Positions 1 to 60,153 of a stretch of DNA of 60,153 nucleotides are shown one piece after another. This stretch comes from an uncultured Bacilli bacterium (GTDB taxonomy: Bacteria > Bacillota_I > Bacilli_A > RF39 > UBA660): the NCBI GenBank assembly GCA_947632345.1, contig CANROW010000003.1, forward strand, positions 1-60,153, written 5' to 3'. How positions within the stretch are numbered: the stretch's first letter is position 1; every line of letters begins with the position of its first letter. The position numbers and the translations under genes are program-made. The notes under the pieces were generated by a model, which was not told the DNA's origin, did no database searches, and saw nothing but the letters and a program-made list of their open reading frames with translations.

Positions 1-580
1 TGCCACAAATATGGGCATTATGGAATAGCGCAAAAGCTTCCATTTCCGTTCCTAAGCAATGCATTTCATAATCCAAATAATCAATTTCTGGTACTTCATG
101 ATAGAAAACATCAGTTGAATAGATGCGGCCAGGATGAACTTCAATATTCATTTCCTTAGCTGTCTCTCTGATTTTGGCATTGACTGTTTCATCGGATTTT
201 ATAATATTGTCTTCACAACCGTTTTGGACTTTGGCATAGCTACTATCAGAATAAGCTTCTTCAGCTAAAATGATATCAAACAATTTTAAATCTTGATTAT
301 AGGCTCCAATACTACCAATGCGAATGATCACATCGACATCATAAAATTTAAATAATTCATAGGAATAGATACCAATACTTGGCATTCCCATACCACTAGC
401 CATAACGGTAATCCTCTTTCCCTTATAGGTTCCGGTAAAGGCATACATATTTCGGACAGTATTAACTAATTTATAATCTGTCAAATAGTTTTTAGCGATG
501 TACTCGGCCCTTTTGGGATCACCTGGCATCAGTACAATCTTAGCAATATCATCTTTGTTCGCTTCATTATGTGGTGTCAT
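1..580 (-). CDS. deoD: Purine nucleoside phosphorylase, 5' part (runs off window start)
   Basis: Hand translation from the ATG at 578-580 after a GGAGG RBS gives MTPHNEANKDDIAKIVLMPGDPKRAEYIA...GMGMPSIGIYSYEL...IRIGSIG, which are DeoD signature segments. Not in the ORF track. Confidence 0.93.
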   Translation of the reverse strand, partial: MTPHNEANKDDIAKIVLMPGDPKRAEYIAKNYLTDYKLVNTVRNMYAFTGTYKGKRITVMASGMGMPSIGIYSYELFKFYDVDVIIRIGSIGAYNQDLKLFDIILAEEAYSDSSYAKVQNGCEDNIIKSDETVNAKIRETAKEMNIEVHPGRIYSTDVFYHEVPEIDYLDYEMHCLGTEMEAFALFHNAHICG

Positions 581-641
581 AAAATCCTCCTCATTTCTAA
601 TATTTATACAAAAAGAAGATGTCATTATCTTCTTTCATTAA

Positions 642-1640
642 TTATTTTGTTGATTCTTCAACAGCAACAGCGATGGCAACAGTTGCGCCAACCATCGGAT
701 TATTTCCCATACCGATTAAGCCCATCATCTCAACGTGAGCAGGAACTGAAGAAGATCCAGCGAATTGAGCGTCGCTATGCATTCTTCCCATTGTATCCGT
801 CATACCATATGAAGCTGGACCGGCAGCCATATTATCTGGGTGTAATGTTCTTCCCGTTCCACCACCAGAGGCAACTGAGAAATACTTTTTACCAATCTCG
901 TTACACTCTTTTTTATAAGTTCCAGCAACCGGATGTTGAAAACGAGTTGGATTCGTTGAATTACCAGTAATTGATACATCAACACCTTCAAGATGCATAA
1001 TAGCTACACCTTCACGAACATCGTTTGCACCATAACATCTTACTTTACTGCGTTCTCCATCAGAATATTTTATCTCTTCAACAACATTTACTTTTCCGGT
1101 GAAGAAATCAAAATCCGTCTTAACATAAGTAAATCCATTAATACGCGATATTACTTGAGCAGCATCTTTACCAAGACCATTTAAGATTACCTTTAATGGT
1201 TCTTTACGAACTTTGTTAGCACTCTTAGCTATACCTATAGCTCCTTCAGCAGCCGCAAAAGATTCATGACCTGCTAAAAAGGCAAAACATTTCGTCTCTT
1301 CAGATAAAAGCATTGAAGCAAGATTACCATGACCTAATCCGACTTTACGATCATCAGCTACACTTCCAGGAATGCAAAAAGCTTGTAGTCCCTCACCAAT
1401 AGCTTTAGCGGCTTCACTAGCTTTAGTACGCCCTGATTTAATAGCAATGGCAGCACCTAAAGTATAAGCCCAACAAGCATTTTCAAAGCAGATTGGTTGA
1501 ACACTCTTAACGATTTCATAAGGATCAAATCCTCTTTCCTTACAAATGTTTCTTGCGTCTTCAAAATCTTTTATTCCATATTTTTCCATTACGGGTTTAA
1601 TTTGTTCTATTCTTCTTTCATAACTTTCAAATAATGCCAT
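642..1640 (-). CDS. GGGtGRT family protein
   Basis: Contains ASGGGTGRTLHPDN and the MALFESYERR N-terminus typical of the family. Confidence 0.92.
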   Translation of the reverse strand: MALFESYERRIEQIKPVMEKYGIKDFEDARNICKERGFDPYEIVKSVQPICFENACWAYTLGAAIAIKSGRTKASEAAKAIGEGLQAFCIPGSVADDRKVGLGHGNLASMLLSEETKCFAFLAGHESFAAAEGAIGIAKSANKVRKEPLKVILNGLGKDAAQVISRINGFTYVKTDFDFFTGKVNVVEEIKYSDGERSKVRCYGANDVREGVAIMHLEGVDVSITGNSTNPTRFQHPVAGTYKKECNEIGKKYFSVASGGGTGRTLHPDNMAAGPASYGMTDTMGRMHSDAQFAGSSSVPAHVEMMGLIGMGNNPMVGATVAIAVAVEESTK

Positions 1641-1649
1641 AATATCCTC

Positions 1650-2342
1650 CTACTCACATCTTGGGTCAATTTTCTTAACCGCTTCATCAAAACGACCATA
1701 TGTTCCACTAGCTTTTTCAATAGCTTCCATAGGATCCATTTTCTTCTTGATATTTTCCATCATTTTACCTAAGTTAACATATTTATATCCAATGATTTGA
1801 TCATCTTTATCAAGACCAATTTCCACAATATATCCTTCAGCAAGTTCCAAATATCTTGGTCCTTTTTTCAAAGTTGAATAGATAGTTCCAACTTGACTAC
1901 GTGTTCCTTTTCCTAAATCTTCAAGTCCAGCACCAATTGCTAATCCCCCTTCAGAGAAAGCTGATTGGCTTCGACCATAGACAATTTGTAAGAATAATTC
2001 ACGCATTGCTGTATTGATGGCATCACACACCAAGTCAGTATTTAAGGCTTCAAGAATGGTTTTACCTACTAGTATTTCACCAGCCATAGCAGCACTGTGC
2101 GTCATTCCACTGCAGCCAATCGTCTCAACCAATGCTTCTTGAATAATTCCTTCCTTTATATTTAAAGTTAGTTTGCAAGCTCCTTGTTGAGGTGCACACC
2201 AACCGATACCATGAGTTAATCCTGAGATATCCTTAATCTCTTTAGCTTTGACCCATTTACCTTCTTCAGGTATTGGTGCTGGTCCGTGATCAACACCCTT
2301 AGCTACTGGGCACATTTCTTCTACTTCTTTTGTATAAATCAT
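1650..2342 (-). CDS. NifU/IscU-like Fe-S scaffold-fold protein, partner of the GGGtGRT protein
   Basis: GWCAPQQGACKLTL and ETIGCSGMTHS motifs; lies directly upstream of the GGGtGRT gene. Confidence 0.8.
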   Translation of the reverse strand: MIYTKEVEEMCPVAKGVDHGPAPIPEEGKWVKAKEIKDISGLTHGIGWCAPQQGACKLTLNIKEGIIQEALVETIGCSGMTHSAAMAGEILVGKTILEALNTDLVCDAINTAMRELFLQIVYGRSQSAFSEGGLAIGAGLEDLGKGTRSQVGTIYSTLKKGPRYLELAEGYIVEIGLDKDDQIIGYKYVNLGKMMENIKKKMDPMEAIEKASGTYGRFDEAVKKIDPRCE

Positions 2343-2515
2343 ATTTTACCTCCTATGTTTACAAATAAATTATATCATAAATACTTTTTAAAAATACATA
2401 ATCAATTAGTATTTATTGTGGAAATATTGATTTAACTATTACCAATCACTATATCTTTCTACTAATTTTGTAATTTCTGTTATTTTTTATAATTATTACA
2501 CTAATAATTAAGCAT

Positions 2516-2540
2516 AAAAAAACGACTAATTTGTCGTTTT
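2516..2540 (-). terminator. Intrinsic terminator after galE
   Basis: AAAACGAC-loop-GTCGTTTT hairpin with a U-tract on the minus strand. Confidence 0.7.
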
Positions 2541-2548
2541 AAATTCTT

Positions 2549-3550
2549 TTATTGACGATGTTTTCTCACAAAATTAAAGCTATCGCGGCACATCTCCTCA
2601 ATGCCCTTTTCAGCTACCCAACCAAGTTTTTCTTTGGCATAACTTGGATCAGCATAACAAGCCGCAACATCACCAGGGCGACGATCCACAATTTTATATG
2701 GTACATCAATATTATTTACTCTTTTAAATGTTTCAACAATATCAAGTACACTATAACCATGTCCTGTACCTAAATTATAAGCATCAACACCCGTTTCATT
2801 TAAAACTTTGGCGATGGCTTTGACATGAGCTTTGGCAAGATCAACAACGTGAATATAATCTCTTACTCCCGTACCATCTTTGGTATCATAATCATTACCA
2901 TAAACACTCAATATTTCTAATTCTTTAGTAGCAACTTTTACAATATATGGCATTAGATTATTAGGAATGTCATTAGGATTTTCCCCAATTAATCCAGATT
3001 CATGAGCACCAATAGGATTGAAATATCTTAGTAAGGCAATACTCCAGCTGTTATCAGAAACATATAAATCTCGCAAAATGCCCTCAATATATAATTTCGT
3101 TGAACCATACGGATTAGTGGTTGAAAGAGGAAAATCTTCTTTAATAGGTAAACTCTTAGGTGAACCATAAACCGTTGCACTAGAAGAGAAAACCATTTTT
3201 TTACATCCAAATTCATTCATAACTTCACATAAAGTCAAAGTTGAATCAAGGTTATTGCGATAGTACAACAAAGGTTTTCTAACACTTTCACCTACGGCTT
3301 TCAATCCCGCAAAATGAATTACGGCATCAATCTTATGCTCTTCAAAAATACGATGTACTAAATTGTGGTCACAGACATCTCCCTCATAAAAAATTACTTC
3401 TTTATTGGTAATCTCTTTAATATAATCAACAACTTCTCTTTTTGAGTTAGAAAGATTATCAATGACAACTACCTCATAACCATTTTCTAACAATTCAACA
3501 CAAGTATGACTACCAATATAACCAGTACCTCCAGTAACTAATATTTTCAT
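2549..3550 (-). CDS. galE: UDP-glucose 4-epimerase
   Basis: GGTGYIGSH, HFAGLKAVGES, YGSTK (YxxxK), LRYFNPIGAH. Confidence 0.97.
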   Translation of the reverse strand: MKILVTGGTGYIGSHTCVELLENGYEVVVIDNLSNSKREVVDYIKEITNKEVIFYEGDVCDHNLVHRIFEEHKIDAVIHFAGLKAVGESVRKPLLYYRNNLDSTLTLCEVMNEFGCKKMVFSSSATVYGSPKSLPIKEDFPLSTTNPYGSTKLYIEGILRDLYVSDNSWSIALLRYFNPIGAHESGLIGENPNDIPNNLMPYIVKVATKELEILSVYGNDYDTKDGTGVRDYIHVVDLAKAHVKAIAKVLNETGVDAYNLGTGHGYSVLDIVETFKRVNNIDVPYKIVDRRPGDVAACYADPSYAKEKLGWVAEKGIEEMCRDSFNFVRKHRQ

Positions 3551-3963
3551 AAATCCTCCTTTAATATATCATTAATTTTATTTATTATTTTTTTAAATAG
3601 AACGCGATTTTTAAATTCATTGACATAACCCTTTAGTCTAATTATTTCCATTGTCTTAATATTCGCATCACTATCATCAGTATATTCTTTTTCAACAATG
3701 TTTAAATCTTTTAATAAAAAACTTTCGATTTTCTCATAAATCATTCGATTTTCGAATTCATACATCTCATTGACAATTGCAAAACTATTATTCTTTTTAT
3801 TGAATCGCATTTCCCAAAGATATTTATACACTTTTAAATCCTCATCGATCAAAATACCCAATCCGGAAAACTCTTTTTCTTCATAAATATCAATAAATGC
3901 TTTATTTCGTTTACTATTTAGAAAATTAGCTATATCTTTTTCTTTATCAGTAATTTTTCTCAT
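3547..3963 (-). CDS. Hypothetical protein
   Basis: 138-aa ORF overlapping the galE start (ATGA coupling). Confidence 0.7.
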   Translation of the reverse strand: MRKITDKEKDIANFLNSKRNKAFIDIYEEKEFSGLGILIDEDLKVYKYLWEMRFNKKNNSFAIVNEMYEFENRMIYEKIESFLLKDLNIVEKEYTDDSDANIKTMEIIRLKGYVNEFKNRVLFKKIINKINDILKEDL

Positions 3964-3974
3964 AATTACACCAG

Positions 3975-5009
3975 CTAATTACTCTTCTTTTTTCTTCCTC
4001 TTTTTGGCTTTTCTTCTTTAGAATCATTTTCACGATCAGTAATTTCTTTAACAACATCTTCACGATTATAGTCATCAAAAACCGTATCAAGTGTCGCTAC
4101 CCCACTTCGATGAGAAATAGCAATATTTAAATGTTTAATAATGTAATATAGGAATCCACAAACAATACATAAAACAATGAAGATAACAAAATATTTTAGA
4201 CAAGCTACAGATAAATCATCTATCAAGATATTGAGAATCTTAACGGAAACATTACCACTGAAATCAATATTCTTCGCTACGATATAAAGAATAAAATAGA
4301 TAATAGATGTCACAATAAAAGGCGCAATGGTATAAGCAAAAATAGATATGACATTGAAATTGATTAAAGCAATTAATAATAAAGAACCAATCATTACACC
4401 AATCGCTAACATTTGATAATTATTGTTGTAAATTATCTCTAAAATATCAAAGACATAAGTGCTTTCTTTTACATCAATTAAGGCATCATCTATAGCCTTA
4501 TAGACATCATCCAAATCTTTTTCACTGATGTACTGATTTTTAGAAAAATCAATTGTACTGTTATGCTCAAGATACTCTTTTACCTGTTCTTCAATTTTTA
4601 AGTCAAGGCCTAAATCCTTCAACCAAGAACTGATAGCTCCTGTGTATTCAATAACTTTCGCATCAATATAATCTTCTACGCCTACTGCCAAACGTTCATT
4701 CAAAACTTTTAGATCGATAGTTGGTTTATCTTTTGTAATGGTAGCTTCATATAAAAATCTATCCGTGGCATAATTATAAAAGATATCATCTAGTTTGACA
4801 TAATTTAATAAATCACTTGGTATCTTCATACTGCTAGTAATGCTTTTATCATTGATTATTTCTTCATATATTTCACTTTCTTCTAAAGTCTTATAAATTT
4901 GATCGCGACTCAACAAGTTTTTGACCAAAAAAGTAGCTGACAAAAATATTAGTGCTACAAAAAAGATAAAAGCTAATAGATGCGATATAAAACTCTTTAT
5001 TACTTCCAT
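3975..5009 (-). CDS. Hypothetical membrane protein
   Basis: One N-terminal TM, a soluble loop, three C-terminal TMs and a charged tail. Confidence 0.75.
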   Translation of the reverse strand: MEVIKSFISHLLAFIFFVALIFLSATFLVKNLLSRDQIYKTLEESEIYEEIINDKSITSSMKIPSDLLNYVKLDDIFYNYATDRFLYEATITKDKPTIDLKVLNERLAVGVEDYIDAKVIEYTGAISSWLKDLGLDLKIEEQVKEYLEHNSTIDFSKNQYISEKDLDDVYKAIDDALIDVKESTYVFDILEIIYNNNYQMLAIGVMIGSLLLIALINFNVISIFAYTIAPFIVTSIIYFILYIVAKNIDFSGNVSVKILNILIDDLSVACLKYFVIFIVLCIVCGFLYYIIKHLNIAISHRSGVATLDTVFDDYNREDVVKEITDRENDSKEEKPKRGRKKKSN

Positions 5010-5010
5010 A

Positions 5011-6561
5011 TTAAATCTCCTTCTTTTTTAATTTTTTATTAAGCATTTTAATAGCTAAATTTTTAAAATACTTAAATTCATCCATATTTCTAAAAATGAC
5101 ATAATATATCGTATTTGGTATGACTAGCGATACGAGAATATTAACAATCATTTTAACAACCGGAATACCAATATTTATCATAGAACATATTTCATATGTG
5201 ATTATTGCTACTACTATAAATATTATAAAATATTTTATTATAGATTTAAAGTATTCTTCTTTTTTTCTTTCAAAAAGGGGAACAAAAACATATTTAGGAT
5301 AACTGTATAAATGAAGTAGTAAATTACTGACTACTGTTCCTAAGAAGATACCAGCTAATCCAAAGAATTTGAATAAAACCAATGAAGCTACAATATTAAC
5401 AATTGATTCCAAAATCGGAATGTAGCGATCTTCGTGAAAAATACCAGCGGCTTCTTTGAAAATACTCACATTATATCGCATGACCGTCAAATAATAATTG
5501 AGTACTAAAGCCATTAAAACAAAAGTTGATAACAGATATTTTTCACCATACCAACAGGAAATGAAACTTTCCATTACTACTAAAATACTAGTAGCGGTAT
5601 AGGCAGAAATCCAAAAGTTTAAAAATCTTATTCTTTTAAATACTTTATATGTTCTCGTCTTGCTCTCTAGCGTTAATAAATTACCGACACTCGCTGTAAA
5701 GGAAGTAAATCCTTGCCCAATCAAGGTTGTCAAAGCATAAATGACTAGATAATAATTATTATATAAACCGACTATCGATACCCCTAAAAGCATTGATATC
5801 ATGATGTTATCTGTTCCTAATACAAAGAAAGAACCGAGTTTATGAAAAAATAATCCTTTTATTTTCAAAATGATATCATCAATAGTTATTTTAGATAATT
5901 TTTTTACATTTTGATCACGCAAATAAGGGTATTTATGATCAGCAATTATACTAATTACTAAGTTTTCAAGAACGCGCATAATTATTTTAATGATGAGGAA
6001 TAAATAGAAATTAGATGTTAGAATTAATGTCCCAATCAATAAAGAATTCATAATGATCAAATATCCGAGATGAACGATTGATGTAAGATATATTTTTTGA
6101 TCAGCATATAAGAGACTTCGTTTATAACTCAATAGATAAGAAGCAACCGTATCAATTAAAAACAATAGAAAGAACAATATTAATTCTAATTGGGATAACG
6201 TCGTCTTTCCTACGATAATGTTTAAAAATGGTATGACGAATAAACCAACTACAAAAATTATTAGAGCAATCCACCGATAAGTATTGCGATAAAAACGCAT
6301 TAACGACTTAATTTGACTCTTATCATTTTTAGCTACTGGCTCATATAAATTATAAATTATGGCACTACCAATACCTAAATCCACAATTGCTAACATACTA
6401 ACTATATTAGTATATAAACTGTTTATTCCCAAGAATTCCGCACCAAGGGTATCCAAGAAAACCTTTTGAACAACAAAACCGATAATAATCGTCAAGGCAT
6501 TAGATATCAATGAAAAAATCATATTTTTAATCGAATTATATGTTCTCATAAATATCTTCAC
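5011..6561 (-). CDS. Polysaccharide/teichoic acid flippase (Wzx/MOP superfamily)
   Basis: About 12-14 hydrophobic segments; DLGIGSAIIYNLY.P and GTDN motifs typical of Wzx-like exporters. Confidence 0.85.
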   Translation of the reverse strand: MKIFMRTYNSIKNMIFSLISNALTIIIGFVVQKVFLDTLGAEFLGINSLYTNIVSMLAIVDLGIGSAIIYNLYEPVAKNDKSQIKSLMRFYRNTYRWIALIIFVVGLFVIPFLNIIVGKTTLSQLELILFFLLFLIDTVASYLLSYKRSLLYADQKIYLTSIVHLGYLIIMNSLLIGTLILTSNFYLFLIIKIIMRVLENLVISIIADHKYPYLRDQNVKKLSKITIDDIILKIKGLFFHKLGSFFVLGTDNIMISMLLGVSIVGLYNNYYLVIYALTTLIGQGFTSFTASVGNLLTLESKTRTYKVFKRIRFLNFWISAYTATSILVVMESFISCWYGEKYLLSTFVLMALVLNYYLTVMRYNVSIFKEAAGIFHEDRYIPILESIVNIVASLVLFKFFGLAGIFLGTVVSNLLLHLYSYPKYVFVPLFERKKEEYFKSIIKYFIIFIVVAIITYEICSMINIGIPVVKMIVNILVSLVIPNTIYYVIFRNMDEFKYFKNLAIKMLNKKLKKKEI

Positions 6562-6655
6562 CTACCTTTTTTCATTATAACACAAATTTCTATGTAATAA
6601 TATAATAATATAAACATAAACTCAAAGCTTAAAAAAGATTAGCTTGGCTAATCTT

Positions 6656-7270
6656 CTATACATCATTTTCTTGTTCTAATTTTTTTATTTCTTGAAAACT
6701 GGCAGCACTCTTATCAAATTCTTCTTTGATTTTGTCTTTATTATTAGCTGTCGTCCACATCACAATCTGTCCAAAATAATTATCAGTTTCAATGGCATAC
6801 GCTCGCATATAAACTTTAACTTCGGTTGGCGTTGTATAATATATCTCACCATATTCCGCATCATGATTATCAATAGATACTTTTATAGTTGAATTTATTT
6901 CTGTTTCGTATAGTTTTTCTTTTTGTTCAAAAGCGGCTTTTTTGTAACTAGCGAAATCACCATTATAACTATCTTTACCAGTCATAACTACTAATATATA
7001 GGCATTTTTTGATTCATCATTCAATTCAATAATTCCTTTTTCATTTAGGCTGTATTTCTCTACTTCGACATAGTTTTTCACAGCCTCAATTGAAAACAAA
7101 CCATCATAGCTGATATGCTTTTCATATGTAATAGGTTCTGTTTCATTTTCTTCTAATTCATCTTTACTCTCATTATGTTTAACGATATTAAAGATGATCA
7201 AAAAAATAATCAATGCAATGCTAATTCCAATTGCAATACCTTTTATAATTCGTTCTTTTTTATTTGTCAT
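6656..7270 (-). CDS. Membrane-anchored hypothetical protein (possibly PsbP/DcrB-like fold)
   Basis: N-terminal TM followed by a beta-rich extracellular domain ending FDKSAASF. Confidence 0.6.
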   Translation of the reverse strand: MTNKKERIIKGIAIGISIALIIFLIIFNIVKHNESKDELEENETEPITYEKHISYDGLFSIEAVKNYVEVEKYSLNEKGIIELNDESKNAYILVVMTGKDSYNGDFASYKKAAFEQKEKLYETEINSTIKVSIDNHDAEYGEIYYTTPTEVKVYMRAYAIETDNYFGQIVMWTTANNKDKIKEEFDKSAASFQEIKKLEQENDV

Positions 7271-7285
7271 AAAATCCTCTTTTCA

Positions 7286-8182
7286 TCAACTGTTTTTTAT
7301 TTTTTCTATTATACCATAAACCATTGAAATTCTAGTAGGGATTATATATTTAGCACCCATTACTCGCGCAATAGCCGTCACACAAATACGCATTCCCCTT
7401 GTTGTACCACTCCACCACTCCCGTGATGAGAAATTTTCATTTTGAATTTCTAGTAAAGATTTATGATAGAAAAAATCATCATCACAGTTTAGCATCGTCA
7501 AATAATCAATATACCAAGGCTGTTTTCTATCAAAATAAAATTTATTAGGACTTAATGGATATTTTAAAGTCTCATAGAATCGTAAATAATCGCCACCAGC
7601 AAGGACTAGAATATCCGCTTTATTCTCTGGAACCATGGTTATATCTAAAGTATCATTGACCATATCTTCATATGGCGTTGTGGCGATATCTTCATTTATA
7701 TCGGGGAATCGATCACAAATATCCCTGGCTCCAAAATTATTATTGGCCATTTCAATGATCTGTTTATTTTCGATAATGGCAACTTCTGTTGAGCCACCAC
7801 CACCTATCATTACCGCCATTCTTCCCTCATAATTAATATCGGCAAGTACGCCATAAACAGTCAATTCATTTTCCATTTCAGGAGTTACTATTACAAATTC
7901 AATCCCTGTATTATTTTTGAATTCCTTTAAAAAATTTCCTCGTTCAAGATCAGTTAAATTTCGAAAAATACTCGTTCCAAACACATGAATAGGACAATTA
8001 TATTTTTTTAGTTCTAAAATATGGTTATAGAGTTTTTCTAAATCACTCTCAACAATTCTTTTATTCAAACGATAATTATTTTTAAATTCAATCGTTATAA
8101 TTCCTAAATCAATTAATTTATCTTGATAAAGATATGTCTTAGTATTAGTTGATCCAACCTCAACGATAATAAACTTATCCAT
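7286..8182 (-). CDS. Ppx/GppA-like ASKHA phosphatase family protein
   Basis: IIVEVGSTNTK, GTSIFR, ENELTVYG and IGGGGSTE match Ppx/GppA motifs; start placed at MDKFII (8182). Confidence 0.7.
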   Translation of the reverse strand: MDKFIIVEVGSTNTKTYLYQDKLIDLGIITIEFKNNYRLNKRIVESDLEKLYNHILELKKYNCPIHVFGTSIFRNLTDLERGNFLKEFKNNTGIEFVIVTPEMENELTVYGVLADINYEGRMAVMIGGGGSTEVAIIENKQIIEMANNNFGARDICDRFPDINEDIATTPYEDMVNDTLDITMVPENKADILVLAGGDYLRFYETLKYPLSPNKFYFDRKQPWYIDYLTMLNCDDDFFYHKSLLEIQNENFSSREWWSGTTRGMRICVTAIARVMGAKYIIPTRISMVYGIIEKIKNS

Positions 8183-8331
8183 TCTACCACTTCCAATATA
8201 ATTATAACACATAAATACACAAGCTTAAATTAAAACAGCAAATAGAAAGGAAATATTTTATTATTAAATTAAAAAAGTGCATTTTAAAAAAAAAATACAC
8301 CTTTGAGATTCAATTGCACCTAATTCACAAT

Positions 8332-8922
8332 TTAACCTTTAAAATTTGGATTTTCAATCAACCTACGACAGTATTTACATTTACCCGTTTTTTCTGACAC
8401 AATATTATCCCCGCCACAATAAGGACAACGAACATAACCAGTATGTTTAGCTTTTTCTCTTTTTTCACGCATCTCCATATCATTAGCTTTTAATATTTCC
8501 GCATTTCTATTTTCAGTTTTCGTTATGTAGTCTCTCGCTCCACTACTAACTTTATCACTTATCTTGTTGAATAACTTTTTCCACACAAAAGACAATATGA
8601 AAAAGATTACTCCAACAGTAATTAATAATTTACTAAACTTTATCAAATCTACATTATATAAATCAGAAGTTATTAAAGTATTGAAAAATGGAATTGAATC
8701 AATTTTTATTTTGGCTATACCTAATATACTTTTTAATATTTTAGGAACAAGAAGTAAAATTCCTATTGAAAAAAGAATTATGGAAGTTGAAGTTTTCTTC
8801 TTACTGCTGTATACAAAATATCTTAAAATTAATAAACAAACTCCTAAAAAAGGAATAAAATAAAGTATTATCAATATAATTGGAATACTAGCTAAAATTT
8901 TTATAAAACTATTTTCTTTCAT
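8332..8922 (-). CDS. Membrane protein with C-terminal zinc ribbon
   Basis: Three to four TMs, then CPYCGG...CKYC. Confidence 0.75.
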   Translation of the reverse strand: MKENSFIKILASIPIILIILYFIPFLGVCLLILRYFVYSSKKKTSTSIILFSIGILLLVPKILKSILGIAKIKIDSIPFFNTLITSDLYNVDLIKFSKLLITVGVIFFILSFVWKKLFNKISDKVSSGARDYITKTENRNAEILKANDMEMREKREKAKHTGYVRCPYCGGDNIVSEKTGKCKYCRRLIENPNFKG

Positions 8923-9116
8923 TTTATTTTCCTTTCAAAAGTAAGCCAAATCATATTCTAACAAAAGCGTTATTCTAATAGGCTGATTAGAATGAATTTG
9001 CTGCTGTAATAGAATTATCTTTATCACATACTATATATCATTTTTCTTTAAGGACATATTGTCATAAAAAACTATATAATATTTGAAGTTTCACCAGTTA
9101 ACAATTATGAGTTTTC

Positions 9117-10625
9117 TCATTTTGTATCTGTATTATCTTTAATCAAGTTAGCAACTGGATTGTCTTCTACTAACATATTTAGTAGCTTATTATCTAATTT
9201 TTGACCACTTATCGAAGTATTATTTGCTCCAATCATTACAGAATTCGTTAAGCCAGTTTCTGATCTAATAAAATTATCAACTTTTCTTAAATTAGACATA
9301 TTGGTTTTTGTTTCTGTTTCATATTTATGTCTAGCATTTGAATTGCGATAACGGGCAAAAATTACAAAGTAATAAATAAATCCTGCTAACAAAAATATCC
9401 AATTATAATCAAAATCTATAAACCACATAGCCAAAAATCCCAAAATTTCTACTAAACAAGAAATCCCTACTAATTTGGGAATATGAATTGGTACGCTTCC
9501 CATCGTTTCTTTAGTTCGCGCATTTACAGCAACGTAATGTAATACTTTTTTTTCACCATTTACCTGCAAATAACTGTATAGCCAAACAGGCAAATAGGCA
9601 GCTTTCCACTGTTGTCCTTTAACATCAAGTTGTTCATTATCCCAGGCAACACCACGGTCATATTCTTTGAGGGTATCATTTGCTGCAAATTTGGCGATAT
9701 CCCTAGACTGCGTATCAACTAACGATTTCAACTGATCAATATTTGTATCACGTCTTTCAGACGTAAATCCTTTTAAATAATTTGAGTCAAACTTAACACA
9801 ATTTTCTAAATCAAAAGGCATTATTGCATTTATTACATTGTTGGTTACATCAGATGAAGCATTATTCAATTTATCAGCACTGGATTCCACTGTTAATCCT
9901 TGAATAACTAAATCGAAGTCACGTTCAACATGATAAAGATCCGCGTCATAATATGTCTTCCTATGCTCGCCACTACCGCGATAGTATGTTCTCGTTAAAT
10001 GCTCTCCATTTCCGACGAGATTAACATGGGCATTTGCATCAACAATCATATAAGGCAAATATACACCCATTATATTCTCTGTCGTAAATTCTTGTCTAAA
10101 TTTAGGATGAGCAAAAAATTTCCTTTTTCCTACAAATTTTTCGATTTCTACTTTTGCCTCATCTTTAGATATACCAAAAGGCAATACAACATCAGGAATA
10201 CTTCCATTAGGAATTTGCTGATTTACTGATAAAAAGTTTCGACACCAGTGGCATCTAGCTTGGGTTGCTGAAGCTGTATCGATTACGACTTCAGCACCGC
10301 AACTACTGCATTTAAATGTTACAATGTCGTTAGTATCAGCTACTATATTAGTAGCACCTGCTCCCACTACTTGACCTTGCAATTGACTTAAATCGGCATC
10401 AGCAAGCATTCCTTCTACTTTTTCTGGTTCAAATTCATAACGACAATATCTACATCTCAGTTTACCAGTTTTTAAATTTAAAGATATATCAGTTGCTCCA
10501 CATTTTGGGCACTTATTTTGTCCATTTTCTGAACCAGTATTAACAATTGTGGTATCATTTGATAAATTGGTTTGATTTGCATTATTGGCTATAGAATTTG
10601 TATTGGCATCAAAACCATTTTCCAT
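9117..10625 (-). CDS. TFIIB-type double zinc-ribbon membrane protein
   Basis: CPKC/CRYC and CSSC/CHWC knuckles, YLPVW, AVNART and two C-terminal TMs; usual SPFH partner. Confidence 0.8.
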   Translation of the reverse strand: MENGFDANTNSIANNANQTNLSNDTTIVNTGSENGQNKCPKCGATDISLNLKTGKLRCRYCRYEFEPEKVEGMLADADLSQLQGQVVGAGATNIVADTNDIVTFKCSSCGAEVVIDTASATQARCHWCRNFLSVNQQIPNGSIPDVVLPFGISKDEAKVEIEKFVGKRKFFAHPKFRQEFTTENIMGVYLPYMIVDANAHVNLVGNGEHLTRTYYRGSGEHRKTYYDADLYHVERDFDLVIQGLTVESSADKLNNASSDVTNNVINAIMPFDLENCVKFDSNYLKGFTSERRDTNIDQLKSLVDTQSRDIAKFAANDTLKEYDRGVAWDNEQLDVKGQQWKAAYLPVWLYSYLQVNGEKKVLHYVAVNARTKETMGSVPIHIPKLVGISCLVEILGFLAMWFIDFDYNWIFLLAGFIYYFVIFARYRNSNARHKYETETKTNMSNLRKVDNFIRSETGLTNSVMIGANNTSISGQKLDNKLLNMLVEDNPVANLIKDNTDTK

Positions 10626-10628
10626 ATA

Positions 10629-11909
10629 CTAAATCCCCAAAATTTGTTTTTTTACTTGGTCATAATCTTCTTGAGTTATAGCTCCAGCATCAAGAAGTTG
10701 TTTCATTTCCATTAAGCGTTGTTGTGGAGTTTGAGCTGGTTGTGTTGCCGTAGGAGCTACCTCCTGTGGTTGCGCTGGAGTTGGTGGTGGTGTAACTGGT
10801 GCTCCTTGAACTGGTTGAACTTGTGCTTGAGGTTGAGCTGGCTGTTGATTAAAGCCAGGTTGATAGCTTGATTGTGTAACTGGTTGTTGTAAATTATTCA
10901 TCATTCCAGATGCAGCGTTCATTCCCATTCCCATAAAGGCCATGGCAGTTCCACCTCCATTTTCACCAGCAGCTTGAATTCCGCGAGCAACAGATTGTTG
11001 CATAAAGGCATTACCACGTGCTCCTGATAAAGCATCAGTTCTCTTAACATCTTTCATCAATTCTTTTGTATCTTCATCATACTCAATAGAGAGAATTGCT
11101 GTTTTGACGATTTGGAGACCACGATCTGATTGCCAATGATAAGCATCTTCAACAGCCTGAGCCATAGCTTGCCCAAATCCTACTTGATCAGCTTGAATTT
11201 TAGACATACGATTTCCTTTATTAGGATCATTCGTATAATTGGCAAAAGCAGCAGATAGTGTTCCGACAACTTCATTGAATAATTGAGTAGCAGCATCATT
11301 ATTATCAGCATCTGCGAAATCAAATACTGGGGCATTAGGTTGTAAATATTTTGTAGGTACAAAATTCTTTATGAACAATAGTGGATCAACAATTTTTAAC
11401 GTATAAGTTCCTCTAGTGATTGCTCCAACTTGTGTTCCAAAAAAGGCATCATCCCAATATATTTCAGATTGTGTTCCAAACATATTATTTGGTATTTCTT
11501 TCAAATTGACATAAAAAGCAAGTTGTTGTGATCCTGGTTGACCACCAAATTTAACTTTTTCCCAAGTTGCTCCAATTGTTGCAGCAAAAACATTATCTCC
11601 AGCAAAGAAAGACTTTGAATTTGGATCATCTGAAGAGTAGATGTATCCCCCTGGTTCAGCAATTAATCCAGTAATAGCTCCATCTTGTAGAGTAACTAGT
11701 GCTGTTCCCTCTGGAACCAGTATTTTACTTCCATTACTTATAATATTTTCATATCCTTTACTATTTTCTCCTCGACCAGCATTTGGTCCTTGTTGAACAG
11801 CTTGAAATAATCCTACTGTTGGTGATACTGATTTTGGACCATAAAACTCCTTCCATTGATCAGCAAAAGTACCTTGTAAAGCATTTGCAAACGCTTTCAT
11901 AAATCCCAT
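10629..11909 (-). CDS. SPFH (band 7/YdjI-like) domain protein with C-terminal SHOCT domain
   Basis: DQWKEF, NIISNGSKI.V and FGGQ motifs, Gln/Pro-rich linker, KQLLDAGAITQEDYDQVKKQIL (SHOCT). Confidence 0.85.
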   Translation of the reverse strand: MGFMKAFANALQGTFADQWKEFYGPKSVSPTVGLFQAVQQGPNAGRGENSKGYENIISNGSKILVPEGTALVTLQDGAITGLIAEPGGYIYSSDDPNSKSFFAGDNVFAATIGATWEKVKFGGQPGSQQLAFYVNLKEIPNNMFGTQSEIYWDDAFFGTQVGAITRGTYTLKIVDPLLFIKNFVPTKYLQPNAPVFDFADADNNDAATQLFNEVVGTLSAAFANYTNDPNKGNRMSKIQADQVGFGQAMAQAVEDAYHWQSDRGLQIVKTAILSIEYDEDTKELMKDVKRTDALSGARGNAFMQQSVARGIQAAGENGGGTAMAFMGMGMNAASGMMNNLQQPVTQSSYQPGFNQQPAQPQAQVQPVQGAPVTPPPTPAQPQEVAPTATQPAQTPQQRLMEMKQLLDAGAITQEDYDQVKKQILGI

Positions 11910-12095
11910 AAAAAATCCTCTTTTCTTTTTATTGTTTAGAATAGTAGTTAAAAAGTAAAACGCATTTAACTTCTACGTATTCTACTAAAGTGTAACATAT
12001 ACCTTACAAATTTTTACATATTTTTTAATTATTTGACATTTTTTGACTTTTTAGCAGCTCAATTTTAAATATAAAAATATTTTATGTTTATTAAT

Positions 12096-12160
12096 AAAAA
12101 AGACCTTTAAAATTCTTCTAAATAAATCGTAATATCTATTTAGTGAATTTTAATGGTCTT
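12096..12160 (-). terminator. Long imperfect hairpin/terminator after serS
   Basis: AAGACC.TTAAAATTC.CTAAATA pairs with TATTTAG.GAATTTTAA.GGTCTT; A-tract on the left. Confidence 0.6.
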
Positions 12161-12172
12161 AATTTAAGCTTT

Positions 12173-13459
12173 TTATTTTTGTGGTTCAATAATTTGTTTT
12201 CCGCCCATATATGGTTGAAGTACTTTAGGTATTTTGATACTTCCATCTTCTTGATAATTATTTTCAATTAGAGCAATTAATCCACGTGGACTAGCTAAGA
12301 CGGTATTGTTTAGAGTGTGAACATAATAAGTTCCCTCATTTCCTTTAGCCCGAATTCCTAAACGTCTTGCTTGAGCATCTCCCAAAGTTGAACAGCTACC
12401 TACTTCAAAATATTTTTGTTGTCTTGGACTCCATGCTTCAATGTCACAAGATTTAACTTTTAAATCAGCTAAATCACCACTGCAACATTCTAGTTGTCTG
12501 ACTGGTATATCTAAATTTCTGAATACATTTACAGTAAAACGCCACATTTTCTCATACCACGCCATTGATTCTTCTGGTTCACAAATAACAATCATCTCTT
12601 GTTTTTCAAATTGATGAACACGATATAATCCACGTTCTTCTAGTCCATGAGAACCACCCTCTTTTCGAAAACAAGGTGAATAAGATGTCATAGTAATTGG
12701 TAACTCTTCAGCCTTTAAAATTTGGTCTTTAAATTTACCTATCATAGAATGTTCACTAGTTCCAATCAAGTATAGATCTTCTCCCTCAATCTTATACATC
12801 ATCGCTTGCATCTCTGGAAAAGACATTACTCCTTCTACTACTGCTGAATGGATCATAAATGGTGGAATCGCATAAGTAAATCCTTGCTCAATCATATAAT
12901 CTCTACCATAGGCGATCATCGCTTCGTGTAAACGGGCAATATCACCCATTAAATAGTAGAAACCTTCACCACTAGTACGACCTGCCGCTTCTTTATCTAA
13001 ACCATTCAAAGACTCAATAATATCAGCGTGATATGGAATATCATATTTAGGAACAACGGGATCACCAAAGCGTTGCACTTCAACATTTTCACTATCGTCT
13101 TTACCGATTGGCACACTATCGTCAATAATATTAGGAATGACCATCATTCTTGTTTTTACCGCATCAGCAAGTTCCATTTCTTGTTGCTCTAGTTCTACTA
13201 ATTTATCATTGATATCTTTTACTTTCTCTTTCATTTCATTAGCTTCATCGATCTTTTTTTCACGCATTAAAGCACCAATTGATGAACTGATGTTATTTCG
13301 CTCACTCCGCAAATTATCTCCCTCTTGTTTTAACTTGCGTTGTTTTTCGTCTAGTTCAATTACTTCATCAACTAATTTTATCTTTTCATCTTGAAACTTT
13401 TTCTTAATGTTTTCCTTGACCTTATCAGGATTTTCTCTTACAAATTTTATATCTAACAT
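12173..13459 (-). CDS. serS: Serine--tRNA ligase
   Basis: MLDIKFVREN, LIGTSEH, CFRKEGGSHG, RVHQFEKQE, HTLNNT. Confidence 0.97.
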   Translation of the reverse strand: MLDIKFVRENPDKVKENIKKKFQDEKIKLVDEVIELDEKQRKLKQEGDNLRSERNNISSSIGALMREKKIDEANEMKEKVKDINDKLVELEQQEMELADAVKTRMMVIPNIIDDSVPIGKDDSENVEVQRFGDPVVPKYDIPYHADIIESLNGLDKEAAGRTSGEGFYYLMGDIARLHEAMIAYGRDYMIEQGFTYAIPPFMIHSAVVEGVMSFPEMQAMMYKIEGEDLYLIGTSEHSMIGKFKDQILKAEELPITMTSYSPCFRKEGGSHGLEERGLYRVHQFEKQEMIVICEPEESMAWYEKMWRFTVNVFRNLDIPVRQLECCSGDLADLKVKSCDIEAWSPRQQKYFEVGSCSTLGDAQARRLGIRAKGNEGTYYVHTLNNTVLASPRGLIALIENNYQEDGSIKIPKVLQPYMGGKQIIEPQK

Positions 13460-13461
13460 AT

Positions 13462-13695
13462 CTAATCTTCCTTTCTCATAAATCGATATTTTTGACCTGT
13501 CACATTATCTTTGCGCATCGAGACGTCTTCATTAGACAAAAAGCTCGATATCGGACGAGCCCAAACTTCACCACGATGTCTATAGATAATCATCTGTTCA
13601 AGGCTTTCTGAATGTTTAGCAATCTCAATAATTTCCATGACATCACCCTTAAAGTGTTGCCACTTGCTACCAATAATTATTTCTTCATTGCGCAT
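13462..13695 (-). CDS. DUF1653 family protein
   Basis: WQHFKG...IAKHSES...IYR...VWARP...F...QKYRF pattern; GGAGGAG RBS. Confidence 0.85.
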   Translation of the reverse strand: MRNEEIIIGSKWQHFKGDVMEIIEIAKHSESLEQMIIYRHRGEVWARPISSFLSNEDVSMRKDNVTGQKYRFMRKED

Positions 13696-13705
13696 AATCT
13701 CCTCC

Positions 13706-13897
13706 TAAAATAAAAAACGAGCATGGTCCAAGGAGTGCTAAGCACGGTACCATCCTCTCTTTAACTCATCTAGATAACGGTTGTTAACCGAAAATGATTA
13801 ATTTCACTCATGAGTAGATTTCTATAGGATTATTATTCATTTTCACCAGCCATGAACTCTCTAAAAATAACTATCTATATACTTATCTCAATCAACG
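13706..13897 (-). promoter_or_regulatory. T-box riboswitch (Ser)
   Basis: Minus strand shows an AGTA box, AGAGAG bulge, GCTGGTGAAA distal loop, specifier GAAA-TCT-A (Ser codon, 13816-13818), T-box GGATGGTACCGTG (13743-13756) and a terminator U-tract. Confidence 0.88.
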
Positions 13898-13992
13898 TTT
13901 TATAACTTGATAATAACACAGAATAACTTTAAAGTAAATATTTTGATGAATTAATTACCATTCTATATCGAGAAAAATGATGTCTTTTTACT

Positions 13993-15303
13993 CTACGAAA
14001 ATTCTTTAAACATATTATCCAATTCTTCCTGCTCTTCTTTGGATAACTCTTTTGATTCCATATCTTGATTAAACCAACTTGGCAAATTTTCTTTCTTGGA
14101 ATCAATCGTTGGTTTAACTTTATTCTTACTCTCGAGCATCCGCTTAATTTTATCGTGTTCTTTTTTTGCTACTTCCATAGCTTCTTCAACTGTTTCAATA
14201 TTTAATCTACTCCATTGAGCTGCTACTGTATCAACATAATTTTTGGTAAATTTTTGATTATTCATTTTTAAAACATAAGAAATTAAGACATTGACTACTC
14301 CTGGTTTCATTTTGTAATTAATCATCAAGTCTTCAATAATTTTCAATTCTCTAACACTAGGTTCACCATTTTTATATTTACTCTTTAAATAATCATATGG
14401 TGTCGTATTTTCAAAAGTATAAATTTGTTTAGCCCGATTAGAGGTATTACCTTCAGGACTTTTTAAATACTCCGGTTGTTTTGTATAAACGAGGGTTGGT
14501 AACATTCCTCCTGATTCAAATTGATAGAAATTACGACAATTGATGCGCAATTCATTTTTATCAATCATTCCCTTTTCATTAATACTATTTCTAACGAGCA
14601 TCTGCATATTTAAATCATCGATGCCATAGATATACGCTAAATTTTCAATTAACTCACGCGTACTATCATTAAAACATCTCTCATTAATCATACTCTTAGG
14701 AAGACTAGATATTAACAAGTTAAAATCGACGTGTTTATCAAGAGAAATACCATTTTGATTTCTTTCGATAATATTGTCATTTTCATTGAAAACATTTCCT
14801 CTTACACTTGAGAAAACACTATTAAAGTTAGCAGTTATATCCTCATAATCTTTTAAATTAATTTTGGGTATTCGATAATAACTAACAATTTTATCATATT
14901 CTTTTTTACCTATATTGTTATATAAGACAATGTTCAAAATCGGATGATTTAGAAATTCAGATGCTGACATAGGTGAATACAAAACATAGACATAGTTATT
15001 GACATCATCTTTCTTAACATAAGTCTTTAATAATCCGACGGCCTCTAATTTTTCACGTGCAATGACAATATTTTCTAATTTAGCTTGCATCGTTGCCATG
15101 AGGTGATGATGGGTCTCTTCGTTAGACATTATCTCGCGTTTCAATAAATCATCAATTAAAGTGAAATAAAGACTGACAGCTGTATGTCCAATAATTGGTT
15201 GATACAAAGTCGTTACAAGTTTTTTATCATTTTCAGTGATGATAGTCCTATTGACAACAACATATGTATCAGCTGGCAAAATAGTACTAGACATATCAAT
15301 CAC
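13993..15303 (-). CDS. dnaB: Bacillus-type DnaB replication initiation/helicase-loader protein (DnaD domain)
   Basis: LYQPIIG, REKLEAVGLLKTY, GVVNVLISYVL...YVDTVAAQW...TVEEA. Confidence 0.88.
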   Translation of the reverse strand: MIDMSSTILPADTYVVVNRTIITENDKKLVTTLYQPIIGHTAVSLYFTLIDDLLKREIMSNEETHHHLMATMQAKLENIVIAREKLEAVGLLKTYVKKDDVNNYVYVLYSPMSASEFLNHPILNIVLYNNIGKKEYDKIVSYYRIPKINLKDYEDITANFNSVFSSVRGNVFNENDNIIERNQNGISLDKHVDFNLLISSLPKSMINERCFNDSTRELIENLAYIYGIDDLNMQMLVRNSINEKGMIDKNELRINCRNFYQFESGGMLPTLVYTKQPEYLKSPEGNTSNRAKQIYTFENTTPYDYLKSKYKNGEPSVRELKIIEDLMINYKMKPGVVNVLISYVLKMNNQKFTKNYVDTVAAQWSRLNIETVEEAMEVAKKEHDKIKRMLESKNKVKPTIDSKKENLPSWFNQDMESKELSKEEQEELDNMFKEFS

Positions 15304-15381
15304 TTCCTCAAGTTAATTATATGAAATTATTCATTTGAAAACAAGGTACAATTTTTCATAGTTAGAACTAAAATTCTTTTA

Positions 15382-16155
15382 TTACTGGCTATCAATTTTC
15401 TTAACTAATTGTTTGTTCTTATTCACACGATAGTCTTTAACTATTTTTTGGGTGATGGGATCTAATACTGTAATATCAACAGGAGTTCTTTTAAGAATGT
15501 CTACTCTATTTTTTTCAATTAAATCTTCCAATTTCTCCCGATCTACCCATTCTCTATTTATAATTCCCTGTTGATCAATTGATGGATTAATTGCTATTTC
15601 CATATCCACATCGCCAATAGCGTTATACGACAATTTAAATACAAACAAATCATTAGAAAAAATAGAAGTTTTATTACGTTCAGGTAAATAGAATGGAGCT
15701 GTACCTATCTCAGAAAATTGATAATAATCATACATTCTTTCCAAATCACTAAAGATTTGTTTTAAATTTTCATAATTGTCTCTAACAAATCTTTTTACAT
15801 CCCCTTTTGAGGCATCAAGTCTTTCAGAATAAATGACGTCATTATCATGATCTTTTTTTATGGTGGCAAAATCATAATATGTATTATTGAAAACATTAAT
15901 CATTGAGTATTGAGCTGTAGCTAAACACATAACATCAATCTTTTGTTTTACTGGTATTAAACCAAAAGCTTTTGTTTTTAGTTGGAGAGACTGGGCTGCT
16001 CTATCTTCAAACGACCGCAATTCATCAAGTTTATCATCAACTATTTGATATAATTCAAAAGCACTAATGACATCATTTTGGCATAAATCGCCATATATTT
16101 CTGGACGCAATAAATATTCCTTTATTAGATTTAATATTCTTGTGTATACATCCAT
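15382..16155 (-). CDS. Orphan tandem paralog 3 of 3
   Basis: Shares YTRILN.I.EYLLR.EI.GDLCQN.VISAFELYQIVDDKL and KRTPVDI with the two upstream genes. Confidence 0.85.
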   Translation of the reverse strand: MDVYTRILNLIKEYLLRPEIYGDLCQNDVISAFELYQIVDDKLDELRSFEDRAAQSLQLKTKAFGLIPVKQKIDVMCLATAQYSMINVFNNTYYDFATIKKDHDNDVIYSERLDASKGDVKRFVRDNYENLKQIFSDLERMYDYYQFSEIGTAPFYLPERNKTSIFSNDLFVFKLSYNAIGDVDMEIAINPSIDQQGIINREWVDREKLEDLIEKNRVDILKRTPVDITVLDPITQKIVKDYRVNKNKQLVKKIDSQ

Positions 16156-16234
16156 AACGAAACCTCTTAAAAATAACTACTTCTTCTTGAATAGCGTCTT
16201 AGATAAATTAGCTGATTCAATGTACATTTTTTTA

Positions 16235-17002
16235 TTACTGGTTATCAATTTTCTTGACTAAATGTTTATTCTTATTCGCACGATAGTCTTCTACTATTTT
16301 TTTGGTGACGGGATCTAATACTGTAATATCAACAGGAGTTCTTTTAAGAATGTCTACTTTATTTGTTTCAATTAAATCTGTCAAATTTTCCCGATCTACC
16401 CATTGTCTATTTACAATTCCCTTTTGGTCAATGGATGGATCAATTGTTATTTCCATATCCACATCGCCAATAGCGTTATATGACAATGTCAATACAAACA
16501 AATCATTTAAAATAGAAGGTCGATGATAATTTCCAGATGAATATGGTGTACCAAGGTCAGAAAATTGATAATAATCATATAATCTTTCTAAATCATTAAA
16601 GATTTGTTTTAAATTTTCATAATTGTCTCTAACAAATTTTTTTACATCCTCTTTTGGTTCGCTAGATTGTTCAAAATAAATGGCTTCATCATTATGATCT
16701 TTTTGTATGGTGGTAAATTCATAATATTTATGATAAAAAATATGAATAGATGAGAATCCAGCATGAGAATAACAATTAACCCTAAGTTTTTGTTTTACTG
16801 GTATTAAACCTAAAGCTTTTGTCTCTAGTTGGAGAGATTTGGTTGCTCTGTCATCAAACGAGCGCAATTCATTAAGTTTATCATCAACTATTTGGTATAA
16901 TTCAAAAGCACTAATAACATCATTTTGGCATAAATCGCCATCTATTTCTAGACGCAATAAATATTCCTTTATTAAATTTAATATTCTTGTGTATTCATCC
17001 AT
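16235..17002 (-). CDS. Orphan tandem paralog 2 of 3
   Basis: Same conserved blocks; AGGAGG RBS. Confidence 0.85.
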   Translation of the reverse strand: MDEYTRILNLIKEYLLRLEIDGDLCQNDVISAFELYQIVDDKLNELRSFDDRATKSLQLETKALGLIPVKQKLRVNCYSHAGFSSIHIFYHKYYEFTTIQKDHNDEAIYFEQSSEPKEDVKKFVRDNYENLKQIFNDLERLYDYYQFSDLGTPYSSGNYHRPSILNDLFVLTLSYNAIGDVDMEITIDPSIDQKGIVNRQWVDRENLTDLIETNKVDILKRTPVDITVLDPVTKKIVEDYRANKNKHLVKKIDNQ

Positions 17003-17075
17003 TACAAAACCTCCTACTACTTTTTCTTGAATAGCGTCTTAGATAAATTAACTAATTCAATGTACAATTTTTCTA

Positions 17076-17837
17076 TTACCTGTTATCCATTTTTTTAACT
17101 AGATGTTTATTCTTATTCGCACGATAGTCTTCAACTATTTTTTTGGTGACGGAATCTAATGCTGCGATATCAACAGGCGTTCTTTTAGCAATGGCTATTT
17201 TATTTTTTTCAATTACATCTTTCAAATTCTCCCGATCTACCCATTGTCTATTTACAATTTCTTTTGGGTCAACTGAAGGATTAATTGCGATTTTCATATC
17301 AACCTCGCCAATAGAGTCATATGACAATTTCAATACAAACAAATCACTGATAATAGAAGGTTGATTACAATATTCAGATAAATGTGATATACCTATGTAA
17401 GGAAATTGATAATAATCATACAACCTTTCCAAATTATTAAAGATTTGATTTAAATTGTCATAATTGTCTCTAACAAATTTTTTTACATCCTCTTTTGGTG
17501 CCCAAGATTGTCCCAAATAAAAAGCTTCATCATCACGATCTTTTTTTAAGCAGATAAGTTCATTTTGATAAAAAATATCAATCCTTGAGTATGCGCCAAA
17601 AGAATAACACATAACACTAAGCTTTTGTTTTTTAGGTATTAATCCTAAAGTTTTTGTCTCTAGTTGGAGGGATTGAGCCGCTCTTTCATTAAACGAACGC
17701 AACTCATCAAGTTTATCATCAACTATTTGGTATAATTCAAAAGCACTTATGACACAATTTTGACATAAATCGCCATCTATTTCTGGACGTAATAGATATT
17801 CCCTTATTTGATTTAATATTCTTGTGTATTTTCCCAT
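17076..17837 (-). CDS. Orphan tandem paralog 1 of 3
   Basis: Same conserved blocks; AGGAGGGG RBS. Confidence 0.85.
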   Translation of the reverse strand: MGKYTRILNQIREYLLRPEIDGDLCQNCVISAFELYQIVDDKLDELRSFNERAAQSLQLETKTLGLIPKKQKLSVMCYSFGAYSRIDIFYQNELICLKKDRDDEAFYLGQSWAPKEDVKKFVRDNYDNLNQIFNNLERLYDYYQFPYIGISHLSEYCNQPSIISDLFVLKLSYDSIGEVDMKIAINPSVDPKEIVNRQWVDRENLKDVIEKNKIAIAKRTPVDIAALDSVTKKIVEDYRANKNKHLVKKMDNR

Positions 17838-17858
17838 GACAACCCCTCCTAAAAATTA

Positions 17859-18590
17859 CTACTTTTTCTTGACAAGTGTCTTAGATGAATCGGCTGATTC
17901 AATCTTGAATTGTTCCATCTTGTTTTTAGCATCTTCTATAGCATCTTGTGGTAAAGCAGGTAAAGAATCTTCAAAACATAAGAAACCGGATAAATCGATA
18001 TCTTCCTCACTACCATTATCTTGAACAGGTATTTCTTGGACGGTTTGATTCAAATTGTTCTTTATTCCAAATTGGGCGTTAGCTTGTTTTAACATCTCAA
18101 AACATTTTACTTGGTTATGACGCTTCGCACTCATTAAAGCTGTATCACCATCTTTGCATTGCGCATTGATATCAGCCCCTAATAAAATGCATAGTTCTAA
18201 AATTTTATCATTGCCATGTCTCGCACTAGTCATAGTTGGTGTCGTTCCGTATTTGTTACATTCATTCACATCGCACCCAGCCTTAATACATAGGAGAAAT
18301 AAATCAAAATAATTACGACGAGCACTTTTGAGGAGAAGAAAATCACCTTTTTTAGGGGAACGATAATTCAAATTAGCCCCTTGTTGAATTAAGTATTCTT
18401 GGTGTTTAATCGACATTTTACCACAGTCTTTATATAATCTTTCCCCTAGAAGATCAGCTTCAAATTCATCCACTTCTTCAATACTTTTTTTGAACTCTTC
18501 AATACTTTCTGAATCAATTCCCAATTCCTTTAATTTCTTTAAACGTTCATCGTCAACATTGTTAATGACAATATTTTTCACTTTTATCAC
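17859..18590 (-). CDS. Ankyrin repeat protein
   Basis: GTTPTMTSARHGN..ILELCILLGADINAQCKDGDTALMSA; about 3-4 ankyrin repeats. Confidence 0.88.
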   Translation of the reverse strand: MIKVKNIVINNVDDERLKKLKELGIDSESIEEFKKSIEEVDEFEADLLGERLYKDCGKMSIKHQEYLIQQGANLNYRSPKKGDFLLLKSARRNYFDLFLLCIKAGCDVNECNKYGTTPTMTSARHGNDKILELCILLGADINAQCKDGDTALMSAKRHNQVKCFEMLKQANAQFGIKNNLNQTVQEIPVQDNGSEEDIDLSGFLCFEDSLPALPQDAIEDAKNKMEQFKIESADSSKTLVKKK

Positions 18591-18598
18591 TCTTCTTT

Positions 18599-19294
18599 CT
18601 ATTTGTGAGCATTAATAATTTTCTTCATTTTTACTCGAGCTTGCTCAAGCAATTCTTGAGGAGATAATTCTTTTGAATAAATAATAGTATCTTTTTCTTC
18701 TTTCCTATCTTCCATTATAATTTTTTTATTCTTTTCATATTCTATAGCTTCTTTTAGAAAATTGGCGGTTTGAAAGTTTTTACTTATAGTAGCATAATCT
18801 AAAGCTGACAAGTAATAAACGTCTCTTTGTTCAAGATGAGCACCTAATAAATACAATAGTTTTACATTATTCAATTCATATGGCAGACGAGCCAAAATTA
18901 TAAGTGGTGAAGGATGATTATCGTCAAACTGATTAAAATCTGCTCCCGCACGAATAATGGACCAAAATAGTTCGTCTAAAAGGCCAACCTTATCAGGATT
19001 CTTTACTTTTTGGGTAGCTATTTTATTTAAGAAACAAAAATAATCAAAATCTGTCCCTTTTCTTACCGCATCAAGCCAATCATAATCATATTCACCATTC
19101 AAATATATATATTTTTCTAATTGTGCAGCTCGTTCATAATATGAATAATCGCCCAAATCAAAGTGCGATTGTTCTTGATGATCCTGGAATATTTTCATAC
19201 TTTCGTCATCAAGTTCATAAGACTTTAAAATTTCATCGCGACGATTATTGAGTTCCTCAACATTTAAATCACTTATATCTATTTTATTTCCCAT
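18599..19294 (-). CDS. Ankyrin repeat protein (duplicate copy)
   Basis: IRAGADFN..D....SPLIILA...NVKLLYLLGAHLEQRD.YYLSALDYA; start set at MGNKID by homology with its paralog. Confidence 0.82.
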   Translation of the reverse strand: MGNKIDISDLNVEELNNRRDEILKSYELDDESMKIFQDHQEQSHFDLGDYSYYERAAQLEKYIYLNGEYDYDWLDAVRKGTDFDYFCFLNKIATQKVKNPDKVGLLDELFWSIIRAGADFNQFDDNHPSPLIILARLPYELNNVKLLYLLGAHLEQRDVYYLSALDYATISKNFQTANFLKEAIEYEKNKKIIMEDRKEEKDTIIYSKELSPQELLEQARVKMKKIINAHK

Positions 19295-19323
19295 AATTTT
19301 TTTTACCATTCAAGCACTTTCTT

Positions 19324-20028
19324 CTATTTGTGATCATTGACAATTTTCTTCATTTTTACTCGAGCTTGGTCAAGCAATTCTTGAGGAGATAATTCTTTTG
19401 CTGAAATAATCATATCTTTTTCTTCTTCCCTATCTTCCCTTCCAATTTTCTTATTATTTTCATATTCTATAGCTTCTTTTAGAAAATCGGCAGTTTGGAA
19501 GTTATTACTTATAGTAGCATAATCTAAAGCTGACAAGTAATAAGCGTCTCTTTGTTCAAGATGAGCACCTAATAAATACAATAATTTTACATTATTCAAT
19601 TCGTGTGGCAAGCGGGCCAAAAGCATAAGTGGTGAAGTAGAATTCTCGTCACAACGATTTAAATCTGCTCCAGCACGAATAATGGACCAAAAGAGTTCAT
19701 CTAAGAGACCAAATTTATCAGGATTCTCCACTTTTTTCGCAGCTATTTTATTTAAGAGACAAAAATAATCAAAACCTGTCCCTTTCCTTACGGCATCAAG
19801 CCAATCATAATCATATTCACCATTTGAAGAGATATATTCTCTTAATTTTACAGCCCGTTCATAATCTAAATAACTTTCCAAATAATTGCCCGAATCGTCT
19901 GATATGTCTTGATGATCCTGGAATATTTTCATACTTTCGTCATCAAGTTCATAAGACTTTAAAATTTCATCGCGACGATTATTAAGTTTCTCAACATTTA
20001 AATCACTTATATCTATTCTATTTCCCAT
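19324..20028 (-). CDS. Ankyrin repeat protein (duplicate copy)
   Basis: Highly similar to 18599-19294 at both DNA and protein level. Confidence 0.82.
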   Translation of the reverse strand: MGNRIDISDLNVEKLNNRRDEILKSYELDDESMKIFQDHQDISDDSGNYLESYLDYERAVKLREYISSNGEYDYDWLDAVRKGTGFDYFCLLNKIAAKKVENPDKFGLLDELFWSIIRAGADLNRCDENSTSPLMLLARLPHELNNVKLLYLLGAHLEQRDAYYLSALDYATISNNFQTADFLKEAIEYENNKKIGREDREEEKDMIISAKELSPQELLDQARVKMKKIVNDHK

Positions 20029-20034
20029 AATTTT

Positions 20035-20558
20035 TCACCATTCAAGCACTTTCTTCATCTTTTTTTTAGCCATTTCCAAAGCATCAGCTGACGTCATATT
20101 CTGTTCATAGTCCATAGCTTCTTTCAAAAATTCTCTATCTTCAGTTTTTACAGCATAATCAATTGCTCTTTTTTCGTCTTTATCAACGGCAAAAAGATCA
20201 GCTCCTAATAGATATAACAATCTTATTTCATCACCCCAATTTGTTTTACGGCATACATAAGAGCAGTTTTTCCTTCACTATCACAAGCATTTATATCTGC
20301 TCCAACGCGAATTGAAGGAATGAAAAGAGCAAACAAAGCCAAATTACGAATACTTGGCTCATATGGTAACCATGGAGACTCCTTCGTCACATAATCAAAT
20401 AATTGTTGCGTTGAAATATTAATTCTTTCATCAGTAGGTGGGAAAAGACGTCCATACTTTTTTAGACTTCGATTATCCAATTGATAATAGTGCAAAATTT
20501 CCTGTCGGTTAGCGTTTAACTCCTCAACACTCATATCCATTATATTTAGATTTGCCAC
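20035..20558 (-). pseudogene. Ankyrin repeat gene split by a 1-nt frameshift
   Basis: Adding one A to the A4 run at 20244-20247 joins GKTALMYAVK to TNWGDEIRLLYLLGADLFAVDKDEKRAIDYAVKT as one ORF. Confidence 0.75.
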
Positions 20559-20573
20559 AACTAGATTACCTCC

Positions 20574-22355
20574 TTAACTTTCATAGTGTTTTGTTTTCTG
20601 TTTTCCCTTATCCATAATTCGTTTAGCGGCTTCCCTAACTTTATCCAAATCCGTACACTGAATATTGGATACTGTTTCCAAAACATCACAACTATCGTTA
20701 CCATAAATTACAACACTATAAACATCGGAATCGACACTATCACAATCAATTTTATTTTGATCGTTCGCCAAAGATAATTGATCATCATTATAAACTAGCC
20801 AGTTAATAGAATAAGAGTACGTCTTCTTTCCCTTACCTACTTGATCATAAACTTGTCCCATAAAGGAGATAAAATTTTTGATATCCACTAAATAAGTAGA
20901 AGGCATTACTACTTGTGATGACATAAAGCGATAACGCGATTTTCCATCATTATCTATATCATTAATAACTATTAATTTCAAATCGTCATCATCTTTTAAT
21001 AAAACGCCATTTTCATAAATCTTTACATCTAAATCAGCGGCATATTTTATTAAATTATTAATTAACGCATCATGTGGTAAATCAGAAAAATATATTTCCC
21101 CCATATCAGTCCATTCACTATTAGCGGAACCAAAAATATCGTATCCCCGTTTGACATAGCAGGTTTCATCACCAAAGTTTCTAACGAGATTTGGTATTGA
21201 TGGTGTTAGAACTAACTGACCATTTTGTAATTTGATTTTTTTAATTTCTTCATCTATTTCAGCTTTTTTCTTCTTTTCCATTTCTTCAAATGTCTTGGTA
21301 TATTCAGTAATTAAATCTTCCATCATTTGGGTTTTATCTTTTAATTCGTTATATTGGTCAACAAATATGGATTCAGCCATTATTTGTTTTAAATCCATAG
21401 TAGTATCAATTTGTGTATCAGATTGCATTTCCTCAATCAATTTCTTTAAACCTTTATCTTTAGATTTTTTGATGCTGGATTCAAAGCTCTTAACATCATC
21501 TTCGATTTTTAACATATCTTCAATAATGTTGGTATAGACGTCCTTTTTACAAAATCCTCCCATCTGAATTAAAAGATAGGCATCCATAATAGCTTGTTTA
21601 CACTCGGAACAAGAAGGGAGTTTGGTATACAAGTCACGATGATCATATATTTCTTGATAGATTAAAGTAACTAAATTTAATAACCCGCCATCGAGATTAT
21701 TATCATCAGTAAATTTTTGAAGAATAGAAAACATTCGACTAGGTTCCATATAGTCAAGTCTAATAATTTTATTTCTTCGCATCATCGGTTCTGACAAATC
21801 TACCCGCATATCATTTTTACATAAAAACACTTGAAGTTTACCAAAATTTTCAGGATTTATTTTGACATCACCATGTTGAATAGTGTTAACTATTCCTTCT
21901 TGTAAAAAGTTATTGAAAAAAGTATCTGTTGAATCACGAGCTTTATCGTACTCATCCATTTTTACGATGACGTAATGCCCCTGATTAACTATATTAATGG
22001 CTTTTAAAATCGTTCCTGGAAGTCTTATCTTCGATGTGTCATTCTCAAACGTTGCGACGACGTCAACATCTTCATATAAATCGCTCTTACCTGTTTCGGC
22101 ATCCAATTGATAGTTTATGAAATCAATTTTTTCGCCGAGCAATTCAGAAGCTACTTTGGTATATGCTTCAACAAAACTTGTTTTTCCGGCACCACTAGGT
22201 CCATCTAAACAAAGCGAAAATACTTCTTGTCCAAATGACTGTTTATTTAGTAAATAATACAAACCTAAATAGGCTTTCGACAATATATAATCTTCCAAAA
22301 AGTAATTGTTTTTTTCAAATAATTTTTTTAGTTCTTCTTTTGTAATCTTCATCAT
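20574..22355 (-). CDS. MoxR/dynein-related AAA+ ATPase with coiled coil and C-terminal extension
   Basis: Walker A LDGPSGAGKT, Walker B IVKMDEYDK, FLQEG, LSEPMMRR arginine-finger region. Confidence 0.8.
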   Translation of the reverse strand: MMKITKEELKKLFEKNNYFLEDYILSKAYLGLYYLLNKQSFGQEVFSLCLDGPSGAGKTSFVEAYTKVASELLGEKIDFINYQLDAETGKSDLYEDVDVVATFENDTSKIRLPGTILKAINIVNQGHYVIVKMDEYDKARDSTDTFFNNFLQEGIVNTIQHGDVKINPENFGKLQVFLCKNDMRVDLSEPMMRRNKIIRLDYMEPSRMFSILQKFTDDNNLDGGLLNLVTLIYQEIYDHRDLYTKLPSCSECKQAIMDAYLLIQMGGFCKKDVYTNIIEDMLKIEDDVKSFESSIKKSKDKGLKKLIEEMQSDTQIDTTMDLKQIMAESIFVDQYNELKDKTQMMEDLITEYTKTFEEMEKKKKAEIDEEIKKIKLQNGQLVLTPSIPNLVRNFGDETCYVKRGYDIFGSANSEWTDMGEIYFSDLPHDALINNLIKYAADLDVKIYENGVLLKDDDDLKLIVINDIDNDGKSRYRFMSSQVVMPSTYLVDIKNFISFMGQVYDQVGKGKKTYSYSINWLVYNDDQLSLANDQNKIDCDSVDSDVYSVVIYGNDSCDVLETVSNIQCTDLDKVREAAKRIMDKGKQKTKHYES

Positions 22356-22358
22356 TTA

Positions 22359-24479
22359 CTACATCTCCTTTACTTTAACTTTATTACCATTATCGACATA
22401 ACACAAAGTCTCAAATCTCTTTTCATTTACTTTGATTAGTCCATCTAATATATCATTAGCGTTGTGAACAGGATAAATAAATCCATTAAAATTATCAAGA
22501 TCATATCGACCATAGCTATGTTCAAAACAGAACCAATAAACTTGCGTTTTTTTGGAGAGATTAATCACTTCATAGCGAGGATCAAAATCGGAAAAGACAA
22601 CACACTTTTCAGCTTTTTTATCAATTAAATAATTATCAATATTGCGATTAATAAGTTTATATTTGATATGACAAATATCTGATCTTTGAAGAAAAGAATC
22701 TACAGTTTGACTAAAACCAGCACTTTGTAAAAGAAGAGCCAAATCTTTAACTTCGATATTCTTATCCGCACTTTCAAATTGTACATTTACGCGTTCATTA
22801 AATCCCACTAATACCTTGACATCTTTTTTCAACAATTCAATAGCAATGGTCGCCAATAAATTACTATAATTACTCATGCTTCCTGACATATCAAAATAGA
22901 AGGATAATGGCACATTTTCATTTTTTCCATCAGCATAATCATAGCCATATTTATCATTTAATACTTTGGTCAATTGATGAGTTTTAGAGTGAACGATGAC
23001 ATCTTTAATATTCCATTTGTAAAAGCCAGCGCTCTTTTCTAAAGAATTGGTTCGATGATTTAAATCGCTATTTCGCTTACAAAATCTTTGATTTAAAAAT
23101 TTACTGATCAAAGTCCGAAAAATACTTTCAGGTAATTCGGTATTACTATTTGCATCAATAGAATAACCAGGACCTCGTTCACGATTTTCAAAAGAAGGCA
23201 ACTCACCTAAACGATCAAAAAATTCATTGCGCGGTTGATTAGTAGTATACTGTTGTTCTTCTGATGGTTCAAATGGTTCTTTCTCCGGTTGTAGATTTTC
23301 ACGTTGCGGATCACTTTTTTGTTCTGGAGACGCCTCTTTGTCACTCTTCTCACTACTTTCCTGTGGCTTTGGATCACTATCAGGAACTTTGTCCATCTCC
23401 GTAGAATCTTGCGGACTCATCTCTTCTGATGAGATAGTTGAATCAACATTCTCATCTGGTGATGTGCTTTGTTCATCATCTTTAGATTTTGATGAATCAG
23501 CATCACTTTCTTTTTCGTTTGAAGTATCTTTTTCTTCTAAATCAGTACTTTCAGAATTCTTATCCTTTTTCTTTGAAAAAGATGAATTATTATCTGATGT
23601 TGATTTCGAAGAAGTAGTATCATCAACATCTTGAGCTTCTGTCTGCTCACCATTACTACTATCTAACTCTCTATCTAAATCTGTTTTATCAGATTCATCC
23701 ATTTCTATTGTTTCGCCTTCTTCCGACAAATTCAATTCATTGTCACTTGTTGATGAAGCATCAGATTCTTCTAATTCATCAGCATTCATTTGACTACCAC
23801 CATCACCATTGGAATTATCTGATTCGCCATCATCACCAGTAGCGTCATCATCCGGCAAATCACCATCTAGCGGTAAAGAAGAAGATGGTAATTGTTGTTG
23901 AAAAAAGGATTCACTTTCAACATTGGCATCACTTTCCCCTTCTAAATTTTGATTATCATCAATTTCTTCCTCACTCACCATTGCGACAGTAATGTCGGTT
24001 TGATCACCACCACTACTTTCTGAATCTTCTGGCGGATTGGATTGTTCACTTTCTTCTAGTGCTGGGGATGAAGATGGTGAAGAATTTGGTTTTTGATTGC
24101 TTCCACCTAGTTGGTTTGTATTAAACTCAGACTCTTCTTCACCTTTTTCATTAGAAGATTGATTTTCACCCTTACTTTGATTGTCTTCTAAACTATCACT
24201 AGATTTTTGTTGGCCTTGTGAGCCTTCTAAATTATCACTTGGTTCTTGTTGGTCTTGAGAACCTGCACCATCTTTTTGAGATTCATTTTCACTAGTTGAA
24301 GAATCCTTTTCTTTTTGTGGTTGATTGGCTTTTTCAATTTCATTCCTATCATCATCCCCTGCCGATGATTGGTCACTATCATCAACTTGAGGACTTTGCG
24401 ATTGCTCAGAATTATCTTTTTTTGAATCTTCACCATTATCGCTTTCTAACATATCTTTGATAAACTTCCAAAATTTCAC
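22359..24479 (-). CDS. VWA (MIDAS) domain protein with a long acidic low-complexity N-terminus
   Basis: FYFDMSGSMS (DxSxS), VLVGFN, VVFSDFD; about 400 aa rich in S/D/E/Q. Start placed at GTG 24479, downstream of a GGGGG RBS and a consensus promoter. Confidence 0.75.
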   Translation of the reverse strand: MKFWKFIKDMLESDNGEDSKKDNSEQSQSPQVDDSDQSSAGDDDRNEIEKANQPQKEKDSSTSENESQKDGAGSQDQQEPSDNLEGSQGQQKSSDSLEDNQSKGENQSSNEKGEEESEFNTNQLGGSNQKPNSSPSSSPALEESEQSNPPEDSESSGGDQTDITVAMVSEEEIDDNQNLEGESDANVESESFFQQQLPSSSLPLDGDLPDDDATGDDGESDNSNGDGGSQMNADELEESDASSTSDNELNLSEEGETIEMDESDKTDLDRELDSSNGEQTEAQDVDDTTSSKSTSDNNSSFSKKKDKNSESTDLEEKDTSNEKESDADSSKSKDDEQSTSPDENVDSTISSEEMSPQDSTEMDKVPDSDPKPQESSEKSDKEASPEQKSDPQRENLQPEKEPFEPSEEQQYTTNQPRNEFFDRLGELPSFENRERGPGYSIDANSNTELPESIFRTLISKFLNQRFCKRNSDLNHRTNSLEKSAGFYKWNIKDVIVHSKTHQLTKVLNDKYGYDYADGKNENVPLSFYFDMSGSMSNYSNLLATIAIELLKKDVKVLVGFNERVNVQFESADKNIEVKDLALLLQSAGFSQTVDSFLQRSDICHIKYKLINRNIDNYLIDKKAEKCVVFSDFDPRYEVINLSKKTQVYWFCFEHSYGRYDLDNFNGFIYPVHNANDILDGLIKVNEKRFETLCYVDNGNKVKVKEM

Positions 24480-24504
24480 AAACATCCCCCACTTATGGCT
24501 TTTT

Positions 24505-24533
24505 ATTATATTTTCTTCAAGCAATTTAGTCAA
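24505..24533 (-). promoter_or_regulatory. SigA-type promoter for the VWA-AAA-ankyrin operon
   Basis: TTGACT-17 nt-TATAAT on the minus strand. Confidence 0.7.
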
Positions 24534-24552
24534 CAATTTTTACCGGTTTTCC

Positions 24553-24581
24553 TTGAATTTTCAAGGCAAACAGATTATAAT
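24553..24581 (+). promoter_or_regulatory. SigA-type promoter for the LRR genes
   Basis: TTGAAT-17 nt-TATAAT; the -35 lies within the palindrome CCTTGAA-TT-TTCAAGG (24551-24566). Confidence 0.65.
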
Positions 24582-24610
24582 ATAGAGCTAATTAAAAAAG
24601 GGGGAATATT

Positions 24611-27600
24611 ATGAAAGTCATAGATGGCATATTACAAGAAGTTTGTAATGAAGATTTAAATGATGGACACTTTGACATCCCCAATGGGATCGTTAAGATT
24701 CGTCAAAGTGCTTTTAGTAATTGTTCAAAGTTAAAATCGGTATTTTTTCCACAATCTGTCATTGAAATTGGCAATCGAGCTTTCAAAAATTGTCGTGCTT
24801 TAGAAACTGTCATTATGAGTCCTAATGTTAGAAAAATTGGTCGCCAAGCGTTTTGTAATTGCTTTAATCTGTCAAAACTTGATTTGCCTTCTAACCTCGA
24901 AGAATTGCATGATGAAGCTTTTAAGAATTGTCAAAGCATCAAAAAAATTAACATTCCTCCCCTTTTAACCAAACTTCCTAATAACGCTTTTTTAAATATG
25001 CGTTCTTTAGAAGATATTACTGTATCTCCCGACAATAAAGCTTTTTCAACATTTGAACATAAAATTCTCATTGACAATCACCTTCAAGCGTTAATCTTGT
25101 ATGCAGCAGGTTGTCCAGACAAAACATTTTCTTTAAAGGACTATTGTGTTAGCAACGATAATGGTTCAGAATCAGAAATTATAAATTATATGACTTCCGT
25201 TATAAGTTTTATAACTTCAATAGGAAGTTATGCTTTTGCTGGAGCTAAAAATCTTGAAGAATTGACTATATGTTCTTGTACTGATCAAATTAGTGCAAAT
25301 GCTTTTAAGGATTGCGACAATTTAAAAACTCTCAATGTTGAAGGGATTCCTTTTTCTAGCTCACAATTTCTCTTTATTAATTTAGAAAATAGAGCTAATG
25401 CCAAAGAACTAGATATACCACCATTTCCTTTTGAGACAATCAATTTTAAAGGGGATTTTGTTAGAATTGGCTTTGAAGCATATTCCTTTTTGCCAGTTAA
25501 TGGTTATCAATCAAGTTTTAGAAATGTAAAAAACGTAACATTGCCTACAAATGGTAGTTACCTAATCGACCGTCAAGCTTTTTCCAATTCTTGTCCAAAT
25601 TTAGAAAAAGTCTTCATCCCAGCAGCTGTCTCACGAATAATAGATAATGCTTTTCCAAGCACAACCGAATTAATATTTGAAAATGGTTTACATTTTAAGA
25701 ATTTACATAATATGGAACGTGATGTAGATTTTCTTGGCGAATACGAACTATACGCTTTAAATGATGAAGATGGGACATACTTCATAAAACATGGCGATAA
25801 CGTCATGACAATTACCAAAAAACAAATTCAAAACATATGTTCCCATCCCAAAGAAATTTTATCAAATCCCATCTTATTTATAACCTATATGAATGATTTA
25901 CTGGAACATGACTTAGTCATCAAACCACTACTAAATGGCATCTTGATGACGAGTATGGGTGAAAAAACAAAAAGAATTTTATTTGCCAACTTAAAAAAAG
26001 ATGACGCTTTCTTTATCAACGTCTTAGAAAACAGCAAATTGTTAGACGAATTGGACGAAGATACCAAAGACCTATTATCGTGGGACAATCACTTCAATAA
26101 AGTAATCGACTATATCAATGTTTTACGAAAATATAACATAACTGATCCCATCTTACACCATAAAATTCTCATGAATAAATATCCGGTTGAAAAATTGGAA
26201 CAATTAATTAAATTGGATCTACCACTACTCGAAAAAATATTAACGGAAAGTCATTTTTTTGATAGTGATCTTTCTAATATGCCTAAACCAGTTCTCACTT
26301 TGACAAATGCTATTTTAGCTAATGATAATTTGACGACTTTTTTCAATCTAATCAAAAAGTATGACATAAAAGATAAGTATCTCTATAACAAACACTTTAT
26401 AGGTATAGCTGATAATCCCCTCTTTGCCCAAATGCTCAAAGTATATGACGCCAATACGAAAAGAGTTTTAAAAATGAGTCAAGCAATTAATGATCATTCA
26501 ACTGATTTAGAAAATTTAGCTAATTTACTCATCCTTATGAAAATAACGGGGGCTTTAGAAGAAGATGCAATTACCAGGCAAAGAGCTAGTACTTTTATTT
26601 GTGAAAAAATTTTTGATGAGTATTTGCCAACAGGTGAAAAAAATGCGCATTGCATAGTCGGTGACGATCTCCATCGCATCTTTAATTTTAAAGATGTTTG
26701 TAATGAATTTGATGAAGGATATGCGAAATTCTTCCTCGAAAATTATGCCCAATTATATGAAGAAGAGAAAAATAGATCAGGATTTATTGAAAGAACCTAT
26801 GCTAACTTTAAAATACTTTGTAAAACTAATACTTCTCATAAAGGTGAACAAAGACCATTAAAAGTGACAATTGATAAATGTCGCAATTACTTTAATGAGA
26901 TAAAATTTGATGGTGTCACTGAGGATTTAATAGAATTAGCCGCAAAACTTGGTAAATGGTTTGATAAAAATGAAGATTTTATCAAAGCTAAAGGAGTTTA
27001 TTATGAATCCTTTGAAGCTCCAAGGAATATCTTTACCTCTAGCTATATAGATGATGTTGGTAAAGTTATTTATGACAATTCCCCAACTAATGATTTGCGT
27101 GAAGAGATAAGTCCGGACTTTTCTTATGAGTGGCTTCCAAAGCAAGATGCTGACAACTTAATTTTGGGAAAATATTGTAATTGTTGTGCTCACGTGGCAG
27201 GAGCTGGTTCTGGTATTATGCGAGCTAGTATGATCAGTCCGGATTGTCAAAACTTAATCATTCGTGATGGCCACGGTCAAATCGTTGCGAAAGCTACTAT
27301 TGCTGTTAATCGTGAACAAGGTTATGCCGTCTTTAACACGATAGAATCATCCCTAAGTGTTCGTTATAGTAGTATTTTAACCAAAATAACCAAGGCCTTT
27401 TTACGAGGAACGAAAGCTTTCTTTGATTCTTATAACACAAATAATCCTGACCAACCATTAAAAGAAATAACTGTTGGCAGTAAGAGAAACACCATTTTTG
27501 ATTTTCTCGATGATGAAAAATATCCAACCGTTCCAGTTCATCAGTCTTTGAAATATGGCGATTATGCCATTACAAACTTCGGTTATGATGGTGATTGGTC

Positions 27601-27637
27601 CGTTAGTCAAAAATTATTAATTAAAAGTAGGAGGTGA
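24611..27637 (+). CDS. BspA-type leucine-rich repeat (LRR_5) protein with conserved Cys-rich C-terminal domain
   Basis: Repeated I...AF.NC..L..V..P..V..I units; C-terminal YEWLPKQ..DNLILGKYCNCCAHVAG; no signal peptide. Confidence 0.85.
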   Translation: MKVIDGILQEVCNEDLNDGHFDIPNGIVKIRQSAFSNCSKLKSVFFPQSVIEIGNRAFKNCRALETVIMSPNVRKIGRQAFCNCFNLSKLDLPSNLEELHDEAFKNCQSIKKINIPPLLTKLPNNAFLNMRSLEDITVSPDNKAFSTFEHKILIDNHLQALILYAAGCPDKTFSLKDYCVSNDNGSESEIINYMTSVISFITSIGSYAFAGAKNLEELTICSCTDQISANAFKDCDNLKTLNVEGIPFSSSQFLFINLENRANAKELDIPPFPFETINFKGDFVRIGFEAYSFLPVNGYQSSFRNVKNVTLPTNGSYLIDRQAFSNSCPNLEKVFIPAAVSRIIDNAFPSTTELIFENGLHFKNLHNMERDVDFLGEYELYALNDEDGTYFIKHGDNVMTITKKQIQNICSHPKEILSNPILFITYMNDLLEHDLVIKPLLNGILMTSMGEKTKRILFANLKKDDAFFINVLENSKLLDELDEDTKDLLSWDNHFNKVIDYINVLRKYNITDPILHHKILMNKYPVEKLEQLIKLDLPLLEKILTESHFFDSDLSNMPKPVLTLTNAILANDNLTTFFNLIKKYDIKDKYLYNKHFIGIADNPLFAQMLKVYDANTKRVLKMSQAINDHSTDLENLANLLILMKITGALEEDAITRQRASTFICEKIFDEYLPTGEKNAHCIVGDDLHRIFNFKDVCNEFDEGYAKFFLENYAQLYEEEKNRSGFIERTYANFKILCKTNTSHKGEQRPLKVTIDKCRNYFNEIKFDGVTEDLIELAAKLGKWFDKNEDFIKAKGVYYESFEAPRNIFTSSYIDDVGKVIYDNSPTNDLREEISPDFSYEWLPKQDADNLILGKYCNCCAHVAGAGSGIMRASMISPDCQNLIIRDGHGQIVAKATIAVNREQGYAVFNTIESSLSVRYSSILTKITKAFLRGTKAFFDSYNTNNPDQPLKEITVGSKRNTIFDFLDDEKYPTVPVHQSLKYGDYAITNFGYDGDWSVSQKLLIKSRR

Positions 27638-27641
27638 AAAA

Positions 27642-29906
27642 ATGGAATATGATAAAAATAGTAAAGTTATTGTCATACCGGAAGGAACAGTAGCAATTCC
27701 TGAGCAAGCTTTTAAAGATTTTACTAATCTTGAAGAAGTTATTTTACCAGATTCAGTTGAATCGATAGGCGTTAGTGCTTTTGAGGGATGTACTTCCTTA
27801 AAGAAAATCAATTTACCAGAAAACTTACAAGCGATTTATCCGCATGCTTTTTGGCATACAGATAAACTTGAGACCATCTCTCTTCCCAAACATATATTTT
27901 ATATTGGTAACGAGGCTTTTTCAGATCCTACTACTATTCTCTTTGACGAATTAGAACCCATTGCTGCTTCCAATCTAGTGTTTTTAGGTTTTGGTGATCG
28001 TTGCGGATATCTACTTTTAAAAGATGGACGATACTTTGGTACTATGCGACTATCAGGCTATGGATATCTTCCAGTCCAACCTGAACAAATACAAGAGATA
28101 ACTAATCACGATTATTACATAAATGTTGTTGGAAAAAAGAAGTTTATATTTGATGAAATAGATGGTGAAATTATTGTTAAACAAATTGATGTCGAAGACA
28201 ATAATGAGACTTGGGTAATTGACACGGGCTGGAATACCAATATTTTAGGAAATAACTATGATTTACAGCCATATCAAGATTTCTTCTTCAAATCCCCAGC
28301 TATTATTTATCTTCTATATGAAGAAATGAAAAAACAAGCTCTAAATCTTTTAGAACAGTATAATATAAAAGATAGTATTTTAAATAAAATTGTTGAAGAA
28401 AACCATGTAGATAACACCAATCCCCTTTGTAAAGATACAATAGAGTTTCTAGCTCGTAATATTAGTCCAACCCTCGAACAATTCATTAAGCATAATTATC
28501 AAAACAAATGTTTATACCTACCCTTTTGGTTTAAAAATAATGACTATCTGCTTGATTATTGTCAATTATTAGATCAATATCACCGCCAAGATGGAGCTTT
28601 GTTAAAATCCCACTTTGCTATGTCACTTCCTACTACATATCAAATAAAATTATTAAAGTATTGGAATCCCCATATTAAAAGAGTTCTTCAAGCTTTTGAT
28701 TTGGATAAAATACCAATTGCGATGTATGAAAGCATCATAGACAAGCCTTATTTTGAAAATATTAATAAGTGGGGATCTGAGCTAGATGCACGATTAATTC
28801 CCGTATTCAATCTATTAGAAACAATGGGAGCCTTTACTTTTGATAAAAAACAGAGTCAACAGAGTTGCAACTTTATTGTTGAAAATTTAATTGATAAAGA
28901 TATATCATGTTTTACTTATATTGAACCACGAGAGGAATATGATCGAGAATTTAGTGAATTTTTTAAAAAGAATTACCAAGAATTATTTACGATTGAAAGT
29001 AATACTAAACATTTTATTGAGAGTATCTATAATCAATTTCGCTTCATATCAAAAACCAGTTCTTCAAATAGGGGTAGTCAGCATCATTTAAAAGTTACTC
29101 TTGATAAATGTAAGAGTTTCTTCTTGATGAATGATTTTGGAAAAGTAGCTGATACTGATCGCGTTTTAGCCGAATATCTCGGTAAATACTATTCTGACAT
29201 CGACGTTTTAAAAGCTGCTAAATTGATTATCCAAGAAGCACAAATGGCACCACGAAATATTTTTACCAACGATAATAATCCTCAAAACGACATCAATGGG
29301 TTATCCGAAAGCGGTCTATATTATGAGTGGTTACCAAAGCAGTCTCTTGACAATTTAATTCTCGGTAAGCTATGTAATTGTTGTGCTCACGTCGCTGGTA
29401 ATGGAGCTGGTGTTATGCGAGCTAGTATGATTTTAAATAATTGTCAAAATCTAGTCATTCGCGATGAAAACAAAAATATCATTGCTAAGGCCACTCTGCA
29501 CGTCGACAAAGAAAAAGGCTATGGCGTTTTCAACGTTCTTGAAATATCTAACGAATATTTTCCTGTTAATACAAGTGAAATTGATGATGAACAAGATGCC
29601 TATTTCACTAATTATTGCGATGAAAAATTGGAAAGAATATACACAACTTTTATGGATGGATGTCACCGGTTTATTGAACAATATAATATTAATAATCCTC
29701 ATAAACCTATTACTACTTTAACCATTGGTACGAGAAAAAATCTCTTAAATGGTGAGTTTGAAAAACACGGTAATACGGATACTACTCCACTACCATCACT
29801 CGATTACTCTATGTTTGCTTTCTATAATCAAAATGAAATTATTGGTAATTGGCACAATGATCACGATAAAGGACAAAAACTTCTATATAAAAAGGAAAAA
29901 GCCTAA
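27642..29906 (+). CDS. BspA-type LRR protein, paralog with fewer repeats and the same C-terminal domain
   Basis: IPEQAFKDFTNLEEVILPDSVESIGVSAFEGCTSL; YEWLPKQSLDNLILGKLCNCCAHVAG; AGGAGGTG RBS. Confidence 0.85.
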   Translation: MEYDKNSKVIVIPEGTVAIPEQAFKDFTNLEEVILPDSVESIGVSAFEGCTSLKKINLPENLQAIYPHAFWHTDKLETISLPKHIFYIGNEAFSDPTTILFDELEPIAASNLVFLGFGDRCGYLLLKDGRYFGTMRLSGYGYLPVQPEQIQEITNHDYYINVVGKKKFIFDEIDGEIIVKQIDVEDNNETWVIDTGWNTNILGNNYDLQPYQDFFFKSPAIIYLLYEEMKKQALNLLEQYNIKDSILNKIVEENHVDNTNPLCKDTIEFLARNISPTLEQFIKHNYQNKCLYLPFWFKNNDYLLDYCQLLDQYHRQDGALLKSHFAMSLPTTYQIKLLKYWNPHIKRVLQAFDLDKIPIAMYESIIDKPYFENINKWGSELDARLIPVFNLLETMGAFTFDKKQSQQSCNFIVENLIDKDISCFTYIEPREEYDREFSEFFKKNYQELFTIESNTKHFIESIYNQFRFISKTSSSNRGSQHHLKVTLDKCKSFFLMNDFGKVADTDRVLAEYLGKYYSDIDVLKAAKLIIQEAQMAPRNIFTNDNNPQNDINGLSESGLYYEWLPKQSLDNLILGKLCNCCAHVAGNGAGVMRASMILNNCQNLVIRDENKNIIAKATLHVDKEKGYGVFNVLEISNEYFPVNTSEIDDEQDAYFTNYCDEKLERIYTTFMDGCHRFIEQYNINNPHKPITTLTIGTRKNLLNGEFEKHGNTDTTPLPSLDYSMFAFYNQNEIIGNWHNDHDKGQKLLYKKEKA

Positions 29907-29920
29907 AAATAGGCTTTTTT
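29896..29920 (+). terminator. Intrinsic terminator after the LRR pair
   Basis: AAAAGCCTA-AAAA-TAGGCTTTTTT. Confidence 0.75.
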
Positions 29921-30074
29921 ATTGTAAAAATGTAATTCGTTCTAAATTATCTTTTAATTCCCAAGGATAATTATCTAGTTCTTAAACTAGAAACATAAAC
30001 CACTTCTATAACACTAATTCTCTCAATAATTACTAAGGTAATTAATAGTTCTATCAATGTAAATCAATCTCCTA

Positions 30075-30836
30075 CTATTTATCAATAACAATCTTATCTC
30101 TATCTAAATAAACTATAATATTTCTTTTCAGAAGATTATTTTTATTATTGATCTTTTCCTTGCCATCATAAATATAATATTGCGAAGAAACATCATATAA
30201 AGATGGATTACTAGAAACTAATAGATAGCTATCTTTTATTTCATTGAAACGCTTTTCAGATATGTCACCAGTTAAGTAAATAAAATTGTTACCTTCGCTA
30301 ACTCTAACCATTAAACCTTTATCTTCCATTGAAGCATCATTAATATATGGATAGATATCAATTTCCAAATCCCCAAAATTAATTTTTTCATCATTAGTCA
30401 ATGTTACATTAATCGCAAAATTATCTTGGAGAGTTTCCTCAAGTTGTGAAATATTGTCTGAAGTATATAAATAATCATTTAAATAGACATAACTGACCTG
30501 ATAATTTTCTAAAATAAAACTGGCATTCTCAATACATTTATCATCACGATTGGTCAATATTAAATAATCTATTTTCTGAATATTGTTGATCTGTAAAGAA
30601 TCTAATAATTCTAATAAATCCTCTTCAAGACCCGTATCTATTAAAACTACTAAATCATTCTTTTTAATTATTTCTATTTCTGAATTACCAAGATCATAAA
30701 AATAAATTTGTGTTGCCAGATCACGATCAATTGCCTTTTTATCCTCATTTTTATTTTGTAAGAATAAAGCTATTACCAAGATTAAAATTATCAAGATAAT
30801 GCCAAGTAAAAGGAAAAGTCTATTCTTCTTATTCAT
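30075..30836 (-). CDS. Membrane-anchored ComEC/Rec2-like metallo-beta-lactamase-fold protein, degenerate
   Basis: IYFYDLG, VLIDTG, IDYLILT, IYLTGD; the HxHxDH motif is replaced by NRDDKC. Confidence 0.65.
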   Translation of the reverse strand: MNKKNRLFLLLGIILIILILVIALFLQNKNEDKKAIDRDLATQIYFYDLGNSEIEIIKKNDLVVLIDTGLEEDLLELLDSLQINNIQKIDYLILTNRDDKCIENASFILENYQVSYVYLNDYLYTSDNISQLEETLQDNFAINVTLTNDEKINFGDLEIDIYPYINDASMEDKGLMVRVSEGNNFIYLTGDISEKRFNEIKDSYLLVSSNPSLYDVSSQYYIYDGKEKINNKNNLLKRNIIVYLDRDKIVIDK

Positions 30837-30906
30837 TCTATCACCTATTATAATATCATTATATCACGATTTAATATTTTATGTAAAAAGAACCGATGAT
30901 TCGGTT

Positions 30907-31605
30907 CTATGATTTGTTCTTTTTAGAAATAATATCTTTTGCTGATGCCGTAATCTTATTTAGTGCATTTAAAAATTTGTTATTATTAGATTCTTCTTTA
31001 TCATTTTCTTTGAGAACCGGTAAATTTTTAAAATTTAAACCAGCATTATTTTCTATCATTGTAAAATTTTTATCAATATAAAAAATCTCTTCTGGCTTTT
31101 TACAAGTTCCTTTTGTCACCCATTTTCCTCTATTGTTTTGAATTGATTTAGTACTACTACCAATACCACAAGTAAAATGGATATGATTAGCGTTCGCTGT
31201 TTCTTGACCTTCAAGACATATTTTTTCACCAGCTTTAATTATCTTCCCAACTTTAAGGCCAAATTTTGCGATATCACTATCTTCAAAATGCACGGCAGTC
31301 ATAAATATTTTCGTAGTTCCAAAAGCTGGTGTTTTGACTGGATTAACAGACTCTAAAAATATTTTATTTGATATATTTGGATTACCGATACCATTAAGAG
31401 CAGTTATCTTCATATCAACTGGCGCATATAGATAATCACGACCACCATCCATTCCCGCTATATCAATTGGATAATCTTTGTAATTGGTCTCTTTCCAATG
31501 ATCAATGTGATTTCCACTATTATAACTTTGAGTAATTCTTAAATAATGCATTGGAAACTTTGCATAGTCTTCATACCCTTTAGTAAAACTGAATGCCATT
31601 TTCAT
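30907..31605 (-). CDS. Putative M23-family (LytM-like) peptidase
   Basis: ITQ.Y...NH, YPIDIAG, LYAPVD, VH, G..IKAGE.I..EG, HIHF. Confidence 0.55.
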   Translation of the reverse strand: MKMAFSFTKGYEDYAKFPMHYLRITQSYNSGNHIDHWKETNYKDYPIDIAGMDGGRDYLYAPVDMKITALNGIGNPNISNKIFLESVNPVKTPAFGTTKIFMTAVHFEDSDIAKFGLKVGKIIKAGEKICLEGQETANANHIHFTCGIGSSTKSIQNNRGKWVTKGTCKKPEEIFYIDKNFTMIENNAGLNFKNLPVLKENDKEESNNNKFLNALNKITASAKDIISKKNKS

Positions 31606-31701
31606 TCCTCCTATCTCTTCTCTCTAATATATTATAAGGAGAAAAAGAAAAGGAGAAACTGCGAATATCATAAGAAAAAAAGCTATATTTATAGCTTAAA
31701 G

Positions 31702-31974
31702 TTATTTATTTTTTATTGTTTTCTTTAAAGTGTATCCCTGTTCTTCTAAAAAAGTTTTAGAGCCACTCAAGGCTGAATCAAAACCATTACCATTAACGTT
31801 TTTGGCACATTCCTGACGTTTCTTTTCCGCTTCTAGTTGACTTTCAAATTCATCTGACCTTCGCATTACGTTGTCAAAATATTCATAATCTAAATCTTCC
31901 TTTAAAACTTTACATTTTGAACAAGCCATCTTATTCTCTAATTGCTTTTCTTTTTTTAAAAATTCATTTTCCAT
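31702..31974 (-). CDS. Hypothetical protein
   Basis: 90-aa ORF with AAGGA RBS and its own terminator hairpin at 31675-31697. Confidence 0.55.
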   Translation of the reverse strand: MENEFLKKEKQLENKMACSKCKVLKEDLDYEYFDNVMRRSDEFESQLEAEKKRQECAKNVNGNGFDSALSGSKTFLEEQGYTLKKTIKNK

Positions 31975-32023
31975 CGCTAAATCATCCTTTCCTATTCAGT
32001 TATAATATTAAAAAATTATCTTT

Positions 32024-33784
32024 TTATTTTAATTTACCAATGTACATATCTTGAAATATACCAGGTTTTTCTATTAATTCGTCATATTTCCCATTTTGAA
32101 TGATCTGTCCATTATCAAATACTAATATAAAATCACAGTTTTTTAAAGTCGTTAATCGATGCGCAATTGATATAATCGATGTTTTATTTTCCCTTTGTAA
32201 TTGTTCTATCTGCTGTTGAATATATTTTTCGGAAGTATTATCTAAAGCACTAGTTGCTTCATCTAAAATAAGAATTTTAGGTTTCCTTAAAAATACTCGC
32301 GCAATTGCTATCCTTTGTCTTTGACCTCCAGATAAATTCGTTCCGCCTTCTGATAAAACAGTGTCATATCCATTTGGCAATGATTCTATAAAATCAGCAA
32401 GATAGGCTTTTTGAGCAGCTTGTTTTATTTCTTCATCCTTGACTTTTTTAGACATTCCATAACAAATGTTTTCTCTTATCGTACCTGCTATTAGAAATGG
32501 ATTTTGCGGAACTAAAGCCATTATGTCAGCAATATTTTTTCGCGATAAATTCTCTAGATTTTGACCATCAATAATAATATTACCTGCAGTATTTTTTTCT
32601 AATTTAGTCAATATTTTTATAAAGGAAGATTTACCACATCCCGAAGGACCAGCTATTCCTATATATTCTCCTTGTTTAATATCTATATTTAAATTTTTAA
32701 TAACTTGTTTTTTACTATTCTTATATGAAAAACTGACGTCTTCAACATGAATGATACTTTTTGATGAAACTACTTCAGCTTTATTTGTAGACTTTTTATA
32801 TGAGAAATCTTTTTCTAAATCAATTATCTTAAAATATTCTTTAGCCAAAATAGTTGATTCTGATAATTCATCAAAAATTCGATGCAATTCACGTAATGGT
32901 GTAGTTAGTTGCGTAAAACATAGATATGCTGTTAAAACAGTACCAACACTGATAACGCCCTCACCGGCTAAATAAGCAGACATACCAATTACTAAGACAG
33001 TAAAAAAAGCTTCATTAATAAACTTTAAGCAATCATAGAAAGCCATTGCTTTATGATGTTTCATTTCTTTTTCTCTTAACCATTCCGATCTATTAGTAAA
33101 TCGATCAACTTCTGCTTCAGCATTATTAGTGACTCTTATAACTTCCAAACCATTTATTAACTCAACCATTATCCCATCCATAGATGATTTCTCTTCCATT
33201 AATTCGACTCTGATACCTTTTTGCGTAGATATTTGTCTAAAAATAATGATAATCCCAATCGGAATCACAAATAACATTAAAAAAGATAAAAATAATGGCA
33301 ACTTAGAAAAAATGACAATTATGGCCGCAACACCACTGAATATAGCGGGAGCAAAATCCATAAATAATAACTTTAATAATTTTATCGTACCATCCAAACT
33401 TCTATTTAATTTGCCGTGAATATTTCCCGTCATATTTTCTTTAAAATAAGATAATGGCGCATGTAAAAGCGAACTGATTGCTTTTGAACGCGCATCTTTT
33501 TCACATCTAGTACACGTATCTTCAACAATAACTCTTCGCACTACTTTTATAATTTCATTTGTAACAGTTACCACTAATATGAACAATAGAAAGGGAACAA
33601 TTTTCATAAATGATAAATTTTCTTGTTGTAAAACATCATCTGTCAATTTACCAATTGATAAAGGCAATAACTGGCCTAAAAGAGCGGAGATCACCATTAT
33701 GATTATGATAATGATAAAATTAATCTTTTGTCTTTTATTTAACATTTGATAAATTCTTTTCACTAAATTTTGTTTTTTATTCAT
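32024..33784 (-). CDS. ABC transporter, fused permease/ATP-binding (ABCB-type exporter)
   Basis: Six TMs, GPSGCGKS, LSGGQRQR, ILDEATSALD, AHRL; start probably MNKKQ at 33784. Confidence 0.92.
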   Translation of the reverse strand: MNKKQNLVKRIYQMLNKRQKINFIIIIIIMVISALLGQLLPLSIGKLTDDVLQQENLSFMKIVPFLLFILVVTVTNEIIKVVRRVIVEDTCTRCEKDARSKAISSLLHAPLSYFKENMTGNIHGKLNRSLDGTIKLLKLLFMDFAPAIFSGVAAIIVIFSKLPLFLSFLMLFVIPIGIIIIFRQISTQKGIRVELMEEKSSMDGIMVELINGLEVIRVTNNAEAEVDRFTNRSEWLREKEMKHHKAMAFYDCLKFINEAFFTVLVIGMSAYLAGEGVISVGTVLTAYLCFTQLTTPLRELHRIFDELSESTILAKEYFKIIDLEKDFSYKKSTNKAEVVSSKSIIHVEDVSFSYKNSKKQVIKNLNIDIKQGEYIGIAGPSGCGKSSFIKILTKLEKNTAGNIIIDGQNLENLSRKNIADIMALVPQNPFLIAGTIRENICYGMSKKVKDEEIKQAAQKAYLADFIESLPNGYDTVLSEGGTNLSGGQRQRIAIARVFLRKPKILILDEATSALDNTSEKYIQQQIEQLQRENKTSIISIAHRLTTLKNCDFILVFDNGQIIQNGKYDELIEKPGIFQDMYIGKLK

Positions 33785-33951
33785 ACTAACACCATATTCT
33801 AAGTATTTTAAATTCTTAATTTTATTCCTATTCTTTACCATTAATAATACGTAAAAAATTCACCTAACAAAATGATGATATAGGTGAAGATGAAATATAT
33901 TAATATCACTATCTAGAGTAGATAATAACTTTTCCAATTATTGGATTTCAT

Positions 33952-34275
33952 TTATTTTTTTAACACTTTTTCTAAAAATATTTTACTTTCAAATGCTCCT
34001 CTTTTAGAACTTTTTTCTTCAGAAGTAGCTATTACTTCTTCTAACGTTGAATTTTCTAATTTTGCTAAATATTTAATAATTTCTAACATATCTGCCAATT
34101 CTTCAATTCGATCTTTACCAGTTGCATTTAAAACTTCTTGATATTCTTCATTTAACTTTTTTTCTAGTTCAACTTTATATTCTTCATCAGTTAAAATTCT
34201 AGTAATTGGTTCTTCGCCATTTGACTTAATTATTTCAGGTATCTTATCTCTTACCAATTTGTTATATATTTGCAT
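33952..34275 (-). CDS. MazG-like nucleoside triphosphate pyrophosphohydrolase (PRA-PH-like)
   Basis: YNKLVRDKIPEII...KLNEEYQE...EELADMLE...KRGAF. Confidence 0.85.
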   Translation of the reverse strand: MQIYNKLVRDKIPEIIKSNGEEPITRILTDEEYKVELEKKLNEEYQEVLNATGKDRIEELADMLEIIKYLAKLENSTLEEVIATSEEKSSKRGAFESKIFLEKVLKK

Positions 34276-34626
34276 CCTATTTTCACTCCTATTTCAATAA
34301 AAAACAAAAGCACCTAATTTCAACATTGGTCGATTTCAGACGCTATTCCCAATATGAGACTGCATTTGATTTATCAATCAAATGGATCATTTTTTTATTG
34401 GTTTCTTTGACATACTCATCGTATCATAAAGGTTATTTTTTTACAAGGAATTTTATCTTTTTAATCGGTAATCAATTTATATCCGAAAAGAAGAACTTAC
34501 AACAAAGTTTAAGCAATAGAAATAAAGTATTAATTAACAATAGTTTTCTATATAACATTTTTTTAATATATTGACAAAATCAACAAAAGCGTTAAAATAA
34601 ATGGTGCTTTGAAGGAGGGTTTTTAT

Positions 34627-35145
34627 ATGAGTGTAACTAAGACTGTAGAGCAAAAGGTCCTAGACAATAGAAAGGTAATTTTACAAACTTCCAGAGAAAT
34701 TTGGAATAATGGGTATGAAAATACTGAAAGCAAAATAATTTTACCGTATTTGACGGATGATGAGTTATTAGCAAGATATAGAAGAATTAAACCAATCGTA
34801 TCTATTGATAACGTTTATTATTATTTAAAAAGATATAATGTTAATATGATGAGAACCCAAGCTTATCTTTGGAATCTAAGCAAAGATATTAGAGCAAAAG
34901 TAGATATGACTGATGCCAAAACGATTGCTGAATTTCCATGTTATCATACTTATGGTTATGTTGGTTTCTTTAAACCATCTATAGCTGAAGTTCTTCAACA
35001 ATTTCCTGATGATGTCGTAGATGAAGCAAATGCTTTTTATATGACTAGTTCACCAGAAAATGCATATGATTTAAATATGCAAAAAGAAATAATAAATGCT
35101 GGATGTCATCAATCTACCGTAAAGGCATTAGTACTAAAAAGATAA
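34627..35145 (+). CDS. Hypothetical protein
   Basis: AAGGAGG RBS before the ATG at 34627; TTGACA-17-TAAAAT promoter at 34571. Confidence 0.75.
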   Translation: MSVTKTVEQKVLDNRKVILQTSREIWNNGYENTESKIILPYLTDDELLARYRRIKPIVSIDNVYYYLKRYNVNMMRTQAYLWNLSKDIRAKVDMTDAKTIAEFPCYHTYGYVGFFKPSIAEVLQQFPDDVVDEANAFYMTSSPENAYDLNMQKEIINAGCHQSTVKALVLKR

Positions 35146-35379
35146 CACTTTATAAGTACGTTGAATTATTAATAACAAATGATTTTTTAATCGACAAAAG
35201 AAAACTATTTTCACACGGATATTGGTCGACAACATGTAAGTGTGTTGTCTGAATTATCATAAATTTAGTATCAATTTTTATTGTATAAAGAACGTTTGTT
35301 TAATATAATCGTTTTGGGAATATTTAATTAGTTTAGGTACTATTCTCCTTTACTTTTTCAAGTGAAAGGAGGTGAAGTT

Positions 35380-35472
35380 ATGAAAAAAACAGAGAAATAT
35401 CTTTGTACTATCATAATACTCCTTATTATTGTGATTTTAATCATACTAATAAAAATAGTACCAACTGTATAA
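35380..35472 (+). CDS. Small hydrophobic peptide, putative type I toxin (30 aa)
   Basis: MKKTEKYLCTIIILLIIVILIILIKIVPTV; AAGGAGGTG RBS; TTGTAT-17-TATAAT promoter at 35281-35309; below the ORF-track cutoff. Confidence 0.7.
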   Translation: MKKTEKYLCTIIILLIIVILIILIKIVPTV

Positions 35473-35558
35473 GTCGGTACTAATCTTAAATTTTAGGAAT
35501 AGTACCTAACTCTGCAAAATTAGGTATTCCTCTTTTATTTTATGCAAGTTTCCTTGAC
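35450..35558 (-). ncRNA. Putative antisense antitoxin RNA
   Basis: Minus-strand promoter TTGCAA-17-TATTAT (35593-35565); terminator AGTACCGAC-loop-GTTGGTACT-ATTTTT overlapping the peptide 3' end; ends are approximate. Confidence 0.55.
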
Positions 35559-35667
35559 ACATTCATAATAACATAAAAAAGAATTTTTTGCAAATTCTCT
35601 ATATTAAAGTTCGAAAGATTCCGAACAAACTCATAACTGGTTCCCTTAATAAGGACGTACAACAGCT

Positions 35668-36351
35668 TTAATTATTACACATATCTATAAAATATTTAAA
35701 TATATTATTCATATTTTCATTAATTTTGTATAAACTTTCTGGATGAAATCTTACTCCCATATAGAACCTTTTATTTTTGGATTCAACTACATCGGCATAA
35801 CCATCTTCACAAATTGCTACTTTTTCTAAAAATGGCAAACTATCCACGGCTTTTTTATGCCTTGAATTTACTTTTATTTCTTTTTGCTTAACAATATTAT
35901 AAAATTTTGATGATGGATCAATATATATTTGATGAACATAATTTTCTGTTATTTGATTATGTTTTTCAGGATTAGAAATTTCATATGTTGTACCACCTAA
36001 CGCTCTAACAATGACATTTTGTCCACAGCATATACCTAAAGTTGGAATGTCATGATCATAACAATATTTTGCCACTATCATTTCATAGTTATCACACGCT
36101 CCTCCACCTTGAAATATAATTCCATCACATAGATTAATTTGTGTGATTAATGAATCATATTCTTCTTGTGAGAAATTGTTAACCCAATTATCTTCTACAT
36201 CTATTTTTTCATTTTTAGGTAACAAGATGCCAATCGCTACTGCTCCATTATCAAATATTGCTTGTTTTATTTCATCTCTTATATACATATCAGGTCTTAT
36301 AGAATCTTTCTTATAATGTTTTGAAACTATGCCTATTATAACTTTGCTCAT
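35668..36351 (-). CDS. Peptidase C26 / gamma-glutamyl-gamma-aminobutyrate hydrolase family (class I GATase)
   Basis: DGIIFQGG, PTLGICCGQN, VNSRH, GVRFHPE. Confidence 0.88.
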   Translation of the reverse strand: MSKVIIGIVSKHYKKDSIRPDMYIRDEIKQAIFDNGAVAIGILLPKNEKIDVEDNWVNNFSQEEYDSLITQINLCDGIIFQGGGACDNYEMIVAKYCYDHDIPTLGICCGQNVIVRALGGTTYEISNPEKHNQITENYVHQIYIDPSSKFYNIVKQKEIKVNSRHKKAVDSLPFLEKVAICEDGYADVVESKNKRFYMGVRFHPESLYKINENMNNIFKYFIDMCNN

Positions 36352-36480
36352 TTTTTGTAGCCACCTTATTTACATTACTAAAATACTATTGTGTATTTCT
36401 TCGTCAAAATGCATGTGAATTTTCTAAATTGATAAATATCAATTTAAACTATAAAAATTATAGCATACTTTAGAAAATTT

Positions 36481-36510
36481 AAAAACTCGAACCATAAAAG
36501 TCCGAGTTTT
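36481..36510 (-). terminator. Terminator after tRNA-Lys
   Basis: AAAACTCG...CGAGTTTT hairpin. Confidence 0.65.
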
Positions 36511-36519
36511 CTATCATTA

Positions 36520-36595
36520 TGGTGGGGCGTTAGGGATTCGAACCCTAGACCCACTGATTAAGAGTCAGTTGCTCTACCAACTGAGCTAACGCCCC
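36520..36595 (-). tRNA. tRNA-Lys (CTT)
   Basis: GGGGCGTTAGCTCAGTTGGTAGAGCA-ACTGA-CTCTTAA-TCAGT-...GGTTCGAATCC...CGCCCCACCA; CCA is encoded. Confidence 0.96.
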
Positions 36596-36696
36596 AATAA
36601 TTCAATCAATACATATGTAAATAATTGAACTATAATCAATTATAGCATATAATTCATATTTTTCAAGCAAAAATGAAAAAAAGATGCTAAAAGCAT

Positions 36697-36885
36697 CTAT
36701 TGGCAATAACCTTCTCCCACTTCTTCACCTTCAACGTATTCTTGACCAGCAATACCACATGAAGTTTTAGTAATACTATCTTTCAAATATCCACCAAACG
36801 TATTAATGATACCAATTATGATAACCGAAATTAAAGCAATTATTAAAACATATTCAACTAAGGCTTGACCCTTTTCATTTTTCAC
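36697..36885 (-). CDS. Flp/Tad family type IVb pilin
   Basis: KGQALVEYVLIIALI prepilin motif (G|xxxxEY) plus a hydrophobic helix. Confidence 0.85.
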   Translation of the reverse strand: MKNEKGQALVEYVLIIALISVIIIGIINTFGGYLKDSITKTSCGIAGQEYVEGEEVGEGYCQ

Positions 36886-37015
36886 TCAAAATCACCTTAC
36901 CCTTTTGATACTTTAATTTTATACTTAATGACCATTTTTGTCAATATGATATCAAGGACAAAACTCCTATTCAAACTTTTAAATTTATATGATATTATTA
37001 GTTTGGTGGTATTAT

Positions 37016-37324
37016 ATGATAGATAAAATAAATATCATAGAAGCAAAAACTTTTAAACAACGACTATTGGGATTAATGTTTAAAAAGAATATCGATTATG
37101 CTTTACTATTTAAAAGATGTAATAGTATTCATACCTTTTTTATGAAAGAAAAAATTGATGTGGTTATGACTGATAAGAATAATAAAGTTCTATACATAAA
37201 AAAAGGTTTAAATAAAAATAGAATTATACTTCCTAAATGGGGTGTTTATAATACATATGAATTTCCCAATAACTTTATTAAAGATTTAAAAATAAATGAC
37301 TATTTAAAAATCAGAGAAAAATAA
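37016..37324 (+). CDS. DUF192 family protein
   Basis: AKTFKQRLLGLMF...CNSIHTFFMKEKIDVV; start at MIDKI. Confidence 0.85.
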   Translation: MIDKINIIEAKTFKQRLLGLMFKKNIDYALLFKRCNSIHTFFMKEKIDVVMTDKNNKVLYIKKGLNKNRIILPKWGVYNTYEFPNNFIKDLKINDYLKIREK

Positions 37325-37338
37325 ATTTCTCTGATTTT
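37307..37338. terminator. Bidirectional terminator between the convergent DUF192 and uppP genes
   Basis: AAAATCAGAGAAA-loop-TTTCTCTGATTTT. Confidence 0.75.
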
Positions 37339-37340
37339 AT

Positions 37341-38150
37341 TTAGGCAAATAATACCCAACCAATAACTATTATACCAATAATTACACGATATATCATAAA
37401 TATTTTAAAGTCATTATTGCGCAAATATTTTAATAAGAAACTGATACATAATAATCCGGAAATAAAAGATATTAGTACTCCGACTATGAAAATAGATGCA
37501 TTCGCAACAATTAAATCAAAACCATTTTTGATGAGGAATAAACATACTGATCCACAAACAATAGGTGCTGATAAGTAAAAAGAAAATTTAGCAGCATCTT
37601 CTTTTGTTAACTTTAAACCACGCGCCGCAGCAATGGTGGTTCCACTTCTAGAAAATCCAGGAATGAGTGCAAATACTTGACTACATCCAATTAAAATGGC
37701 ATCTTTTAACGTCAATTTATCCAAGCTCTTTTTATTAGGCATCTTTTTATCAACGATATAAATTAATATTCCCATAAAGATGAGAGCAAGAGCAATTAAT
37801 ATGAATTGTTTACGGAAAAAGCTCTCAAAAACGTCTTCAAATAATGTCCCAACAATGGCGGCGGGAATGGTTGCTGCCACGATGTACCAAAGCAATCTTC
37901 CTTCATGTTCTTTTGTTCCTTTTGTAAATCCTGAAATTATCATCTTAATAAAATCTTTAAAGAAATAGATGCCTATGGCTAATAACGTTCCAAAATGTAG
38001 CGCAATATCAAAAGCTAGGGAAATATCTTCGGTTATTATCCCACTACCAATACCAAAGACATCTCTAAAAATTATTAAATGCGCTGACGAAGAAATAGGC
38101 AAAAATTCTGCTATTCCTTGAATTATTCCTAAAATTATAATTTCTAACAT
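37341..38150 (-). CDS. uppP: Undecaprenyl-diphosphate phosphatase (BacA)
   Basis: QGIAEFLPISSSAH, PGFSRSGTTI. Confidence 0.95.
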   Translation of the reverse strand: MLEIIILGIIQGIAEFLPISSSAHLIIFRDVFGIGSGIITEDISLAFDIALHFGTLLAIGIYFFKDFIKMIISGFTKGTKEHEGRLLWYIVAATIPAAIVGTLFEDVFESFFRKQFILIALALIFMGILIYIVDKKMPNKKSLDKLTLKDAILIGCSQVFALIPGFSRSGTTIAAARGLKLTKEDAAKFSFYLSAPIVCGSVCLFLIKNGFDLIVANASIFIVGVLISFISGLLCISFLLKYLRNNDFKIFMIYRVIIGIIVIGWVLFA

Positions 38151-38171
38151 ATCACACCTCTTTATTATTCT

Positions 38172-38855
38172 TTACTTCTTTATTTTACCATAAATTTTTG
38201 ATTTTTCATTAGGAATTTCACACACTCTCCTAATTTTGCGCAATTGTTTACGAGCAACCTTCTTAAAGGATTGATAATCTTCATAACAACTGAAATCAGA
38301 TTCTTGAACATCTATTAATGAATCAACAATTTGTGGTAAAGCTTCTGAATTTCTTAAATAAACTGGATGATATTTAATCAAATATCCAACTGTAACTAAA
38401 TAATATTTATTTAATTTTACACTTTCAATCTGACCACTATCTATTGCATCAAACATATCTAACAAATGTCTATTCATATCTTCAATTGATATCTTCAATC
38501 GATTAATTCCAAGATCACTTGATTCAAGAGCACAATACTGTGTTGAAATATCATATTTATATTCCGCGTCTCGACAATCATATTCACCTAGCCAATATCT
38601 AATTCTACGCATACTTAAAGTTTCTTCTATGTTATAGTTAACATTTATGTGTTCATCTATAATTCTTGACAAAATGCCATAGTATTTATAGGCGAAACAT
38701 ACATAAAAAGGATTAATAGTCGAATCAACGCCAATAATAAATTCACCAAATTTATCAGAATCATCGGCTACATCTAGTAGTTCAGTAAAACTCATAGTAG
38801 CTAACATCTTTTTAGATTTCAATCCATTTCTTATCTCACTTGCGCTTTGCTCCAT
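38172..38855 (-). CDS. Hypothetical protein
   Basis: 227-aa ORF overlapping the lon 3' end, GGGGG RBS. Confidence 0.7.
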   Translation of the reverse strand: MEQSASEIRNGLKSKKMLATMSFTELLDVADDSDKFGEFIIGVDSTINPFYVCFAYKYYGILSRIIDEHINVNYNIEETLSMRRIRYWLGEYDCRDAEYKYDISTQYCALESSDLGINRLKISIEDMNRHLLDMFDAIDSGQIESVKLNKYYLVTVGYLIKYHPVYLRNSEALPQIVDSLIDVQESDFSCYEDYQSFKKVARKQLRKIRRVCEIPNEKSKIYGKIKK

Positions 38856-41172
38856 GTTTATCCCCCTTTTTCAAATGATTATATATATCAATATAATTAT
38901 CAACTAAGATAAAATTCATCTCTTTTTTTACTTCATCTGGGATGTCCATCAAATCTTTTTCATTTTCACGCGGAATAAAAATTGTTTTCATTGAAGCCCG
39001 ATGGGCACCAATCAATTTTTCCTTTAAACCACCAATTGCTAAAACTTTGCCACGCAATGTGATTTCGCCAGTCATCGCTATATTTGAAGGTATTTTTAAA
39101 TTGGTAAATAAGCTTATTAGAGCTGTCGTCAAACTGACACCAGCACTAGGTCCATCTTTAGGAACAGCTCCCTCTGGCACATGAATATGAATATTATTTT
39201 CGGTCAACATTTTATCATCAATACCAAATAGTTCAGCATTAGATTTTATATAACTAAAAGCAATACGCGCTGACTCTTGCATAACTTCTCCTAAAGAGCC
39301 AGTTAGTAACAACTCACCTTTACCTTTATACATCGTGGTTTCAATTGGTAAAATATCACCGCCATATTTGGTATAGGCTAGACCATTAACGACACCAATG
39401 CGATCTTCCTTTTCACTATTGTGGTAAAAATATTTTTCGTTTCCTAAGTATGTGGAAAGATTATTTTCCGTTATGTCATAATTAGTCTTTGAAGAATTGA
39501 CAACAATATCTTTGACAATTTTTCTAATAACAGTAGCAAGTAGACGTTCTAATTCACGAACACCACTCTCTTTTGTATAATTCCTAATAACTCCTAAAAT
39601 GGCTTCATCACTGAAAGTTACTCGATTAGCAGCAACTCCATGTTCTTCAAGCAAATTAGGAATCAAATGAATCTTAGCTATATCCAATTTTTCGTATTCA
39701 GTATAACTGGATAACTCAACTATTTCAAGACGATCACGCAATTCATCTGGAATTTGATCAATATAATTAGCAGTCGCGATAAACATGACGTTACTCAAGT
39801 CAAATTCTTCTTCTATATAATGATCGACAAAATGCTTATTTTGTTCCTTATCCAATACTTCTAATAAAGCCGACGCAGGATCACCTTTTATATCTTTAGT
39901 CATTTTATCTATCTCATCAATGATGAAAACAGGGTTATTAGTACCAGCTTTTTTCATTCCTTGAATTATTAGTCCAGGAGCTGCTCCAACATAAGTTCTT
40001 CGATGTCCTACAATTTCAGCTTCATCATTTACGCCACCAACACTTATTTTAGTTGAAACACGATTTAAACTTTTAGCAATACTTTGAGCGAGTGTCGTCT
40101 TTCCAACACCAGGAGGACCAACCAAGCAAATAATTGGGCTTCTCAAACTATTCTTATTCTGTTTTACAGCTAAATATTCAATTATTCTATCTTTGACAGT
40201 ATCTAAAGCATAATGTGATTTATCCAAAGAGACTTTAACTTTGTTTAAATCCGAAACATCTTTAGTCGTTTTCTTCCAAGGCAAATCTAACAACCAATCA
40301 ATATAGGTGTTAATAATTCCCATCTCAGGTGAATTGGGATTACATGCTTCATAACGATTAATCTCATTGTTCAAACGATTTTTTACTTTGCTTGAACACT
40401 CCAATGAATTAGCCTTCTTCCGCAATTCATCGACTTCACTTTCTTTATCGTGAATGTCGCCTAACTCCTCTTTTATAACTCTAATTTTTTCCCGTAAAAC
40501 GAATTCTCTTTGCGATTCTTCTAGGCCTTTATTAACTTCTAATTCAATTTGTTTTTCTAATTTTAGAATTTCCATATCACGATTAATATCATCTAAAATC
40601 ATCTTAACTCTTTTAGTTGCCGAAAACTCTTCGATATATTCCAACTTTCTTTCGAATGTAATTGGTAAAAATAAGGCAACTGTGTCAGTCAATTGATCAA
40701 TATCATTAACCCCTGAAATCTGTGATAAAACGGTATTTGACATATATGGAACTTCTTTAACATACATTTCAACATGTTTAACTAAACTTCGGACATAAGC
40801 TAATTCTTCTTTTAATTCTAAACCATCTTCTTCAACACAACTTATGACAGCGTCATAAATATTATCGTCTTTGGTATAAGTATGCACTTTAGCTCTACTT
40901 ATTCCGGAAATGACAACGCGCGTTTTAGAGTTTGGCATATCAATTTTCATCTTAACCCGACCAACGACACCAACTTTTGGCAATTCAGTTACATCAGGAT
41001 TTTGTTCTAAAACATCTTTAGGGGCGACTATCAAAACTTGATTATCATAATAATCCTCTACTAAAGACATTATTTTCTTATCTATATCATTATCAATTTC
41101 TATTCTAATTTCACTATTGGGGAACAGAACCATGTTTCTAATCAAAAGTACTGGTAAATTTGTTTTAATCAC
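38836..41172 (-). CDS. lon: Lon protease
   Basis: GPPGVGKT, IIDEIDK, HVPEGAVPKDGPSAG, IGGLKEK. Confidence 0.97.
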   Translation of the reverse strand: MIKTNLPVLLIRNMVLFPNSEIRIEIDNDIDKKIMSLVEDYYDNQVLIVAPKDVLEQNPDVTELPKVGVVGRVKMKIDMPNSKTRVVISGISRAKVHTYTKDDNIYDAVISCVEEDGLELKEELAYVRSLVKHVEMYVKEVPYMSNTVLSQISGVNDIDQLTDTVALFLPITFERKLEYIEEFSATKRVKMILDDINRDMEILKLEKQIELEVNKGLEESQREFVLREKIRVIKEELGDIHDKESEVDELRKKANSLECSSKVKNRLNNEINRYEACNPNSPEMGIINTYIDWLLDLPWKKTTKDVSDLNKVKVSLDKSHYALDTVKDRIIEYLAVKQNKNSLRSPIICLVGPPGVGKTTLAQSIAKSLNRVSTKISVGGVNDEAEIVGHRRTYVGAAPGLIIQGMKKAGTNNPVFIIDEIDKMTKDIKGDPASALLEVLDKEQNKHFVDHYIEEEFDLSNVMFIATANYIDQIPDELRDRLEIVELSSYTEYEKLDIAKIHLIPNLLEEHGVAANRVTFSDEAILGVIRNYTKESGVRELERLLATVIRKIVKDIVVNSSKTNYDITENNLSTYLGNEKYFYHNSEKEDRIGVVNGLAYTKYGGDILPIETTMYKGKGELLLTGSLGEVMQESARIAFSYIKSNAELFGIDDKMLTENNIHIHVPEGAVPKDGPSAGVSLTTALISLFTNLKIPSNIAMTGEITLRGKVLAIGGLKEKLIGAHRASMKTIFIPRENEKDLMDIPDEVKKEMNFILVDNYIDIYNHLKKGDKHGAKRK

Positions 41173-41423
41173 AGTCCATCACCTCGATAAATATGCTTTT
41201 TATTATAGCGACCTAAAAATGAAAAAGCAAGTAATTTTCACAATAAAAATAACTTTAAATTTTTCCGCATTTTTTTCTTGATTTTATTGCTATTTTGTGA
41301 TTAAATATGCAGCTACTTTTTCAAATTTTTTCCATAAATTACCATATTTTAATCACAATTAATTCATTTACCTTTTGATTGATTAAATCAATTAAAAAAG
41401 TCAGGTATTAACCTGACCTATAA

Positions 41424-43553
41424 TTACATTGCATCTTTTCTTGAAAAATTCAATTTTCCCTTTTTGTCGTATCCGATTGCTTTGACAAGAATTTCGTCTC
41501 CTACTTTAACAACATCACTAACTTTATCAACACGTTCTTTGGCAAGTTTAGAAATGTGAACTAATCCTTCACAACCTGGCCATAATTGAACGAAACATCC
41601 AAAATCTTCAATTTGTACAACGGTTGCTGTGTAGACTTTACCTTCCTCAACTTCTCTAACGATGTCTTGAATCATCTTAGCAGTTCTTTCAATGACTTCT
41701 TTGTCCATATGATAAATGACTACTTTACCATCATCTTCGATATCAACTTTGACAGCGCGCATATCATTGACAACCGAAACATTACTTGCTTCACAAATAA
41801 TCTTTGTAATCATCTCGCCGCCCTTACCAATGACATCTTTAATCTTTTCTGGTTTAATCATAAAGGTCATCATCTTAGGAGCATACTTACTAACTTCTTT
41901 ACGAGGTTCAGCAATTTGTTTTTGCATGACATCTAGTACTTCCATACGAGCATCTTTAGCTTGAGCTAAAGCTTCTTTTAAAATTTGTTTTGTAATACCT
42001 CTAATCTTGATATCCATTTGTAATGCACAAATACCATCACGAGTTCCTGCTACTTTGAAGTCCATATCTCCTAAATGGTCTTCCATTCCTTGAATATCTG
42101 TAAGAATTGTATAGTCATCACCATCAGTAATAAGTCCCATCGCTATACCAGCTACAGGCGCTTTAATAGGTACACCAGCAGCCATCAAACTCATACATCC
42201 AGCACAAATTGAAGCTTGGCTACTACTACCATTACTCTCTAAAATTTCACTTACGACACGAATTGTGTAAGGGAATTCCTCTTCGCTAGGAATTACTTGA
42301 GCTAATGCTTTCTCTCCTAAAGCTCCATGCCCTATCTCACGACGTCCTGGTGAACCATAACGTCCCGTTTCCCCAACTGAGAATTGTGGGAAATTGTAAT
42401 GTAACATGAATCTTTTTTCTTCTTCAAGACTCAAGCCATCCAATATTTGACTCTCTCCTAAAGCTCCAAGCGTTGTAATTGATAAACTTTGCGTTTGTCC
42501 ACGCGTGAACAAAGCAGATCCGTGAGTTCGAGGAAGAATATCAATATCTGTTGATAGAGGTCTAATCTCTGTCATCTTTCTACCATCAGCTCTAGTATGT
42601 TCTTTAACAACAATGCGTCTAAAAATTTCATATTCGACATCTTCAAGAACGAGTTTAACTTTAGTTACTAATTCTTCAAGTTCTGCCTCTTTCATATCGC
42701 TATTATTTTCAATATAAGAATTGACAACATCTTCTTTAATTTTGTCAATTGTCTCATATTTTTTAATCTTGTCTTCAATGCGCATAGCGGCATCCAATTG
42801 ATCTTTGCAAAGATTAGAAACTTCTTCACGTAATGTATCTTCAATTTCAAGAGTTTCATATTCCATCTTCTCTTCACCAATTTCATCGATGATCTTCTCT
42901 TGGAATGCTACTAATTCTTTAATTGCCTCGTGACCAAACATCAAGGCTTCTAACATATCATCTTCAGATACTTCTTTAGCGCTTGACTCTACCATGTTGA
43001 TAGCTTCTTTAGTACCAGCAACCGTCAAATCGATATCAGATTTTTCTAACTCCTCTGTCGTTGGATTGATGATTAGCTTACCATCAACACGACCAACCTT
43101 TACACCAGCAATAGGTCCATCAAAAGGAATCTTACTAATACAGGTTGCTAAGCTTGATCCTAATAAAGCTGTTATCTCTGGAGAATTATCTTGTTCAACA
43201 GATAAAACAGTATTGACTATCTGAACTTCATTTCTAAACCCCTCTGGGAATAGTGGACGCATTGGCCTATCAATCATTCTAGCTGCGAGTGTAGCTGCAT
43301 CTGTAGGGCGTCCTTCTCTTTTTATAAATCCACCAGGAATTTTTCCTACTGAATATAATTTTTCTTGATACAAGACCATTAAAGGAAAGAAATCAGATAA
43401 TATATTGGCATTTTTACTGACAACAGCTGTTGATAAAATAACTGTATCACCATATCTAACTAACACAGCTCCGTGAGCTTGTTTAGCCATCTCACCATGT
43501 TCAACTACTATTTTTCTTCCTCTAAAATCTAATTCGAAAACTTTCTTTTCCAT
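41424..43553 (-). CDS. pnp: Polyribonucleotide nucleotidyltransferase
   Basis: [37 protein letters not shown] and S1 domains; ATG at 43553 after GGAGGT. Confidence 0.97.
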
Positions 43554-43637
43554 ATTTACCTCCAACTAAATCAATTATAACTTACTTTATAGAAAAATAA
43601 AAGACACTAAAAACAGTGTCTACTTTTATACAATTTA

Positions 43638-43907
43638 TTACTTTCTTAAACCTAATTCTTTAATCAAAGCACGATATCTATTAACATCATGTTTAACAAG
43701 ATAGTTTAATAAGTTCTTTCTTCTTCCAACTTTCTTTAAAAGTCCTCTTTGTGAATGATAATCGTGAGTATGTTCTTTCATATGTTCTGTTAAAGCATTA
43801 ATTTCTTCAGTAAGAATTGCTACTTGAACTTCAATGCTTCCACAATCTCCTTCACTTCTAGCAAATTTCTTAATAATTTCTTGTTTCTTTTCTTTAGTCA
43901 TTGCCAT
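43638..43907 (-). CDS. rpsO: 30S ribosomal protein S15
   Basis: [14 protein letters not shown]...[16 protein letters not shown]...LGLRK. Confidence 0.97.
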
Positions 43908-43909
43908 AG

Positions 43910-43986
43910 TATTTCCTCCTCTTCATTTTATTCGCTTCATCTGAGTATTTGTCGGAAATACTCAAACACCAAGATGAAGTAACGAA
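43910..43986 (-). promoter_or_regulatory. Probable S15 autoregulatory leader
   Basis: Nested stems CTTCATCT/AGATGAAG and GAGTATTT/AAATACTC immediately upstream of the rpsO RBS. Confidence 0.6.
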
Positions 43987-44084
43987 AATAATATAACCTA
44001 CTTTTCAAAATAAATCAAGTAATTTTAACTACTTTATTTACGAAAGCAATTAAAAATGTCAATTTCAATAAAATTAGTCATATC

Positions 44085-44108
44085 AAAAAAGACTGGAATT
44101 CCAGTCTT
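44085..44108 (-). terminator. Terminator after the sigma/anti-sigma pair
   Basis: Perfect hairpin AAGACTGGAATTCCAGTCTT with a U-tract. Confidence 0.75.
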
Positions 44109-44925
44109 AATATTTTAAATTATCTAAAAGATTTTTCAATTCACTTCTTGTCATAGTATTTGTTAACAAAGAATATTTGATACCATCGTGATAGAAAAGA
44201 GCTGTCAAACGACTATCATCCCAATCAACTGCATAAATTAAAATGTCTTCTTTAATAGTATCAGTATGGTATATTTCTTCATCAACTTTGCCACCAATTA
44301 CATCAATATCACCAGCACCTGTTACAATATAATCAGCATTATCATCAGTTATATCGACATCCATACTGCACTTTTTACCGTTTTCTTCATAGAAATTGAA
44401 TATTTCTAACTCGACACTAGAAATCGTACCATCAGTATTTTCCCCAGTTGTATATGTAACTTCATTATCATCATTATTCTGTAATTTCAATATTGGAAAT
44501 CCAAGATCTTTTTCTACTTCTTTAATAGTACGTTTCAACGAAAGATTTTCTTTCAATTTTTTTACTACTATATTTCCGTTTTCATCAACATCATTATACT
44601 CGACAATTTTTGTTCCGCTTCTTTTTACAGTGTTAGGTATATCGTGGGTTATTCCATTAACATTTATTTTAATGGTATTTCCCTCCTCATCACCTTTTCC
44701 TACTTGTAAACTTAAAACTTTTTGAACTACCTCTTTTATCTCTTTAGCGTAAACAAGAGATAGAGAAAAACCAGTTAAAAGAACCGCAACAAGGGCGAGA
44801 TATGCCAATTTAAACTTTGTTCTTTTAACTTCTTTATTAACAGTCATATTTAATATTTTCCTTTCTAAATCATTAGAAATATTGACATCCAAATAAGCTT
44901 TTTTAATTTTTTTCTTATTATTCAT
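44107..44925 (-). CDS. Putative anti-sigma factor (single TM, extracellular domain)
   Basis: Overlaps the ECF sigma stop; short cytoplasmic N-terminus, TM, extracytoplasmic domain. Confidence 0.65.
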   Translation of the reverse strand: MNNKKKIKKAYLDVNISNDLERKILNMTVNKEVKRTKFKLAYLALVAVLLTGFSLSLVYAKEIKEVVQKVLSLQVGKGDEEGNTIKINVNGITHDIPNTVKRSGTKIVEYNDVDENGNIVVKKLKENLSLKRTIKEVEKDLGFPILKLQNNDDNEVTYTTGENTDGTISSVELEIFNFYEENGKKCSMDVDITDDNADYIVTGAGDIDVIGGKVDEEIYHTDTIKEDILIYAVDWDDSRLTALFYHDGIKYSLLTNTMTRSELKNLLDNLKY

Positions 44926-45397
44926 TATCCCAAACCTCCTTCAATATTTCTTTTAATTGTTTTCTAGCCCGTGCTAGACGTGTTTGAATATTTGTCTCTG
45001 ATATCTTTAATATCTGAGCTATTTCTTTAATTTTATAATCTTCATAATAATATAGATATGTAACAATACGATACTTTTTTGGTAACTCTAATACCGCTTT
45101 TAAAACATCATTACTTGGCATCTCACTCTCAATATTTTCTTCTTTTTCGGAAAGAAAACTTATTTTTTTCTTCCAACTCGATAATAATAATGTTTTACAT
45201 TCATTGATACAAACTCTAATTAACCACTTCTTTATATCTTTATTTTCTTTTTCTAAAATTTCTCCTTTATGGTACAGTTTCACAAAAACATTTTGGACAA
45301 TATCATCACTATCGGAAATGTTTTTTGTATAGGAAAATGCTAAACGATAAATATCATTTTTATAAAGATCAAATATTTCAGCGAATCTATCATTCAT
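44918..45397 (-). CDS. ECF sigma-70 family RNA polymerase sigma factor
   Basis: DDIVQNVFVKL, WLIRVCIN, LPKKYR...EIAQIL...TRLARAR. Confidence 0.92.
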   Translation of the reverse strand: MNDRFAEIFDLYKNDIYRLAFSYTKNISDSDDIVQNVFVKLYHKGEILEKENKDIKKWLIRVCINECKTLLLSSWKKKISFLSEKEENIESEMPSNDVLKAVLELPKKYRIVTYLYYYEDYKIKEIAQILKISETNIQTRLARARKQLKEILKEVWDNE

Positions 45398-45592
45398 ATT
45401 TTACCTCCGTTGCATTTGAAAGCTTTCACTATAATAACTTACTAACGCAATAAAATATCACATTTTTTTAAATTTTTTAAAAAAAAGTAGATTTATATCT
45501 ACTTTAATCGATTATCTTCTATATCCATAAATAATCAGAATTATAAATTTGTATAAAATTTTTATAATTATGTGTTATAATATTATTGTCAT

Positions 45593-45667
45593 TGCCCCAT
45601 CGCCAAGTGGTAAGGCATCAGGCTCTGAACCTGACATCCGTTAGTTCGAATCTAACTGGGGCAGCCA
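45593..45667 (+). tRNA. tRNA-Gln (CTG)
   Basis: TGCCCCA/TGGGGCA acceptor stem, anticodon arm TCAGG-CTCTGAA-CCTGA, GTTCGAATC, G discriminator plus CCA. Confidence 0.93.
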
Positions 45668-45677
45668 TTATAATAAG

Positions 45678-45709
45678 AAAAGCCTTAAGAAAAAACTTAA
45701 GACTTTTTT
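45678..45709. terminator. Bidirectional terminator between tRNA-Gln and glyQS
   Basis: AAAAG.CTTAAG-loop-CTTAAG.CTTTTTT. Confidence 0.7.
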
Positions 45710-45712
45710 ATA

Positions 45713-47083
45713 TTAGAAATTAATTTTAGATTTGATATAATCAACTACTTCTCCTAGAGGAAGCGTAATTTGTTCCATAGTATCACGATCGCGAACGGTA
45801 ACAGTATTTTCATTCAAAGTATTATCATCAATAGTAATCGCAAAAGGTGTTCCAACGACATCACTACGGCGATATCTCTTACCAATATTTCCTGATTCAT
45901 CATAATCACACATAAAATGCTTACTGAGCATCTCATATATTTCATTTGCTTTTTCTGAATGGTATTTCTTAATTAAAGGAAGAACCGTTACTTTGTAAGG
46001 AGCAAGGAATGGATGAAACTTCATAACTTCGCGAGTACTTCCATCTTCTAAAGTTTCTTCATGATAAGCATTGAAAAGAAGAGCTAAGCAAGTACGATCA
46101 AGTCCATATGTTGACTCAATTATATATGGTATAAACTTTTCATGTGTTTCTTCATCTAAGTATTCTTGACTAACACCACTATATTGTTGATGACGCGATA
46201 AATCGAAATTAGTTCGATTATGAGTTCCATTTATTTCACCCCAACCAAATGGAAATAGATATTCAATATCACAAGCACTTTTAGCATAATGCGCAAGCTT
46301 TTCATGATCATGAAAGCGAAGTTTTTCTTCAGGTATTCCTAAATCCATGTAAAACTTTTTACCATACTCTTTGAAGTATTCATATAATTTCATATCTTCA
46401 CCTTCTTTGCAGAAAGTCTGATATTCCATCTGTTCAAATTCAATTGTTCGAAAAGTAAAATTACCTGGAGTGATTTCATTACGAAAAGCTTTACCAATTT
46501 GCCCAATGCTAAATGGTAGTTTACATCTCATACTTCTTAAAACATTTAAAAAGTTGACATATTCACCTTGAGCATTTTCAGGTCTTAAGTAAACGATACT
46601 CTTAGCGTCTTCTACTACCCCACGATGGGTTTCAAACATCAATTTGAATTGCCGAATATCCGTAAAGTTAGACTTACCACATTTAGGGCAAGGTACTTTA
46701 TTATCACGAATATACTTCATCATCTCTTCATTAGTCATTCCATCGCCAATCGTACTATTCGTATAATCATTAATTAAGTTATCAGCACGATGTCTCGTCT
46801 TACATTCACGACAATCTAAGAGTGGATCAGCAAAACTTTCAACGTGACCACTAGCCTCCCAAACTCTCGGATGCATCAAAATATCAGCATCTAATTCGTA
46901 AGCATTCTTACGTTCTTGAATAAACCTCTTACGCCAGGCATCTTTAACATTATTTTTAAATCTACTACCAAGTGGTCCATAATCCCAAGTATTAGCTAAA
47001 CCTCCATAGATTTCACTTCCCTGGAATATAAATCCATATTGTTTACAAAAATTAACCATTTTATCCATATTCATTTCATTCAT
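45713..47083 (-). CDS. glyQS: Glycine--tRNA ligase (alpha2 type)
   Basis: SEIYGG...WDYGPLG, YLRPENAQG, QIGKAFRNEITP, FRTIEFEQME. Confidence 0.96.
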   Translation of the reverse strand: MNEMNMDKMVNFCKQYGFIFQGSEIYGGLANTWDYGPLGSRFKNNVKDAWRKRFIQERKNAYELDADILMHPRVWEASGHVESFADPLLDCRECKTRHRADNLINDYTNSTIGDGMTNEEMMKYIRDNKVPCPKCGKSNFTDIRQFKLMFETHRGVVEDAKSIVYLRPENAQGEYVNFLNVLRSMRCKLPFSIGQIGKAFRNEITPGNFTFRTIEFEQMEYQTFCKEGEDMKLYEYFKEYGKKFYMDLGIPEEKLRFHDHEKLAHYAKSACDIEYLFPFGWGEINGTHNRTNFDLSRHQQYSGVSQEYLDEETHEKFIPYIIESTYGLDRTCLALLFNAYHEETLEDGSTREVMKFHPFLAPYKVTVLPLIKKYHSEKANEIYEMLSKHFMCDYDESGNIGKRYRRSDVVGTPFAITIDDNTLNENTVTVRDRDTMEQITLPLGEVVDYIKSKINF

Positions 47084-47098
47084 ATTTTCATCTCCCTA

Positions 47099-47215
47099 TA
47101 AAAAAACTTCTAGAATGTATAAGGACGGTTGCCCGCGGTTCCACCTTATTTATTCCAGAAGAATCTCTCTTAATGCATAGCTGTTAGGTTTCCACCCCGT
47201 CATCGCTTCAACGTA
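47099..47215 (-). promoter_or_regulatory. T-box leader of glyQS (unusually short)
   Basis: T-box core AAGGTGGAACCGCG (47134-47147), antiterminator partner CGTCCTT, terminator ending in a U-tract. Confidence 0.8.
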
Positions 47216-47253
47216 ATTAATTTTATAATACTTTTTTTATTTTGTAAAGATTT

Positions 47254-47745
47254 TTATCCAATCCTATCTCCATTACTATCATAATAGACAATTTTAGTAC
47301 GGCCATCAATTGGTTTACGATTTATGGTCTTGTTTTTAGTAAAATAAATATCATTTTCAGAAAGATCTTTTTCGAGAGTGACATCGACACAATTTCCCTT
47401 ATCATCAAGACTCGTCCAGTAATATTTATAGTCATTATTTTCGTCAATGACGACTGCCACATAGGCATCAACCCATTTGCCATAAGGACTACTTTGACGA
47501 TCACGTTCCAATTTTAAATTACTATAATGAATATAATATGTAACATTTGGATCACGCATTACAAATTTTCCTTGTGTAATTCCGTTTGCAGCAGCAGCGA
47601 TATACTCTTTAGCTGTCGATATATAGAGTTCTCTCTTACTCTTTTCTGTATATTTTGATACAGAAACAACCGCTATTGATATAACTAATCCCAATATTAC
47701 TGTAGCTGCTAATAATTCAACTAAAGTAAAGCCTTTCTTGTTCAT
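47254..47745 (-). CDS. Type IV pilin-like protein with N-terminal methylation motif
   Basis: MNKKGFTLVELLA prepilin cleavage site. Confidence 0.85.
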   Translation of the reverse strand: MNKKGFTLVELLAATVILGLVISIAVVSVSKYTEKSKRELYISTAKEYIAAAANGITQGKFVMRDPNVTYYIHYSNLKLERDRQSSPYGKWVDAYVAVVIDENNDYKYYWTSLDDKGNCVDVTLEKDLSENDIYFTKNKTINRKPIDGRTKIVYYDSNGDRIG

Positions 47746-47845
47746 TTAATTGCCTCCAATTCTATTATGATTATAATAAAATGCCACAAAAAAAGCAACT
47801 ATCCATAAACAACTTAATGTTTATTGACAGTCACTTTTAAATTAG

Positions 47846-48172
47846 CTATTTAACTTTTTCTTTAGGTGTTTCTTTTTCCTTATCAGATTTATGCATTTTC
47901 TTCCATAGTATATAACCTAATCCTACAGCGACACCACCAATAGCTTCATAAGGTAAAGCCGTCAAACTTATTAATTTATATTGTGGACGAATAGCAATAG
48001 GTATTAAGTAAGCTGCCGAGTAAGCAGCACCTAAACAACATGCACCAAAAGCCACTTTATTAAATGTAACCTTACCACGAATAGTATTAAATGTACACCA
48101 AGGACTATCTAAGTAATCATTGTAACTAGTATCTTTTTTTAAATATTCATCAAATTCTTTACTATAAGCCAT
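47846..48172 (-). CDS. Small two-TM hypothetical protein
   Basis: Two hydrophobic segments; GKVTFNK motif shared with the neighbouring gene. Confidence 0.7.
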   Translation of the reverse strand: MAYSKEFDEYLKKDTSYNDYLDSPWCTFNTIRGKVTFNKVAFGACCLGAAYSAAYLIPIAIRPQYKLISLTALPYEAIGGVAVGLGYILWKKMHKSDKEKETPKEKVK

Positions 48173-48203
48173 TATAATAACCCCCTTTTATATAATAACC
48201 TTA

Positions 48204-48611
48204 TTATCTTACTTTTCTAGTTTCAGCTTCAGCTAAAACGTCATCGGCAAGTTGTCTATAAAACTGTGTATCTGCTTCATCTCTAAGAAGAATTTTACTT
48301 TTAGCAGCATTATTTCTTTCTTCTGCTTCTTCTAATCTAGTTTTTTCTTTATCTTCAAGTTTATTAAATGCAAGTCCAGTAGCAGTTGCTGCACCACCTA
48401 AAACTGTAGTTACGATAGGAGTAGCTAATAATCCAACTACTACCATACCAGCAATACCAACACCAGTAGCAACTAAACCAACACCAGCACAAACCTTAAA
48501 GAATGTTTTATTAAAACGAATTTTTCCATAACCAGATTGAATAGTTTCTAAATTATCATCAATTCTTTGTAAAGCTTCTTCTTTTGTTACCTTATTTTCA
48601 TTGTTTTCCAT
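48204..48611 (-). CDS. Small Gly-rich TM-hairpin/coiled-coil protein
   Basis: GKIRFNK, GVGLVATGVGIAG..LGGAATATGL, charged helical tail. Confidence 0.7.
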   Translation of the reverse strand: MENNENKVTKEEALQRIDDNLETIQSGYGKIRFNKTFFKVCAGVGLVATGVGIAGMVVVGLLATPIVTTVLGGAATATGLAFNKLEDKEKTRLEEAEERNNAAKSKILLRDEADTQFYRQLADDVLAEAETRKVR

Positions 48612-48849
48612 ATTATTATCCCCCTAATCCAAATGTGCCATTATTATAACACAATATATTTAAAATGTCAAATACTTTAATGTCCAATCATTTTTACATA
48701 TAGATGATTGTAGTCGGTATGTTTTTCATAGTCTCTCATCTAAATGTGTACACATGATATCATAGAATCAACAAAAAGTCAACAAATATCGTTTTATATT
48801 AACAAAACTGTCATATCAATCCACAAAGTACAATATAAAAAGAGTAATT

Positions 48850-49566
48850 TTAATTACCCTCACATACATCATAAATAATAAATATAAACGTAATAGTAAG
48901 CAAGATAACGTCTGCAAGGATAATTGCATCGATTCTAGATGAAAATTCTTCCAACTTAACTAAACTATTACTAGGACCAACATATATTTCATAATCATGA
49001 TTAACTAAAAGATCAAGATTATTGTTAAGTTCTTTTAAATTATCCACTTCAAACAAATAATGATATGGATATTTTGAATTAAAGTTTCTTTGTCTAATAA
49101 TATTTCTTGTTTTTTCATTAATATATAAATTATTATCAGTTATGAATCCATCACTATGATATATACCTACCACTTTAAAATAATATGTTTCATCATCAAT
49201 TTTTATGAAAATATTACGATTTAATAATGTTTTATATTTTGAAGATACTAATACTTCAAAATCATTTCGCACATCTCTACCCATTACTATCTCATATTGA
49301 CTAAAAGGATCATATTTAACATTATATTTTTCAGTAATGTTATCTATAATAATATCATCATATAACAAATAATAATTGATATCCAAATTATAATCTCTAG
49401 AAATTGGATCTGAAGATTCAACGTTTATGAAAAAAGAAGAGGACTTATTTTCCATCACGTAACCATACATATAGTTTAAAATAATAAGTCCTACAATACA
49501 TATTAGAACAATTAACTTATCTAACTTCTTTAGATAAGTTATAAATATTACCAAGAGCCTGTCCAC
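48850..49566 (-). CDS. Hypothetical membrane protein resembling a truncated MacB/FtsX extracellular domain
   Basis: TM, GRD...EVLVS...FKVVGIY...LYI pattern, C-terminal TM; start uncertain. Confidence 0.5.
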   Translation of the reverse strand: MDRLLVIFITYLKKLDKLIVLICIVGLIILNYMYGYVMENKSSSFFINVESSDPISRDYNLDINYYLLYDDIIIDNITEKYNVKYDPFSQYEIVMGRDVRNDFEVLVSSKYKTLLNRNIFIKIDDETYYFKVVGIYHSDGFITDNNLYINEKTRNIIRQRNFNSKYPYHYLFEVDNLKELNNNLDLLVNHDYEIYVGPSNSLVKLEEFSSRIDAIILADVILLTITFIFIIYDVCEGN

Positions 49567-50396
49567 TTGGCTACAGCAGCATCGATTGAATCATAATAAG
49601 AGCTTACCTCATCTCTAATTACTATACCACCGGCATAAACCATAAATCCTCTTACCATACCTGCCGTAACTTCTTTAATTGCATGAGCATAATCGCCATA
49701 GACATAGAACTCTGTCAAAGTTCCACTATAGTCTTTAATTAAATCATAGTAGAAAGTTGATTCTAAAGACGTAGGCTTAACATCTTTGCCTGGCAACTGA
49801 AAACTGACACCGGCTCCCGTTGGTGAATAAGAGTCATTACTAATTTTAGTGCTGGTCTCACAATATACCGTTATACAATAAGTTTGACTGAAATGTAGAT
49901 CGCCATAGACATATACAACTGGATCAAATCCTATTCCAATAGCATCAAAACTTCTAACCGCTGGAAATTGTCGCCATACTAAATTTACTTTAGCGCGATA
50001 ACGATCACCAGACTTTGATATAGTTGTTGTCATTTTCTTATAAGCTGTTCCAATATAACCATCATATGACAACAATTGTACTGGTCTATTATATTCGTCT
50101 TCACTAATCTGCATGTCATTACTACTCATAATTTTTCCTGTTGCATCATATCTAGTAACGTTGACATAATAATTAGTAGTTGATGATTCAAGTTTACTCT
50201 TGATATCTTTATTATAGTTAAAATCATCTTCTAACATATAGTAAATCTCATTTTCTGTAAACCCCAGTCCCACAAGATTATTATATTCCTCCTCGCTCAT
50301 CTCAATACCATAGTAATTAACATATTTTTCATTAGCAAGAGCAACACATGGTATTAATATTATTAATGATAGCAACATTGTTATTTTCTTTTTCAT
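49548..50396 (-). CDS. Secreted hypothetical protein
   Basis: Sec signal MKKKITMLLSLIILIPCVALA; beta-rich mature part. Confidence 0.75.
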   Translation of the reverse strand: MKKKITMLLSLIILIPCVALANEKYVNYYGIEMSEEEYNNLVGLGFTENEIYYMLEDDFNYNKDIKSKLESSTTNYYVNVTRYDATGKIMSSNDMQISEDEYNRPVQLLSYDGYIGTAYKKMTTTISKSGDRYRAKVNLVWRQFPAVRSFDAIGIGFDPVVYVYGDLHFSQTYCITVYCETSTKISNDSYSPTGAGVSFQLPGKDVKPTSLESTFYYDLIKDYSGTLTEFYVYGDYAHAIKEVTAGMVRGFMVYAGGIVIRDEVSSYYDSIDAAVAKWTGSW

Positions 50397-50481
50397 TTCT
50401 TTTACTCCTTTCGCTTTTCATCATAAAAAGTTTATTAAAATTTAGCCACAACCAGGCATTCGAATTTGGTCGAATTTTATT

Positions 50482-51207
50482 CTACCATATTTTTTTTATT
50501 GAAAAATAAATGTCCATATGCTTAACTACATCTTCGCCTTCAAGATATTTTATTCTTATCCACAAATCGCTTGTTTTTTTCTCTTCACTATATGTCCATT
50601 GGCTATTTACAGTAACAAAAATGGATATATTACGCATATAATCCTGAAGAGTTATCGGTAATTGTTCCGTATTATTTTCAATTGAATCAAGCTCCTCTTT
50701 TTGATAAACTATCCTATCTTTAAAATACAAATCATAACCTATGTAATGAGCACGCGATCCATCATCTTTTCGTAACGCTATATTATTAACTGAAAGATAA
50801 TTAGTTTTATTAATTGATATAAACTTTCCATCCACCGTGAATCTCTCATCACTACTCTTGATATCATAAACATGTACTGTATCATAGTTTTTTATAAAAT
50901 ATACTCCAAATACTAATGATAAAATCAACAATACAATAGAAAGAATAGATAAAGAAATTATTGCAATATTTTTCTTTTTAGATATAGGTATTTTTTCTTT
51001 ATCTTTACCCTCTAATAATTCCGAAACTTCAATGTTTAACATTTCGCATAAACCAGAAAATAAAGAAACATCTGGTAATGCCACTCCACATTCCCATTTA
51101 GATACAGCTTTACTTGATACACCAAGTTTATCTCCTAAATCAGCTTGTGTCATACCAAGAGCTTTTCTCTTTGATTGAATGTATTCCCCTATCTTATTAT
51201 AATCCAT
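50482..51207 (-). CDS. XRE-family HTH regulator with TM and extracellular domain
   Basis: MDYNKIGEYI...MTQADLGDKLGVSSKAVSKWECG..PD; central TM. Confidence 0.85.
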   Translation of the reverse strand: MDYNKIGEYIQSKRKALGMTQADLGDKLGVSSKAVSKWECGVALPDVSLFSGLCEMLNIEVSELLEGKDKEKIPISKKKNIAIISLSILSIVLLILSLVFGVYFIKNYDTVHVYDIKSSDERFTVDGKFISINKTNYLSVNNIALRKDDGSRAHYIGYDLYFKDRIVYQKEELDSIENNTEQLPITLQDYMRNISIFVTVNSQWTYSEEKKTSDLWIRIKYLEGEDVVKHMDIYFSIKKIW

Positions 51208-51303
51208 ACTTCCTAAACTCCTCGCCAACATTCTAACACAAAACGGAAATTTGATTTATCGTAATAATAAAGATAAAAAAAAGAATGTTTTTGCATTCCT
51301 CTG

Positions 51304-51702
51304 TTACAATTTTTTAATTTTTTGATTACTTTTTTCTTCATTTTTATTATGTAATTCATCTTCTTTAAAAGCCATGAATCTAAATAATTTATCGGAATAT
51401 TTATACTCGTGCATACCAAAATGTTTTGGATCAACCGCAACTATTACATATTCATCAAAAGTTGCATCATCATATTTTAAAGCAATGTTTTGCCCCAAAA
51501 TTAATGCTGTAGAATAATTATTTAAATTAGGAACTTTCTCATATAATTTTTTTAATTTAATAATAAAATTAATCTTTGATTTTGGAGAAACATCCCACGA
51601 TTTAGAATTGATAACAAAGTCTCTCTCTTTATCACTAAATTCATCTACATATCGTAAATCTTCTTCTCTTTCTACTAAATCTTTTAAAACAATTTTTGCC
51701 AT
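51304..51702 (-). CDS. Hypothetical protein
   Basis: GGAGGT RBS before MAKIVLK. Confidence 0.65.
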   Translation of the reverse strand: MAKIVLKDLVEREEDLRYVDEFSDKERDFVINSKSWDVSPKSKINFIIKLKKLYEKVPNLNNYSTALILGQNIALKYDDATFDEYVIVAVDPKHFGMHEYKYSDKLFRFMAFKEDELHNKNEEKSNQKIKKL

Positions 51703-51800
51703 ATATACCTCCATTAAGTAAATATATTGTAACATCATATTTTTCTTTTTAAATATGATAAATTAAAATAGCTCTATAACTAAAAGTTATAAATTATTAT

Positions 51801-52889
51801 CTATTTACAGTGTTTAGAGATATTTAAAATTATGCCCATACTACATAGAGTTATTAAAAGGCTTGATCCTCCATAAGATAAAAAAGGTAAAGTTACTCCA
51901 GTTACTGGGATTAATCCCACTACTACCATTAGATTCATGACAGCTTGAATTAAAATTTGAAATGTCATTCCAAAAGTTAAATACTTACAAAATAAATTTT
52001 TACTATTCAAAGCTATCTTTATGCCACAGTATAAAATGAAGATAAAAAATAGGCTGACAATCAATATTCCCATTATTCCTAATTCTTCACTGATGATTGA
52101 AAATATAAAATCAGTTTGGGGTTCAGGTAAATAAAAATGTTTTTGACGTGATTTGAGAAAGCCCAATCCAAAAATTCCACCGGGACCAATAGCATAAAGA
52201 GATTGAATAATTTGAAAACCCGTCCCTAGAGGATCGCTCCAAGGATTAATAAAAGAAATAATGCGATCCATTCGATATGGCGCTATTAAAATTAGAATGA
52301 CTATACCTATGACGCCAATAAAACCAGATAAAAAGAAAAACTTCATATTAGCGCCAGCAATAAATAAAAGTGATAATATACTCACAACAATAATCATTCC
52401 TGTTCCAAAATCAGGTTGCATCATTATTAATAAAAAAACTAATCCTAATAACAATAACACCGGCAGTATTCCTTTGAAAAAACTTTTTATATTCTTGCCA
52501 CTATTACTTAAATATTTACTTGTCAAAATAATTAACGCCAATTTCATAAACTCACTTGGTTGAATTCCCAAGGAACCAATACCAAACCAACTTCTACTCC
52601 CATTTCGAATCGTCCCTATTCCAGGAATTAAAACAAGGATTAAAAGGATTAAACAAAAAATAAAGAAATGAGTTGCATACTTATAATATATCCTATAATC
52701 AATTTTACTTATAACAATCATTAGAACAATTCCAATAATTAGAAATATGCTCTGTAATTTTACATATCTAAAGGCATCATTAAATTTGTAATCAGCCCAT
52801 ATATAAGAAGAAGAATAAATCATAATAATTCCAAATATACAAAAAAGTACTACAGCAGCAAAGAGATATTTATCAATATGTTTATTCAT
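51801..52889 (-). CDS. ftsW: SEDS family peptidoglycan glycosyltransferase FtsW/SpoVE
   Basis: GSRSW, IQPSEFMK, QPDFGT, LPEPQTDFIF, LPFLSYGGSS. Confidence 0.9.
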   Translation of the reverse strand: MNKHIDKYLFAAVVLFCIFGIIMIYSSSYIWADYKFNDAFRYVKLQSIFLIIGIVLMIVISKIDYRIYYKYATHFFIFCLILLILVLIPGIGTIRNGSRSWFGIGSLGIQPSEFMKLALIILTSKYLSNSGKNIKSFFKGILPVLLLLGLVFLLIMMQPDFGTGMIIVVSILSLLFIAGANMKFFFLSGFIGVIGIVILILIAPYRMDRIISFINPWSDPLGTGFQIIQSLYAIGPGGIFGLGFLKSRQKHFYLPEPQTDFIFSIISEELGIMGILIVSLFFIFILYCGIKIALNSKNLFCKYLTFGMTFQILIQAVMNLMVVVGLIPVTGVTLPFLSYGGSSLLITLCSMGIILNISKHCK

Positions 52890-52959
52890 TAAACCACCTT
52901 GCTATATTTTATAGAAGATAGTTCGAGAATATGCCAAGAAAAAAATAGACAAAGTCTAT

Positions 52960-53958
52960 TTATAACCAAACACCGAAGAAGATTCCGGCCATTGTGAGAA
53001 TGAGTCCAACGGCCCAAAACAATTTGACAATATCCGTTTCTTGCCACCCTAATTTCTCAAAATGGTGATGAATGGGTGTCATTAAAAATAACTTTTTCTT
53101 AAATAAATATACCCAAATAACTTGTAAGATAACACTTAAAGTCTCAACTACAAAAACGCCAGCAACCACTAATAATGTAACCTCACGATGCGTAAGGATA
53201 GCTACTGCTCCCATTACTGCTCCAAGAGCTAACGATCCTGTATCTCCCATAAAAACCTTCGCTGGATAAGTGTTAAAAAAGAGGAAACCTACCAATGAAC
53301 CGACTAATATAAAAGTGAATATTCCTATTTCTTCAAAACCTACCATTAATGATATCAAACTGAAAGCGATAAAAGCTATAGCTGATAGACCGCCAGCTAA
53401 ACCATCTAATCCATCAGTCAAATTAACCGCATTACTAGCACCGACGAGAATAAACAATAGGAAGAGTCCATAAAACCATCCCATTTCAATATGAATACCT
53501 AAGGTTGAAACGACAAGAGCTGTTTTACCTCCCGTCTTTATATATAAATAGAAAAAACCTAAAGCAATAGCTATCTGCAACAACAATTTTTGAAAAGTTG
53601 TCAATCCTTCATTATTATGTTTCTTATGGCTCAAGTAATCATCCAAGAATCCCAAGAAAGCATACCCTACAAACACTAATAAAATAATAGCTAAATTATG
53701 AGTAAATTCAATTTTTTTTGTCAAAATCAAAATCAAAGTAGTCAAAAGCGTTGGAATTATAAAAATTAAACCACCAAAGGTTGGAGTTCCTTCTTTCTTT
53801 TTATGGTTTTCACCAACAAAAACACTTATTCTTTGTCCCAACTTTAAATTCCTTAAAATAGGTATCAATATGATACCGAGAACTAAGGATCCTAAGAAAC
53901 CAATCATAATTGCAAAAACCGCTTTAGTTAACAGTAGCAATCCCGCATTACTTACCAT
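52960..53958 (-). CDS. mraY: Phospho-N-acetylmuramoyl-pentapeptide transferase
   Basis: KEGTPTFGG, GFLDD, NAVNLTDGLDGL, VFMGDTGS, PIHHHFE. Confidence 0.96.
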   Translation of the reverse strand: MVSNAGLLLLTKAVFAIMIGFLGSLVLGIILIPILRNLKLGQRISVFVGENHKKKEGTPTFGGLIFIIPTLLTTLILILTKKIEFTHNLAIILLVFVGYAFLGFLDDYLSHKKHNNEGLTTFQKLLLQIAIALGFFYLYIKTGGKTALVVSTLGIHIEMGWFYGLFLLFILVGASNAVNLTDGLDGLAGGLSAIAFIAFSLISLMVGFEEIGIFTFILVGSLVGFLFFNTYPAKVFMGDTGSLALGAVMGAVAILTHREVTLLVVAGVFVVETLSVILQVIWVYLFKKKLFLMTPIHHHFEKLGWQETDIVKLFWAVGLILTMAGIFFGVWL

Positions 53959-54205
53959 GAAAATCACTCCAAATCCGTATATTGAATTATACTATACTTA
54001 TATGACAATATCTCGTTTTTTTTCCTAATTTTACATAAGTATACATAATTATTTTTTACAATTGTATCAATCAATATTCTTCAGTCATCAAAACTTACTT
54101 ATTCAATTATAACATGATAATGTAATAATAAAAATCTATTTTTTTATTTGAATGAACTTTTTTCTTGTTATAAAAAAGATTACTATAAATAGTAATCTAA
54201 TCATC

Positions 54206-54955
54206 TCATTTCTTTTGAATACCAAGATTTTCCAAGAAAGAAGCATATTCATCATATTCAGTAGCACCAGCATTAGTATCAATAACTTTACCATTTTTTA
54301 CTGCGTATGTCTGTGGTGTTGAACCAAAAGCAGTTTCTTCAGCTGTAAAGGCATCATCCTTAGCTACAATTTCAGAAGCATAAGTACCATAGTCAGAGTT
54401 TTCAGTACTCATATAATATAACGTATAGTCATAATCTTTAATAGATTGTTGTAAGTTTGGTAAGAATCTTTGAGAATATGGACAACCGCTTCGACCAACG
54501 TTGACGATATATAATTTATCATCATTTTTATTTAAAATATCAAGGAATTCTTTTGTTGTAATTTCTTCGAACATACTAGTGTCGTAACCATCATCAGTTT
54601 CAGTTGTCTCTTCTGGACTATCATTTTTATTACCCGTTACAACGACTAGCGTAACAATTGAAATAATTACAGAAACAACTGATACACATAGAGTTATAAA
54701 TGCTAACATTTTAATTATCTCAAGGTCATCATGAGGCTTTCTAGTTTTGATAACTTCTGATTTTTTTTCTTTAACTTTTGGTGTCTCTTCTACTAATTCA
54801 TCTTCATCATCATATTCTTCAAAATCTTCAACATCTTCAATATCTACTTCTTCTTCAACTATCTTTTTTCTCTTACTAGTAACTTCTTCATTTTTCTTTT
54901 CTGGTTTAGTTTTTTTTGTTGTACTAGTTTTATTTGTACTCTTTTTATTTGCCAT
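54206..54955 (-). CDS. Membrane-anchored thioredoxin-fold protein (CxxS)
   Basis: Charged N-terminus, TM, VGRSGCPYS, cis-Pro motif STPQT. Confidence 0.7.
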   Translation of the reverse strand: MANKKSTNKTSTTKKTKPEKKNEEVTSKRKKIVEEEVDIEDVEDFEEYDDEDELVEETPKVKEKKSEVIKTRKPHDDLEIIKMLAFITLCVSVVSVIISIVTLVVVTGNKNDSPEETTETDDGYDTSMFEEITTKEFLDILNKNDDKLYIVNVGRSGCPYSQRFLPNLQQSIKDYDYTLYYMSTENSDYGTYASEIVAKDDAFTAEETAFGSTPQTYAVKNGKVIDTNAGATEYDEYASFLENLGIQKK

Positions 54956-55036
54956 TGTTTTACCCTCCTAAATTGAATATAAACTAAAATACGACATAAA
55001 TCAATAATTTTAAAAAAAATAATGGTTTTTTCACCA

Positions 55037-56152
55037 TTATTTCATAATATTTAAAATAAATTTCGCAACGCTATTTGTATATCCATGCCTTTGGGGCTTA
55101 ACATTCTCCAAAGCAAATTTTTTGACTTTTTTTAAATCATATTTTTTATTTTCAATCGCTTCAATAATTACTTTTGGATTATCAGAAATCACCCCTGGCA
55201 TTTCATCATAATTCATATAAAAATCGCGATTGTTAACATAAGTTTGTCTATCATAAGCATAGAAAAATAATGGTTTATTCAAAAGAGCAATTTCGAAGAC
55301 AACTGCTGAATAATCAGTTATCACATAGTCACAAGCGGCAGCAACTTCAATCGTTGAAAAATCTCTATCAAATATAATTCTTTTGTCGTCAATGACAGTC
55401 TTTGATAGAGGATGTAATTTTATGACTAAATTATATTTTTTGAAATCAACTTCATCAATCAATTTTTGAATATCTTTACGCATACCTGTATTTTTTCTAA
55501 AAGTTGGACAATATAAGATATTTTTTTTCTTTTTCAAAATTGGATACTTCTTCAAGACGCGTTCACGATTATCTTTTATTCTTTTCGCATCAATAATGAG
55601 ATCAACTTTAGGTGGTGGCATAACTACCATTTTATCAACTGATACATTAAAAGCTTCTGCAAAATTTTTTAAACATTGTTGACTGCTTGTAAAGACATAG
55701 TCATAATTCTCATGCATATGCATCCATTTAGCTATTTTACTATTACTACCCTCTTTTTGATCAAGAATACTATAACCGAACTTTTTTAATGATCCCATCG
55801 CGTGCCACATTTGGACTACTTTCAATCTCTTTTTATGTTTTAAAACACTTATGCAAATGCAATATGTATCAAGTATGACGACTTTACTGGTCGCAATGTG
55901 ATACATCTGTCTAAACATATGAAATGCGTAATTAATTCGATTACGGATTCCGGGTTCTAATCTTTTACAAAGAATGACGATTTCAATACTGGCATCTTTT
56001 TTCTTAATAGCTTCACTGAGCAATTTAAAATCTAGTGATGGTTCATTTTTTTCCCGACTAATAAAGGTTATTTTATTTTTAGTAGGAAATAACTTAATAA
56101 ATAAATAAATGATATTCAGCAAAAAGATTCCTAAATGTATTAATATACCCAT
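55037..56152 (-). CDS. CDP-glycerol:glycerophosphate glycerophosphotransferase family (TagB/TagF-like)
   Basis: QMWHAMGSLKKFG, LYCPTFR, KLHP, ITDYS. Confidence 0.9.
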   Translation of the reverse strand: MGILIHLGIFLLNIIYLFIKLFPTKNKITFISREKNEPSLDFKLLSEAIKKKDASIEIVILCKRLEPGIRNRINYAFHMFRQMYHIATSKVVILDTYCICISVLKHKKRLKVVQMWHAMGSLKKFGYSILDQKEGSNSKIAKWMHMHENYDYVFTSSQQCLKNFAEAFNVSVDKMVVMPPPKVDLIIDAKRIKDNRERVLKKYPILKKKKNILYCPTFRKNTGMRKDIQKLIDEVDFKKYNLVIKLHPLSKTVIDDKRIIFDRDFSTIEVAAACDYVITDYSAVVFEIALLNKPLFFYAYDRQTYVNNRDFYMNYDEMPGVISDNPKVIIEAIENKKYDLKKVKKFALENVKPQRHGYTNSVAKFILNIMK

Positions 56153-56215
56153 ACCATCACTCTTTCTAAAATAATTATATATGTGCCGAAACTAAAAAAC
56201 AACCATATTTTTTTA

Positions 56216-57352
56216 TCATTTGATCTTTATATAGTAATTGACAACTCTTTCAGTCGAATGACCATCACAAGCTGAACAAAAATAATCTTTAAATGTTTTT
56301 AATTTCTTTTTATCAATGCTTTCATCTTTTATATACTTTACTAAATCTTCTTGATTCTTGGCAACACTGCCATAGGTATACTTATCAAAAGAATAATAAA
56401 AATCGCGACTCTGACGATAGTCATCCAAATCTGGTACAAAAAAGATGACTGGTTTTTCAAAGAAAGAATACTCAAATATCACTGATGAATAATCGGTTAT
56501 TAAAGTATCAGTTACAAATAAGAGATCATTTATTTCTCTTTCATCACTTAAATCCAAATAAAAATCGTCATTAGCAAAGTCATAATTAGGTCTATTTTTA
56601 ATAAAGGGATGTAATTTAATTATGCATATATATTGTTTTCCTAGACTTCTTTTCAATTTAGAAAAATCAAGCCAATTGAAGTCGTAATAGGCAACATTTT
56701 GTCCTTTACCACGGAAGGTTGGAGCAAATAGAATCACTTTTTTCTTTCTTAAAACGGGATACTTTTCATAAAGTTTTTCTTTTACTCTTTTTTCATATTC
56801 CTTATCAAAAAAGATATCGGTTCGAGGAATTCCTAGGGCTTTAACTTTTTCAACATCCATATTAAAAGCTTCAGCATAATCTTTTCTAATCTTTTCGCTA
56901 CTGACAATGGCTCCAGTATAACCTCGATGCGTTAGAGTCTTTATTCCTCCTCGACTATATCCCACGCTTTTAAAGGCTCCCATCGCATGCCACAATTGAA
57001 TTAATTCTGTATCTTTTCGAAGTTTTAAAGCATATATGATGGGATAAAAATCATCAACAAAAATATATTTGGATTTAGCTATTTCTTGACATAAATATTT
57101 TATTTCTTGAAAACTTTTTTTAGTTCTTAAACTCTTCTTTAAACAAGTTTTTATGACAATCTCATCATTTTTTTTCAATTCATCATAAATAAATTGGAAA
57201 TTACCACTAAGATCTTGTCGCGAATCTGATAGCAATAAGACCTGTTTAGGATTGATACTAGTTCTTCGTTTATAGTAATCATATAAAATGATATAAGGAC
57301 TTTTTAGCACTTTCTGTAAAAAGATTTTGATAATTGATTTCATCTTTTTCAT
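56216..57352 (-). CDS. CDP-glycerol/ribitol phosphotransferase family (TagB/TarL-like)
   Basis: QLWHAMGAFKSVG, GIPRTD, LFAPTFRG, ITDYSSV. Confidence 0.9.
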   Translation of the reverse strand: MKKMKSIIKIFLQKVLKSPYIILYDYYKRRTSINPKQVLLLSDSRQDLSGNFQFIYDELKKNDEIVIKTCLKKSLRTKKSFQEIKYLCQEIAKSKYIFVDDFYPIIYALKLRKDTELIQLWHAMGAFKSVGYSRGGIKTLTHRGYTGAIVSSEKIRKDYAEAFNMDVEKVKALGIPRTDIFFDKEYEKRVKEKLYEKYPVLRKKKVILFAPTFRGKGQNVAYYDFNWLDFSKLKRSLGKQYICIIKLHPFIKNRPNYDFANDDFYLDLSDEREINDLLFVTDTLITDYSSVIFEYSFFEKPVIFFVPDLDDYRQSRDFYYSFDKYTYGSVAKNQEDLVKYIKDESIDKKKLKTFKDYFCSACDGHSTERVVNYYIKIK

Positions 57353-57362
57353 AATTCACTCA

Positions 57363-59960
57363 CTACTCATCTCTTATTAAAGAATAAATTTTATCACAAG
57401 GATGATCTATCTTTAAGAAAAAATTATTCATTCTTTTAACAAATACTTTTTCTGGTTGAAAATTATTTTTTATAACTCTATCTATCTCTTTCAATAGTTC
57501 TTTTTCATCTAGACAGAGATTGCCAAACGCATCTTTGTAGTTCAAATCTAGTTCGCGATATGAATGAAGTCCAGCTTTAAACTCAACCATATCAGGAACA
57601 AAATAAATTATTGGTCTTCGAAGTTTGACAAAGTCAAATTGAAAAGAAGAAAAATCAGTTATAAATAATTTATATTCACTTACATTAGTCTCATCAAAAT
57701 TTAAGTTGATATACGTCAATTCATTCAAATCAAAATATTTAACATACTCTTTAAAAATGGGATGAAGTTTAAATTCTAATATCAAATTTTCTTTTTTTAA
57801 TATCTTTTCTAATTCTTGTGAATGTAATAAAGCATAATTCTTTTTAAAGAAATTAGATTTTAAAAATTCATTAACCTTTAACTCGCGTTTGTTACGAATT
57901 AAATCACCAATTAAATACTTGCGCCAAGAAGGAGCATATAAGATTTTATTCTGCAATTCACCTTTTAAAGATTCATTTTCCATTCGAGGCATTCCTGATA
58001 AAATTAAATCATCTTTATCATAATGATAATTCTTAATTAAATTATCGACCTCAAAATTTGTAGAAACAATAAATTTATCTATTTCCGTAAATTCCTTTGA
58101 ATACATTTTTAATAATTTAGCGTGTAAAATGCCGTGTTGAAGATATACTAAATCATATTTAACCATCGAGCGATACTGTTGTATTCCTTTGTTGTATGGA
58201 CAATATACTTGTAAATCAATAAAAGAAGTTATAATCTTTTGAGCTTTTAAAAATAACATCTTGTGTTTAAATGATCTAAATTTTAATAATTTTTTTTGTT
58301 CTTCTTGAGAAAATTGATCCTTTATTTTGTCAAAATCGTCATTATATACATAGTAACGATCAATACCATCTCTCTTATTAAAATCGTGTTTAAATTGGAC
58401 ATAGGCATTATCAAAATTACCACTCTTATCAGAGTATAGCCACACCTTATTTCTGTTAAAATACATAATATTTATGAATTTATATATAAAAGCTGGATAT
58501 TTATATATTCTGGTATTAGCTAAATCATAGATTAAACCATTTATTAGTGTCAAAATATTTTTTGATATTAACTTTAATTTATTACCTTTAAATACCAAGC
58601 ACACTTTATGATCATAGACTCTATTCGTAGTAAACTTATCATAATCAAATTTAAGAGGAATTTCTTTATTATTGATGAGTACATAAAAAGATAATTCTTT
58701 AATATTTTTAGTATCTAATCGCAAATTAAAACCATATACATTGATGATATCACTATGGACAAAATTATTAGCAATAATCGCCAATTTTTCTTTTTTTATT
58801 TGACCATCATCATAAACAATATTGATAAAGGCTTCTGGTGCTTGAGCAAGAAATAAAGCACTCTTAAATGTTCCCATTAGTGATAATTGACCATTTTTAC
58901 TTTTGAATCTGGTTATTGTACATTTCACATCTTTTTCTTTTTCAATTGAGACATTACCAGTAACAACATCATAATGATTTTCATCGTCAACTCTTACAGC
59001 TAATTTGTCACCTTTAAGTTTTAAAATACACTGTTTATAAAGGATATCGGTATTAGGACAATTAACTATGACATCATCATCAATTGTACTTACTATTTTT
59101 TTAATGCGCTTCATCGCGTCATCAAACTTTTTTCCTTCATAATGATGTGGTATTAATAGATCATCTCTAACCCGCCATTTCAAAGTACTGACGATTACAC
59201 CTTGAATATATCTATGAACCCCATTCTCGTTTTTATATTTTTTTATCAATCTTTCAAAATAGGAAGTGAAATTTTCAAAACAATAATAAGGATAATTTTT
59301 AGTAGCTGAGGAACTTACCCCGTGTTGTCGATAATAATAAATAGCTTCTCTAACAAAGCCAATTTTTTCTTTGCGCTTCACCAATTCCGTATCAAAATTT
59401 TGATCTTCAGATAAATCCATATTCACATCGAATAGACATCTATCTTTTTCATCGTTTTTAAACATGATATTAATGGTTGACTGATCCAAATAGATATATT
59501 CATTAACATCATAGATTCCCGTTCCTTTATCATATAGTTTGTAGCGAGGACTTTTTCTTCTTCTACCGTTTTTACAAAAATAAAGAGGATATGTCACAAG
59601 ATCTATCTTTTCATAATTATTATCAAAAAAAGAAATTAAATTTTTTATTGTTCTTCTCGAAAGATAATCATCGGAATCTAAGAGCATTATATATTTACCA
59701 CTAGCTTGATTAATACCCTTATTTCGAGCTGATGAAACGCCTTGATTCTTTTGCGAAATCAAGCGGATATTTGGATATTGTGCAGCATACCTTTGACAAA
59801 TTGCTTCGCTATTATCTGTTGAACCATCATTTATCAATAATACCTCTATTTTAGAAAATCTATATGTTTGAGCAATGACAGATTTGATACATTTCTCTAA
59901 ATATCTCTCACTATTATATATGGGAATTATTACTGTCACATCATATTTATATTTTTTCAT
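57363..59960 (-). CDS. Bifunctional GT2 glycosyltransferase / CDP-glycerol glycerophosphotransferase (TagF-like)
   Basis: N-terminal IIPIYN..NDGSTD..DSDD (GT2); C-terminal YLQHG, GMPR, YAPSWR, ITDFSS. Confidence 0.9.
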   Translation of the reverse strand: MKKYKYDVTVIIPIYNSERYLEKCIKSVIAQTYRFSKIEVLLINDGSTDNSEAICQRYAAQYPNIRLISQKNQGVSSARNKGINQASGKYIMLLDSDDYLSRRTIKNLISFFDNNYEKIDLVTYPLYFCKNGRRRKSPRYKLYDKGTGIYDVNEYIYLDQSTINIMFKNDEKDRCLFDVNMDLSEDQNFDTELVKRKEKIGFVREAIYYYRQHGVSSSATKNYPYYCFENFTSYFERLIKKYKNENGVHRYIQGVIVSTLKWRVRDDLLIPHHYEGKKFDDAMKRIKKIVSTIDDDVIVNCPNTDILYKQCILKLKGDKLAVRVDDENHYDVVTGNVSIEKEKDVKCTITRFKSKNGQLSLMGTFKSALFLAQAPEAFINIVYDDGQIKKEKLAIIANNFVHSDIINVYGFNLRLDTKNIKELSFYVLINNKEIPLKFDYDKFTTNRVYDHKVCLVFKGNKLKLISKNILTLINGLIYDLANTRIYKYPAFIYKFINIMYFNRNKVWLYSDKSGNFDNAYVQFKHDFNKRDGIDRYYVYNDDFDKIKDQFSQEEQKKLLKFRSFKHKMLFLKAQKIITSFIDLQVYCPYNKGIQQYRSMVKYDLVYLQHGILHAKLLKMYSKEFTEIDKFIVSTNFEVDNLIKNYHYDKDDLILSGMPRMENESLKGELQNKILYAPSWRKYLIGDLIRNKRELKVNEFLKSNFFKKNYALLHSQELEKILKKENLILEFKLHPIFKEYVKYFDLNELTYINLNFDETNVSEYKLFITDFSSFQFDFVKLRRPIIYFVPDMVEFKAGLHSYRELDLNYKDAFGNLCLDEKELLKEIDRVIKNNFQPEKVFVKRMNNFFLKIDHPCDKIYSLIRDE

Positions 59961-60153
59961 TTAATCACCTAGCCTAAATCCAATATCATCTTTATTACAT
60001 CAGCAAAATTTAAACACATACTATATTAAGTATAATCAAAGAATCCATAAATTTCAATATTTTCAAAAAGCATCACTGTAATGTTACAATTGATGTGACA
60101 CCGATTAATATATACAAAAAGCGATTGATCCAGTAAAATGTTAATTGAAACAA

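Follow-up and report, generated by a model that had tools for sequence, protein, structure and literature searches.

Gene content and organization of the locus

In the window, by which we mean the whole stretch of 60,153 nucleotides that was analysed, a minus-strand cluster encoding a VWA/MIDAS protein, an AAA+ ATPase, ankyrin-family proteins and three orphan paralogs lies head-to-head with two plus-strand LRR genes (Table 1). An earlier reading made from the letters alone, here called the sequence-only reading, had counted nine minus-strand genes and two plus-strand LRR paralogs, and an ORF check of the window found all of the module ORFs where it had placed them, but the fourth ankyrin gene in that count is not intact. 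Reading past the end of its listed ORF goes on in another frame to about 20035 and this gene is therefore taken to be frameshifted; the stretch is identical over part of its length in contigs of runs from one sample. The AAA, VWA, orphan and ankyrin genes occur nowhere else in the 78%-complete genome of their source, a small uncultured gut bacterium, and within that genome the VWA and AAA+ genes are thus single copy while the repeat and orphan genes are duplicated, as had been claimed. The absence of signal peptides and TM segments was likewise confirmed, the maximum 19-residue hydropathy being 1.45 or less in every module protein, and no toxin, nuclease, protease or signalling effector domain was recognised in the window or in the scanned proteins of variant loci.

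Table 1. Genes and other features of the module, in window coordinates
Feature	Position	Strand	Description
Orphan paralog A	15382..16155	-	257 aa; homologous to C-terminal domain of a 662-aa ATPase variant
Orphan paralog B	16235..17002	-	255 aa
Orphan paralog C	17076..17837	-	253 aa
Ankyrin protein	17859..18590	-	243 aa; ortholog of the ankyrin gene after the ATPase gene in 38 related loci
Diverged ankyrin-family paralog	18599..19309	-	236 aa
Diverged ankyrin-family paralog	19324..20028	-	234 aa; 80% identical to the 18599..19309 paralog
Fourth ankyrin-family paralog, frameshifted	20035..20558	-	Listed ORF 20223-20558, 111 aa; remainder in other frame
AAA+ ATPase	20574..22355	-	593 aa; P-loop core, helical/coiled stretch, C-terminal domain
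VWA/MIDAS protein	22359..24485	-	708 aa from probable ATG at 24485; listed TTG-ORF 22359-24536
Divergent intergenic region	24486..24610		125 bp; one promoter-like site per strand, consensus matches only
LRR protein	24611..27637	+	1008 aa; BspA-type LRRs, long middle region, predicted C-terminal GNAT-fold domain
LRR protein paralog	27642..29906	+	754 aa; architecture as in the 1008-aa LRR protein
Terminator-like hairpin over stop codon of second LRR gene	29896..29919		Minus strand in scan; pattern match only

The probable start of the VWA gene is the ATG and not the TTG of the listed ORF, because a promoter-like site with 11 of 12 consensus matches (24533..24505) lies inside the TTG-ORF and a G-rich stretch precedes the ATG, and it is this start that sets the length of the divergent gap. 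Back-to-back consensus promoters had been proposed for a gap of about 130 bp. Their placement and the approximate size of the gap stand, with the minus-strand site and a plus-strand site of 10 of 12 matches each correctly placed, but support above chance does not, since 80 such sites were found in the sequence against 78 expected from shuffles, that is, no excess.

The AAA+ ATPase and the VWA protein

The Walker A motif GPSGAGKT at residue 52 and the Walker B motif DEYDKA at residue 134 of the ATPase are invariant in the 13 sequences compared. The P-loop core of about 300 residues is followed by a predicted helical/coiled stretch and then by a conserved C-terminal domain (about residue 385 to 593) to which no fold was assigned. 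Against Pfam AAA_5 the window ATPase gave 1.7e-3, which is below the cut-off, and the ATPases of its relatives scored 37 to 49 bits against an AAA cut-off of 22; the Walker motifs together with these matches of the relatives place the protein among the AAA+ ATPases. It had been called a MoxR-like AAA+ protein with a VWA partner. The AAA+ assignment and the partner are borne out, with the VWA gene immediately preceding the AAA+ gene in 59 of the 61 related loci, from about sixty related species, that made up the comparison set, whereas the term MoxR-like is not established. The best Pfam matches of the relatives' ATPases are AAA_5 and Mg_chelatase, but Lon, which is encoded in the window as well, also matches AAA_5 (5e-11), and in hhalign the core profile came nearer to E. 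coli Lon (E 1e-8) and ClpX (7e-7) than to RavA (2.4e-3) and YehL (0.02), on a scale where the control comparison of RavA with YehL, two MoxR proteins, reached only 1.1e-3 and was equally weak.

The VWA domain occupies the C-terminal 290 residues of its protein (22362-23231), with DMSGSMS at residue 532 and FSDFD at residue 631. The window protein matched 0 Pfam families, the domain had no match among PDB sequences, and in a profile search of the family the best E value was 0.18, to VWA_CoxE, in 2 of 15 members. In the predicted model of the domain (pLDDT 65), the top VIA matches were Rea1-MIDAS (Z 8.1, rmsd 4.0, 171 residues aligned) and MDN1-MIDAS (Z 7.6), the NorQ-bound NorD VWA domain gave Z 7.4, and Foldseek returned many VWA chains at E 1e-3 to 1e-2. 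The residues of DxSxS (D114, S116, S118) together with D215 and D217 are invariant in 51 aligned VWA sequences and fall at the same alignment positions as the DxSGS and SDF segments of E. coli YehP; the downstream Thr of the MIDAS motif was not identified. The protein is therefore predicted to have a VWA alpha/beta fold, nearest to that of the Rea1/MDN1 MIDAS and NorD VWA domains, and since the Z values are middling this identity rests on fold and motif jointly. The earlier assignment of a VWA gene is thus upheld by fold and motif and not by any sequence-profile match.

The domain is C-terminal in 47 of the 51 aligned sequences, the other four (L052, L053, L057 and L060) having a tail of 40-70 residues behind it. 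The N-terminal 420-440 or so residues of the window protein form an acidic low-complexity tail, which is conserved: when upstream regions of at least 30 residues were counted and those cut by a contig end were left out, the fraction of D+E was 0.10-0.33 in all 34, of which 22 were 227-531 and 12 were 46-180 residues long.

Ankyrin genes and orphan family

The ankyrin protein at 17859-18590 matches Pfam Ank_2 at 5.5e-18. Its two intact paralogs have weak Pfam Ank matches, and their same-family profile scores (2e-43 for 18599-19309 and 9e-48 for 19324-20028) are not independent, because both are among the 33 rows of that profile. The three orphan paralogs are mutually 64-72% identical and their dN/dS is 0.55-0.79, compared to 0.39 for the ankyrin pair. 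The orphan genes are confined to the closest relatives. Their profile matches residues 404-651 of a 662-aa ATPase in two related loci, L046 and L047 (hhalign 98.3-98.6%, E 1e-14 to 5e-16), and by this sequence match the orphan is a domain that stands in for the ATPase C-terminus in these two relatives. This fusion, the broken ankyrin gene and the GNAT-fold domain described below were absent from the sequence-only reading.

A predicted GNAT-fold domain in the LRR proteins

Two plus-strand LRR paralogs with a 'CNCC' motif had been reported, and indeed both proteins have BspA-type repeats that match LRR_5 (1e-43 for 24611-27637 and 8.4e-21 for 27642-29906) and both carry CNCCAH, at residue 856 of the longer protein and residue 578 of its paralog. 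The long middle region of the longer protein gave no Pfam matches. The C-terminal domain was modelled with a pLDDT of 92.5. In Foldseek it matched at a probability of about 1 and E values down to 9.5e-5, with only GNAT-fold enzymes among the matches listed, and its best 50 VIA matches were all GNAT-fold (Z 8.1-9.7, 123-149 residues aligned); these are acetyltransferases and a few other acyltransferases. The final 175 or so residues of the LRR proteins are thus confidently modelled as a GNAT-fold domain bearing CxCCAH. The three Cys and one His of this motif are invariant in 24 sequences of the domain, none of which matched a Pfam acetyltransferase family at E up to 1, and inspection of the alignment by eye showed no canonical acetyl-CoA motif Q/RxxGxG/A. 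Proteins with the LRR-CxCC architecture are very common, with 883 cluster representatives and LRR_5 arrays in 7 of 10 sampled.

Recurrence, distribution and divergence of the module

The sequence-only reading had made its proposal depend on the AAA/VWA pair being linked repeatedly with ankyrin, orphan or LRR genes in other genomes, and this linkage does recur. An ankyrin gene lies downstream in 39 of the 44 loci with at least 900 bp of downstream sequence and directly adjoins the ATPase gene in 38 loci; of the 19 loci with at least 5 kb of upstream sequence, 15 have one LRR gene or a pair of them there in divergent orientation; and orphans are linked in the closest relatives. The locus matched no characterised metabolic chaperone operon, the other outcome that would have counted against that proposal. 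The head-to-head arrangement is kept at LRR identities as low as 35-41% and an ATPase identity of about 40%, and the genomic contexts in which it occurs are many and differ from locus to locus. Among the 148 flanking proteins, housekeeping functions prevail (FAD oxidoreductases, tRNA ligase, Mur ligases, FtsW, SMC) and few are of mobile-element type (ORF6N 5, PD-(D/E)XK transposase 3, recombinase zinc ribbon 3).

The module is an accessory one: in a sample of the order, a match turned up in 11 of 301 genomes and 8 of 127 genera, but not in a same-genus genome that is 97% complete (G017). The hosts are small-genome gut Bacilli and Clostridia, and the relatives are all metagenome bins. Four genomes of the order sample have a domain closely matching that at the LRR C-terminus (E 1e-100 or lower), and all four have the ATPase too, on the same contig and 4-8 kb apart. 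The core can also exist without the LRR genes, as these are missing in the remaining 4 of the 19 loci and three ATPase-bearing genomes of the order sample have no close LRR-GNAT match, and more distant CxCC-GNAT proteins were found in nine order-sample genomes without an ATPase match.

Compared to the two closest relatives, the identity of housekeeping proteins was 89% (SerRS) and 79% (DnaB_2), that of the core was 63-71% (VWA domain) and 57-64% (AAA), and that of the variable parts was 35-51% (LRR), 38-44% (ankyrin) and 30-33% (orphans). Copy number across the loci ranged from 0 to 5 for ankyrin genes, 0 to 3 ORFs for LRR and 0 to 3 for orphans. The earlier suggestion of a fixed core serving variable recognition modules fits this gradient and these varying copy numbers.

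Comparison with known systems

None of the PADLOC-DB 2.0 system models matched beyond ankyrin-repeat and sub-threshold hits when 10 proteins, excluding the 1008-aa LRR protein, were searched; the matches of the module were PDC-M72A (1.6e-16 and 3.5e-4), 'Ankyrin' (0.004) and a weak AAA match to mad3 (0.0011). PADLOC matches among the flanking genes were set aside as unreliable, the mad3 model matching at 21-30 places per genome and also in all 14 control genomes. No described system fits either, and the view that this combination is not a named system holds.

The module is an unnamed variant of the AAA+/vWA-centred "ternary" theme. In the parts of the sources drawn on here, the third part of MoxR-vWA ternary conflict systems is VMAP, iSTAND, FtsH or a beta-propeller, later joined by iSTAND2 and TERNS3, and these systems are proposed to work by peptide capture through the vWA and remodelling of the complex by the ATPase (Kaur et al., eLife 2020, PMC7159879, and 2021, PMC8195603). 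As far as these descriptions go, the module is like those systems in that an AAA+ and a vWA gene stand together with a third, conserved part, in having variable, diversifying accessory parts and in the way of working proposed for it. It departs from them in that the third component is a small ankyrin protein in place of those just named, and no STAND, FtsH or beta-propeller domain was reported in the module by the Pfam models scanned. Moreover, in the systems so described effector domains can be C-terminal to the vWA and the hosts are multicellular actinobacteria and cyanobacteria, whereas here the vWA is itself C-terminal and preceded by an acidic tail, the candidate effector (LRR-GNAT) is encoded by its own, divergently transcribed gene, the hosts are small-genome gut bacteria and the ATPase is a putative rather than an assigned member of the MoxR clade.

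NorQ-NorD and Rea1/midasin provide the best structural matches of the modelled VWA domain, and as in these AAA+ motor systems the domain has an AAA+ partner, in the module an adjacent gene with an AAA_5 Pfam match. Midasin and the chelatase D subunits have an acidic stretch ahead of the MIDAS domain, as does the VWA protein of the module. Unlike these systems, the module has no sequence-level match in its VWA domain, no nitric oxide reductase or ribosome-assembly context, and an ATPase extended by a coiled segment and by a C-terminal domain of unassigned fold; its patchy distribution indicates that its function is not a core one. The end of the LRR proteins resembles in predicted fold the GNAT acyltransferases (RimI/RimJ/RimL and Naa proteins), and GNAT toxins exist in toxin-antitoxin pairs, but the domain differs from these enzymes in giving no Pfam acetyltransferase match, in showing no canonical CoA motif to the eye, in having a family-specific invariant CxCCAH...GAGxG segment and in being fused to BspA-type LRRs and a long middle region. 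The LRR_5 repeats are those of BspA-type surface proteins, whereas the module LRR proteins, with no signal peptide, anchor or TM segment and an enzyme-like C-terminal domain, appear to be cytoplasmic.

Proposed function and alternatives

The reading that we favour, at a probability of about 0.45, is that the locus is one accessory functional module and not a chance neighbourhood, in which an ATPase/VWA/ankyrin motor works with LRR-GNAT partners in biological conflict. We infer a physical complex whose core would be the AAA+ ATPase, the MIDAS/VWA co-factor with its long acidic disordered tail and at least one small ankyrin adaptor. Taking as models NorQ-NorD (PMC13036017), Rea1/midasin, the Mg/Co chelatase motors and vWA-MoxR pairs (PMC7159879), we propose that the ATPase ring grips the VWA protein, that the MIDAS site holds an acidic residue of a partner and that the partner is remodelled through ATP hydrolysis. 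As partners, the two LRR proteins of the divergent genes are the most probable; their LRR arrays may recognise a protein target while the predicted GNAT-fold domain with its invariant CxCCAH/GAGxG motif may acylate or otherwise modify a substrate. The orphans, as free-standing copies of the domain that replaces the ATPase C-terminus, are probably alternative adaptor or specificity modules of the motor. The outcome would be intracellular sensing licensed by ATP, with activation of effectors against phage or other invaders. A conflict role appears the most likely because the module is rare in close relatives, evolves much faster than its housekeeping neighbours and has multiplied its repeat and orphan parts.

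The core could instead be a dedicated maturation chaperone with no conflict role, modelled on NorQD, CoxDEF and the chelatase motors and their clients, which assembles the LRR-GNAT enzymes or inserts metal into CxCCAH, the matured enzymes then doing a non-conflict task such as modifying the cell's own proteins in a particular niche. NorD and Rea1-MIDAS, the nearest in fold, act on a specific client in the part of the source used here (PMC13036017), the Cys and His residues are invariant, close LRR-GNAT orthologs were found only alongside the core and PADLOC gave no known defence signature. We nevertheless regard this as rather unlikely, since a metal at CxCCAH is only putative, 11 of 301 genomes is a patchy distribution, fast divergence with expanded paralogs is unusual in a plain maturation factor and 4 of 19 loci have the core but no LRR genes. 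Ankyrin and LRR repeats are also frequent in effectors of host-associated bacteria, and the ankyrin and LRR proteins might be exported, the recipient being an animal cell, a protist or a microbe nearby, with the ATPase/VWA pair as unfolding or loading chaperone of these eukaryote-like repeat proteins. The fast-evolving repeat genes, the reduced genomes of these gut bacteria and weak repeat-level NCBIfam matches of the ankyrin to Legionella Dot/Icm Ank effectors (E 2e-5, far below the cut-off) are consistent with this. It is made improbable by the lack of signal peptides and TM segments, by the lack of a linked secretion-system gene in the window or among the commonest families of the flanking proteins, and by how widespread the LRR-CxCC architecture is.

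The favoured reading of a single module in biological conflict also has to be set against two independent units, an AAA/VWA/ankyrin operon and an LRR pair, that are neighbours by descent only, with the orphans as unrelated fillers. Divergent transcription, the loci in which the core lacks LRR genes, the distant CxCC-GNAT proteins in genomes without an ATPase match and the restriction of orphans to the closest relatives would all agree with such a history. We give it little credence, because the head-to-head layout survives so much divergence across many contexts, close LRR-GNAT orthologs were never seen apart from the core (4 of 4 genomes) and the orphan domain is fused to the ATPase in two relatives. 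This module, rare, fast-evolving and matching no described system, may act in defence or another biological conflict.

Gene organization of the module and its surroundings

ORF calling recovered nine ORFs on the minus strand and two on the plus strand at the coordinates that had been read from the sequence alone (see table). The three orphan genes are paralogs with 64-72% pairwise identity and, as had also been claimed, no protein of the module has a hydrophobic segment fit for a transmembrane helix or a signal peptide. The four genes that had been called ankyrin genes do belong to the ankyrin family, but the fourth is frameshifted because its remainder reads in a different frame from its front 111 residues. 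Contigs of four sequencing runs are identical to the window over part of this gene; they come from a single sample and are not independent support for the frameshift, and they have no bearing on expression. Two other genes of the family are 80% identical to each other and their Pfam ankyrin matches are weak; a profile of the ankyrin proteins encoded after the ATPase in other genomes matches them at 9e-48 and 2e-43, with both of them already included in its 33 rows.

For the VWA gene the most likely start codon is the ATG listed in the table, so that 125 bp separate the divergent genes. Of the back-to-back promoters proposed for this gap, one promoter-like site per strand was indeed found, but such sites are no commoner than in shuffled sequence (80 found versus 78 expected). 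GC content is steady across the module, and the window outside it is ordinary chromosome with genes for SerRS, a DnaB_2 replication protein, Lon, PNPase, another aminoacyl-tRNA synthetase and teichoic-acid enzymes. Beyond the LRR genes there are three small ORFs of 253, 232 and 90 aa for which no Pfam family and no homolog among the 61 related loci described below was found; the N-terminus of the 253-aa ORF is strongly hydrophobic.

Coordinates of features in the window and, where a locus number (L) is given, in related loci of other genomes
Feature	Position	Strand	Remark
Module	15382-29920	-/+	LRR gene pair on +
Orphan paralogs	15382-16155, 16235-17002, 17076-17837	-	
Ankyrin gene	17859-18590	-	clear Pfam ankyrin matches, Ank_2 5.5e-18
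Fourth ankyrin-family paralog	20035-20558	-	front 111-aa ORF at 20223-20558, remainder to ~20035 in another frame
Stretches identical to read contigs	19907-20388, 20444-20605		
Tandem repeat in VWA acidic tail	24185-24264		39-bp unit, 2.1 copies
VWA gene start	24485	-	ATG
Three small ORFs	30075-31974	-	
CDP-glycerol glycerophosphotransferase genes	55037-59960	-	three adjacent paralogs
f4 gene, example	L018:7090-7884		
Tandem ankyrin genes	L031:5859-11872		five copies
Tandem ankyrin genes	L037:3894-6983		two copies

Recurrence of the gene linkage in related loci

The ATPase belongs to a well conserved family of ~600-aa proteins from gut metagenomes. When one genome per species was scanned for it, 61 loci were obtained, titled uncultured Bacilli, "Tenericutes/Mollicutes", Erysipelotrichaceae and Clostridia bins, and ORFs were called in all of them and the products clustered. 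In 59 of the 61 loci the ATPase gene is immediately preceded by a gene with a VWA domain. In 49 loci the ATPase is shorter than 640 aa and the gene of protein cluster f5 is absent; downstream sequence of 900 bp or more is available for 44 of these, and an ankyrin gene is present in 39 of the 44; it adjoins the ATPase gene in 38 loci. On the upstream side, the sequence reaches 5 kb or more past the VWA gene in 19 of the 49 loci, and 15 of these have a single LRR gene or two in the opposite orientation; 10 of these also have, between the LRR and VWA genes, a gene for a ~260-aa tandem-domain protein (cluster f4) that the window lacks. Thus the linkages of the AAA+ gene with VWA, ankyrin and LRR genes that had been seen in one sequence recur in other genomes. 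The linkage with the orphans holds at the two closest relatives, where homologs were found, but nowhere else among the 61 loci. We consider it solid that these genes are inherited as one unit, with an AAA+ ATPase and a MIDAS/VWA protein at its centre.

Across all loci f4 occurs in 12 (L006, L007, L009, L014, L018-L020, L022, L023, L025, L027 and L039). A domain of ~115 residues occurs twice in tandem in its product, with H, Q, Y, T, E, K and W as invariant residues, and no Pfam family was found for the protein; a Tox-REase-9 match at 0.0034, below the cut-off, in one of the two f4 members scanned was rejected as evidence for a nuclease. Ten loci (L048-L053, L057, L058, L060 and L061), nine of which are titled Clostridia or Clostridium, have a variant arrangement of a VWA gene, a ~108-aa gene of unknown family and a longer ATPase (683-838 aa), and the ankyrin gene is absent from all ten; in some of them conserved genes of ~110 aa and 250-280 aa come next. 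Tandem expansion of the ankyrin gene was seen in L031 and L037, and four of these ankyrin proteins are ~510 aa long with a long non-ankyrin C-terminal part.

The AAA+ ATPase, the VWA protein and the orphan domain

Walker A and Walker B are invariant in the ATPase. The best Pfam family for the relatives' ATPases is AAA_5, above cut-off, followed by Mg_chelatase, but the AAA_5 match is not specific because the window's Lon protease matches AAA_5 as well. In hhalign comparisons with E. coli proteins, Lon and ClpX aligned more strongly to the profile of the ATPase core than did two MoxR proteins, RavA and YehL. The control alignment of RavA with YehL was equally weak, so this comparison has too little power and the name "MoxR-like" given to the ATPase earlier is unproven. 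Structural hallmarks of this clade are a helix-2 insert and a pre-sensor-1 hairpin. The C-terminal ~200 residues of the ATPase form a domain common to most subtypes; Pfam assigns it to no family and PDB sequence searches did not match it, and NCBIfam gave only repeat-level or far sub-threshold matches for the module, such as MadB_ATPase at 1e-9 (cut-off 475 bits).

When a profile of seven proteins of the orphan family was compared with the ATPases, it aligned to positions 404-651 of the ATPase in two relatives, where that protein has 662 aa (hhalign probability 98.3-98.6%, E 1e-14 to 5e-16), whereas it did not match the usual ATPase C-terminal domain. Therefore the orphan is a domain able to replace the ATPase C-terminus, and this fusion, a clear clue tying the orphan protein to the ATPase, argues that the free-standing orphans work with the motor. 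An Atlas search with the orphan found nothing, and its profile had no match to longer proteins, which that search itself rates as weak evidence. A complex prediction of the VWA domain, the ATPase C-terminal domain and the ankyrin protein scored 0.20 and 0.18 against a mark of 0.32, in runs without controls, and we count it neither for nor against an interaction.

The reading of the upstream gene as VWA is supported by fold and motif, but Pfam gives no family for the 725-aa ORF, and sequence searches with the domain, including a profile search of the PDB, gave nothing useful. Conservation of the protein is confined to its last 290 residues. The domain is preceded by an acidic low-complexity tail of ~440 residues in the window (28% D+E, 8% K+R); among 34 such regions that had at least 30 residues and were not cut by a contig end, 22 were of 227-531 and 12 of 46-180 residues, with 10-33% D+E. 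The 39-bp repeat within the window's tail hints that tail length varies through repeat slippage. An AlphaFold model of the domain from 51 sequences was moderate (pLDDT 65), and with it Foldseek returned many VWA chains at weak E-values. A second structural aligner placed Rea1-MIDAS at the top (Z 8.1 over 171 residues); next came another Rea1-MIDAS entry and MDN1-MIDAS, each at Z 7.6, and then NorD's VWA domain from its complex with NorQ (Z 7.4). The DxSxS motif and a D-x-D further downstream do not vary among the 51 sequences and are in register with the corresponding segments of E. coli YehP. From the motif and the modelled fold, whose Z values are middling, we accept that this is probably a VWA/MIDAS domain such as those that work with AAA+ motors. 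The analysis gives this sequence-orphan VWA/MIDAS family, and the ATPase family, a structural placement.

The LRR proteins end in a GNAT-fold domain

Both plus-strand proteins have BspA-type LRRs and a CNCCAH motif, and their last ~260 residues are strongly conserved. In 24 such C-termini the invariant residues are W, P, Q, K, three Cys and His, together with a GAGxG segment, and neither Pfam scans of the 24 members nor PDB sequence searches found anything. An Atlas lead to PcfJ (0.83, the other clusters being unnamed) was dropped because those Pfam scans failed to reproduce it. The AlphaFold model of the domain was confident (pLDDT 92.5); the matches listed by Foldseek were all GNAT-fold enzymes, with E down to 9.5e-5, and in an independent all-against-representatives structural search the best 50 rows were again all GNAT-fold enzymes, mostly acetyltransferases with a few other acyltransferases (Z 8.1-9.7, model residues 84-260). 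On inspection of the alignment, the canonical CoA motif was not seen in this predicted GNAT-fold domain.

The family comprises 883 cluster representatives, of which 362 match at E <=1e-30; in all of the 150 matches listed the domain is at the C-terminus or within ~50 residues of it, and LRR_5 arrays were found in seven of ten second-tier members sampled. Thus, regardless of role, a large unannotated family of BspA-type LRR proteins ending in a CxCCAH GNAT-fold domain is defined. In the sample of the order, close relatives of the window's domain occurred only in ATPase-bearing genomes (4/4) and always beside the ATPase, nine more distant versions were in genomes without the ATPase, and three ATPase-bearing genomes had no close version.

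Distribution, copy number and divergence

Of 301 genomes sampled across the order, 11 had a match to the ATPase profile; the figures are 10 of 299 for high-quality genomes and eight of 127 for genera, and seven of the matches were full-length and strong. In G017, one of the two other genomes of the window's genus (97% complete), neither the ATPase nor the LRR C-terminal domain had a match; other genes occupy the place upstream of DnaB_2, which is the only gene in common with the window in synteny. Among the loci the module was found in several differing gene contexts. The window's own genome is 78% complete; in it the ATPase gene and the VWA gene each occur once, in line with the single copies noted from the sequence, and the orphans and ankyrins are restricted to this locus. 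Identity to the two closest relatives was 89% for SerRS and 79% for DnaB_2, while it was 63-71% for the VWA domain, 57-64% for the ATPase, 35-51% for the LRR proteins, 38-44% for the ankyrin and 30-33% for the orphans. The dN/dS of the paralogs is raised, at 0.55-0.79 among the orphans and 0.39 between the two ankyrin genes of the pair, but falls short of proof of positive selection.

Proposed function

In those solved or studied AAA+/VWA pairs that are nearest in fold, the ATPase ring grips the VWA protein, which transmits force to a bound client (PMC13036017 on NorQD; Kaur et al. 2020, PMC7159879). By analogy, the ATPase, the VWA protein and the ankyrin adaptor or adaptors may remodel the LRR-GNAT proteins; such remodelling would activate or reset them or mature their Cys/His site, and the orphans and the ATPase C-terminal domain would be interchangeable adaptor modules. 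Rarity, variable context, copy-number changes and the gradient of divergence point to a role in conflict. We put the probability of this combined statement, one functional module that remodels LRR-GNAT proteins and has a conflict role, at roughly 45%; that the genes form one functional module we hold with clearly more confidence, and a role specifically in defence with less.

What weakens this combined reading is that PADLOC, with which the suggested anti-phage role was to be checked, gave no meaningful match for the window's proteins, that no known effector domain besides the GNAT fold was found in the window or in the variant-locus proteins scanned, that the neighbours, judged from 148 flanking proteins of module loci, are mostly housekeeping genes, and that the census of defence neighbours failed its own control. 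In that census PADLOC matched PDC-S05 (5), mad3 (3), mad8 (3), HerA (1) and others among the 148 proteins. The mad3 model PDLC04135 matched at 21-30 places per genome in four genomes (G301-G304), where the matches included ORFs of 935-994 aa, and in 14 of 14 control genomes; we therefore rejected the census as evidence, and strong mad3 matches in neighbourhood censuses are no evidence of defence islands. A phage or plasmid origin found little support: the ATPase had no match among 50,697 phage records and only generic AAA matches of 25-28% identity on plasmids, and a pattern scan of IMG/VR found neither the ATPase nor the LRR C-terminus. The sole phage link is Microcystis phage MaMV-DC ORF68L (L071), a 697-aa hypothetical protein whose CxCC-motif segment matches the LRR GNAT-like domain marginally (33% identity over 72 residues, E 5e-4). 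A role in ribosome biogenesis, suggested by the Rea1-like MIDAS and RimJ-like GNAT matches, has the patchy distribution against it.

A bolder form of the conflict reading, which we think unlikely, is an unrecognised class of intracellular immunity in reduced-genome gut Firmicutes, with NLR-like cytoplasmic LRR sensors and a GNAT-like acylating effector. The LRR proteins would sense invader proteins and the fused domain would acylate a component of translation or of the invader, the AAA+/MIDAS/ankyrin machine would license or reset the sensors, and the swappable orphans and ATPase C-termini would tune specificity. The nearest described concept is the MoxR-vWA "ternary" conflict systems, as portrayed in excerpts of two reports (PMC7159879, PMC8195603). 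The logic of motor, co-factor and third component is common to both; however, going by those excerpts, the module lacks their known third components as well as the effectors that they fuse C-terminal to the vWA domain, and its organisms are very different. Among the papers listed by full-text literature searches, none was found to describe the gene combination or an LRR-GNAT fusion. Should the module prove to be a conflict system, bacterial immunity would gain a design of LRR sensor and GNAT effector licensed by an AAA+/MIDAS motor, in poorly studied, uncultured gut bacteria with very small genomes.

Teichoic-acid genes

Outside the module, one of the three adjacent CDP-glycerol glycerophosphotransferase (teichoic acid) genes carries a fused family-2 glycosyltransferase. 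The organism probably possesses a wall that contains teichoic acids, although its relatives are labelled "Tenericutes/Mollicutes".
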